DNA from: Schmidtea nova
Lineage: Eukaryota
Direction of reading: 5' to 3'
Length of the DNA stretch: 64,000 bases
Assembly: GCA_044892505.1 (NCBI GenBank)
Contig: CM097883.1
Coordinates: forward strand, 391,592,001 to 391,656,000
In this document: positions 1 to 64,000 of the stretch, piece by piece
How positions within the stretch are numbered: position 1 is the first letter of the stretch
Layout: every line of letters starts with the position of its first letter
Notes under the pieces: model-generated
The model's database searches: none
Told to the model about the DNA's origin: nothing
What the model saw: the letters and a program-made list of their open reading frames with translations, nothing else
Position numbers and translations under genes: made by a program

Positions 1-248
1 ACTTATCTTCGTTCACAAATGAAAGAAACCAAATTAAATGCCGTTTCAATTATGCACATCGAACACGACGTTTTAGAGAAAATTGAGTTTGAAGACATAA
101 TTAATAAATTTGTAAATCAAAAAATTAGAAAGAAAATATAAATAAATTAAACTCTTTAAATAATACAATGTGCTTTTTATTTCAATTCAAATTACACTAA
201 AATTCATATAAAGTGCCTAGGGGCGGCACTTTCTTAAATCCGCCGCTG
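1..248 (+). mobile_element. 3' end of a hAT DNA transposon (C-terminal dimerisation-domain fragment plus right terminus), truncated by window start
   Basis: 1-141 translates TYLRSQMKETKLNAVSIMHIEHDVLEKIEFEDIINKFVNQKIRKKI*, the typical hAT/ZMYM1-like C-terminus; terminus aaatccgccgctg at 236-248 (reverse complement CAGCGGCGGATTT). Confidence 0.75.
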
Positions 249-720
249 GTTGGGTATATTAACCTTTGGTGTTGGGCAAAAACTGGAACTTGTTTTACTA
301 AAGTGGTAACAAGGCATGAAGAGAGGGCGCAAGAAGTGAATTAAATCTGTCAAAAAGAACATTAAATAAACAAATTATAAACAGAACACATAAAAAATTA
401 AATAAAACACGTTGAAAAAATTTAATGCAGAAAAAATTTACAAATTAAGGAAAATTTACATATTTCCGCAAAAATAATTTTGATTTTCATCTTAAAAACT
501 CGTAAAATACAAAAGAAATTTATTTAAAAAGAAATTTATCGAATTTCTGTAAATAAGTAAAAACTTTAATTTAGAGTAAAAATTTTGGTATAAAATTAAT
601 TTATTTAAATTTTTATAAAATTTGACGTAAAATAATAATTATTTTTTAATAAAATCGTCAAATTAAATTTTGGAAAAATCTAAAATCTGACCTAGAAAAT
701 TTTTTAAAAAGCTCAAATTT

Positions 721-1640
721 CAATGACACAAACTTTATTGTTTAATACAATGAACTACACGACTCAAGATATCACGATCAATCCAATACCTCTTTCAACA
801 ATTATACGAGCTTATTATGACACTTCGTGAAGAATAGCTGAATTGTATAATGTCTAAAACAACAGCTACTAACCATTGACTTGGATTAAATATTGGTGAT
901 TGACTTAGATTGTTTCAACGCTTTGACTTTGTTCCTTCTTTATATTCTTTAGCCTTTAGATTCTCGTCTGCTTGACTTTCTCTGTATCTTTTCGTTTATC
1001 AAATTTCTCCCTCTAATATTTCACTTCTCTTCTTAATTTCACCTTTGTTCAAGTTTCAATTTCTTCTTTATCAACTTCAATTTATCCACACAAATTATTC
1101 AATTAATTCTGCTCCCGCTGTCTCTCTCTCACAACTTCTATTCACAATATTCTGTTTCAGCACTTCTCTCTAAAAGTGTATCTCCTTCCCTTTTTATAGC
1201 TCATCAAATTTTATGGCACTTGAGATAATTTTGCCTTTTTCCATTTTGATTCCCGGACATCTCGTGTTTTTTTCCCTATTCCCGTTTTATCTATGATAGC
1301 TGTCTAGATAATCTCAGATTTTCCTTTTTCTTTTTTAGGCTGACTTTTCTCCGCATTTCTGTTATCTGACAAGTAGTCAGGATTTTTACCTTCCTACTTC
1401 TTTTTGTTTTCATTTTGCAAATTCCTTTCACGTTTCTGTACTTATTAATTAGGAATGACCTTTGTTTTTGCTTTCTTGTTTGATCTTTTTTGTCTGTTTC
1501 CAACTTCTCATTTTCCAAGTTTTGATTGTGTCTTTTTCTTCTCCGGACTCCAAAAGATCACATTATTTATCCAATCAATTTTTCCCCAAGTAATTTTATT
1601 GATTATATTTTATTTTGTATTTAAGGTATCCTCAATATAT
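721..1640 (-). repeat. Copy of an unclassified dispersed repeat family (also at 11358-12160, 16500-16680, 39570-40330)
   Basis: Reverse complement shares gaagtgtc(a/g)taataag, aataaagtttgtg, a GA-rich tract and the ttgaggatacct end with the copy at 39570-40330. Boundaries approximate. Confidence 0.6.
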
Positions 1641-2750
1641 CTATATCTATATATATATATATATATATATACAGTCCCGTGCAAATTAATCCGGCTAAAT
1701 AAAATTAAATATATCGCCATACAGAATCGTAAAAAACTAGAATTTGCCACTTCCTAAGAAATTTACAAATCTTGCGGAGCATTCGTGGTTTACTAGCACT
1801 CCTATTCAGGAACCTGTTTGTTAAAAACTACGAATTTGTCAATCCAAGAGAACCGCTACTAAAAACCTGATCAAGATCGAGATTTTCCGACCTTTTGAAT
1901 AATTCACAATTTAAAAGTTAATATAATGTTGTTTGGCAGGTGCTGGATTTTCGATCATGCTCTAATCGTCCCATACCAGGTATTTTATATTTTTCTTATA
2001 CATATTGTTAATGCTTATATCAATTAATTTATTGAAAATTTATTATCATTTAATATTATTAAAATTTTTGAATTTTATTTGTATTTTACTCTGAATTTAG
2101 TAATTTATTGTTATTATAGGACACTAAAATTTTAACCCCAGTAATCCCTATTCATTTTTCATTTGTGAAAAATTATGTCACATAAACCTATACTACCTAA
2201 AATTATTATTATTATTATTATTATTAAGAATAATTTATTTTTAATTTTCTATTTTTAATTAATTCGATTTCCATTCATTCTGATTTCAGCATAGTACTAT
2301 GTGGCTAAGTAGCTTAGGTGGATCGCTGTTCTATTGAAGTCATTCAGCCGGCCAGCCCATATTTATATCTGAGGTGACGTCCATAAATCTATGATCCCTT
2401 CATCCTATACATTAATGTATAGCGAGCAATATCTTGGTCAAGGGCAAGGTATTTACAAAAAAATGTTATGTCCAGAATCTTATTGAATTATATTTGTAAT
2501 TTCGTAATTGATTCGAAGACAAAAAAATTTAAATTATTATTTTTATTACAGTATTTTATTTGAATTTATAATATTGCGTATTAAATTGACTTGCTTATTT
2601 TCAGGTTTCGTTTCAAAATCTTCATGTTGATTTTGTTCTTCAGAAAATTTGCATATTATCTGTCAATACTTTTTGGCCAACATTCATTGTAAAATACTAC
2701 ATAATTTATATTGGTTCAAATCTATGAGTACATCCCTGTATTTATAATTA

Positions 2751-2959
2751 GGGGCATTTAAAAATTACGAAAAAAATAAGCATTATTCAAAAATTGAGAA
2801 AAAAATGCATTATTTAAAATTACGAAAAAAAATTACATAAATTAGTTAACGCGAAAATTTTATGCAATAAGTTAAAAAAATTTCGCGTTTACTAATTTAT
2901 GAAATTTTTTTTCTTAATTTTAAATAATGCTTATTTTTTTCGTAATTTTTAAATGCCCC
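2751..2959. mobile_element. MITE with perfect 37-bp terminal inverted repeats
   Basis: ggggcatttaaaaattacgaaaaaaataagcattatt at 2751 and its exact reverse complement ending 2959; the GGGG..ATTACG end resembles the terminus at 46985-47009. TSD not clean. Confidence 0.8.
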
Positions 2960-2962
2960 AAA

Positions 2963-3895
2963 GAATAATTGAGGAATCCTTTGACATTCTAATCAAAGCC
3001 GGAATTGAAAAATGGGCTAATTCAATTTTTCCAATAAGACAGCGGTTCCCAAAGTTTTTTCACCACGGCACCCTTTTTTATTTTTCAAATTTTTGACGGA
3101 ACCCTAGATTGTTCGCGCAATGCAAATGTTGCCAGATCTAGTTTTTATATAGTGAATGAAATGGAATTGGCACATATGAAATAGAATGGAAATGCATTTT
3201 TGAAGACAATATCAATGGAATTGAAAAAGAAAGTTAAATTGGATCTAATAAAATCGAGAATTATTTATTAATCTTTTTTATAAATCTTTTTTTTATAAAT
3301 TATTTATTTACAAAAAGTTCGCGGAACCCCTGCTATCAGTACACGGAACCCCGGGGTTACGTGGAACCCACTTTGAGAAACGCTGCAATAAGAAGATATG
3401 GAAAACACACTTCAAATGCAGCTGAATCGATGAATTCTGCAATAAAGAAGTTTATAGATATGGATATATTTAATTTCATAATTTACATAAACAATTACAC
3501 TTTGAAAATGATGAATTTGAGAAGAAACGAAGTTTTAATAGGAAGAATAACCAAGGTAGCTGAATCGAAACTGAAGAAAAATTTAGACAAAGGAAAAATA
3601 CTTAGTTTGAAAAGATCTAATAAATATATCTTTCTTGTTGATGATAAGTGCCTAGTGAACATTCGAGATAAAAGTTACGATTGCAAAGAATATTTTCATT
3701 TAGGAATTCCTTGCTCTCATATTTGCTCAGTTATCTACTTTCTCAGATTATATTTATATAGTTTTGTTTCTGAAAATTTGGCAATCGTATGAAACTAGCA
3801 TTCTTCCTTTAAGTGCGAAAATCTGACGAAAGATAATGTTCAGCACCTAGAGATAAAAGAGGACGTGGAAGACCAAAAATCAAGCGCTTAAGTGC
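2963..3895 (+). pseudogene. Mutator/MULE transposase C-terminal fragment with SWIM zinc finger, interrupted by a hAT MITE
   Basis: Removing the MITE gives IEESFDILIKAGIEKWANSIFPIRRYGKHTSNAAESMNS...DCKEYFHLGIPCSH... and downstream KRGRGRPKIKR; the TSNxAESxN and GIPCSH motifs are MULE-type. Confidence 0.75.
3040..3385. mobile_element. hAT-type MITE
   Basis: Ends cagcggttcccaaa / tttgagaaacgctg; perfect 8-bp TSD caataaga at 3032-3039 and 3386-3393. Confidence 0.9.
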
Positions 3896-6048
3896 ATTCT
3901 GAAATTAAATTTTCTTTTAATATATTTTTACATGTCTAATTTATGAAATTCGTGTTTACTAATTAATGAATAAAATTTTCGCGTTTACTAATTAATGCAA
4001 TTTTTTTCGCAATTTTTAAATAATGCTTATTTTTTCGTAATTTTTAAATTTCTCTTATAATTATTATAATTCTATAAATACCATATTTTTGAAAATATAA
4101 TTCAAATGTTGTGAAATATAAATTATAAAGGTAAGTTCAATATAAACCCACGGGTGAAAAACCCTAACAAGTTGTAAATAGAAGCAGGAAGCATCACATC
4201 ATATTTTTCAGATTGGGAAACTGTCGGATAATGGATTTATCACACAAAATAAAATATATTCAATTACAATCACTTACTGTGACTGTTGAAATTCGATAGA
4301 GATTTTAATTTAAATGAATTTACAAGAAAAATCAATTGTATTTATGAACCAGAAATATTTTCCCAGTTTGAGAGTGCTAATATTTATTTCATTTCGTGTT
4401 AATGTACTTAACAGTGGTAAAATAGTTATCGTTAGAATAAAAACTTTAGAATATCATGGTTTGGTTGATGAAATTGTAAACTACATGATATCCTATTTGA
4501 CAGGTGCAAATTTTTAAATTTTAGTATTAAAGAAATTTTAGTTTTTTATAAAAATAATATTAAAAGGATAATTTATTTGATTAATTTTTAATATAAATAA
4601 TATTATTAAGAATAATAATGATTATTTAATTTTTTTAGTGAATTATTATTTTTTTATAACATAATAAGTTATTTTAATAATTTTTTATTACTAATAACTG
4701 TAATTATTTTCAATGTTTTACTTTTAATTATTTATTGTTTTTTTAATTATATTTTATTGATTTATTTTAATTATTTTATTGTTTAACGAATGTGTTCTTT
4801 TACCAGCAAAAGTTTGAAGATTATTGAAAACAAAAAAATCTATTTCCAACTAAATAATGCTTCTTTCGGTAAAACATTAAACAAAAAATATTTCAAACCT
4901 TACAAGGCTTTACCCGATAAAACTATAAAATGTTGAAACGGTTGACAAAAATTGCAGTCAGAAAGATAATTGCTAATTTCATGTATAATTCTAATTGAAA
5001 TTTTAATAAAAAAACTAACTAAATTGGCAGTAACAATAACAATTATAAATTCCAATTATATTTCAATTTAGACAAAATGTATTTTCGATTTCCCGGGCTA
5101 CACTTGGTAATGTTTAAAATAAGACAAGTGGAATAAAAATGAAAGCGTTCCAGAGTGAATCAGCGATACAAACATACATAATTTTGTTCTTTATATTATT
5201 AGAAGATTATTATTTTCTTTCTTTAATTAATATTTATAGTAATCCATAATAAATAAAATACTATTTGGGAATTCCAGAGTCCAAATCATTTCTAAAATTA
5301 CCTGTCAGTTAAATAATTTTTTTATTTTTAAAGCCAAGGTCCTGAACCCAATATATATAATTTTATATTGTTTCTAAATTATAATTTCAAAAAATTTTGA
5401 AATACTATGATGAAAGCACTATGGATGCAGACAATCAGTTTTTAAAAAAATTATCGAACAATACCTTTATGGCGTCAGTTTACAAGGCAAAAATTCTTTC
5501 AAATACAATAGATTAATTCGAAATTGAATCCTGCGCCAACAAATTCAATGTCATCGTTGTTGAAATAAACAAAACTGAGCAATTACAATTTAAAAAACTA
5601 ATTATTAAAAAGATCAATTGAAAGATAATTTAGCTGAAACCAAGTGCGATTTGATTGGATAAGATGTTGATTCGGCAAGATGTTGATAAAAATGTTAGAT
5701 TAAGTTTGATGCTAGAGAAGGGTTGAAGTGTTCAACAATGTATTTAGATTTCAATAAATTTTCGGTTTGTAATGGAATTATTTGTTTAAATTTCTGTTTT
5801 CCGAATTTGTCGGTTTTTCTGTACAACTTTTACTCCTACGATTCCTATCGGCTTTTAATTAATATTTTTTTCACGAAATATTTTCCAATTGGGATACAGT
5901 TTTATTGACATAGAATTAAATCCAAACCATTTTTTCCTCTCTTTATCTCTAATTCTTAAAGTAATGGAATTAAAATGCTCTCGGTAAATAATAATAAAAA
6001 ACAAAGATAAAAATATTAAATGTATATTTAAAATAATTTATCTGACAT

Positions 6049-9000
6049 TCAAAGGCCGCACCGACTAGATCTTGGTCTAGAATAGGTATAGTCTTTAGAA
6101 CTCTGAGGTAGTCTTTCTGATTGAATTATTCTGTTATCTTTTTCCAGTTTAGAATTTTCGATTTGTTTCATATCATTTTCCATTCTTTCAACAGTTTTTT
6201 GCTCTTTTAACATTCTAACAGAAACCGATTCACCTTGCTCTTTCACACTGTAAAACATGTGACCTGAATCTGCAAGCCATCTGGCATCAACGAAGGTTAC
6301 AAAATTCATATACTCCTTTGTAGTCATCAGAAGTTCATGATATACTACATAATCTGCATTGAAAGCCATATTGTAAAGAGAACTGGTTGGATGTAAATGG
6401 CACACAACACCACTACGCAGGTTTACATATTCTCCTAGGCCTTTCCATCTAGCAGCTTGATTGAAATACGCTGAACAAATACAGCGTCTGATTTCATCGA
6501 AGTTTCTAGTTGAAAGTAAAGGCATTTTTGACTTGATCATTATTTCTTTCAGTTGTTGCCTCACTTCTCGCACCCGTTTCATTGACTTATAATGTATATA
6601 ATATTTCTTGCAAAAATTCGACGAGTACCCTGAATCGCGCCAAAGTCGGTAAACATTGAATAATGTTAAATGATCCGATTCGGCTACTTGGAATTTTTCG
6701 TGGGCAGCATCAGATTGCTCTCGGTAACCCATGGGCCTTGAAAATACGGATGGCACGCTAAGCATCGAGACGATTGTTAACATTTCTTCTGAACAACCAA
6801 TTTCGATAGATGTAATAAGCATTTTTGACAAAGATGGATCCAAAGGAAATTCTGACATATTTCTTCCAAATGTAGTCAAATTTCCGACATTGTCCAATGC
6901 ACCCAGCATCCATAAATGATACATAGAATTCAAAATATTATCCTGGGGTGGTGAATCCATAAATGGAAATTTCATTAAATCTTTTATGTTGAGGGACTTT
7001 AGAAGTAACACAACATTAGTCAAATTGGTTCGCTGAATTTCTGGAACGGTCATGGGTAGCATGTCTTCTTCGTATTGCTTTATAGTATAAAGCCTATAGC
7101 ATATGCCTGGTGCAGTTCTACCTGCTCTACCAGCCCTTTGATTAGCACTGGCTTGACTTATTGGATAGACTTGAAGTGAATCCATTCCCACCCGCGAATT
7201 ATAAACTTTCATCTTACAATATCCGTTATCAATTACGTATCTTATGCCATCAAGAGTAACTGAAGTTTCGGCAATATTTGTAGACACAATACAGCGTCTA
7301 AATCCAGATTTATTAGTTTTAAATATTTCTGATTGTTTTTCACTAGACAATTGAGAATATAATGGAACCACTATAAGTTGCGGTGGATTTTTATCCTTTA
7401 GATTTTCCAAAGTTTCAACAATTTTTTCACAAGTCACTTCAACGTCTTCTTGACCGCTCATAAAAATTAAAATATCACCATTATTAACATCGGAACCTAA
7501 ATGGGTATCAACGGCTTTATTAACTGCCTTTGCAACAGGATCAAGAACACTGGATTTTTCATACATAACATTAACTGGAAAAGTTCTGCCCGGTATTCTA
7601 AATATTTCACACTTTCCAAAAAACCTAGAGAATTTGTCTGCATCCATTGTAGCAGAAGTTACTATAAGACGCAAATCGGATCTTCTTTGTATGATTTCTC
7701 TTAACAACCCAAATAAGATATCAGTATTCAGAGTCCTTTCATGAGCCTCGTCCATTATTATGACAGAATATGTATCAAGATCTTTATCACGAAGACTTTC
7801 TCGGAGTAAGATACCATCCGTCATGTATTTAATTACTGTATTGTCGCCTTTACAATCTTCAAATCTAATGGAGTATCCAACTCTCTCACCCAATTTAGTC
7901 CCAACTTCATCCGCGACTCTCTTTGCTACAGACACAGCAGCCACTCTTCTAGGCTGTGTACAACCAATAACCCCACGCCGATGAAAATTTTCTTCAAGCA
8001 AATACTGAGTTAATTGAGTCGTTTTACCACTACCTGTTTCTCCAACAATAATTATTACTTGATTTTCTCTAATGATACGCATTAAATCTCGCCTAACTTT
8101 GAATATTGGAAGACGTTTCCTTTGTTCATCAATGGTCAACTTTTCTTCGCAATCCATTTCCTCATTATCCGTAATTTTGTCACAAAATTTCATCGAATCT
8201 TTGAAATTTATTTCATTCCAATTATCTTCTTTATCTTTTGTTTCTAGACCCATGATTTTACCGTAATTAGTGCCTGTCATGTCCAACCCTCGCTTTTGAA
8301 GTTTTAGTTTTTCTTTGACATCTCTATAAGCAGAAACCACCTGACTACCATTTTTTGCTATTTTAGCCATATCGGAATTTTCATCTTTCACCGGTATTAC
8401 GGGCTCAAATTGTTTTGTAAAGATTATTCGACCATCTAAAAAAGGAGGTAGGATATTATGAACGTGTAAATGTATTCTGTCTTCTCCTGTATCCTCATTA
8501 TCAATGTGAATATCAAATTTCTTTCTAACAGCTGCACCAGAAGAAATTATTTTTCCTTCTTCCCAAGCTCTGTTGCTTTCTTCATATTGCTGTGCTCTGG
8601 CAGTTTTTCTGGATTTTGCTACATTTGATTGGTTTTGTAGCTGTTTCTTTTTTTTCTTTTCTAAGTTATCGTCTGAAAATTCTGCAAACGGATTATAATC
8701 CATTCCGTCATTTAAATACCATTCAATATCTAGTTCTTCCTCTTTTGGAGACCATTTAGCTTCAGATCTTACCGATTGATCAAAGTTACTATTTACACTG
8801 CCGGATCTTTTAAATAAATCGTCATCAACATCCCAAGTACAAGCTGAAGGCGTTTTTATAGATGAATTGATTCTCGGTGTTCTTATTTCCGAAACTTCTC
8901 TTTTAGAATCATGATATGAACTTGAAGGAGTCGGTTCTTCCCACTGCTTATGTCGGTCAATCTCATTATGTTTAGGCAATTTCAATTTAGAATCTTCTGA

Positions 9001-9147
9001 TTTCCCATATTTTCGTTTCAATTCTCGTTGCTTCCTTTCATCTTCACGTTTTTTATATTCAACTTCTACAAGTTTATCATTTATTGGAGTTGGATAGTCA
9101 TGCGATCGGTAATTGCGCTTTTTAGTGATTGGTATTTTAAAATTCAT
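6049..9147 (-). CDS. PRP16: Pre-mRNA splicing factor ATP-dependent DEAH-box RNA helicase PRP16 (DHX38), single exon, 1032 aa
   Basis: Motifs GETGSGKT, IIMDEAHER, TSAT, STNIAETS, QRAGRAGR, followed by HA2/OB regions. The N-terminal FTKQFEPVIPVKD...AKNGSQVV block and RRSDLRLIVTSATMDA match PRP16 rather than PRP2/22/43. Confidence 0.93.
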   Translation of the reverse strand: MNFKIPITKKRNYRSHDYPTPINDKLVEVEYKKREDERKQRELKRKYGKSEDSKLKLPKHNEIDRHKQWEEPTPSSSYHDSKREVSEIRTPRINSSIKTPSACTWDVDDDLFKRSGSVNSNFDQSVRSEAKWSPKEEELDIEWYLNDGMDYNPFAEFSDDNLEKKKKKQLQNQSNVAKSRKTARAQQYEESNRAWEEGKIISSGAAVRKKFDIHIDNEDTGEDRIHLHVHNILPPFLDGRIIFTKQFEPVIPVKDENSDMAKIAKNGSQVVSAYRDVKEKLKLQKRGLDMTGTNYGKIMGLETKDKEDNWNEINFKDSMKFCDKITDNEEMDCEEKLTIDEQRKRLPIFKVRRDLMRIIRENQVIIIVGETGSGKTTQLTQYLLEENFHRRGVIGCTQPRRVAAVSVAKRVADEVGTKLGERVGYSIRFEDCKGDNTVIKYMTDGILLRESLRDKDLDTYSVIIMDEAHERTLNTDILFGLLREIIQRRSDLRLIVTSATMDADKFSRFFGKCEIFRIPGRTFPVNVMYEKSSVLDPVAKAVNKAVDTHLGSDVNNGDILIFMSGQEDVEVTCEKIVETLENLKDKNPPQLIVVPLYSQLSSEKQSEIFKTNKSGFRRCIVSTNIAETSVTLDGIRYVIDNGYCKMKVYNSRVGMDSLQVYPISQASANQRAGRAGRTAPGICYRLYTIKQYEEDMLPMTVPEIQRTNLTNVVLLLKSLNIKDLMKFPFMDSPPQDNILNSMYHLWMLGALDNVGNLTTFGRNMSEFPLDPSLSKMLITSIEIGCSEEMLTIVSMLSVPSVFSRPMGYREQSDAAHEKFQVAESDHLTLFNVYRLWRDSGYSSNFCKKYYIHYKSMKRVREVRQQLKEIMIKSKMPLLSTRNFDEIRRCICSAYFNQAARWKGLGEYVNLRSGVVCHLHPTSSLYNMAFNADYVVYHELLMTTKEYMNFVTFVDARWLADSGHMFYSVKEQGESVSVRMLKEQKTVERMENDMKQIENSKLEKDNRIIQSERLPQSSKDYTYSRPRSSRCGL

Positions 9148-9482
9148 AAAATTTTAATTAAATAATTTAAATTTAAATTTACAAACAAATTATTCGTAAT
9201 AAAATGTCAATCATTTTAAAATTTGTATTAAAATTTATGAAAAATTTTATTTTGTAATAAAACTTTGAATTTAAAATTAAAAAACAATAATTTTAAAATT
9301 CAGCAATCTTTATAACTATTTATAATTTTTTTGTAAATTTGTTATTTCTAATTTTTTATTTAATAAATAAATAAACTTTTTGTATGTTTAAAAATAAATA
9401 TCAGCATTCGGCTGTTTTACTGAAATATTTTACATTAATTTTTTGATGTAATATTTAAAAGGATTTTTTTAATCACTTATAT

Positions 9483-9856
9483 CAGGCATGTCAAACTCAT
9501 TTCGGTATACGGACCAAATTATTCGAAAATTGTATTCAAAATCCTTTAGTAGGCCACACCTACTTAGTTTTGTTAAAAATACAAATATTGAGTGTTAATT
9601 GAATATAAATACCATAAAGAAAACAAAAAAAATAGAAAGAGTATAAATCATTTTTTGCTTGATATAATGCACCGCTTCTCATTATTCAAATCTTCAAAAT
9701 TTGGTATTAGACTTTGGCTAGATTTAATTTTTAATATCGAACCTAAATTTTCTTCAGTCAATCTGGTTCGCTGCGCAATTTTAGCCATTTTTATTTGTGA
9801 AAAATCTGTTGTGGGCCGCAAAAATATTGTGGAGGGCCACGAGTTTGACATGCCTG
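9483..9856. mobile_element. hAT-type MITE
   Basis: Perfect TIRs caggcatgtcaaactc / gagtttgacatgcctg; flanks acttatat vs gtttatat (6/8 TSD). Confidence 0.85.
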
Positions 9857-10680
9857 GTTTATATATATATTTTATATGAAAACTTTGTAAAATGGAGTAA
9901 ATAACTATTTATTTCAAAACCAATATAAAAATTCTTGAAAACTGAACACATACATATTAAATAACAAAAGCGAAATTCCAAGGCATGTCGAGAATATCCA
10001 AGAAATTAAGAGACTCAAGTAAGTTATCTGCAATGGAGTTTGTCCTAAATTTCTGAATAATAATGACGAGTCATTTTCCTCGAACAAAATCAAGTTAATT
10101 TGAGTTTCCCTAACAACCTTTGAATTATGAATAATATCTGTAGTGTACGCAATCTAATTTAGTTTTGCGTTTATTATCGATTAGGATAATTTCGTATGGT
10201 TTAGGTCATTTTTAATTTCAAGTTCCAACATGTGGAGTCCCACCCCTTTTAAACGTTGTGTTTGTAATATTTTTTTTAATAATTATAATGAAAATTTAAA
10301 TTGTTGAAATAAATCAATTCCTATAGTTAAGGGAAAACTATAGGAATTGACAAAAAATAATTGGCACTTGTACACAATTCCCCCCACATTAGATATTATC
10401 TTCATTATCTTTAATTAAATAAAAGTTCTTTTTTAAGTTTGATTTGTTATTAATACACTTACAAGCACGCACGCACACTTACATCCACTTATATAACATT
10501 CATCCTAACAGTCCCGACACAATTTTTACAGGAGAATCTTCAACAACATACAAATACATACAACATCATTAATTATAAGCCAAAAAATTAATACCAATTA
10601 AACAACCAATTTTAATTTAATTCTATTTTTAAAAGGTACATTAGTACCGCAATAGGACAGTTTCTTTCGGAATGTGGAAG

Positions 10681-10833
10681 NNNNNNNNNNNNNNNNNNNN
10701 NNNNNNNNNNNNNNNNNNNNNNNNNNNNNNNNNNNNNNNNNNNNNNNNNNNNNNNNNNNNNNNNNNNNNNNNNNNNNNNNNNNNNNNNNNNNNNNNNNNN
10801 NNNNNNNNNNNNNNNNNNNNNNNNNNNNNNNNN
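10681..10833. other. Assembly gap (153 N)
   Basis: Run of N characters. Confidence 1.
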
Positions 10834-11357
10834 ATGGTTATTTCTATCATCATTCCTATTATAAATATAACTAATAGTATTATTATGGTTATCATTAGTG
10901 TTGAGGATACATAAATAATAAATTAAATATTGGAACAAATAAATAAAATGATTGAGGGAAAATGAACAGCATAAATTATGTGATGTTAAAAAATACGAAA
11001 AAAAGATTTTTGAAAGACAAAACTTAAAAAACGAAAAAATGGCAAGGAAACAAAGGAAATCGAATAAATTACACAGAAAGGTCATTCCTAATTAAAAAGT
11101 ATAAAAAGGCAAAAGGGAATTTTGAAATAAAAAAAGAAAAAATTATATATTGAGAGCCTGCCAGAGATATCGGAATGATAGGGAAAAAAGTCAGAACAAC
11201 ATAAAGGAAAATAGGGCATATCTTGTCAGTAGTCAGAGATAAGACGAGACTAGTGGAAGAAGGCAAAAATAAAAGTTGAAAAACAAATTTGTTTTTCAAG
11301 TACCACAAAATTTTACGTTATATAAAAGCAGAAGTCATCGCAGTAGAAAAGAAGGTA

Positions 11358-12160
11358 TTTTATGACAAGAATTTGTGACAGAAATCTATTGAGAAACTTA
11401 TCGAGAGGAATTTGTAGAGAAATTTATTGAGAAATTGATTATTGAGAAATTTTTTGAGGAAAGTTTATTGACTCAAATTTTAAGTCAAAGCAAAGAAACC
11501 AATTCGTTGGTTACCGATTGTTAAATCTAAATCAGTAGCTAGTGGTTGTTAGATGGATATTATACACAAGTGTTATTCTTCAAATAAGTGTCGTAATAAT
11601 CACTGTATAATTATCTCATATTATTGATTGATTGTACCAATGTAAATGAAAAAGGCAAATTATCCCGAGTGCCAAGCTCTCATGAGTTACAAGAAAGTTG
11701 GAAAAAAGAAAATGGAACATGCCAGAGGCAGGAATGGGAAATAACGAATTATCATGAGTGCCGGAGTTTGGCGAGCTATAAAAGGCAAAGCCATCAGTTT
11801 TATGACAGATGTTTATGGCAAGAATTTATGAGAGAAATTTATTGACAAATTTGTTGAGAAACTTATTGAGAGAAATGTATTGAGAAATTTGTTGAGAGAC
11901 ATTTTTTGGAGAATTTTGTGAGAGAAATCTATTGAGAAAATTATTGAAAAAAGTTTGTTGAGCTAAGTTTCAAGTCAGAACAAAGAAAGGAATTAGTTGG
12001 TTGCCCATTGTAAAATCTTAATCAGTAGCTAGTGATAGACGGAGATATTATACACGTGTGCTATTCTTCACATAAGTGTCGTAATAAGTACTGCGTAATT
12101 GTCTCATAATATTATTGGTTGTACCAGTGCAATTGTAAAAACCACCTGTGATATCAATAA
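11358..12160 (+). repeat. Two tandem copies of the dispersed repeat family
   Basis: ttttatgaca..gagaaatttattgagaaa..aagtcaaagcaaagaaa..aatcagtagctagtg..aagtgtcgtaata block at about 11358 and again at about 11797; partial third copy at 16500. Confidence 0.75.
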
Positions 12161-12627
12161 ATATTCATGTGGTTAATTGTTATTTTGTTGATCAATAAAA
12201 CACGCATTTTAAAGTCAGAGAATTGATCATTAACTTTTCAATTTCACCAACAACTTAATAACCAACAATTTTAAATATCACTATATGATATTTTCTAGAC
12301 TAAATTTAGCATGTATTTATTTATTTCTATTTCTTATTTATTTTCTTGCTCTCTCTTATTTTCACATTTTTCTTATTGTTTTGCTAGGTATTTTATATGT
12401 AAATTATGTATTTAATTCTAGCGTTTTTGTTTTATTTTAATTATGTGCTTATTGTTTTGATATTTTTGGGGAATTTATTGGACATTCATGTAAGAATTTC
12501 AATAACGTTTTTGCGCGTGTTTTGATTTAGAGCTCATCGAGTTATTAAAAACAAATTTCGAATGATTTTAGTTTTAGAGTATAAAATGATGATTCCTTGG
12601 TAGCAGCATTTAGTAATAAATAATAAA

Positions 12628-12772
12628 TAAATAGCAAAATAAGCCTGTGCTGCAAAATCTTATTATTAAGTGAAAATGTTCCATTATAAAATAATTATAC
12701 AAAAGGATTATTTTATAATTGAAAATTTTCACTTAATGTAAAATTTGCAGCAAAGGCTTATTTTGTTATTTA
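12628..12772. mobile_element. Imperfect fold-back element / MITE-like hairpin
   Basis: Nested inverted blocks caaaataagcc/ggcttattttg, tgctgcaaa/tttgcagca, attaagtgaaaat/attttcacttaat, attataaaataat/attattttataat. Confidence 0.65.
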
Positions 12773-13296
12773 ATTATGATTTTAGTTTTAGCTCAATAAT
12801 TGCGAAGGTACACAATATATCTAAAATATCGTATATCTAACAACCAAATAAATTTTTTAACATAAATTAATATGAAAATTATTGAGTTAAAAAAGAGATC
12901 AACGATGTTACCAAAAATTTAATTATGATAAGATTATCATTTTTAAATTTAAATAAAATGCTGTTAAGAAATTGACACTTTTAATAACAATTTAACACCA
13001 TTAAATTTTAAGGTCACACTGATAAATAAAATCCCATATGGAAGAAATTTTTTTATTTATTTAAAAAAAAATACGAAAGAATTGCTAAAATTGAGTTTTG
13101 ATTATTGAAAATTACGGCTGTAAAACAAAAACTGAATAACATTTCAATTTATTAAAATTTGATTTTCTTTTAATATACTAACGAAATTATAATTATAATA
13201 TTTATAAAATTATAAAAATTTAAATTATTATTTTTTTAAAAAAATATAAAGTGTAAATTTTTAAATCCTTTTTTTGACAATATTGGCAAAATCGAC

Positions 13297-31625
<18,329 letters not shown>

Positions 31626-33037
31626 AAGTTAGAAAATTATGTCTGACATCAAATTTTATTTCATTTGTTTGAGAAAATGAATCATTGTGTTGAATGAATT
31701 TGATTTATTTATTTCGTTTATCTATAATAAATGGTTTACTTGAACTTGTCTTTAATTTGTTAATAAATCTGCTTGATTGCGAATGGGCCGAATTGCTATC
31801 CACGTTTCCAAGGGAACCGTGCAATCATAGTTTACCACTGTGTGCCTGTTACAGTACAGCGTTAAAAATGTTGCACAATTGGCAAATACATGGAAAAATC
31901 AAATGCCGTTACCAGAGTTGCTCTGATATATTGTAACGGGTTCCAAGACTGTCGTAGAAGATTTCTGTCCCTTTTCGTCTCTCATTTATTTAACATTCAT
32001 CCAATAATCGTAACTCCTGGAGAATCATAACAATTTGTGGAGATAGTTTACTTCATTGTATCGTCATCGTATTTTATCATAATCCTTTATCAACAAACAA
32101 TTTAATCAGAAAAACAAACTAAACTATAATTTTTTACAACAATAAAAACAAAACGAAACAGAAAATATTATTGTTAAGTAATCTGAATAATTGGTTGTCT
32201 TAAATCGATTGATTCTTATTCTTTACTCTTTCCGAACCAGATCTTCTAGTCTGGATTCCCCACAGCGTCGTTTATACACAAATAAAGATTTACCGAGACA
32301 AAAATGATATAGAGAATTTATATAACTTTATGCTTACTATATATTTGTGTGCAAAACATTTTGTTATTTATTAAACTTTTCACAGACCAGTGTTTGTCTT
32401 TTTGTTTATATAGGACATCAAGTTGAATAAAAATTCGAAAACTAAAAATAGCATTTTTAGTTGGGTTAATATTACTTCTACTATTAAAATAAATGTCTTT
32501 GCGATTCCTTTCCTGATGAAGTGCAGAAGATGTTCATTTGAGCGAAGTTGATTTACGAGGTGGATGCATAGTCTCGATAACTTTTATTATGTCAGAACTT
32601 TTGTATAGTTGTGAAAAATCAATGAGCTTTATATCGATACAAATAATTGCTGTAATAAAATATTAATAATTTTAATTTGAACAACCTTGTGCTTGGCCAA
32701 GCCACTTCTCCAGGTATAAGATGAAGCATGATTGGATGTTTGCGCTCATTTCAATGAAAAAATGGATCAGAAAGCTGAATAAACCCTGGATAACTAATGA
32801 CTCACCGAAGTGACTAATGATGGGACAACATATCGCTGGACAATAATCAGGCGTGTGGAAATTCTGATTAACCCCTTTCTTCATGAATTTTTTGTTTATA
32901 TTTAAAAAATATTTTTAAGGTGTAAAATTGAAAAATAAAAGACACGTATTTTTTATTTTTGAATTTTTTATATTTTTATATATTCAAAATCTTGACAGTT
33001 TTTGGTACTAAATTAGAATAAACAGTGGTGAATTTTG

Positions 33038-33257
33038 GGTGTGCGCATTGTCTCTATGATAATTTTGGTTATCGCGTCTGTGTGCGCGTAGCTTAAAGAT
33101 TTTGTACTGCGTCTGTGTGCGTGGTTGTAGGTTTGTGCTTTTGCGTCTGTGTGCGCATTTCATTTTTTGTGTTGTTCTCGCGTCCGTGTGCGCATTGAGA
33201 AATTGCTATCAGCGTCTGTGTGCGCTGCGATAAAGACAAGCTCGCGTCTGTGTGCGC
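33038..33257 (+). repeat. Array of six 14-bp GCGTCTGTGTGCGC repeats plus one partial, with unlike 18-23-nt spacers
   Basis: Full copies at 33074, 33109, 33143, 33180, 33212, 33244; partial at about 33038. Confidence 0.9.
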
Positions 33258-33328
33258 TTTGAACGTTTTTTTGTTGTTTTATTAATCGAGTTTTTTTTTT
33301 GGAATTTACGAATATTCTGGGCTGGAAA

Positions 33329-33787
33329 ATGGAGATACCTAAATCTTTACTAATGAAAAGTGCAATTCAAAATGAAGATTATACGGAATTGGATGAATGG
33401 CCTCTTCTCGATTATAAAGAATCACATGAACCTGATGATAATTTTGAAACGTTTCAAAAAGCCATGATGTATATTCAGAGCCGACGATATTCAGAAAACA
33501 GCAGCAACATTTCATGATCATTATTGACTATTCTAATATCAATTTACAACGATTCAGAAGTGTCTTTGAGGACGGATTTAGCTAAATCATTGGTCACATT
33601 TACAAAGATGTGCACCGCAAAAGTTATAAAAGGAGATTATGACTGCAAAAAATGTTTCACTGTGCCTGATGCGATACCATTTATTCATGATGCAAATAAA
33701 CAATTCAACGACGTTATACAAATCCTTGAAGCGTGCTGGTTGCAACTTAAGTGTTGCAACTTAAGAATGTTACCAGAAACAAAATAA
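33329..33787 (+). pseudogene. Unrecognised cargo ORF (about 152 codons) with one in-frame TGA at 33515-33517
   Basis: Track ORFs 33299-33517 and 33524-33787 share a frame; first ATG at 33329; protein-like composition (MEIPKSLLMKSAIQNEDY...DYDCKKCFTVPD...ILEACWLQLK). No family recognised. Confidence 0.5.
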
Positions 33788-34162
33788 TATTTTAATGAAA
33801 AAAGAATATTTTTGAGTGTTAATTAATTATGTTCATATATGAACACTCATGCAGAAAGGGGTTAATAAAAAACTATATATATTCATATTTATATTAATTA
33901 TATGGTATGTGATAATTTCATTTTTTTAAAAATTATTATAATGAGTGATGTGACAGGATTTTCACCTTTATTCTATTTGCATGGAATAAAGAAAATCGGT
34001 CTAGAATAAATAAATAAAAAAACATTTGGAAAATTGAATTTATAAAAATCTTCTAACTAGAAGCTCAAAGCGTAATGGAAATGTCTAGATTATAATTGAG
34101 AAAATATATTGTGTTAGATTATGTAAATTATATTTGATCTTATTTAGCTGGATTCTACTTAA

Positions 34163-34378
34163 CCCTCTAATGCCACAATTTATTTCTGTTTTCTCTTAAA
34201 AAACGCACTTCGAACTGATGCACTACTATAACGGACTGTTATACAAATAAAAAAACTAATGCATAGCCTACTATTCGACTACAATGTGGCAAGAAAAAGT
34301 TATGGATAACAGTTTAGATGTTCATGCTATCATAGTTTTGGGAAGGCCCGCCTTGAGGCGGATTAAGGTATTAGAGGG
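34163..34378. mobile_element. 216-bp piggyBac-type MITE
   Basis: ttaa-ccctctaatgcc ... ggtattagaggg-ttaa. Confidence 0.8.
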
Positions 34379-34793
34379 TTAAATCGGAAATATTATTCAT
34401 AAAAAACTTTTAAAATTTTGATTTATAATTTTGGGTATACGAAATTTCCAAACGATATAGCTTGAAAATTTTGTGTATACTTGTTTGGAAAATTCGCATA
34501 CGATCAAAATTAATTTTTTTAAAAATATATAATTCTATTATCAAAAATAATATATTATGAAAACCTAAAAAAATTTCGAATTAAATTTATAGAGTATAAA
34601 AATTATAAATCTAAAAATTTTATTATTATATTAAATAGTTACAAATTTTTAAAATTCTAATTTCAAATTAATCCTGAACTGATAAAAGTAACTAAAGAGA
34701 AACTAAAAGTTTTTATTCAATTTGAATAATGATTAATGTCTTAATATAGAATATTAAAACAAATCATTATTAAATATATAACATTCTTCCCCT

Positions 34794-35558
34794 CTAGGTT
34801 AAGTATCGTGACGGTACTTTTACTTGTCTTCCAGATCGGGTAGTCGATTCGCTTCCTGCTGGTTCTGTTGACGATAAACTGTCTTCAAATGTAGTCTCGG
34901 AATACCCGAACGTTTCTTGGGTGTCTTTCCCACTTTCAAATTCTGTACCGGTCGTATCAGCTGAGCTATTTGAACATGGTGCAAGGTGACTCGTCGATAC
35001 TGTGTCTGTCCTTCCATCTCTGTGTTGTACTCTTGCATAGTACGGCGAAATTGTCTCGATCAGTTTGACCTCATCGACAAGTGGATCATTTTTATAGCGA
35101 ATGTGGCGTTTTAGTAGGATGTTTTGATCAGTATTTCGTAGAAATTCTGGTAAATCACATCCAATTACGGACGCTCGATCAAATTTAAACATTCGATCGT
35201 GAGGTGTCGAATTAGTAGAGACGCACAGCAGTGATCTCATTGATGAAAGGGATACGTCCAATACTTTTTCCCAATGCTCCTTGCTCATATTGTTTTCTTT
35301 TAGGGCTAAGTTTATCGTTTTCAATAGAATTCCGTTAATTCTTTCGCATTGACCGTTACCTTGAGGATGATAAGGCGTTGTACGTGTTTTCGCCACTCCG
35401 TGTTTAATTAGAAAGTCATTGAATTGTCTGCTTTCGAATTGTGCTCCTCTGTCGCTATGTACTGACGAAGGTGAACCAAACAAGGTAAATAAACTGAACA
35501 TGTGTTTTATTACGGTGTCAGAATCAACGTTAGCACAAGGAAAGGCAAAAGGGTACAT
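34794..35558 (-). pseudogene. Integrase core/C-terminal fragment lacking the HHCC zinc finger and first catalytic Asp
   Basis: YPFAFP..VHSDRGAQF..TTPYHPQGNGQCERIN; the N-terminal part is absent; no chromodomain. Confidence 0.88.
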
Positions 35559-37783
35559 TCGACGATTGCCGCGGCCTCTTTTTCAATGATGGAGTGATTC
35601 CTTTCGGACTTTGAGAGTAAACGAGAAAAGAATGCAATCGGTCGGCCGTTCTGACTCAATACTCCGCCCAATGCATGGTCGGATGCATCGGTTTCAATAT
35701 CTAAAGGTTGATCTTGAGTTGGGGAATGTAGTGAAGCAGTTTGTAATTTGGTCTTCAGTAAATGTATTGTTTCGATGCATTCATTTGGCAGTGTGTTGCT
35801 TGACGTGAGTTCTTTACGAGAATCAGTTAGTATTCTCGTGTATTCTGAGCATCGTGGGATCCATTTTGAGTAATATCCAAAAAAACCTATTAAACGATCC
35901 ATTTCTTTTGTAGACGCTGGAATTGGAAGGTCCATGAGAGCCTTGAAACGGTCAGGATCTGGCCTTATTGATTGGTTTTCAATTACGTGTCCTAGAAATG
36001 ATATAGACGTTGTAGAAAACTTACTTTTGCTTTCGTTTATTTGTAGATTTTTTAATTTAGAGGCCTTTAGAAATTCTTTAAGGTTTTGATCGTGCTCTTC
36101 TTTATTTTTACCACCAATTATTATGTCGTCGAGATAAGCAAACGTTGACTGAAGATTGTGCTCTTGGATGAATTTATCGATGATTCTCTGAAAAATTGGG
36201 ACTGCGTTGGTGCAACCGAAAGGTAGTTTGGTAAATTCATATAATTTACCCTGTGCTTCGAAAGCAGTTAGTTGATAGTCTGATGGTTGAATTTGGACCT
36301 GATGATATGCTGACTTGAGGTCCACCTTACTGAAAATTGTGTTTTTTGCTATTTTAAAGAGCAGATCGTCAATTCTAGGCATTGGGTATGAGTCAAGATT
36401 AGTGTAACGATTGATTGTATTTGAGTAATCTATTACGAGCCGTTGTTTGCTGTTCTGGTTGATGGCGAAGCACTGTGCTCGCCAAGGACTTTGGCTTTCT
36501 TGAATGATTCTGTCGGAGAGGAGTCTCGATATTTCTTGGCTGATAAACTCTGAATTTTGTGAGGACCGTCGTGATGGCATAGCGATTGGTTTGATTTTAC
36601 TTATGTCAACTCCTGGCAAGAGCGGATACGTGTCACATGTCATTGTCTTGAGAGCTAGAGATAGTGTGATCGGATGTCTATCGCCACCAAGTTCTAGATT
36701 AATTCTCGAATGTCTTTTTAGGATGTCCATTCCAATTATCACTTTAGTGACCAGTGATTTGGAGACTTGGAAATGTGCCTCGTAGACCTTGTTTGCCAAC
36801 ATTAACTTTCCATAGTAGGTACCTAAAGTTGAGGATATCGATTTATTCGCAAGGAGAACCTGTTTTACTTCTTTGTGATTAAAGGTTAGATTCTTACTAT
36901 TGAGGAATTCTTCTGACACAAAGGACAAATCTGATCCCGTATCAATTAATGCTCGAACTGAGTTTCCATCGAGAAAAGCCTCAACTAAAGAATTTTGGGC
37001 ATTGATTGTTGCTAATCTAGAAATAGAGCCACTCTGAATCAGTCCGTCAACGTCCATGTTTGTTTCTTCAGTAGAGATAGACGCTATCTTTTTAGCTAAA
37101 CATACCGGACTCCAGTGACCTTTCTTCTGGCATTTGTTGCAAACAGAGTTTCTTGCTGGGCAACTAGATCGTGAATGTTTAGATTTTCCACACCATTGGC
37201 AGCCAGTAGTCATTGCTGATGTTGTATAAAGTGATCTGTCTACAGTTGGCTCTGACTGCTGATCCTGTCGAAGATAGTTAGAATCTTTTATTGCAGATTC
37301 TAGAGACATCGCAAGTGTAACCATGACTTGGAGGCTGACGTTTTCTAACTCCAAGAGTCTTTGTCGAATTTCATTTGAGCTGATTCCAAAGACTAATGCG
37401 TCGCTTATCATTAGATTATGATGTTCTTCTGCAGAGAGAGCTGGAGTTGGACACTTGTGAACTGCAACTGTGAGTCTTGTTGTAAAGTCTTCGATTGTTT
37501 CATTGTTCTCTTGCATCATTGTTCTGATCTTGAATCGCATGAGAGTTGATGAGGACCTCTTGACATGCCTTGCTATTAACTTTTGCATTGCTTCTTTGTA
37601 ATCGCTGCAATGTTCCAAGGTGATGAAAATGTTTGATGGCACCAACGAGAGAAGAGCTTCTAAACTGTCGTTGTCTGATAATGCCAGTCTTCTTATGTAT
37701 GTCTCGAACACACGCTTCCATTGGAGAAATTCATTTTCAGAGGCATTTTCCGGAAGAGCTTTTTGAAAGATTTTCAGATTCAT
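35510..37783 (-). CDS. Gag-protease-RT-RNase H (RNase H truncated)
   Basis: Zinc knuckles CQWCGKSKHSRSSC and CNKCQKKGHWSPVC, protease LIDTGS, RT LPFG/YLDD, RNase H ETDASD; homology stops at EKEAAAIVE. Confidence 0.9.
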   Translation of the reverse strand: MNLKIFQKALPENASENEFLQWKRVFETYIRRLALSDNDSLEALLSLVPSNIFITLEHCSDYKEAMQKLIARHVKRSSSTLMRFKIRTMMQENNETIEDFTTRLTVAVHKCPTPALSAEEHHNLMISDALVFGISSNEIRQRLLELENVSLQVMVTLAMSLESAIKDSNYLRQDQQSEPTVDRSLYTTSAMTTGCQWCGKSKHSRSSCPARNSVCNKCQKKGHWSPVCLAKKIASISTEETNMDVDGLIQSGSISRLATINAQNSLVEAFLDGNSVRALIDTGSDLSFVSEEFLNSKNLTFNHKEVKQVLLANKSISSTLGTYYGKLMLANKVYEAHFQVSKSLVTKVIIGMDILKRHSRINLELGGDRHPITLSLALKTMTCDTYPLLPGVDISKIKPIAMPSRRSSQNSEFISQEISRLLSDRIIQESQSPWRAQCFAINQNSKQRLVIDYSNTINRYTNLDSYPMPRIDDLLFKIAKNTIFSKVDLKSAYHQVQIQPSDYQLTAFEAQGKLYEFTKLPFGCTNAVPIFQRIIDKFIQEHNLQSTFAYLDDIIIGGKNKEEHDQNLKEFLKASKLKNLQINESKSKFSTTSISFLGHVIENQSIRPDPDRFKALMDLPIPASTKEMDRLIGFFGYYSKWIPRCSEYTRILTDSRKELTSSNTLPNECIETIHLLKTKLQTASLHSPTQDQPLDIETDASDHALGGVLSQNGRPIAFFSRLLSKSERNHSIIEKEAAAIVECTLLPFLVLTLILTP

Positions 37784-39569
37784 CTTGATTTCAAATTGAA
37801 TAAAATTGAACTGATAAAAGTAACTAAAGAGAAACTAAAAGTTTTTATTCAATTTGAATAATGATTAATGTCTTAATATAGAATATTAAAACAAATCATT
37901 ATTAAATATATAACAAATCCATCAAATTAATCCATCAAATTATCCATATCTTATAGTTGATTTCATTTTATAAAATTCCCAAAATTATTAAATAGTTATA
38001 TTATTTCATTAAAGTATCCTCCTAAACCTGAGAAACAACTATAAACAATATTTGCAAATCAAAATATCCTTATTACTCATTAGCATCTTCTTTATCTAAT
38101 ACCACACACGCAAATTTATTTATCCTATAAATGAATTCAAATTATATCGTTTCACTCATTACCATCCCATACACAGCATGCTGCATCCAGAGACTTTATA
38201 CAAAAATCCTTTCATTTATGTTCGTCGTTAAGTTACTGATAACACCCAATAACATTAATAATTTTATTTGCAAATAATAACATCCCATCATACTGATCAT
38301 TTATTGTAACATCCTATATAATAGTAACATAAGATATAATAACTAATTAGGTTGCGAGATGAAATTTTCCAAACGACTTTTATATAATTTCAATATAAAA
38401 TTGTCATATAGTATTTATTATTGAGACCTGTTTTTTGTGTTTATTCAAGACGGGGGGTTACAAAATAAATTAATAAAACAATTTAAAATTTTTAATGCGC
38501 ATATAAATAGTGAATAGGTGAAAGAGAGACATGAGACAGAAATTTTTTTCAAATTAGCAACATGACAATCGTTGCTAGTTGCTACAGCCTCGGTGTTGAT
38601 TTGAAATTCTAACATTAAAATTTAATATAAATTTTTAATTAATTTTGAGAGCATAAAATGAACAATTCATTGCACTATGACTCGTATTTAAATAAGATTT
38701 GCATAAAACTTTAAGTTGAAATTGAATAATCGAAAGAATTATGAAAATAATAGTCAATTGGATTCAAAATTACAGCAATTGAATAACACCGAATATATAT
38801 AATTTTTTCTGAGAATTAGATCCCCGAGTTAAGTGGTGTTCAGTATTGATTAAAGAATCATGTGGTGTTAAGGATAAATGAAAATGTTTGCTTTATTGAG
38901 ATTATTTAGATTTTTCCCCTGAAAATTAATGTTTTATTTGCAACAATTGAATAATATTCGTTTTAGATTCATCTGACAAATCAAGTTAACATCCTATTTG
39001 ACTGAAGGATTTGTGAAGTAAGACTGCGTGCCGCGCGTCAAGTTTTTATTGGCTTTAATCTAACTTTTTAAAAGAATGGCAATATCATATTTCTCAGTTG
39101 AAGTCAAAAGTTCATCAATTAATGAAAATGATTGGATTCATTTTTCCAAAATAATGAAATCCTTCAATAATAAATTAAATTATTTTATTTTAAACTAGAT
39201 TACACATAAAATATCAAAACGTACATTAAATATCACAAAATATCATTACATACATATAGATAATTGTCAGATACAAGAAATATTATCACAAAATATTAAG
39301 AATACAATATTAAGAATAAATTGAGCTATGACATCAATAAATCTGATATTATCTTATAACAAATTTATGTTCAAGCTTTTTTTCTAGAACAAAGACCATG
39401 AGTCATACAAAATCGGATGACTTATCATTTTGAAGCATGGCTCACCCTTTACAAAACCCATGAATGACCTTGATGACTCATAGCTTCACGGACAACTCTG
39501 ATTGTCTGTGCCGAAGAACATCCTTCACATTACTGTAGAGTTTTCCTTAAAATTGTTGAGGATACCTAA

Positions 39570-40330
39570 ATAACAAATTTAAGAATAAATAAATAAAATT
39601 ACCTGGGGGAAAATTGTCATGATAAAGGAGACGGTCAATGGGAACACAGAAAAGAAAACGGAAATAAAAAGAAATGAAAAATGAGAAAGAGGAATCAGAC
39701 AAAAGACATCATACAAGAAAGCAAAAGCAAAGGTCAGCACTAATTAATTAGTACAAAGGGAAATGGAATTTCAAATCGGGAAAAACAAAAATAACAAAAA
39801 TGTACATATCTCGAAGTTTTAAAAAGTATGGGAAATGCCAGAAACAGAAATGGGAAAATTTCAAGTTGTCACGAGGGCCGAACTATGAGGCGCAACATCG
39901 CAGTTGCGGCGAAAAAAATGGAAAATACCAGAGACAGGAGTGGCAAAGGCGAAGTGCCACAAAGTGACGAGATATAAAAAGAGGAAGCACAGCAGAAGCA
40001 GTCAGAATTTTAGACAGCAAAGTGGAAGCGAAGTTGTAATTGAGAAGAAAAAACCCAAATCAAAATGTTTTATTCTGTTCAATGAGAGTCAGAGCGGTTA
40101 ACAAAGAATATTGTTAATGCGCGGAAACAATCGAAATCAATTACCAACATTTAATCCAAATAAGTTGTTAGCAGTTATTGTTTTCTATACATTATACGGT
40201 AGACCTATTCTTTACGAAGTGTCGTAATAAGCTCGTATATTTGTCTAAAAGATATAGAATGGATTTTGATATTTTGAATCGTGTAAATCATTGTAATAAT
40301 CAAATAAAGTTTGTGTTATTGAAATAGTTA
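39570..40330 (+). repeat. Copy of the dispersed repeat family
   Basis: ttgaggatacct..GA-rich tract..gccagaaacag..gaagtgtcgtaataag..aataaagtttgtg, colinear with the reverse complement of 721-1640. Confidence 0.6.
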
Positions 40331-41038
40331 TTTAAGAGTGAATTAAAGACACGACTGGGATTGGTAAACTAAACCATTTGACAAAGAAATAAATTTTTTG
40401 ATTAAATTTACGCATTACCACACATCCACATCTTTGTTAAATTGACATTGAAATTTTTTCAAAAAGTTATTTGTAAAATAGCTCGTGTAAAAATTAAAAC
40501 AGATAAAAAACTGTTAAAAATATTTATATGCTCGCTAAATATTAAAAATTATTGAACGGTATAAATAATAAATCAGAAAAATTAAAAAATATAACTTTCG
40601 GAGTCGGTGAATTGGAACTCGTCAAAGAAGAATTCTAATAATAAATGTATTACTAAAAATGTTGAATGGCTAAAGCATATTAAAACGAGGATAATTTGGC
40701 ATAACCACTATTCTATATGGTATAATGCCTGCATGTGATTGATTATGTTTGATTGACTGAGTCTTCAGAAGACATCAATCAACCAATTTCTTAAATAAAG
40801 TTTTTCAGAATTTCTCAAGTTATTCTTATTTTTTACAGTGACAAAAAAATTGACAAAAACTGTGCGTTGACGTAATTAAATAAGATCATTCAAGTCAAAA
40901 ATCAACACAAAACCTTATCAATGGAATAGTGAAATGGGGTATTGGATGCCATGGAATTATTTTGGAGATCGGTACGACTTATTATTATTTTTTTCTTTCA
41001 TGCCAAAATAATTTAAATTTCACGTAAAAATTATATAA

Positions 41039-41747
41039 TTATTGAACTCTGATAAAAGATTTTCTCAATTCCATGATCATATCCATCTGCTTCTCGTCCA
41101 CTGGTGCGTTTTTTAGGACATTCATCGGAAATCCTTCTGGTTCCAAGTCTGACTCTTCTTTCTTGCAACAAGGAATTATCTTTAAACATCTCAATTTGAA
41201 AGAGTCTTTTGTCAAAGATGGTTTACATGTTTTCTTGATCATTTGGATAATCGTCACACAAACCGATGTGATTTGCAAAACAATTGCACTGAAGCATATA
41301 ATGTAGAATAAAGTCGGATTATCTCTGAATGTTGTACTGATCAAAGCCAAAAAAGGTTTCTAAAATAAAATGAGATAGTTTCAAGGAATTATAAAATAAA
41401 TGTCTTACCACATGGAGCCGTTCAAAGAATACTTGAAGGACAATATTTACAACGGTAACTATGGCAATGAGAATGAGTTTGTCTCGGTCATCTCTAATCG
41501 CATAGATCACCCCACCGATTGATGTACCGAGGCCGACAAATGCTATAAACATGAATATAATCAAAAATACGACTTTATGGTTTATATCGTCCATTAATTT
41601 CGGAGTCCACAGTCGGATAATTGGAGACATACACAACCCCCAGAAGCACTGAAATTTTGATAATTAAATAAAATCTTTCAATAAAAGCAATTTACTTACC
41701 GCCAAAATAAAATTAATTGTGCAAAAAAATCTTGTCAACTTGTTCAT
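41039..41747 (-). CDS. Orphan multi-pass membrane protein, 3 exons, 202 aa
   Basis: Exons 41747-41700, 41648-41409, 41359-41039; both introns GT-AG, phase 0, 51 and 49 nt; about four hydrophobic stretches and a charged C-tail. Confidence 0.75.
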
Positions 41748-42140
41748 TATTGCTATCTCGAATGATTCTGTTGATCTTGCATTCTGTTTTTATTCATCGC
41801 TCGTTACGTAATTTTTACGCACCATTTTATGTTTCCTCAAAAGTGTCGGATTTATCAAAATGTTTCAACAAATGTAATAAAAAAGGTCTGTTGAATAACG
41901 TGTAAGAATTGAAGTGCTTTGTGAAATATTTGTGTGATACAAATACAGTGCGCAACATAATTTTAAGGGAACATTATTTTTGCCTATTATTGATGGACTC
42001 ATACTTGGTGGACTGCTTTTCCTCTTTAAAATTCAAATGTCATCAATTAAATATGTCTACTACAATGATTAATATTTCCTAAGATATTATTATTATTGTG
42101 TGTATGAAAATAAAGGTTTCCATGTAATATGGGATATGTG

Positions 42141-42830
42141 CAGTGGCGTAACTTCATATTCTGGGCCCCCTTGCAAGATTTTCAAAATGGACCCTCCTCC
42201 ATACAGTCGATGACAATCTGATAGACAATTTTATGTTTCAAATTATCGACTCACTTTTGAGGCATACATTTTAATGATTTTAATTAATGATATTTTATTT
42301 TATTATTAATTTGTAATCTTATGCCACAACTAAAAATTGTTTTCGATTTGCATTAAAATTGATTAAATGTTATAAATGAAATGTTACTGAATATTGTTTT
42401 ATTCAATGTTACGAAATCATAAATCAAGAACAGTTTTGTATTTAGTACAGTACAGATAAGTATTCTAAGACAAGTCCTTGCGACGACTCTTTATCTCTGC
42501 AAATCGGTCAATGAGCTGGTCAACATCCATAACTTTTGCCCGCGAGGCTTCAATGCTCAACAAGGCGTTCTTGACCCATCGAATTGCGGAGATAATTTTT
42601 GATGAACTTAAGTTTCGAAAATGATCTTTCTGCTGTAGCCACTGTGACTGGCAATGTCAAAAACATAATCAAAGCAGTTACCACGTCCAGATATGAAGAT
42701 GTAATATTCCACATCATCTGCCTGTCTGCATGATTTATTGATTTTATTCATTTTTTCAGGTTTGAAAATGGGCCCCTTTTACCTGCCTTCCCGCAGTTGC
42801 GGGCCCTACGGGCCCATAGTTACGCTACTC
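42141..42830 (-). mobile_element. Deleted hAT element with C-terminal transposase fragment
   Basis: Ends cagtggcgtaac / gttacgctactc; the minus strand at about 42480-42700 reads LTLPVTVATAERSFSKLKFIKNYLRNSMGQERL. Confidence 0.75.
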
Positions 42831-45759
42831 ATATCATATGTGTCCCCAAATCGTCTTCTGAAATCTTATTACGGTATTTCTTGTTTCACCAAAATAAATA
42901 TTATATTTTTAAAAAAGAGGTGTTTTATAATAGAATTAGTGAAAACGTAATTATTGGGAGTATTTTGTATAAGGTATGTACGATATTTATTTGTTTTATA
43001 AATTTTTAAATCGTTTTTTGTTGTGGGACATATTTATCCCCACGTCTTTTTTGCGGGACAGATTTGTCCCACTAGTCTTGTAAAGTTTTTAATTATTAAT
43101 TTTTTTTATATATAGTAATAAAAAATGAATGCAAAATTTATTGAACTTATCAGATAGCTCAGTCAATAATTATCCTTTCGTTTAAAACTCAAAACGAAAG
43201 CCGCTGCGAAAGGGTTAAAAGAATTACTTATTAATCTTTCAACTAGTTCTACATCTGAAATTTTTATTTTCTTTTTAGCTTTGGATGTTACTGTGTTTCT
43301 TTTTTAACATTTCACAATTTTGAATGAAATAAGAATGTAATAAGAAAAGGTCAGTTGAATAACGTGTAAGAATTGAAGAGCTTTGTGAAATATTTGTGTG
43401 ATACAAATGTTGGACTCAGCAAAGTACGAGAAATAAAACATAAGAAAGAATAGTAAAACCGATAACATTTTAAAATAAAAACCCTAAACCGTGAAAAACT
43501 TAACTAATATAAAATACAACAAACTTACTCAAATAAATGAGTAGATGGATCACTTGAGCCAACAACTAAAGCAGAAAAATAACTACAATAAAAAGTAATG
43601 AGATACAATAGAAAATCAAATCAAACCTATCAACGAATAACTGAAAGCACGCGAATTTAATGAAATAAATTGTCATGCGATAAGACGCATTCTGATTGGT
43701 TGATAACCAGCTAAAAACTGCTATATGTTGGATGACGAGGGAAGACTCATTAAGGTATTTACAATTCACAAATAATATCGAACGGGCGATAATAAATACC
43801 GAATCAAGATTTATTTGGAAAAAGGATAAGTAATCCCCAATCAAAGAATGAATCAAATCGTTAATCGTCCGTCTCAATCGTCTCAATCGAATCGTCAGTC
43901 GAAAAATATTCTATTGAACAATAAATCTTTAAATATCTGTGCAATTACCCTTTAAAGAAAAACCTTCAATATTATTATTGATATTGTCATCATCAACATC
44001 ATCATCAACCAAACCCAACCCTATTGTCTGTCAACCCAAATCAATCCAAACATTTCAATAGACTAATTCTCATTAACATTTTGAACTAATTATGAATATG
44101 ATTGAATATTTTATGAACATTTAGAATTATTTATTGAATGTGCTTGATTTTATTTACATTTATTTTTATTTGGTGACTGTGTTTATTTTAGCAATTGGGA
44201 ATTATCAATATTGGATTTATTAGGAATTTTCAATATGTAAGCATAAATTATTTTTATAAATAAATACCAATTTTTTTAATAAATTGGATTTAGAAATAAA
44301 TGTCTATTTTTTAATATTAGATAAAAACGAATTTATAAATAAATGGAAATTTTTAGTGATTTTTGTAATGCAAAAAATTGGTATATAAGGCAAGGACAAT
44401 TTAGTAAGATCACCAGAAAATCTCATTCAAACTTTAGCGAATATTTGCTCTCTCAAGTACAAATCTTGAAGAGTCTCTAAAATAGACCAGTTGGTCAAAG
44501 ATATAAAATTAAGAATAGAATTTTCAGTGTAAATTGTAACAAGTTGTACATCCTTTTTTTGGTAATTATATATTGTTATTTAATAAATCTTTCAAAAGAC
44601 TTATTGCCTTATTTATTTATATAGGAAACACCATCCCCTGTTGGGATTTCAAATACAAATATTTGAGACCTCAACATATATAAGTAGCAGCCAATTCAGT
44701 TGATATATATATATATATATATATCTGGTTTTGTACCTAAAGTTTAGGTCAACCAATTAGCGTGGTAAATCATTTTGGTAACTCGAAAGTGTATTGTGAA
44801 ACTTTGTGGAAAGAACATTGTAACCGAAAATAATAGGTATGCAAAGATTGGTTTTCCTTTTATAATGTTTGATTAAACTCTCATGAAGGATGGTATTAAA
44901 ATCATCAAAGTCACGTCCTGAAGGTCTCCAGACCTGACGGCCGCAAACGGGCCTCGGCGGATCACCTCAGGGGTGATGGCCGATGCGGCGTAATTCCAAT
45001 AAATCGAGGGGGTGGGTAGGGGTGCACATAGAATAAAATTGGAAAAGCTATTAGCAACTCTGCTATTAGCAACGTATTAATTCGATTTGTGTGGAACAAC
45101 CTTGTATTAAACTTGAGTTGTAAGTAATTTTTATTTTTAATAAATTTTTTCTGATGAAATTAATATTGTTCTCGATTCTTTTAAAGTTTCACATTTAATT
45201 TTCGGAATGCTCTTGCCTGTGAGAGTCAGGGATTCAACCATTTCCTTCACGCCACTGGTGTGGAGCAGATGGTAGAGTGATCGTGGTGCGAGGGGCAAGG
45301 TTTAGACATAATGGGTCAATACAATTTTTTTATTACTTAGCTTAAGCAAATACTTCCAAAATTTCATCGAATAGGCAGTGATGACAATATAACTTGTCAA
45401 AGCAGAGTAAATCTGAGAGATGTTAGTGATTTTCCGAGTCTCATCTAAAATGTATATGACCAGCAGATGAGTAGAATTAAATATAGTATATTCTCTAGGA
45501 TGTGCCAAAATAGGATAATTGCTTGAGGAATATCTAGAACTATTGTTCGGTTCGTATCAGTGGCTAAAAAACTAATTCGATAACTAATAACTTTAAGTGA
45601 TTACCGGACTCCAAACGATAATCTTCTTACTTAAATATAAATAAAATGTTTTGTTGCGTGTAAATAAGAAAACAAGATTTTGTAAAATAAGTTGAGCTGA
45701 ACGTGAAGTCACTTCTAGTTGTATTTTATAATGGAGCGGTTAGACCAAAAGAGTTCTAA

Positions 45760-47009
45760 TTGCAACAATCTTTTTCCTGGAATACGATCTTGATATGTAC
45801 ATAGTTGTTATTACTCAGAGGCTAGAATGAGAAGGCTCCCTGTGAACGTAGAATGGCTCCCCTATCCCATGACATTTGTGGGTTGGTTCTCGATTACGAA
45901 CATTTTGGTTCACATATTAGTGCAAGTAGAAAGATAATCGACGAAGAATTGGAAAAAAAGAATTTCTTCCAAGCCATAAATGTTTTAGCATCGATATGGA
46001 GTAAAACAGTCATCGACAAAAATCCAGTGTATGCGGAGGCTATTTTAATACCAGAAGATAATGCCACGATGCGAGTGTCCAGAGAAGAAGTGGCAAACCT
46101 ACTGTGGCGGTCACAGCACATAATAAGTTCAAAGTATATGCTTCAGGTGGTCAATTGTACAGATGTATCTTGCTGCAAACCATTTCGCTATCCTCAATTT
46201 CGAAATATCTTACAAACAGGTTTTTACCATATCCTCGTGTTTTTGAGCATACTGAATTTGGGATAAATGCATCGCCTCCGAAGGATCCAATACTAACAGG
46301 TCGTCATTTTTTGCATTTTTCCGTGCTTCTTCTTCTTCAAGATATTCACTCGCATGTTACGAATCAAACCAAACTCAGACAGCCATACCCATTTGATCTG
46401 TATTGTCCATCAGTTTCAATTATATATTTGAAAAAGAGGAAATGTCAAGTTTGCAACATGAATTTTCCAACTGTTGTTGCCAAGACAAATCATTACCGCA
46501 TCTGTCGTAGACAAAAGACGAATATCACAATAATTTTTACTGATTTGGTCGAAGTCGCCGAAGCCACAGACATCAGCGAAAGTTCAGATAAACATGTCTG
46601 TTCACCCGCTTGTATGAACCAGAAACCGCTATTTGAACTGTTTGGATCTTTTTAGTTTTAGTAATTCTCCATGGATTCCTGAACTCGACGAACCAGTTAA
46701 TTAAATTAATATTACTTGATCCACTGCTACGATTTTTAAACATTTTAAAAGAAGTGCTCGAAATAATGTTAAAATCCATAAGTTCATTTTACTTGTTGTT
46801 TGAATCATTAAATTTTTTTAACCTGCTTCAACTGTCCGTAAATTTCTATTTTTAATGGCTTATGGTACCACTAGGCTACCCCCATTTCGTGAACAATAAA
46901 ATGACGTCACGATTGGGGGTGGGTGGGTCTTAGGAAATGTGACCAAGAGTGACAGGGTTGGTGAGTCAAAATGGTCATTTTTGGCGTGACGTAATTATGC
47001 AATGACCCC
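45760..47009 (+). mobile_element. Decayed DNA transposon 3' half, tentatively Zator-like
   Basis: Frameshifted transposase-like text ERRMAPLSHDICGLVLDYEHFGSH..DEELEKKNF and DLYCPSV..KCQVCNMNF; terminus gcgtgacgtaattatgcaatgacccc followed by taa. Superfamily assignment is from memory of GG-ended, 3-bp-TSD elements. Confidence 0.55.
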
Positions 47010-49849
47010 TAATTATAAATTGAGAAGCGATAGAGAAAAAAATATTTTTCAATACAAAATTAGGTGATAATACCCGGTGGAAACTGTTAATGAATAGTTT
47101 TGGACTACTGGATTTAGATGAAAGACAAGAAATGGTTAATTATTTAATATATCAAAATGGTAAAACAGACGATTTCTTTAAATTCTGGGACAGTCCAAAA
47201 TTAAAAAATAGGCAGCAGCAGCAATAAAAATACTTCCATTTAATCGTGAAAATTTTTCGGGTATCTGAAGTTTTCAGGTGACCTGTCTCGAAAAATTCGC
47301 GCGCACTTTACTCGGAAAATTCACGCTTGATCTAAATAAAAATTCACAAAATCGGATATCGAAAACACTATGACACAAAGAGTTGATTTTGAATGATATT
47401 TGAAGTAAAATATTAATTTGAAACGGTTATGATGTCGTATAATTTTATATAATTTTGATTTATTTAATTTATTTTTATCTTATTTAAAAAATTTAATTTA
47501 ATTATTACATAAAATTTTTTATTAATTTACGAATCATATAAAATTTCAATGGATTTCAATGTCTTATGTTAGGCAAATACTGATATTTGTATAAATAGCG
47601 CGGTATTATAATATGTAGAGAGCGCGCGAGGAAGTAGATTTGAAATTCTATGAACCCAAAACACCATGTACAGCTCAGTAGCAGTAGAACACATGAAATA
47701 GTTGATTAGAACACGTCGAAAAATTGAAACGAACAACAGTGCATTGAGTGTATACGTGAAAAACATCAATAGTGTAATAGAATATCTTTTCGGGAGAAAA
47801 TTTGCAAATTTTAGTATAGAAATTCAAAAAATAGGAAAGAATATTGTTTTAGTTAGAAATTACGATAAATTAATTAAATTTGGAAAAACTTTGTTATAAA
47901 AATGAAATTTTAGATCAAAAATAAATTATTTAGGATTTATTTAAAATTTTATGCAAAAATAATAATTCAATTTTGCGTAAAATTATTGAAATTAATTTTT
48001 AAGAATCGAAAAATCCTTCTAGAACAATTTGTTTTAATACATTAGCGAAAGCAGCAATTCGAACAACTATATATACCGCCATCAAAATGGATTACTTACA
48101 CTTTTGACTTTTTTTAAAAGTTATTTTCGTCAGAATTTTTGCGGCAGCCATCTTGAAATCTACATTTAGGCGAATCCCTCGAAAAATTTTTTAATCAACA
48201 CAGTAACACAAAGTCTCATTACTCAGAGGAGAACTTGCACGAAGCGTCTCGTAAACCGATTGAAAATGTTGCAGCTGCCATTTCTAAAATTTTACGGATA
48301 TGCGAATCCCTCCACAAAATTTTACCGAATATCGAACCTGAGAAATACGATGTAAGAATTATGCTTATATGATTTAGGGCTTGCGGGTCATGCCACCCTT
48401 ACCCATACTGGTATCATTTTTTTATTTATTCTTTTTTATGGTGTTTAGGATTTAGCTATTATTGTTATATGTGTATGACATTTTTGAACCTTAATTTTGA
48501 AAAATTAAAATTTATGATCTATATTATGCCTCTTTGCTATTACCAAATTACTTTGAATTAAATCGGAAAGAATTTTTAGGAGAACCTGCACATTTACCCA
48601 TATGATATTTAATTCGATCTAATGTTCAAATTATTTTATTATCATATAATTAATTTTTCTAATTAATGCCTTTTTTTCCATACGTCTGATGGTGGTCCAC
48701 CTAGTCGTTTTACCGCCATTAGTCGCTTTGGTTAATCATTAGTTCGCTGGAGTCCTTTCAGCGTTTTTATCCATTTTTTCATCGAAGTGAGCGCATACAC
48801 CCAATCTCGCTTCATCTCATACTTGGCTATATGAGGAGTAGTGGTTTGGCCAAGCGCGAGGTTTTGTTCAAAGTAGAATTATTTATACTATATTATTGTA
48901 GGTATCTTTATCTACACATGAAATTCTGACTCACAAAAATGTAAAATGCCGAAATGCCAAAAAATGCTGAAAAATTTAATTCTCGTAATTTCGCCTTCGT
49001 TCTAATCAATGCCTTTTCGTCTGGCTCACAAATTAATTCGCAAATCATCTGAAAATCTCCACCAAAAATTCGTATTGTTAACAGTTATAAAAGAAAAGAA
49101 TGTTCAGATATTTCAGATGACATAAAGAAAAGTTTATTTTTCAGTGAACCTCATTTCACCCGAACGAATGTTTAAAAGTAAAAAATTAATTTTATTCACA
49201 CCCTCAGTACTCAAGGTAAAAATGACACTGACTTCAAATGACATCTCACACTGAATTTGGTTGCCGTATTTATACTTTTTTGCTGACGGCCAGCCAATCA
49301 GATTTCTCTGCATGCGATTTTTTAAGCATTTCATTTTTAATGCTCATCTATACTTGTTTAATCCGGTGAGTTTTATATTTACTCAACCGTTAATTTTTTT
49401 TATTCAATTTGTTTTTAGATATCATGCTTCGTTCGCTGTCCGACTACTCACTGTCAATTTGAGTGGTTTATTCTATTTTAGGTTTTTCTTGGTGTTCTGC
49501 GTGAGTAGGTTCTTATTGTTATTGTTCATTTAATTCAATTACTCGTTCCTTTCAGGCTTCATTGGGTACTGAAGAAATGTCAATGTTTGGTTATTTATTT
49601 TGTTTTGTTATTTATTTGTATTGAATTTATTTCTCTTAGATTGTCGATGATTTGCCTGGCCCAACAATTATCATTATTATTATCAACTTGTTAAGTTGCA
49701 GCTGCATTGCCATGTCTTTGTTTTAATTGTACAGACAGGTGTAGGAAAATAATTTGCAGTGGGTATGCCCATCATACTTGAGACTCGATTAAAATGGCGG
49801 ATACAATTTTGATAATATATATATTATCAAAATAAAATGTGTCATACAA

Positions 49850-51780
49850 AGGATATCATTACAAAGTATCATTACATACATTAAATATCATCACACTATA
49901 GTACAATTAAATAGATAATCATCAAAAAATATACAGAAATTAAATCAAATTCACAACAATATTCATTAAAGAAATATCTACATACTTGTGCAATTACATA
50001 ATAAATATACATAAATATCAAAATTATATGAAATATCATCAGAAATATCAACACATGAAATATTATCATACATACATACACAAAATATAAAAAGTACATA
50101 GAAATTCGTCACATACAAAATATCAAAAGTTTATTACAATATATAATTACATATATCATCATACTAACAGTAATAAATGTTTAGCTAATGAGCTTTTGCA
50201 CATAAAAACCATCACAGACTAGGTTCTGCTACTAGGGTTCTGTTCGCAATGTTCTACTAGCAATGTTCTGATACTGAATAAATTTGATGAAAATGTAACA
50301 ATGTATTATGAATGGAAATAAATCTTTCAAACATTACAGTAAATTCTACTTTAAAATGAGGTTGAATGCATGAAATGTCATCATACTATAGTGCAAACAC
50401 ATGAAATACTCTTTAGATACATGACTTTAGATGAATCAAATATTATCTTACTATAGTTTGATAACATAGAAAAAATATATAGAAATCATCAAAATTATAC
50501 CAAATATTAAAAAAAGATCATATTAAATATCATCACAAAGTACATAGAAAATCATCAAAAATACACAGAAATTCATCAAATTCACAACAATAATCATTAA
50601 AGAAATATCTACATACTAGTGTCATTACATAAAAAAAAATATCGGAAAATATATGATATATCATCACAAATATCACCACAAATATATATTCACAAATATA
50701 TGAAATATTATCATATACAAAGGATATAATCACATACAAAATCTCAAAAGTTTATTACACATACAAAATATAATATATCAACATACCTTAATGTAACAGT
50801 AATAATTGTTCAAGTAATAAGCTTTTGCACATAAAAACCATCACAAAAGGTGTTCTGATACTAGGGTTCTGCTACTAAATGTTCTGCTAGCCATGTTCTG
50901 CTACTGTATAAAATTAATGAAAGTTATATGAATGGAAATAAATCTTTTAAACATTACAGTAAATTCTACTTTAAAATGAGGTTGATTGCTGAAATATCAT
51001 AATACTATAGTGCAAATACATTAAAATATTCACAAATTGACATTAGATACATCAAATATTATCTTACTATAGTTTGATAACATATTAAAAATATATCATA
51101 TGAAATGTCATATGAAATGTCATCACAAAATACATAGATATTCATGTACAAATTATCAAAAAAAAATACAAACATTCACAAATACATTAGAAATACATAT
51201 CAAATATATATATATGAAATGTCATCACAAAGTATCATTAAATATATGAAATATCATAATTCTACAGCGTAATTACAAGAAAATATCCACAAAATATCAC
51301 AAATACAATGAAATACATCAAAAATACATAGCAATTCATCAAACAAGAAATATTCACATAATAATAATTGTAATTAAAAGTGCATCAGTAAATGTAATAT
51401 GCTTTCACAATTTGTCTGCTACATTGATCGAAGCTCATATGTTAATGATTGTTATTTTAGTATATGTGTGAATAATGAGCTTTTGCACATAAAAACCATC
51501 ACAAAAGATGTTCTGTTACTAAAGGTTCTGTTCGAAATGTTCTGCTAGTGGATAAATTTAATGAAAATTATACGAGTGACAATAAATTGTTAGAGTAAAT
51601 TCTACATTAAAATGAGGAAAACCAATAGATATTTAAAAAAAAATAGAGAAAATATTAATTGGTGAAAATATTACAACAAATGATGCTGAATTAATTGCAA
51701 TAAATGTTCGAGTAATAAGCTTAAGCAGATAAAAACCATCACAGAATAGGTTCTGATACTAAATGTTCTGCTAGCATGAA
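49850..51780. repeat. Degenerate compound satellite
   Basis: Marker gcttttgcacataaaaaccatcaca near 50190, 50820, 51477 and a variant at 51717, each followed by short gttctg repeats and atcacaaaatacat-type low complexity. Confidence 0.8.
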
Positions 51781-52121
51781 ATTAATATAATAATAAAATG
51801 ATAGTCTGACAAAAATAAAATGTTGAAATAGTTATTGGAAATATATATATAGTCTGTAACAAAAATGTGAATTAATTATTGGAAATATATAGTCTGTGAC
51901 AAAATAATTATTGGGAATACACGCGAATAAATTAAAATAATATCAAACTGTACATCATAGTTTTAATTTCTTGTAAAAAACAATGCGGGTTATCAAAATT
52001 CATGTTCTAAATAAAATTTTACAATTTAAAATACCACAACGTAAAATATTTATAAAGTACCACAACGTAATAAAAGTTGGTATATATCTATTACAATTTT
52101 ATATGTAATTCATTTAAAACC

Positions 52122-52445
52122 ATGAATTCTGAACAATATAATGAAGTTAATGAACCTATTTCAATAAATGGAGTTTCGATGTCTGAAAGTCCTAAACTTT
52201 CAAGTAACCGTACAAGTAAATTTATATTTATTTTTATAAAGTTATTATTATTATAATATTTATTAGAAAAATATAAAGAAATTAACAATCCAATTGAAGG
52301 ATTACAGAACATAATAAATTCTTACTTGGACTCGAAAGAAAGATTAATTATCAAGCTTCGAAAAAAGAACATTCAGATTGTAAAATTGAAAATAGAAAAT
52401 GAAAGATTGCTCAATCAAGTCAGAGAATTGAAAGATTTTTCATGA
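52122..52445 (+). CDS. Small two-exon coiled-coil protein, 90 aa (not in ORF track)
   Basis: Exons 52122-52215 and 52267-52445, 51-nt GT-AG phase-1 intron; MNSEQYNEVNEP...IVKLKIENERLLNQVRELKDFS*; aataaa immediately after the stop. Confidence 0.55.
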
Positions 52446-52537
52446 AATAAAAATATTTTAATAGTTTTTTAGTTTTGTTATATAACATTTGAGTTAAAAT
52501 TTTATTAGTATAGTTGCTATTTTAAATAATAAACATG

Positions 52538-52948
52538 TTAAGTAAATAACCTTTTTGAACGTAAATCGTCCGTTATCAGAGTTGGGGCCATGATGATCCC
52601 ACCTTCCGTTCCGCACGCGACATCTTGATAGGTGTTCTGAGTCCAGCGCTGAGCGGTGATCGGCCGGATTAACGCGCGTAATTCGGAGTCGATGTAACTC
52701 CTTGTCACCGCATTTAGGCAATTACGCAGTTCCCTCTGGACGGCATCGAGTTCCAATTTTGTTGCGGCTAGTGCTTCCTGCACCCGCTCAAGCTTTTGCG
52801 TTTGGCTCTTCATTTGTTCGGGTGAAAACCACCTCGCTTTCAATTCATCATTGGCGACCGTGAGTCGTTTGATCTGCCGTTGTTGGTCTCTCAACTTTCT
52901 ATCTTGGGTTTGACCCATGATTCTCTTGGAGTTTTCTGAAATCGGCAT
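52538..52948 (-). CDS. Orphan intronless coiled-coil ORF, 136 aa
   Basis: GC-richer than flanks; heptad-like QQRQIKRLTVANDELK and LERVQEALAATKLELDAVQRELRN. Confidence 0.5.
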   Translation of the reverse strand: MPISENSKRIMGQTQDRKLRDQQRQIKRLTVANDELKARWFSPEQMKSQTQKLERVQEALAATKLELDAVQRELRNCLNAVTRSYIDSELRALIRPITAQRWTQNTYQDVACGTEGGIIMAPTLITDDLRSKRLFT

Positions 52949-53296
52949 GATGTCTGAATGTTACAATGTTTAATTCGCTGGTGAACCTAACAACAACGTT
53001 ATTTTAGTTAAACGACTATTATTATTAAGGAGCGAAATGCGTACTAATGTTTTTAATTATGGGATTTTTACAAAAATTGTTTAGCTATTTAATTATTAGA
53101 GACTCGCAAAAATATTTAACTATTTTATACTGACGATAATTATTGCCGTGAACAACTACAACACTGGATATTAATAAACTTGTCTTGACTATATTTCTAC
53201 GCTACTGACGAACAAAATGAAAGACTCAAATTTCTCTAAAAACATTAAATTTAAATCATGTGGCCACATATTGGATGGATTAGGTGGATCCAACTA

Positions 53297-53814
53297 TCAT
53301 TCGTCGGTCATCTTCCCCCGATATGAAAATATCGACCGGATTTGTAGATTGATGTTGATTCCTGTAGGGTTGGATGAGGCTTGTTGGAGACGGGTCCTCT
53401 CGGCTTCCCGGAGGGGTCGGATTGCCGTATTGAAAGTAAACCCCAATTCCTTGAACGTGGATGCCGGAATGTATCCCCAATATATAACACAGCTCGGGAA
53501 TCCTCGCTTGTCCAACATCAGTATGAACCATTCGGCGTGCCATGGTTCGAATTCTTCATCGGGGACGATTGGCTAGTTAGCACAGCCTCGGTACCACACG
53601 TGATGACGTGGGTGGTCCCATACCGTAAAGGGACATGCTGTCTCTAACTCTCGGCGCCATGCCCACATTTTCTGGTGGAGTTGTTGCAATATTTCAAATG
53701 GAGCCGGTTTTAATGGGCTAATTCGGACTTGATTTCTTTTTCGTGAGCCCCGTTTCCAGCTCCACAGGTTCTGATTGCTTCTTTCTTTTGATGAACTGGT
53801 TTCGTCTTTGCCAT
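53297..53814 (-). pseudogene. Disabled member of the unknown family represented by 63266-63961
   Basis: The frame of ORF 53297-53518 extends upstream through one TAG (53575-53573) to APFEILQQLHQKMWAWRRE; the ATG at 53814 is out of frame. Confidence 0.65.
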
Positions 53815-55729
53815 TTTACTAGTAGATTATAATTTTTTAACGTTGAAAATTTTATATAGTAGTTAATTTAATAAACGTTATCTCTCCTCGTGTCAAAATT
53901 TTGGTCATTTTACTCCTTAGGCTCTATACGAAAAATCGTGGGAAAACTGTCGAATTGTAGATTACTCTCGGTATGTTACGCTGGTGTCTACCTGAATTTA
54001 CAAGGTACTATGGTAATTATGGTGAACATTATAGTCAAGGTCTGTGTGGACACTACGCTGTGGTGCTAGCGGCAAATTGTACTTTCTCAAAACCCAAAAA
54101 ATTATATATCTCTACGTTTTACAAGGAATCGTCCCTTCTGCATATAATACGATTGAAAATAGTCCACCGATGGTTTGTGGGTGTCCCATGTGCAAATTCT
54201 ATTGACTCTGGTTAGTTGATGATTACTTTACCGTGTGTGGAGCCCTCGAGCACCACGCCACGGACTGACATCTTGGGAACCTGAAGCTCCCAATCGGCGC
54301 AAAATTAATATGATTAAGATGTAAGTTAATGCAATCAAATATAACAATGCATAAATTTTAATGAAACAAAACATGATTATAATTATATCATCGAACAATA
54401 ATAATAATAAATATAAACAAAGTACCGAAATTGAATTTGCAAGGTTCAGTCAAAAATCGGTCCAAAATATGATTGTCTGTTAAAGATCGATCTAAATTGA
54501 ATCCAGAAGGTTCAGTCAAAAATTCGGTTTGAAGTTCAAATTGAATTTATGTACTTAATTACAAAGTGCAATGATATCAAATGGCTAGCTCTAACTAAAT
54601 TCTGATCGGTATATATACTGATCAGTCAAGTCTAGACTGGCCAATCAGGTTTGGCCGATTTCATGGTGGTTTTAATTATTATTTTGTTGATCCAATTAAT
54701 TTTTATTTTTTAGATTGGATTCTTTCTCGGTGGTCTAGTTTTTGGAAACAATTAACCAATAAAAAGTACTATTATTTTGTTTTAATCATTTATATTTTAT
54801 TTATTTTAGGTGTCCCTTGGGCCATTTACTGGTTAAATTATCGGAAATTCGTTTATTTTTTATTCTACAACCTATTTCTTAATTTATTTCTATTTTTCTA
54901 AATTATTTTATTCCCTAAAATTACTGTTTCTCCTTTTTCCTTATTTTTTCTCTTTTTCTCATTATTATTCTTTGTTTATTTTTCGTTGTACTCAGTTTGG
55001 CTAGCCCAACAGTATTACAAAATTTTTACATAGATAATTACACAACATTAAATATAAATAAGACAAGGCATTAAATGATTATAACATCTCTAATCAAAGT
55101 ATATAATATTATTATCAACAAACATATTAGTTTATTTAATCAAAATTAGTAATTATTAATTCAAACGGACACAAATAACCACATACAGTTAAAAAAATAT
55201 CCAAACATTACTAACGAGAGCTATTATGGTGTATAAAATATACAATGAAACAACAAATACATCGACATAATAATAAAAACTATAAAACACTCTTTGATTG
55301 AATGGACATGCTGTGACAACAAAACATTACAGTTACCATTCATGAATTACCGTGCAAATTGGATGGTATAGGAAAAGCAACTTCGTTGATAATCTACCAC
55401 TAATTAGCTCTTTTCTTAACCCAATTGAAACTCAAATACATCGTCATAAGTATTATATTTTAAGTTATAATAAATTTATATTTTCAGAATTTCAGAAAAT
55501 TCAATAGAAACTATTCCATTGAGTGAAGATGAAGTTAGAATATGCTATCACTTATTTTTCTTTATTAGAATATTTACTATATTAAAATTTACTATATTAA
55601 AATTTACTATATTTGCTAAATTAAAAGTATTTTAATATTTATTATTTATGAATTTCTTATAAATCAAACTTACTATTTGAGAATTGTTTGTTATAAATTA
55701 AATATATTATTGCAGACAGCCTAGTCAAA

Positions 55730-57788
55730 ATGAACAAAAGAAAATCTCAAGTTTGGGACTCTTCAGAAAATGAATTCTCAGCAAGCCAAATGCAATATTG
55801 ATTGTTGCCAAAAAATTATAAGTAAAGGTGGTAATACAACAGCGATAATAAATCATTTGAAAACGCACAGTATTGAAATTAAAAAAATATTTAATGAAAG
55901 TCCAACCAAAAGGGTTAAACCTTCTGCTGCAACTCCTCAACCAATGTTAGATTTCATACGACGAGAATCTTTGAATGAAATATTCGCAAAATGTGCAGCA
56001 AAAGATGGATTTTCTTTTCGTAGTATGGTAAAATCTGAAGCAATCAGAGGATATGTTACAAGCCGTAATTATACAATGCCAAAAAGTGCAGTTACCATTC
56101 AAAATTACGTTATGCAATTTTTTAATGAGAAACGTGAAGAAATGATAATCGAAATATCAAATTTGTTGAAGGCTGATAATAGATTTAGCATAACGGTGGA
56201 CGAATGGACTAATATATTAATGCGCAGATATTTGAATGTAACCATCCATTCTAAAACAAAAGATTTTGTTTTAGGTCTTATACACATTCAAGACCGCTGC
56301 ACTTCAGAAAAGACTAAAGAACTGGTGACACAAGGACTGCTTGAATTTGGTATAAAATTAGATACAGATATCGTTGCGTCCACTCATGATGGTGCTAGTG
56401 TTATGGTGAAATACGGCCAAATAATCGAAGTAGAGAGCCAGCTATGTTATAATCATGCAATACATTTAGCTATAGTTAAGATTCTCTACAAAAATAAAAA
56501 TTTTATAGATATCGAAACTGAATCCATAAACCAATATGAAGATGACGCAGATTTTTTTTTGGATTATGAAGATGATGAAGAGGATATTAGTTTTGGTGAT
56601 GAAAATTTATTGTTTGAGAACACCATTACAACAGCACCAGTAATACGTGAAAATGTAAAGAAATCATTGGATAAAATGCGCAAAATCATAAAATTTTTCA
56701 AAAAATCTGCGGTTCGAACTGAGATTTTGAATAAACACGTAATTAGCCAAGAAGGAAAAGTTCTTAAACTAATGCAAGACTGTAAGACCCGCTGGAATAC
56801 ACTTGTAACGGCCGTAACTCGATTTCAAAAATTACGTATATGTGTCAATCTTGCTTTGAAAGAGCTTGGTGCGGAAAAATTTCCAGATGAAAATATTGCT
56901 ATTTTAGTCGAAGTGGAAAGTGTTCTAGAACCTTTAATGCTAGCAGTTAAGGAATTAAGCAAACAAGATTCCGATCTAATTACTGCTGAAGGAACACTTA
57001 TTTACGTTTTCTAAAAATTGAAAAAGGTAAACACAATTCTATCAACAGAAATTTTAGAAACTCTGACAATTGAAATAGACCGACGTAGAAACAAAGAAGT
57101 TATTTCTTTGCTACTATTTCTTCATCATGGTAGTTATCCGAAATCAAATGAATTTTTTTCGTATTCAACAAAAATTATTATAAAGCTATCAGCAAAAAAA
57201 ATTAAGTCGCCTATATTCTGATCCTGTAGAAACTCTAGCTGATGAAGCTGATGATCAAAGAAGCAGTAACAATTTGTCAGGTGAAGTTATTGAGATTATT
57301 GAGAAAACTGCGTACGACGAACTAAGAGAGTGTGATAGTTCATTTACTGCACCGAAAACAATAACTGCCCCCATACATCAACTAAACATTGAGAAGGAAT
57401 TTAAGCTGAGTGAAGCTAACGGAAAAAGAACAGCGTCGTTGGACTATTTATATCGGGCTCTGATCACTATCAGTCCTACATCTACTACTTCAGAGGGAGT
57501 ATTTTCAGTTGCAGGTAATATTATCACAAAACTTGGCAGTCGACTATATCCAAAAGCACTAAATGCATTATTATTTTAAAGATATTACTTTACTTCTAAT
57601 AAATAAATGGGTAAATAAATAAAAAATGCAATATTGGCTAAATGTTTTGATTTTTAATGTGTTTTTTTAATATATTATAAAATTGAGGAGATTTTTCGGG
57701 TTATCCGGGTATCCGGGTATCCGGGTAATTGAAAAAAAAATGACTCGGCTACCCGGGTAGCAGTTTAATCGGGTATTTGGACACTCTA
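55730..57788 (+). mobile_element. Decayed hAT (Ac-type) transposon with BED finger; right end intact, left TIR not found
   Basis: KSQVWD..CNIDCCQKI..NHLKTH (BED), SITVDEWT, THDGASVM, CYNHAIHL, KTRWNT, TSEGVFS; several frameshifts/stops; subterminal ccgggta repeats and terminus gggtatttggacactcta. Confidence 0.9.
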
Positions 57789-59920
57789 ATTCCGCTTTAG
57801 TTATTCTCTGGGTGCCCCAAAATCAAAGCTTTCTTACCCTTTCTTTCATTTAGTTTTGTAATTGTTGTGTTACAAAGGAGCCAATAATTTCTTAAAGGCT
57901 GTCAGTAAACAGTAGGTATAAAGGAGATGACGCTAGACCTTCTTAGAAACCTTACACAATATAAGAAACAAGTAAACTGTTGTTAACGATGTGCCAACAA
58001 TGAATAAAATCTTTATTTTGCCTTAGAAAATTAACGGTGTTGTATCTTAGTTTTCCTTTCGTTGTTTGTTTGCAGTGATGGATGATAACTGGGAATAAGT
58101 TAGGTAGAATTTTACCTTGTGGTTTGAATGTAATCAAGTAGGGGATAATTACGGTGATGAGAAAGTATGAAGGCAGGTGATCGTAGTGTCTAAAATGATG
58201 CGGCAGTGATGACTTTAGTTTGTGGTTTGGGTGCGGATTAGAATGGATTGATAATTTTTATGCTAGTCTAAAAAGCGAAATCGATTAGGTGCAAAGAGAC
58301 GTCGGGAACGAAAGGCGTTTGGCGAACGGATGAACAAAGAGGTTGACTTGTTGAGTACCCTGTCGGAGACAATTGATAAATATAATCGATACATCTGTAA
58401 TTATTAAATAAATGTATTGTATTTTATGTGAATTAATTAATATTTGAGTGAATGATGGGTATAACAGAATTGTATGATGAATTATGACTTCATAAGAATT
58501 CAAAATAAGTGGAAATGAAAAACCACGTAGACCTTTAATCTATCAGAAAGAACCAGTAGGGGCAAGAGGGAATTAGTCACTGTAAAATAGCTCACCTGCC
58601 CTCTTGATCTGCACGGGCGCAATTAGAGACAATTCACGTGAACTAGTTAATAACAACATCGTAGTAACTCCATGTTACCCTAATCAACTAGAAGTTTTTC
58701 GAAATGTTTTTAATTAAATTCATATTTTCAGACTTTCAGAAAATTCTTCACTAAAAACGATTTAATTCAGCCAATATATATGGAAAGAATTATTTTTAAT
58801 TACAAAAAAAGCTTTTTAGCCTTTCATATATTCCCGGTTTGTCTACAGATTACACAACGTTCGATACCCTATAAATGTTCGAAATCAGAAGTTGGGCTTT
58901 ATATATGTTATGGTCAGATCTGGAATATTTATAAAATAAAATATGTTAATTTTACAATAAATAGAATAAAATTCCTAAATATATTTAAACAACTTATTTT
59001 AATATTTATCACTATTTATTGAATATTTACTAAATAATGTTAATTACACATTTGAGAATCATTTTATTTATTTGAATTAAAGGATTTCGGGTAGAATATT
59101 TTAAGTGATGTAAAAGGATCTACTTTGAGTTGTAGAGAAAATGAAGAAACATCGTCATAAGTATTATATTTTAAATTATAATAAATTTATATTTTCAGAA
59201 TTTCAGAAAATTCACTAAAAATGACTCCATTGAGTGAAGATGAAGATTAATATAGAAAGATTTATTTTTAATTACAAAAACAGTCTTTCAAATATTTTAG
59301 TTACGTTTACATATTACACATCGTTCGATACCCTATAAATGTTTTAAAATCAGAAGTTGAACTTTATATATGTTGTGGTCAGAAAAAGTTGAAAGAATTT
59401 ATCAGATAGTACCAACTAACCGAGGCTTAAATATGCCACTGGCTCTTGCAATTGGTTTAAAATGACCAGTAAATCACAAATTAATAGTAGGATCATTCAA
59501 AAAAGAAACTTACAAAGTTTCCATTCATAAATTACTGTCCAAATTGGATGGTATAGGATAGCATTTAATACATTATAATGCTTCGATACATGGTAAAGCA
59601 ATATCCTAAAACAAATTCTTTGATAATCTACCACTAATTAGCTCTTTTCTTGACCCAATTGAAATTCAAATACATCGTCATAAGTATTATATTTTAAGTT
59701 ATAATAAATTTATATTTTCAGAATTTCAGAAAATTCAATAGAAACTATTCCATTACGTGAAGATGAAATTGGAATATGCTATCACTTATTTTTATTTATT
59801 AGAATATTTACTATATTCTTAGCATTTTAGATATTTCAGGTACCTTAACCAACTACACTACATCCGATACTAGACCCAAACAACCTTAAAAGAAATGAGA
59901 AAATTTCTCAACCAGCTAAA

Positions 59921-60420
59921 TTGCAACGAAGCAAGAGCAACAATTTATTCACATTAAAAAAGATGAGACGATGCAAAGCTTATCGAAATTCGGAGCAAGT
60001 CCTCGAAATAAAATTAGAGTATGTAACTCGATTCTCAGATGAAGCATGGCAAGATAAAAATTTGATTTATATCGACGAAAGCGGACTTAATTATTTTTTA
60101 AGGCTAGGATCTGGGAAGGAAGAAAAAGGGTGAAATAATTTATCAGGTAGTACCAACTAACCGAGGCCCAAATATGTCACTGGCTCTTGCGATTGGTTTA
60201 AAAGGACCAGTACATCACAAATTAATAGTAGGATCATTCAAAAAAGAAACTAACCAAGTTTTCATTCATGAATTCAAGTCCAAATTGGATGGTACAGGAT
60301 AGCATTTAATACATTATACGGCTTTGATACATTGTGGGGCAATATCAGAAAACAACTTTATTGATAATCTACCACTAATTAGCTGTTTTCTTAACCCAAT
60401 TGAAACTCAAATACATCGTC
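59921..60420 (+). pseudogene. Tc1/IS630-like DDE transposase remnant; partial duplicates at about 55290-55450 and 59395-59680
   Basis: LIYIDESGLN, VPTNRGPNMSLALAIGLKG, FLNPIE in shifting frames. Confidence 0.7.
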
Positions 60421-61199
60421 ATAAGTATTATATTTTAAGTTATAATAAATTTATATTTTCAGAATTTCAGAAAAATCACTAAAAACGAAGATGAAGATTA
60501 ATTTGGAAAGATTTATTTTTAATTACAAAAAATAAGTTTTTAGCCTTTCAAATATTCCAGGTACGTCTACAGATTTGATTTAAATCTACAGTTTGATTCA
60601 AAAATCAGAAGTTGGGCTTTAGGTCAGGCATGGAGTATGGATATAAAAATGGTGTTATTAAAAAATCTTTCAATAATTATATTTAAAGGCGGTTGACAAA
60701 ATTTTTTAAGTGATTCATAGGAATCTAATTTGAGTTGTCGAGAAAATGAAGAAACAATGTATTATATTTTAAGTTATAATAAATTTATATTTTCAGAATT
60801 TCAGAAAATTCAATTAAAAACAATTCGATTTAGCGAAGATGAAGATCTAATTTGGTAAGATTTATTTTTAATTACAAAAATAACTTTTGAGCCTTTCATT
60901 TATTCCAGGTACGTCTACAGAATGCACGTTGAAAAATATATATTTTATTTATATAATGCAAGATGTTAAGGTTTTCCCGAGTATCTTCTTAAAATTGTCA
61001 GAAAATACTGTGTTTAAATTATATCTTCCGTTTTTATTAAATCATAGCATTATAATTTATATGAATCAAGTGCCGAATAGTGACAAGACGTCTCTGAGAA
61101 GAAAATCCCTTTTTCAATATTACTTCGACATATCTGATTTAAGAGACGGGCCAGATAGTGATCGATCTACTTCGTTAATGGAAAGTCACAATAAAGCTG

Positions 61200-61360
61200 A
61201 ATTTGAGTTTAAAATAAAAGTTTTAAATCAAACTGCTTATTAATTATACATTCTAAGAAAGATCAAAAATAGCTGATATCTCGCCATTACTACTATAATT
61301 GTAAAAGACCTGTATGTAAGGAACATTCGAAAAAAGTTATAATTTGTAAAGAGTGCTGAG
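61200..61360 (+). pseudogene. piggyBac transposase C-terminal Cys-rich domain remnant
   Basis: KKDQK..YNCKRPVCKEHSKKVIICKEC* matches the piggyBac terminal C..C.K.VC.EH...C..C pattern. Confidence 0.65.
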
Positions 61361-62288
61361 AGAATGAACCTATTATAATTAATTTGACATTATACTTTTC
61401 ATTATTTTTATAGAATATAGTTTACATATGTTTTGGTCAATCCAGAAATAAATAAATGAATTTAATTGTTTATAAATTTTTGTCTTGTTATTGTAAGGCC
61501 CTGAGTTTCAAAGATAAAGGAAAATTAGATAAACAGTATATAATTTATTACTTTATTGTAACACTATTATAATATGCAACAGAATTTAGGTACCAGATTG
61601 AATTGAAGCAATTAAACGTTAGTAATGAAAAATTCACTTAAGTATAGATTATTTAGAAAAGCTAACTTTCAAAGAATGAATAATTGAAATTATTAGAGAA
61701 AGTCAATAATTTTACAGTTGATGTTAGTAAGACCGAAATTGAGTATTACAATAACCATAAAAAGAGTATCATTTTATTTTAAATAAATGTTATTAACTGA
61801 CTTTTTTGAATAATCTTCCAATTGTTCTTGCATGTTGTTTTATGTTATTTCGTGCAATATTAGATTAACTTTATTTTTATAATTGTTTTAACTAATTTAT
61901 GTATTTACATACATTTCCAATGAAAAATATATAAATTAATTTTAAAAATTAAATGTTTAAGTAAAATTCCAGGGAAAGACGACGACAACTGAAACAACGG
62001 TAAACAAGACTATTAAACATAATTAGGAAAAACGTTTTATTTTAAAAAAACGTTACAGTAAATTATAATGATAATGATATAATGATGACTAACGTTACAG
62101 CGAGACAATGTAGATAGATAACTTAACTTTTATTCATATTTTATACGAATAAAGAATGAAATATTATATAAAACATAAATAACGAATAGAAAAAGCTTTG
62201 TACTAACGATACCTCGGTTAGCACGAAATTGGTGTCAGAAGCAATTAGGGATAAACTTTAATGGCTCAATCATGCTTGTCTTGGAAAT

Positions 62289-62289
<1 letters not shown>

Positions 62290-62357
<68 letters not shown>
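62290..62357. repeat. (TA)n microsatellite; others near 1645-1670, 16676-16726, 26324-26406, 44704-44724
   Basis: Direct reading. Confidence 0.95.
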
Positions 62358-62361
<4 letters not shown>

Positions 62362-63265
62362 AATTGAAATGTAATTGATAAACCAATCTTTTATTTGACC
62401 GCAAGTTTTATCCCAGAAATCCACACACTCCGACAAGGCCGAACAAAAACCCCACCACTTATTTTTAAACATAAAAAAATTAAATAATAAATTATTATGT
62501 AAATAAATATTTTTATTTAATTTTATATTTTATATGAATAAAGAAATATTATATAAAACATAAATAACTAATAGAAATATTTTTTAGGCAAAAATACATT
62601 AAACAAGGGCTAATATTCAAAAAATAATATCAATGAAATGTAAAACTGCTTAGAAGAGAAAAAATTGATAAATATGGCAGATTTCATAAATCGCTAGTGT
62701 ATTTTCTAGCACAGCTGCATCATGATAAAGAGTGCTCATACAAAGTAACGAATAGAAAGGTTAAACGCATACCCGATACCCTACATAAAACCTGATGACG
62801 AGCATCCGAGTTAATAGTGTGTTCGAGACAGAGATAGACATAAAGGGGAACTCCCGCTAAGGCATGAGGAAAATTTTTCGCGGGTTAAATGTGTGATCAA
62901 ATTCGGAATCCAACCTCCCCAAGGCTTGATCATTTTAGTTGTCAACCCGGCTGATGATAATTGAGTGTGGAAAGTGTAATGAAACATTTAAAAATGATGA
63001 ATTGAGTGAAATAATAATATTCCAACAAACAATGAACAACATTATCATCGAGTCCACTGAAAGTCAAAATTAACTACAGTTACAGCAAATGATGCGTAAC
63101 AACAACTGTGGCCTACTCAAGGTATCTCATAGAGTAGAGTAGAATGATCAGACTAGCTAACAGACACCCACTAGATTGCCGACGATTAGTCCACTAAAAC
63201 GTGTGGATGAGTAGACGTATATATAGACACAGTGCTACTAACACTTTATTTGTAGAACCTGTAGA

Positions 63266-63961
63266 ATGAAGAGTGAGAAGACTGAGTTTACAGAATCGAC
63301 TACCTTTACTCACCCACTAGTGGAACCCAAGGAGATGAAAAGAAAGCGTCTTCACCCGACGATGAAGCGACAGATCAACTCTCGCGAAAAGGCCAAGTTA
63401 GGAGGGGTGGAAGGAGCACCTTTCTGGCTCATTAAACAAGCACAACGACACTTACGCAGATGGATGAGACAACACTCACACCCGACAGCCAGAGTCTCAT
63501 CCTGCTCTTTTACTTGCCAGCTCAGATGGGAAGGAGATGCAGGCTGGACGCCAATTCCGAATCAGTCAAAGACGAACTGCGGGCGATGGTTCATTCAGAT
63601 GATTAATGACGAAGGACAACCGCGATGGGTCCTGTGCTCCGGAACGATAACCGGTCCTGAGATGTACAAGTTGGGATACCTTCTCTTGGATAGACCCCGG
63701 TGCGGTGACACTGGTGAGATTCGACTCTATCCGCACGCTCCCGGAAGCGTAACCTTGGAGCTCAACCCGGATCCAAGTGAACTTAGATTATGGGAGGTAT
63801 TCGCCCACAACGACCAGAATTGTACCAGGCCGATGGAAAGCGACACGATGACAACCAGGCAGACCAGGAATTGCGACCTTTCCTTTAAGGAGAGACAGGC
63901 CGTAGCCGAACATCCGAAGACCAAATGTGTTATTATAAAAATAAAAATCTGTTTGTTTTAG
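63266..63961 (+). CDS. Orphan intronless ORF, 231 aa, unknown family
   Basis: Open, GC-richer than flanks, TATA-like tatatataga about 45 nt upstream, basic KRKR stretch; homology to 53297-53814 supports coding status. Confidence 0.65.
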   Translation: MKSEKTEFTESTTFTHPLVEPKEMKRKRLHPTMKRQINSREKAKLGGVEGAPFWLIKQAQRHLRRWMRQHSHPTARVSSCSFTCQLRWEGDAGWTPIPNQSKTNCGRWFIQMINDEGQPRWVLCSGTITGPEMYKLGYLLLDRPRCGDTGEIRLYPHAPGSVTLELNPDPSELRLWEVFAHNDQNCTRPMESDTMTTRQTRNCDLSFKERQAVAEHPKTKCVIIKIKICLF

Positions 63962-64000
63962 TGAAAGATTCTTGTTCTGTTTTATGAGCGAATGCGAACG

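Follow-up and report, generated by a model that had tools for sequence, protein, structure and literature searches.

A composite of 998 bp in the genome of Schmidtea nova very probably represents a nested transposon, in which a fragment of a BEL/Pao LTR lies inside a piggyBac-derived MITE. The composite occupies positions 32868–33865 of the window, i.e., the whole 64-kb stretch C2:391592001–391656000 of the schNov1 assembly (1.25-Gb genome), to which all positions below refer unless another locus is named. The first-pass annotation had seen in it a self-contained array-plus-cargo cassette and thus a gene-carrying, non-autonomous piggyBac family. As a description of the sequence this stands: TTAA duplications are present on both sides by direct reading, 15-bp inverted ends (CCCCTTTCT…) are paired by a repeat finder, six copies of the 14-mer GCGTCTGTGTGCGC are found on the + strand at 33074–33257 where shuffling expects 0, and a frame of about 152 codons runs from an ATG at 33329 to a TAA at 33785–33787 with a single TGA in between (Table 1). 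Each of these features (TTAA, TIRs, array, and frame) is far above chance. It is the meaning assigned to them that fails, as a gene-carrying family is contradicted both by junctions that are unique in the genome and by an interior that is a truncated LTR. The locus instead combines two transposons of known kinds, one inserted into the other in an ordinary way, and a new class is not supported.

Table 1. Features of the composite, with positions in the window and the evidence for each.
Feature	Position	Strand	Evidence
TTAA target-site duplication, left	32868..32871	.	TTAA on both sides of every aligned family member
MITE left arm, including TIR 32872-32886	32872..33025	+	Genome matches, 27-mer count, family alignment
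BEL/Pao LTR, first 716 bp of ~970	33026..33741	+	29 other copies; full two-LTR element maps here only
LTR motif array: half motif and six GCGTCTGTGTGCGC cores, with unlike spacers	33039..33257	+	Repeat finder, motif search
LTR ORF, codons 1-137 of 222, with copy-specific TGA at 33515-33517	33329..33741	+	Comparison with other LTR copies
Right junction: GGTT overlap, then 14-bp tandem duplication of MITE sequence	33738..33765	+	Repeat family D7, MITE alignment, LTR continuation
MITE right arm, including TIR 33847-33861	33752 (about)..33861	+	40 scored genome matches, 96-98% identical; family alignment
TTAA target-site duplication, right	33862..33865	.	Direct reading, family alignment

The outer parts and their piggyBac-derived MITE family

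Judged from their sequence, the outer parts of the composite (32872–33025 and about 33752–33861) are the two arms of one MITE of ~250 bp derived from piggyBac. Searched alone against the genome, the left part (32867–32991) returned 40 scored matches, the best of them 96–99% identical, and the right part (33750–33865) returned 40 as well, with the best 96–98% identical. The two parts adjoin in many loci, where they form a TTAA-flanked unit of ~245–255 bp, and a 27-mer made of the TTAA and the left TIR has 265 genome matches at ≤2 mismatches, compared to 0 for its control. The sequence previously described as an AT-rich spacer is indeed present, but it is the left arm of this MITE and not a separate part of a cassette.

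The piggyBac nature of the ends, also proposed earlier, is borne out by the TTAA and the CCC..GGG TIRs of all aligned members and by a longer relative with a decayed PF13843 transposase. TTAA is found on both sides of the composite copy and of 14/14 aligned family members. The TIRs of the family (CCCCTTTCTGCATGA / TCATGCAGAAAGGGG) are perfect, while the left end of the composite (CCCCTTTCTTCATGA) and its right end (TCATGCAGAAAGGGG) differ at one of 15 nt, the composite copy having a T at 32881 where the family has a G. Across the 64-kb window, TTAACCCCTTTCT occurs only at these two inverted ends.

Two relatives retain parts of a transposase gene. One (L037, 1501–2857) is an internally deleted element of 1.36 kb with the same ends, in which the transposase frame is reduced to N- and C-terminal parts. 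The other (L042, 1501–3124; the fetched locus covers the left end only) has the same TTAA and left end, followed by a frameshifted and stop-ridden DDE_Tnp_1_7 (PF13843) gene that is recognized in three pieces (E 1e-10, 2e-9, and 8.5e-6). Separately, positions 22117–22254 (+) of the window are weakly similar at the protein level to the end of the L042 DDE domain (28% identity over 46 residues, E 1e-4, window-only search), and a different piggyBac family may have left this stretch behind.

Short non-autonomous piggyBac elements are known from other genomes, with human MER85 and MER75 as examples. The family described here is similar to piggyBac-derived MITEs in its TTAA duplication, its short CCC...GGG inverted ends, its length of ~250 bp, its hundreds of copies, and its derivation from an element with the same ends that carried a transposase and was internally deleted. 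It is otherwise ordinary, and the difference lies in the composite copy, which holds a foreign insert of 727 bp.

The interior and its BEL/Pao source family

The interior of the composite (33026–33741), which includes both the array and most of the frame, corresponds to the first 716 bp of a BEL/Pao LTR of ~970 bp. A genome search with the whole composite yielded 1,283 first-look candidates, and the best 40 of these, which were scored, match the query solely in its interior (from 144–453 to 874) and never in its first 143 or last 124 bases. Among 29 fetched LTR copies, the closest are 96–98% identical to the interior, and all extend ~257 bp beyond a sharp edge at position 33741. The left edge of these other copies is the terminus TGGTGAATT, equivalent to position 33026. 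What had been taken for cargo hence starts exactly at the TG terminus of an LTR and reads as a 3'-truncated copy of it; the ~257 bp missing from the composite include the AATAAA near the LTR end, which in the full LTR is located ~40 bp before the 3' end.

The source family is best illustrated by an element of 6,081 bp (C1:539607641–539613721), whose two LTRs (copies 5.1 kb apart) are 99.3% identical. This element has TG...CA ends, a 5-bp target duplication (GTGTC), a PBS beginning TGGTAGCAGAGCG after the 5' LTR, and a PPT (AAGAAGGGGGGAA) before the 3' LTR, and when aligned in full to the window it matches 33026–33741 only. Its internal region includes a piece of HSP90 (4e-15), ubiquitin (1e-27), a DUF1759 gag (1e-10, above curated cut-off), and zf-CCHC, along with a protease with weak, below-cut-off matches to Asp_protease_2 (4e-4) and DUF1758 (0.077). 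The polymerase is absent from this internal region, which has four in-frame stops. The HSP90 fragment and ubiquitin are found in the gag frame just upstream of DUF1759 (L067:1854–2912, i.e., C1:539608854–539609912).

In longer copies with the same LTR, Integrase_H2C2, rve, and DUF5641 adjoin the 3' LTR: one locus (L012) displays DUF5641 (E 7e-19) and another (L026) Integrase_H2C2 (5e-5) and rve (1.4e-5), the latter two slightly below cut-off, in each case directly upstream of a 3' LTR of this family. A 35-mer from the start of the ORF has 74 genome matches, at least 12 of which are in pairs 4–9 kb apart. Based on its LTR structure, its DUF1759 gag, and its DUF5641 integrase, in loci outside the pol centre, the source family can thus be assigned to BEL/Pao, with both long and internally deleted members. 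It is similar to BEL/Pao elements in its TG..CA LTRs, 5-bp duplication, PBS, PPT, DUF1759 gag, CCHC knuckle, and integrase with a DUF5641 tail, and may share an aspartyl protease with them (weak, below-cut-off matches). It differs from them in an LTR that holds a 222-codon ORF, the C-terminal part of which appears to resemble dead R2 proteins, and in the ubiquitin and HSP90 piece ahead of gag.

At L003:1440–1509 and 2481–3720 (C1:96338988–96341268), AT-rich minisatellites flank one LTR copy, with a (TAATAA)n-like array to its left and TTTACTATTTATTA-like units over >1 kb to its right. In several further loci, too, the LTR is followed by minisatellites of this type.

The array and the ORF of the LTR

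The GCGTCTGTGTGCGC cores of the array are nearly invariant and lie 32–37 nt apart, with spacers that differ from one another, and a half motif is found at 33039–33046. Genome-wide, the 14-mer has 10,873 exact matches, often paired 4.5–5.4 kb apart, compared to 0 for the reversed control, while the number of cores per LTR copy ranges from 0 to 6. This pattern identifies the 14-mer, at the level of sequence, as a motif common to many LTRs. The "promoter-like array" reported earlier is present, but belongs to no self-contained cassette: it is the upstream array of the LTR, ahead of the LTR ORF. We infer that it acts as the U3 enhancer/promoter of the LTR, and a U3 that contains the array, with the ORF in a long R, would fit both the order of array and ORF and the position of the AATAAA close to the 3' end.

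Elsewhere in the window (27639–28170, − strand), the 14-mer recurs in a looser array (28006–28146, with one mismatch in each unit), upstream of an 81-codon frame in which a piece of S-adenosylmethionine decarboxylase is recognized (PF01536, E 2.4e-18). The unit of ~900 bp right after this array has 1,372 genome candidates, of which the best 40 scored are 85–92% identical, and looks like another repeat family with a host-gene piece.

In full LTRs, the LTR ORF has 222 codons and reaches the LTR end. It is open in 15/29 other copies, and the TGA of the composite reads TCA elsewhere. The supposed orphan cargo gene is thus the ORF that belongs to the LTR, truncated at codon 137 and marked by a private TCA>TGA, with its last 15 codons and stop taken from the MITE. 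Such an ORF can be considered dead in the composite copy, which retains almost only the orphan N-terminal part, the R2-like part (residues ~125–206) being nearly all missing. A diverged piggyBac transposase was rejected as an identity for this frame, which belongs to the LTR and resembles none of the transposase pieces in the two MITE relatives. Of the stop-free copies and the selection that the first-pass annotation proposed to look for, the former are the 15/29 open copies. For the latter, pooled pairwise Nei-Gojobori estimates for 21 natural gap-free copies gave a pN/pS of 0.44 in frame vs 0.62 and 0.85 in the shifted frames, which is a weak hint of constraint on the ORF as the pairs are non-independent.

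The LTR ORF had zero direct matches to Pfam and zero matches in a word-based protein search, a PDB sequence search returned chance matches only, the ESM Atlas provided only weak HEAT/ARM-like leads (0.82, below useful score), and a single-sequence AlphaFold model was unusable (pLDDT 35). An exhaustive HMMER search of 1.84 billion representatives returned a single match (E 1.4e-4), the protein P0001, which is GenBank AFJ24826.1 from S. mediterranea, annotated as "RRM2" (ribonucleotide reductase M2). This protein is a clear but divergent member of Ribonuc_red_sm (7e-31) that, by sequence reading, is without the radical tyrosine and some of the iron ligands. Residues ~125–206 of the ORF are similar to P0001 (pairwise E 4e-13, z 22) and to a second dead-R2-like planarian protein, P0002 (z 9), and an hhalign comparison of the ORF to the R2 profile gave E 5.6e-4 at 30% probability. 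Residues 1–124 have a z of about 0, and no detectable relatives in the searches run. The C-terminal part of the LTR ORF appears to resemble catalytically dead ribonucleotide-reductase R2 proteins. In the NIHSE motif of the ORF a Leu replaces the His, so that its product is not an enzyme.

Intronless frames similar to P0001 are highly repeated in S. nova: there are 763 candidates, and all 138 of those that were scored fell below 1e-48. These look-alikes (at least 138) display 53–80% identity, are mostly stop-free, and are scattered over all three S. nova chromosomes. Because they are repeated and intronless, AFJ24826.1 may itself be a transposon-borne dead R2 and not a host enzyme gene. As an analogy only, a long ORF inside the LTR, open in about half of the copies, recalls sag of MMTV, an ORF within the U3 of a retroviral LTR. 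The two have no sequence relation, and the planarian composite copy is truncated and stopped.

Nesting, uniqueness, and origin of the composite

In the family alignment, intact MITEs are uninterrupted across the insertion point, reading AACAG(G/T)GTTGCAACTTAAG and ...AGAATAAACAG(G/T)GTTGCAACTTAAGAATG..., whereas the composite has 727 bases at this position. Contigs from four public, independent runs (ATAC-seq libraries, probably those made for the genome paper) include a high-depth join from 33025 to 33753 with one G between, which stems from many ordinary MITE copies. Both junctions of the composite are unique: a left-junction 25-mer and a right-junction 24-mer each have one occurrence at ≤2 mismatches across 1.25 Gb, and the composite is therefore a single locus and not a family.

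The right junction is structured. Where the LTR normally continues GCTGGTTTTCTTGG, the composite reads GCTGGTTGCAACTTAAG, then TGTTGCAACTTAAG, then AATG..., and the GGTT at this point occurs in the LTR as well as in the MITE (CAGGGTTGCAAC). Fourteen bases of the MITE (GGTTGCAACTTAAG) are found twice in tandem (GGTTGCAACTTAAG / TGTTGCAACTTAAG, 13/14 identical), where intact MITEs hold one copy. No 5-bp target duplication was found around the LTR fragment, hence an integrase-made insertion is something we infer and do not see.

In the same four public runs, the loose ends of contigs at 32500–34200 carry the Nextera adapter CTGTCTCTTATACACATCT. Summed contig depth pools all family copies and is no measure of level; it peaks over the array, over some stretches of the LTR ORF, and over the right end of the MITE. 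No joint skipping the whole element, i.e., no empty site, was detected among the short contigs of these runs, which cannot show absence.

The most probable scenario would begin with the insertion of a non-autonomous piggyBac MITE of ~250 bp at a TTAA. A BEL/Pao element or its cDNA would then have entered this MITE between ...AATAAACAG and (G/T)GTTGCAAC, an event that could have taken place at this locus or in a parent MITE copy before transposition. Only the first 716 bp of the 5' LTR remain; the rest would have been lost by deletion or repair, and the LTR (...GCTGGTT) would have been joined to the MITE (GGTTGCAAC) at a 4-nt microhomology, leaving the 14-bp tandem duplication. The route we favor for these steps is an integration at AACAG, followed by a microhomology deletion that would have taken away the remainder of the element as well as the second target-duplication copy, along with a duplication by slippage. 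The ending of the "orphan gene" is simply 15 chance codons of MITE sequence.

The same junctions could also be the product of a break inside the MITE, repaired by end joining that captured a linear piece of BEL/Pao cDNA and added a templated copy of 14 bp from the flank, with no integrase insertion and later deletion. In yeast, Ty1 cDNA is known to be captured at breaks in this way, and the lack of a 5-bp duplication, the exact LTR terminus on the left, the GGTT microhomology on the right, and the local 14-bp duplication form the type of footprint typical of alternative end joining. We nevertheless regard this route as rather unlikely: integration followed by microhomology deletion and slippage duplication yields an identical sequence, so that the two are not separable here, and the MITE itself is no special source of breaks, piggyBac excision being precise and needing no gap repair. 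Both routes lead to an LTR fragment nested in a MITE, and this would not be the case if the assembly had misjoined the two. A chimera of this kind might be suspected because both components are repeats and because the MITE/LTR junctions are bridged by no listed short-read contig from the four public runs, yet contigs are expected to break in repeats. It appears highly improbable given that both MITE arms are in the right order and orientation inside a 250-bp repeat, that the junction is structured in a way unlike a repeat collapse, that the left flank is connected to the MITE by contigs of independent runs (32750–32907), and that the assembly is reported to be chromosome-scale and of high quality (PMC11410931).

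Transposon ends around a non-transposase sequence are what the composite shares with Pack-MULE- and Helitron-type elements, and a non-autonomous piggyBac family that captured and moved a promoter array with a cargo gene would be a counterpart of these. Such families amplify a captured piece of a host gene, so that many copies share both the ends and the cargo. The composite is unique in its genome, and its "cargo" is the LTR of another transposon. The genome-wide check for other copies found none, with both junctions single and 0/40 of the best interior matches reaching into piggyBac-side sequence; several copies with the same ends and captured segment are thus not observed. Nor is the cargo a piece of a host gene, since it is an LTR from its terminus onwards, truncated such that the host-like, R2-related segment is almost wholly missing, and the ORF it carries is dead. 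Intact TTAA and TIRs (bar the one TIR mismatch) would make the 998-bp unit mobilisable in principle, and in the source element the interior does include a long ORF and a promoter-like array, but this scenario remains very improbable.

For the nested insertion we favor, the result is mostly a correction: an array that points into an ORF marks a BEL/Pao LTR in S. nova, with no need for a new cassette, and where TTAA/TIR ends enclose such an array, nesting may be all that they mean. As the 14-mer alone is found at 10,873 sites, many similar array/ORF finds in S. nova should be resolvable likewise as BEL/Pao LTRs. The locus also provides a clean example of an LTR fragment joined via microhomology with a small templated duplication. 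Beyond this locus, we tentatively suggest, as a doubtful but conceivable extension, that a large BEL/Pao clade of Schmidtea could use the 14-mer array and the LTR ORF, with its orphan N-terminal half and dead-R2-like C-terminal half, as functional parts under selection. The former might then serve many LTRs as a common enhancer, possibly in dividing stem cells, and the latter might encode an accessory protein from the long R/leader. If true, the GenBank "RRM2" AFJ24826.1 of S. mediterranea would be a transposon product. In a weaker variant of this suggestion, the composite, with its nearly intact ends, could still be moved by a piggyBac transposase and so spread the LTR promoter. Overall, the source family fits a picture of BEL/Pao elements in planarians that have taken up host-gene pieces, including R2-like, ubiquitin, and HSP90 sequences.

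What the first reader, a model, noticed from the sequence alone, without database searches (positions are those of the whole stretch)
37784..37858. Gypsy element with no tRNA PBS but a 16-nt perfect match to its own LTR: candidate self-priming
In element orientation the 5' LTR is followed after 1 nt by TTTTATTCAATTTGAA (37805-37790), with no TGG-type PBS; the gag ATG is only 23 nt from the LTR. This 16-mer is exactly complementary to TTCAAATTGAATAAAA inside the LTR (37858-37843), which lies downstream of TATA-like sequence and so plausibly near the transcript 5' end. Self-priming by the RNA 5' end is established for fission-yeast Tf1; this element lacks a chromodomain and looks like a different Gypsy branch. 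Similar arrangements may already be noted for some animal Gypsy families.
Basis: partly seen in the sequence, partly recalled or inferred. Interest (0 to 1): 0.7.

Follow-up and report, generated by a model that had tools for sequence, protein, structure and literature searches.

The report
Self-priming animal Gypsy retrotransposon lineage
This jumping gene and its relatives have no tRNA docking site; the spot where DNA copying must start pairs with a piece of the element's own end-repeat, and some copies have had that piece written into them further, so the group likely starts copying itself with its own RNA.

Summary
Observation confirmed: a 3,241-nt Gypsy copy (109-nt identical LTRs, 5-bp TSD, internal deletion) has, 1 nt after the 5' LTR, 16 nt exactly complementary to an LTR arm that ends in AATAAAA; no TGG. 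Three other families in this genome and 13 of 13 two-LTR relatives from metagenome contigs keep the same register (almost always CA, A, then 14-27 complementary nt) with different, co-varying sequences; four tRNA-primed controls do not. Among 107 family copies, two young independent insertions have the leader overwritten to a 27-nt complement of their own LTR allele (three substitutions, start codon lost); the reverse change and inward extension were never seen. That is the footprint expected if an LTR-derived RNA primer is copied during plus-strand synthesis. The lineage forms its own clade (100/100), has no chromodomain and does not nest with fungal chromoviruses (AU p 0.016). Best reading: Tf1-like self-priming (0.8), probably also hiding the 5' poly(A) signal. 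The start site and the cleavage are untested; no raw RNA reads were available. This scan noted the same clade before on other DNA; ten literature searches found no paper on it.

The parts
37807..37915 (-). 5' LTR, 109 nt, TG...CA
37843..37858 (-). LTR arm complementary to the primer site; predicted RNA self-primer
   Evidence: role inferred
37844..37849 (-). AATAAA hexamer at the 3' end of the arm (likely poly(A) signal)
   Evidence: sequence; AATAAA or ATTAAA in most relatives, GTTAAA in L095/96/100, TTTAAA in L152
37859..37869 (-). predicted zone of RNA 5' ends (LTR bases that get copied into the leader of sister copies)
   Evidence: inferred, no RNA data
37810..37842 (-). loop between arm and primer site; predicted short inner helix (37842-37840 with 37812-37810)
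   Evidence: RNA folding; prediction only
37806..37806 (-). invariant one-base spacer A after the LTR
   Evidence: A in 106 of 107 copies, never T; A in 17 of 17 family representatives
37790..37805 (-). primer-binding position: 16 nt complementary to the LTR arm
35510..37783 (-). gag (two zinc-knuckle-like motifs, read by eye), protease, RT, truncated RNase H, one frame
35551..35556 (-). junction of an internal deletion of about 510 nt in this copy
   Evidence: loose end of other copies' contigs at this place
34794..35550 (-). integrase core and C-terminus, no chromodomain
34784..34795 (-). polypurine tract
34675..34783 (-). 3' LTR, identical to the 5' LTR (arm copy at 34726-34711)
37916..37920 (-). 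5-bp target-site duplication GGATT (second copy 34674-34670)

Best explanation
This is a compact Gypsy retrotransposon whose primer site pairs with an arm of its own LTR instead of a tRNA, and it likely primes reverse transcription with the capped 5' end of its own RNA. Shown: the pairing, its fixed register next to the LTR end, its co-variation across families, and copies whose leader has been extended to match the LTR further upstream. Inferred: transcription starts about 17-27 nt before the end of the arm; the 5' end folds back on the primer site over a 37-nt loop; the RNA is cut just behind AAUAAA(A), probably by the element's RNase H as in Tf1; the freed 3' end primes minus-strand DNA; plus-strand synthesis later copies the primer, which re-templates the primer site from the LTR and now and then overwrites the leader. 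The same duplex would hide the poly(A) signal at the 5' end while leaving the 3' copy free.
For: (1) Register and co-variation: family A arm 16 nt; B 20-21 nt; C 20-25 nt; D 18 nt, each with its own sequence mirrored after the LTR. 13 of 13 metagenome loci with two flanked LTRs (of 80 loci fetched; 18 gave a repeat, 5 were contig-end overlaps or other repeats) give 14-19 nt with at most one mismatch, 0 of 200 shuffles each; 15 of all 17 representatives start at offset 1; four tRNA-primed controls give 6-9 nt, within shuffles. L159 and L161 differ by one base in both LTRs and by the matching base in the primer site. (2) Overwriting: of 76 copies in four defined subfamilies, 7 extend the complement; L236 and L244 carry three substitutions that match their own LTR allele to 27 nt and remove the ATG, have different TSDs and LTR haplotypes and share no private change; expected by point mutation 3e-7 copies. 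L028 has a 3-nt extension. One family C copy reaches 25 nt where siblings reach 20. (3) Polarity: 0 of 106 readable LTRs changed towards the leader, 0 of 107 spacers to T. Events are not commoner in older subfamilies (5 of 42 young, 2 of 34 older). (4) No other primer site; about 120 RT copies with normal TSDs (30 of 37 two-LTR copies 5 bp) show that replication works. (5) Precedent: Tf1 (passages of PMC7175516, PMC4600332, PMC11042837).
Against: No start-site or RNA-end data. Single-base extensions are weak: six copies in the same subfamilies carry changes in that stretch that do not match the LTR, two of them the same C>T. L095 has an arm variant in both LTRs that its primer site does not mirror. 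L208 carries the 27-nt form that matches the other LTR allele, not its own 5' LTR. In 21 of 31 unassigned older copies the longer complement may be ancestral; the copy tree is star-like. Overwriting could also come from fold-back of plus-strand DNA, so tract ends need not mark the cap. 15 of 107 copies have lost the perfect 16-mer.
Confidence: 0.8

Rival explanations
1. The duplex only masks the 5' poly(A) signal (as hairpins do in some retroviruses, recalled), and priming uses something else.
For: The arm ends in AATAAA or ATTAAA in most families; the complement exists only at the 5' end of the RNA.
Against: Masking needs no fixed register one base from the LTR end, leaves the element without a primer, and does not explain one-way overwriting. 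The hexamer is non-canonical in L095/96/100 (GTTAAA) and L152 (TTTAAA) while the pairing stays.
Confidence: 0.07
2. The primer is the same arm but taken from the 3' repeat of the RNA (own or co-packaged), after trimming of the tail, so the start site need not lie at the arm.
For: The arm is in both LTRs; nothing tested here locates the cap.
Against: Overwrite tracts stop at 27 nt or less; L095 and L208 show primer site and daughter LTR out of phase, which fits different sources for the two; the 3' repeat is needed for the first strand transfer (inference).
Confidence: 0.08
3. An imperfect inverted repeat is perfected by template switching in host DNA replication; the pairing is a mutational by-product.
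For: AT-rich, partly palindromic arm in families A-D; L028's extension could be a 3-nt slippage.
Against: Changes are one-sided and outward only, are not enriched with age, and the register is kept across families whose RTs are only 36-75% identical to this one.
Confidence: 0.03
4. A host tRNA fragment or other small RNA primes at this site.
For: Only two tRNA isotypes were retrieved from the genome, so the direct comparison is incomplete.
Against: No TGG; best match to those two tRNAs 3-4 nt; no Rfam match at the gathering score in 37600-38000; the site differs in each family and follows the LTR.
Confidence: 0.02

Closest known systems
Tf1, Tf2, Tj1 and the Tf1/sushi group of chromoviruses (self-priming shown for Tf1)
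   Same: No tRNA site; sequence right after the 5' LTR complementary to a stretch inside the LTR; in Tf1 the first 11 nt pair and RNase H cuts (PMC7175516 passage), and the primer is copied into DNA at the cDNA 3' end (PMC11042837 passage).
   Different: Duplex longer (14-27 against 11 nt), loop only 20-52 nt, arm ends in the poly(A) hexamer, ATG directly behind the site in most families, no chromodomain or Tf2-type SH3 domain, separate RT-RNase H clade; the three-duplex 'pretzel' (bioRxiv 2022.12.06.519325 passage) is not evident, only a predicted short inner helix.
TAR (Houba, Osr-1) Copia lineage and Tcn1 chromoviruses of plants
   Same: Self-priming predicted from at least 10 nt of complement 0-5 nt after the LTR (PMC6317226 passages); this element meets that criterion.
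   Different: TAR is Copia, Tcn1 is a chromovirus; neither is animal.
Mag lineage of animal Gypsy elements
   Same: Compact single frame, short LTRs, paired zinc knuckles, 5-bp TSD (features recalled; seen in L411 and L412).
   Different: The two Mag-like references have TGG tRNA sites and fall outside this clade; a sister position is not rejected (p 0.36).
MolGy/PolGy clades of mollusc and annelid Gypsy elements (PMC6238403, PMC8556966)
   Same: Unnamed or newly named animal Gypsy clades outside known lineages; this lineage may be one of them.
   Different: Neither main text mentions PBS or self-priming; identity not tested, supplements not opened.

Membership tests
Ty3/Gypsy LTR retrotransposon | LTRs, TSD, PPT, order PR-RT-RH-IN | tested here: met
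Self-primed LTR retrotransposon (mechanism) | No tRNA PBS; at least 10 nt after the LTR complementary to the LTR | tested here: met
Self-primed LTR retrotransposon (mechanism) | Pairing conserved by compensated change | tested here: met
Self-primed LTR retrotransposon (mechanism) | Complementary arm is the 5' end of the RNA | not testable with these tools
   only contigs were available; indirect support from overwrite tracts
Self-primed LTR retrotransposon (mechanism) | RNase H cleavage frees the primer | not testable with these tools
   needs biochemistry
Tf1/sushi group (chromoviruses) | Chromodomain / Tf2-type SH3 at the integrase C-terminus | tested here: not met
   none in the window's integrase part or in the 42 homologous proteins of alignment A1; present in three reference chromoviruses
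Tf1/sushi group (chromoviruses) | RT-RNase H groups within chromoviruses | tested here: not met
   own clade 100/100, chromoviruses 98/97; grouping with the two fungal-type chromoviruses rejected, p 0.016; sisterhood to all chromoviruses not rejected, p 0.096; Tf1 and sushi themselves were not in the tree
Tf1/sushi group (chromoviruses) | Three-duplex pretzel structure | tested here: inconclusive
   folding shows the main duplex and a short inner helix, no consistent outer duplex
Mag lineage | tRNA PBS starting TGG | tested here: not met
Mag lineage | RT groups with Mag A/C | tested here: inconclusive
   not grouped in the free tree, sister position not rejected; only two references, labelled from recalled motifs
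MolGy/PolGy clades | RT-RNase H clustering with published references | not tested

The most novel reading that the evidence does not exclude
A large animal-wide Gypsy lineage, separate from chromoviruses, evolved self-priming on its own, uses its poly(A) signal as the 3' end of the primer so that one duplex both primes and blocks early polyadenylation, and re-templates its primer site from the LTR in every cycle, leaving overwritten leaders in genomes that record where transcription starts.
Probability: 0.5. Interest if true: 0.78.

Novelty: new variant of a known kind. Interest (0 to 1): 0.62.

Why it matters
Self-priming is thought of as a hallmark of the Tf1/sushi chromoviruses (plus a predicted plant Copia lineage). 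A second large Gypsy lineage with it, with relatives named from cnidarian, arthropod, tunicate and shark proteins, would mean that tRNA independence arose or persisted more widely, would explain many 'no PBS' Gypsy families that annotation tools drop, and would put these elements out of reach of tRNA-fragment silencing. The overwritten leaders give a genomic read-out of the primer that can be checked in any multi-copy family without bench work, and they give a precise prediction for start site and cut site.

Tried and rejected
RNA evidence: no RNA holder listed; one run guessed as RNA, contigs only, which cannot show ends. In that run a related family shows a one-base insertion in the primer site; whether its LTR compensates stayed open because a second read-laying gave no result. 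Protein-pattern scan of viral contigs for this clade: nothing. tRNA inventory: only Lys and Arg isotypes. Perfect-match test failed for three decayed representatives (L127, B L034, D L325; the L127 end was also set one base short); all pass with one mismatch. 3' LTRs followed by a primer-site copy: 0 of 47 family A copies; two cases in B and C, not discriminating. Copy tree too star-like to order leader states. Mag-type pattern in this genome: 0 hits. Bacterial promoter scan not informative. Atlas look-up of a homologue gave only generic retrotransposon clusters. PDB: Ty3 RT nearest, no placement. Papers PMC1563812, PMC6388632, PMC1369541 not held. PMC9873768, PMC5443660, PMC7472051 had no relevant passage. 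Complex and structure prediction not used: not relevant.

Full report
THE ELEMENT. On the minus strand, 37915-34675, lies a 3,241-nt Gypsy element: two identical 109-nt LTRs (TG...CA), a 5-bp target-site duplication, a polypurine tract before the 3' LTR, one frame for gag, protease, RT and the first part of RNase H, and the rest of integrase in another frame. It lacks about 510 nt between RNase H and integrase compared with three sister copies; 37 two-LTR copies measure 3.6-3.9 kb, 30 of them with a 5-bp TSD, mean LTR identity 98.2%. The host is a 1.25-Gb AT-rich eukaryotic genome (G000). An RT search listed 150 matches, most of them this family.

THE OBSERVATION. After the LTR come one A and TTTTATTCAATTTGAA, the exact complement of 37858-37843; the ATG follows 23 nt behind the LTR. 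No shuffle of 1000 reaches 16 perfect bases. The arm ends in AATAAAA, so it includes the likely poly(A) signal, 36 nt before the LTR end. The first TGG is 87 nt downstream; the two tRNA isotypes retrieved match 3-4 nt; Rfam gives nothing at its gathering score. The duplex is predicted with mean pair probability 0.94.

RELATIVES. Three more families in G000 (B, RT about 75% identical; C, about 55%; D, decayed) have 94-116-nt LTRs, the same CA-A junction and their own arm sequences mirrored behind it, with compensated indels and substitutions. Of 80 metagenome loci, 18 gave a flanking repeat; 13 are true LTR pairs, three are contig-end overlaps and two other repeats. All 13 show 14-19 complementary nt with at most one mismatch, none reached in 200 shuffles; the arm ends in TAAA or a one-base variant 20-52 nt before the LTR end. 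Over all 17 representatives, 15 start at offset 1 and the spacer is A in 17. Four TGG-type controls give 6-9 nt, within their shuffles. Four further loci read by eye show the same pattern (L102, L104, L110, L152); 62 of the 80 loci had no detectable LTR pair and were not scored. L159 and L161 differ by one base in both LTRs and by its partner in the primer site; L095 is a counter-case with an LTR variant that the site does not mirror.

FOOTPRINT IN THE COPIES. I fetched 122 family A loci; 107 had a readable 5' junction (15 dropped as truncated or mis-mapped) and 92 of 107 keep at least 16 perfect nt. The complement runs 16, 17, 20, 23 or 27 nt. Internal haplotypes define four subfamilies (76 copies) and a remainder of 31. 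In the young subfamily (42 copies, 0.56% private divergence) L236 and L244 carry three substitutions that each match their own LTR allele, extend the complement to 27 nt and remove the start codon; they have different TSDs and LTR haplotypes and share no private change. Point mutation would give 3e-7 such copies. L028 has a 3-nt extension, L015, L021, L248 and L260 single-base ones. Against: six copies carry non-matching changes in the same stretch, so the single-base cases are weak; L208 matches the other LTR allele; in 21 of the 31 unassigned copies the longer form may be ancestral. Polarity is strict: no LTR of 106 moved towards the leader and no spacer of 107 became T, although that change would extend the stem inward. 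One family C copy reaches 25 nt where siblings reach 20. This is what copying of an LTR-derived primer in plus-strand synthesis, followed by annealing to the minus strand, would leave (inference; in Tf1 the primer is copied into DNA at the cDNA end, PMC11042837 passage). Fold-back of plus-strand DNA could give the same tracts, but it too needs a primer-site copy made from an arm-like primer.

PLACEMENT. The top 120 homologues are mostly single polyproteins of about 1,200 aa, a few named from Hydra, a shark, crustaceans, insects and tunicates; none of the 42 homologues scanned has a chromodomain or Tf2-type SH3, while three reference elements do. In a 42-row, 300-column RT-RNase H tree (LG+G4, no mixture model) the 26 members form a clade at 100/100 with a long stem, beside chromoviruses (98/97), Mag-like, CsRn1-like, 412-like and mdg3-like pairs; deeper order is unresolved (these lineage labels are recalled from motifs, not from a call). 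Grouping with the two fungal-type chromoviruses is rejected (p 0.016); sisterhood to all chromoviruses (p 0.096) or to Mag (p 0.36) is not. One of those fungal elements shows a 10-nt self-complement of its own, with the arm well upstream of its AATAAA (read by eye). Tf1 and sushi were not in the tree, so independent origin is likely but not shown.

MECHANISM. Shown: pairing, register, co-variation, one-way overwriting. Inferred: cap 17-27 nt before the arm end, cut behind AAUAAA(A), priming, and masking of the 5' poly(A) signal as a side effect. A short inner helix next to the cut site is predicted in most families and recalls the U5 stem-loop needed by Tf1 (seen as a reference title only).

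LITERATURE. Ten searches found self-priming described for Tf1/sushi, Tcn1 and TAR, and a possible unusual priming in amoebal Skipper, but no paper on a non-chromovirus animal Gypsy clade. Seen as passages: PMC6317226, PMC4600332, PMC3601003, PMC6238403, PMC8556966, bioRxiv 2022.12.06.519325 (51), PMC7472051, PMC7175516, PMC11042837, PMC9873768, PMC5443660, PMC5006619. [quoted passage not shown] Six earlier notes of this scan describe the same clade on other DNA; my reading was written before I saw them, and they are not independent support. A word search of those notes for the overwrite footprint found none.

VERDICT. A real feature; works like Tf1 self-priming (0.8); not a member of Tf1/sushi by the features tested; a new variant of a known kind; interest 0.62.

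Noticed in passing
L278 and L305 (G000 families B and C): 3' LTRs preceded by a PPT and followed by A plus 21 or 15 nt of primer-site sequence, then unrelated DNA: retained primer copy at the cDNA end or remnant of a tandem.
   Followed up: partly
L097 (metagenome contig): Clade member whose 14-nt self-complement does not end in a TAAA hexamer; LTR end not defined because the contig is circular.
   Followed up: partly
L133: Only 20 nt between arm and LTR end, which leaves very little room for U5 and the first strand transfer.
   Followed up: no
L047-L050: A tRNA-primed Gypsy family with identical-type RT but different LTRs of about 1 kb in different copies.
   Followed up: no
L175, L181, L200, L201, L209, L215: Six of 47 family A 3' ends lie in (AT)n runs, hinting at insertion into microsatellites.
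   Followed up: no
window 6049-9153 (-): Uninterrupted 1,034-codon frame for a DEAH-type RNA helicase.
   Followed up: no
window 24398-24620: Perfect 111-bp inverted repeat with a 1-nt spacer.
   Followed up: no
window 16254-17818: Long imperfect terminal inverted repeats, probably a DNA transposon remnant.
   Followed up: no
window 31104-31663: 30-nt tandem array with open frames on both strands.
   Followed up: no
window 55734-57014 (+): 426-codon frame with no Pfam match, amid 741-nt repeats.
   Followed up: no

What the first reader, a model, noticed from the sequence alone, without database searches (positions are those of the whole stretch)
53297..63961. Two diverged members of an unrecognised protein family 10 kb apart
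53.3-53.8 kb (-) reads APFEILQQLHQKMWAWRRE..GCAN*PIVP..WFILMLDKRGFPSCVIYWGYIPASTFKELGF. 63266-63961 (+) reads APFWLIKQAQRHLRRWMRQ..GDAGWTPIP..WFIQMINDEGQPRWVLCSGTITGPEMYKLGY. The pattern WFIxMxxxxGxPxxVxxxGxIxxxxxxxLG(Y/F) is shared, and the TAG in one copy sits about where the other has Trp. Both are intronless, GC-richer than the host, with TATA-like motifs and basic N-termini. Protein-level similarity without evident DNA identity implies an old, multi-copy family, perhaps accessory genes of a large mobile element or endogenous virus.
Basis: partly seen in the sequence, partly recalled or inferred. Interest (0 to 1): 0.7.

Follow-up and report, generated by a model that had tools for sequence, protein, structure and literature searches.

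The report
Genes inside giant retrotransposon end-repeats
The two look-alike genes are broken copies of a gene that giant flatworm retrotransposons carry, with a second gene, inside their 3-kb end repeats; the pair is optional, under selection, has no relative in the databases searched, and likely encodes spliced helper proteins that regulate the element.

Summary
The similarity is real (score 85; 2,000 shuffles reach at most 55). Both ORFs are ORF1 of a two-gene cassette inside truncated LTRs of two families (A, B) of 28.5-29.5-kb Ty3/gypsy elements with the Burro domain set (gag, fusion glycoprotein, PR, RT, RH, IN, ankyrin; TRAF and RING ORFs). Solo LTRs have TG..CA ends and 4-bp target duplications (21 of 22); parents have 99-99.9% identical LTRs and a tRNA-Pro primer site. 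Both genes are under purifying selection (dN/dS 0.08-0.19) yet are the fastest-evolving genes of the element (27-28% identity between families, RT 96%). They lie downstream of the conserved LTR promoter, each behind a splice-acceptor-like site. Young elements exist whose LTRs lack both genes, so the cassette is dispensable in cis; within family B deep ORF alleles reassort on a near-uniform pol. No homolog or fold match was found. ORF2 has a coiled coil, an LC8-type motif and an Arg-rich stretch; a Rev-like regulatory role is inferred, untested. No RNA data. This scan noted the same LTR cassette before on other DNA of this genome.

The parts
52563..55011 (-). Family A LTR, 3'-truncated: starts TGTTGGG at 55011, similarity ends near 52563 (about LTR nt 2560-2580 of 3300)
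   Evidence: blastn against LTRs of full-length elements, 75-92% in pieces; nearest fetched copies 91% over 2.45 kb
54609..54648 (-). Conserved promoter-like module: inverted CCAAT box (54648-54641) and TATA box (54618-54609); promoter function inferred
   Evidence: same module at LTR nt 355-405 in families A, B, H; 3,583 exact pattern matches in G000, reversed control 0; coordinates
53297..53814 (-). ORF1 of family A, broken (ATG out of frame with the conserved part; premature TAG at 53575-53573); acceptor-like TAG a few nt before the ATG
   Evidence: 150 scored relatives at 81-100% identity
52538..52948 (-). ORF2 of family A, cut short by loss of the LTR's 3' part; coiled coil and DVACGTE motif present, Arg-rich tail missing; acceptor-like CAG before the ATG
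62697..64000 (+). Family B LTR, 5'-truncated (starts at about LTR nt 777, so it lacks the promoter module); runs 1,039 bp beyond the window and there carries an open 187-codon ORF2
   Evidence: 90% to solo LTRs L002-L006
63236..63264 (+). Branch-point-like TACTAAC (63236-63242), pyrimidine tract and two TAG acceptor candidates (ending 63255 and 63264) directly before ORF1; splicing inferred
63266..63961 (+). ORF1 of family B, 231 codons; frame shifted by an internal deletion near 63813

Best explanation
The two ORFs are damaged copies of ORF1 of an optional two-gene cassette inside the ~3.2-kb LTRs of two families of Burro-like giant Ty3/gypsy elements, and the cassette likely encodes trans-acting regulatory proteins made from spliced RNAs. 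Shown: location in LTRs, parent elements, purifying selection, dispensability in cis, reassortment, decay after insertion. Inferred: transcription starts near LTR nt 425; a short leader is spliced (or a spliced leader is added in trans) to the acceptor before each ATG, so the genes lie in R/U5 and an intact solo LTR would hold a whole expression unit. Most likely function (about 0.35 on its own): ORF2 works like Rev/Rex/Rem, an oligomeric (coiled coil, LC8-clamped) Arg-rich nuclear RNA-binding adaptor that shifts the element from spliced messages to full-length RNA; ORF1 is a small basic alpha/beta protein acting with it on the LTR or its RNA. Cassette-less elements would be served in trans.
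For: Solo LTRs: TG..CA ends, 4-bp duplication in 21 of 22 loci with both ends (of 30). Parents: 5 of 5 fetched pairs are 27.7-29.5-kb elements with 99.0-99.9% identical LTRs holding both ORFs; Pfam gag, zf-CCHC, Monjiviricetes_fusion, RVP, RVT_1, RNaseH, rve, Ank, RING, TRAF/MATH; PBS 2,898 exact hits complementary to host tRNA-Pro(TGG). dN/dS 0.08-0.19 in five groups, dN<dS in all 130 usable of 180 pairs. YAG within 12 nt of the listed ATG in 15 of 18 A/B ORF1 rows and 15 of 17 ORF2 rows, against 158 of 606 control ATGs; family H has CAG-ATG or TAG-ATG. Promoter module upstream of both genes. A full-length element with RT 99.7% like B2 and 99.94% identical 1,566-bp LTRs lacks LTR nt ~1257-2900, i.e. 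both genes; two more such LTR pairs at 99.8-99.9%. 13-kb single-polyprotein relatives have 0.86-kb LTRs without the genes. ORF2 linker motif: TQT[ED] 50, TNT-type 32, xGTE 28, xGTD 26, none 6 of 142 scored; TQT and TNT are published LC8 anchors next to coiled coils (PMC3078936 abstract; PMC5746249 passages); 11-12 K/R in 20 residues in four families.
Against: No transcript evidence: start, donor and poly(A) site are read from motifs only, so U3/R/U5 borders are unproven. No processed genomic copy at the two junctions tried. The donor is only a loosely kept GTA[A/T] plus T-rich run. If ORF2 were an essential Rev, young cassette-less elements need trans supply, which is not shown. An export-signal pattern is found in 3 of 4 ORF2 tails and is weak. 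Families A and H have Gly at the motif's centre, not among the variants named in the passages read. ORF1 is missing in family J, so the two genes need not act together. ORF1 models are low-confidence (mean pLDDT 58 and 49) and give no functional clue.
Confidence: 0.55

Rival explanations
1. The cassette is an anti-silencing or host-antagonist module: ORF1 and ORF2 counter piRNA or chromatin silencing of the LTR, ORF2 possibly by soaking up LC8.
For: Fastest-evolving genes of the element; deep alleles reassorting within family B (ORF1 pS 0.50, ORF2 0.53, RT 0.15; ORF>RT in 61 and 66 of 66 pairs), as in arms races; Burro elements are PIWI targets (PMC8532177 passages). VANC proteins and the LC8 need of Drosophila Piwi silencing are recalled, not checked.
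Against: No positive selection was tested; the non-coding LTR middle is more diverged still (55-63% identity), so the depth may be a property of the LTR interior rather than of the proteins.
Confidence: 0.2
2. ORF2 (and ORF1) are particle or transport proteins that bring the element's core to the nucleus by dynein, or help spread between cells together with the envelope.
For: LC8-type motif beside a coiled coil; the parents carry a fusion glycoprotein.
Against: Env-bearing 13-kb relatives and young B derivatives do without both genes; the examined J element keeps ORF2 but shows no env hit.
Confidence: 0.1
3. ORF1/ORF2 are a toxin-antidote pair that makes cells dependent on the element.
For: Loss pattern fits: both lost together or ORF2 alone kept (families J, K); no ORF1-only family seen among those sampled.
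Against: ORF1 and ORF2 alleles reassort independently in family B (for example L339/L119: pS 0.11 versus 0.43); 5 of 21 solo LTRs have ORF1 open and ORF2 broken; no toxin-like fold found.
Confidence: 0.1
4. A host gene family, or genes of an endogenous DNA virus or Polinton, unrelated to LTRs.
For: Many copies keep open frames (146 of 150 top matches without a stop in the 91-residue query).
Against: Every intact context examined is an LTR; both frames are open in only 6 of 21 solo LTRs; private changes have omega about 0.5 with stops, shared ones 0.13-0.27, so selection acts during element replication, not after insertion.
Confidence: 0.03

Closest known systems
Burro1-4 / GYPSM1 giant Ty3/gypsy elements of Schmidtea mediterranea and the Dugesia tigrina Burro-like element (PMC6431247, section 7 read in full; figure not seen)
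   Same: About 30 kb; one huge polyprotein with Gag, zinc knuckles, env between gag and PR, PR-RT-RH-IN, ankyrins; MATH/TRAF and RING cargo; thousands of copies; flatworm host.
   Different: Here TRAF/MATH is a separate ORF downstream of pol; BCL2, BIR, dUTPase and SUMO were not detected by Pfam at E 0.01; the text read mentions no genes inside the LTRs. The original description (Grohme 2018) was not held, so LTR ORFs may be drawn there.
MMTV sag/naf (PMC9412291, passages read)
   Same: Protein-coding ORF inside the LTR, therefore present at both ends of the provirus.
   Different: sag lies in U3, upstream of the main start site; here two genes lie downstream of the only conserved promoter module (R/U5 by inference), in an invertebrate Ty3/gypsy element; no sequence relation found.
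Rev-like export proteins of complex retroviruses (Rem described in PMC9412291 passages; Rev, Rex, Rec recalled)
   Same: Small, likely spliced accessory gene; oligomerisation helix plus Arg-rich stretch plus Leu-rich tail, in an element that needs both unspliced and many spliced RNAs.
   Different: No sequence or structure match; no response element or export activity shown; dispensable in cis; carries an LC8-type motif.
Additional ORFs of plant LTR retrotransposons such as Grande, RIRE2, Retand, Ogre (PMC7264820, passages read)
   Same: Conserved orphan ORFs kept in most copies, suspected regulators.
   Different: Those lie in the internal region, often antisense; these lie within the LTR, in sense, and are spread by solo LTRs.

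Membership tests
LTR of a Ty3/gypsy retrotransposon | TG..CA termini with short target-site duplication | tested here: met
   4-bp duplication in 21 of 22 solo loci with both ends and around full-length A1 and B1. The two window copies are truncated and have no testable duplication.
LTR of a Ty3/gypsy retrotransposon | Direct repeats flanking gag-PR-RT-RH-IN in gypsy order | tested here: met
LTR of a Ty3/gypsy retrotransposon | tRNA primer-binding site behind the 5' LTR | tested here: met
   complementary to host tRNA-Pro(TGG) genes
LTR of a Ty3/gypsy retrotransposon | Polypurine tract before the 3' LTR | tested here: inconclusive
   a conserved stretch with only a short AGGGG run precedes the 3' LTR
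Burro / GYPSM1 | About 30 kb with a giant polyprotein and env in frame between gag and PR | tested here: met
   28.5-29.5 kb; Monjiviricetes_fusion E 1e-68 and 7e-71 upstream of RVP in one frame
Burro / GYPSM1 | Ankyrin, MATH/TRAF and RING cargo | tested here: met
   TRAF position differs from the published layouts
Burro / GYPSM1 | BIR, BCL2-like, SUMO-like and dUTPase-like motifs | tested here: inconclusive
   no Pfam hit at E 0.01; the paper used HHpred, not available here
Burro / GYPSM1 | Sequence identity or RT clade with named Burro1-4 | not testable with these tools
   no Burro reference sequence on hand
Rev-like export adaptors | Arg-rich RNA-binding / nuclear signal | tested here: met
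   11-12 K/R in 20 residues in ORF2 of families A, B, H, J; motif level only
Rev-like export adaptors | Leu-rich export signal | tested here: inconclusive
   loose pattern in 3 of 4 ORF2 tails
Rev-like export adaptors | Binds a response element and exports unspliced RNA | not testable with these tools
   needs experiments
LC8/DYNLL client | TQT-type anchor in a linker beside a coiled coil | tested here: met
   TQT in family B, TNT in J; Gly-centred variants in A and H; motif per PMC3078936, PMC5746249
LC8/DYNLL client | Binding to LC8 | not tested
Any known protein family for ORF1 | Significant profile or fold match | tested here: inconclusive
   no family over threshold; models of low confidence

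The most novel reading that the evidence does not exclude
An invertebrate LTR retrotransposon has evolved a complex-retrovirus control circuit whose regulator genes sit in the transcribed part of the LTR: every intact solo LTR is a self-contained two-gene unit that can supply a Rev-like, LC8-clamped protein in trans to cassette-less elements and can feed old alleles back into active elements by recombination.
Probability: 0.2. Interest if true: 0.8.

Novelty: new variant of a known kind. Interest (0 to 1): 0.5.

Why it matters
Solo LTRs are normally treated as gene-less regulatory debris. Here thousands of them carry two selected, orphan genes behind their own promoter, in a genome of a group where these elements are PIWI targets in somatic cells. 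The genes can be knocked down as families by RNAi, which makes it testable how a 26-kb genomic RNA with many accessory messages is regulated. The cassette also shows an odd population pattern: deep, independently reassorting alleles on a nearly uniform pol, with cassette-less young derivatives. If the proteins prove to be passengers, the finding remains an unusual LTR anatomy in an already known element type.

Tried and rejected
Homolog searches, all blank: Pfam for single ORFs and both alignments (scattered single-member hits below curated cut-offs or inconsistent), word-indexed search with ORF1 and the ORF2 alignment, profile search of 1.84 billion representatives with the ORF1 alignment (0 at E 0.001), PDB sequences (none; seven weak coiled-coil rows, six of them designed proteins), viral and metagenome contigs with single ORF1 proteins. 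Fold searches: Foldseek PDB and viral, none at E 0.001; VIA best Z 4.0 (rmsd 3.5, 75 aligned) and 3.5 (rmsd 4.1, 89 aligned), a generic helix-plus-sheet arrangement with several NTF2-like rows, not taken as evidence. ORF1 and ORF2 are not related to each other. No RNA holder listed; four contig sets of unknown type gave no informative joints. Processed-copy search at two guessed junctions: 2 chance hits and 0; LTR deletions seen were not GT-AG bounded. My first idea that each ORF has its own TATA promoter was dropped for acceptor-like sites after the earlier notes. The idea that A and B share a recently swapped pol was rejected: synonymous sites are saturated in RT too. DNA transposon with terminal inverted repeats rejected by paired LTRs and PBS. 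Literature: searches found no description of genes inside Burro LTRs; Grohme 2018 was not held, and its figures and supplements may bear on novelty.
Full report
Observation. Their local alignment scores 85 against 2,000 shuffles with mean 31.6 and maximum 55; identity is 22% over 116 columns and no DNA alignment longer than 22 nt was found. Both copies are damaged: copy A has a premature TAG at 53575-53573 and an ATG out of frame with the conserved part; copy B has an internal deletion that shifts its C-terminal frame. The host is a flatworm by its PRP16 gene at 6049-9147, whose best normal-length hits are trematode and cestode proteins at 64-66%; a planarian is likely from the element type.

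What it is. Copy B finds 3,165 first-look candidates in G000, of which 150 were scored, at 44-100% identity. The 30 best loci share a unit of about 3.15 kb with a second ORF of 187 codons. Of these 30, 22 show both ends; they begin TGTT, end AGCA, and 21 have a 4-bp target duplication. Copy A finds 2,069 candidates and is also followed by an ORF2 homolog. Matches often come in pairs 25-26 kb apart. Five such pairs were fetched: all are elements of 27.7-29.5 kb with LTRs of 3.25-3.34 kb, 99.0-99.9% identical, that contain both ORFs. Pfam finds gag, zinc knuckles, a Monjiviricetes fusion glycoprotein, protease, RT, RNase H, integrase and ankyrins in the polyprotein, a RING ORF upstream and a TRAF/MATH ORF downstream. 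The primer site occurs 2,898 times and is complementary to host tRNA-Pro(TGG). This matches the Burro elements as described in PMC6431247 (section 7 read in full). In the window, copy A is a family A LTR from 55011 down to about 52563, lacking its 3' part; copy B is a family B LTR lacking its first 776 nt. They are independent insertions on opposite strands, not two ends of one element.

Distribution of the cassette. ORF1 was found in families A, B and H; ORF2 in A, B, H and J, with a more distant ORF2-like gene in part of family K that the ORF2 profile does not detect. Five env-bearing elements of about 13 kb have 0.85-0.89-kb LTRs without either gene. One full-length element with RT 99.7% identical to B2 has LTRs of 1,566 bp, 99.94% identical, that lack nt ~1257-2900 and with them both genes; neither profile hits elsewhere in its three tiles, and two further short-LTR pairs are 99.8-99.9% identical. 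The cassette is therefore not needed in cis.

Selection. Pairwise dN/dS is 0.19 and 0.10 for ORF1 (B, A) and 0.08, 0.11, 0.09 for ORF2 (B, A, J); dN is below dS in all 130 usable of 180 pairs, the other 50 being saturated. These sets were chosen for open frames. For ORF2 in loci picked by ORF1, shared changes give omega 0.13-0.27 and private changes about 0.5 with 3-6 stops per set; both frames are open in 6 of 21 solo LTRs. Selection thus acts while elements replicate and relaxes after insertion. Between A and B, synonymous sites are at or near saturation in every gene (pS 0.64-0.84), while amino-acid identity falls from RT 96% to gag 63%, TRAF 53%, ORF2 28% and ORF1 27%. Among 12 full-length B elements, picked by LTR-end motifs, RT pS is 0.11-0.20 but ORF1 and ORF2 average 0.50 and 0.53, higher than RT in 61 and 66 of 66 pairs, and the closest partner differs between the two genes; 11 A elements, picked by ORF1 likeness, give 0.26, 0.24 and 0.13; the single H pair shows no excess. 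The non-coding LTR middle is the most diverged part (55-63%), so this may reflect LTR recombination in general rather than selection on the proteins.

Expression model (inferred). The only promoter-like module shared by A, B and H is an inverted CCAAT box and a TATA box at LTR nt 355-405, with 3,583 exact matches and none for the reversed control. Both genes lie downstream of it, so in R or U5, unlike MMTV sag, which lies in U3 (PMC9412291 passages). A YAG lies within 12 nt of the listed ATG in 15 of 18 A/B ORF1 rows and 15 of 17 ORF2 rows; in family H the second Met follows CAG or TAG directly; the rate for all ATGs in nine LTRs is 158 of 606. The rows are related, so the independent units are about eight gene-by-family groups. 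I took this lead from earlier notes of the scan and tested it here. A loosely kept GTA[A/T] 90-230 nt behind the TATA box is a donor candidate, and AATAAA words follow each ORF, which in AT-rich spacers may be chance. Cis-splicing and spliced-leader trans-splicing cannot be told apart; no processed copy was found at two guessed junctions.

The proteins. Neither has a detectable relative outside these elements. ORF1 has a basic, variable N-terminus and a core predicted as helix, three or four strands, helix; the B model has mean pLDDT 58 with 78 residues at 70 or more, the A model 49, and both place the same elements in register. No fold match stands out. ORF2 has a coiled coil with an invariant WF, a linker motif at a fixed place (TQT[ED] 50, TNT-type 32, xGTE 28, xGTD 26, none 6 of 142 scored among 149 ORFs, with some loci fetched twice; no such word in 22,502 ORF1 residues), an Arg/Lys-rich stretch and a Leu-rich tail. 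TQT beside a coiled coil is the LC8 anchor (PMC3078936 abstract) and TNT a tested variant (PMC5746249 passages); the host has many intronless LC8 genes. Binding was not tested.

Mechanism. I commit to an optional, trans-acting regulatory cassette, with ORF2 working like Rev/Rem: the element has to balance one very long unspliced RNA against many accessory messages, the simple 13-kb relatives lack the genes, and ORF2 has the parts such adaptors use. This functional step rests on motifs and analogy only (about 0.35); anti-silencing, particle transport and toxin-antidote readings remain open. The anatomy (genes in LTRs of Burro-like elements, under selection, dispensable in cis) I rate at about 0.95.

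Novelty. Burro-type giants are known; membership in a named Burro family could not be tested. Genes inside their LTRs were not found described in six searches (listings seen, plus passages of PMC8532177, PMC11410931, PMC13524379, PMC7264820), but the primary paper was not held. Other agents of this scan already reported the same two-gene LTR on other DNA of this genome. Verdict: new variant of a known kind, interest 0.5.

Noticed in passing
L031:5513-7297 (about 5.5 kb beyond the window end): A third LTR, family B, 75% like copy B in its ORF2 half, with an open 211-codon ORF1.
   Followed up: partly
window 49587-49666 (-): An 80-bp fragment of a family B LTR 5' end (75%).
   Followed up: no
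window 34660-37915 (-): Small Ty3/gypsy-like element with 128-bp direct repeats (94.5%) and ORFs of 757 and 254 codons (gag-pol-like by inspection).
   Followed up: no
window 55770-57014 (+): 414-codon hAT-type transposase-like ORF (weak zf-BED and DUF659 hits).
   Followed up: no
window 6049-9147 (-): Intronless 1,032-codon PRP16/DHX38 helicase, used to place the host among flatworms.
   Followed up: partly
window 31101-31625 (+): Tandem 30-nt repeat open in two frames (PxYPGSGPN and [10 protein letters not shown] repeats).
   Followed up: no
L111:1050-1200 (family B LTR, nt ~150-300): Donor-like GTAAGT / GTGAGT-type and acceptor-like words on the antisense strand of the LTR's first 300 nt, kept in several B copies; possible antisense spliced RNA.
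   Followed up: no
L235:4466-4975: A 170-codon ORF resembling TATA-binding protein (by recalled motifs) 2-2.5 kb upstream of a primer site, outside the part that aligns to family J LTRs.
   Followed up: partly
L368-L370 and L380-L382: Family K elements with RING, TRAF and IAP-like ORFs but no RT, integrase or env hit in the fetched tiles: possibly large non-autonomous derivatives; most K LTRs sampled have no ORF.
   Followed up: partly
L383 (G000:C1:459.6 Mb): Long tandem array of tRNA-Pro(TGG) genes with a 308-bp period; 1,105 matches to the pattern genome-wide. This is the element's primer tRNA.
   Followed up: partly
L311-L322: Clusters of near-identical intronless dynein light chain (LC8) genes on C2.
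   Followed up: no
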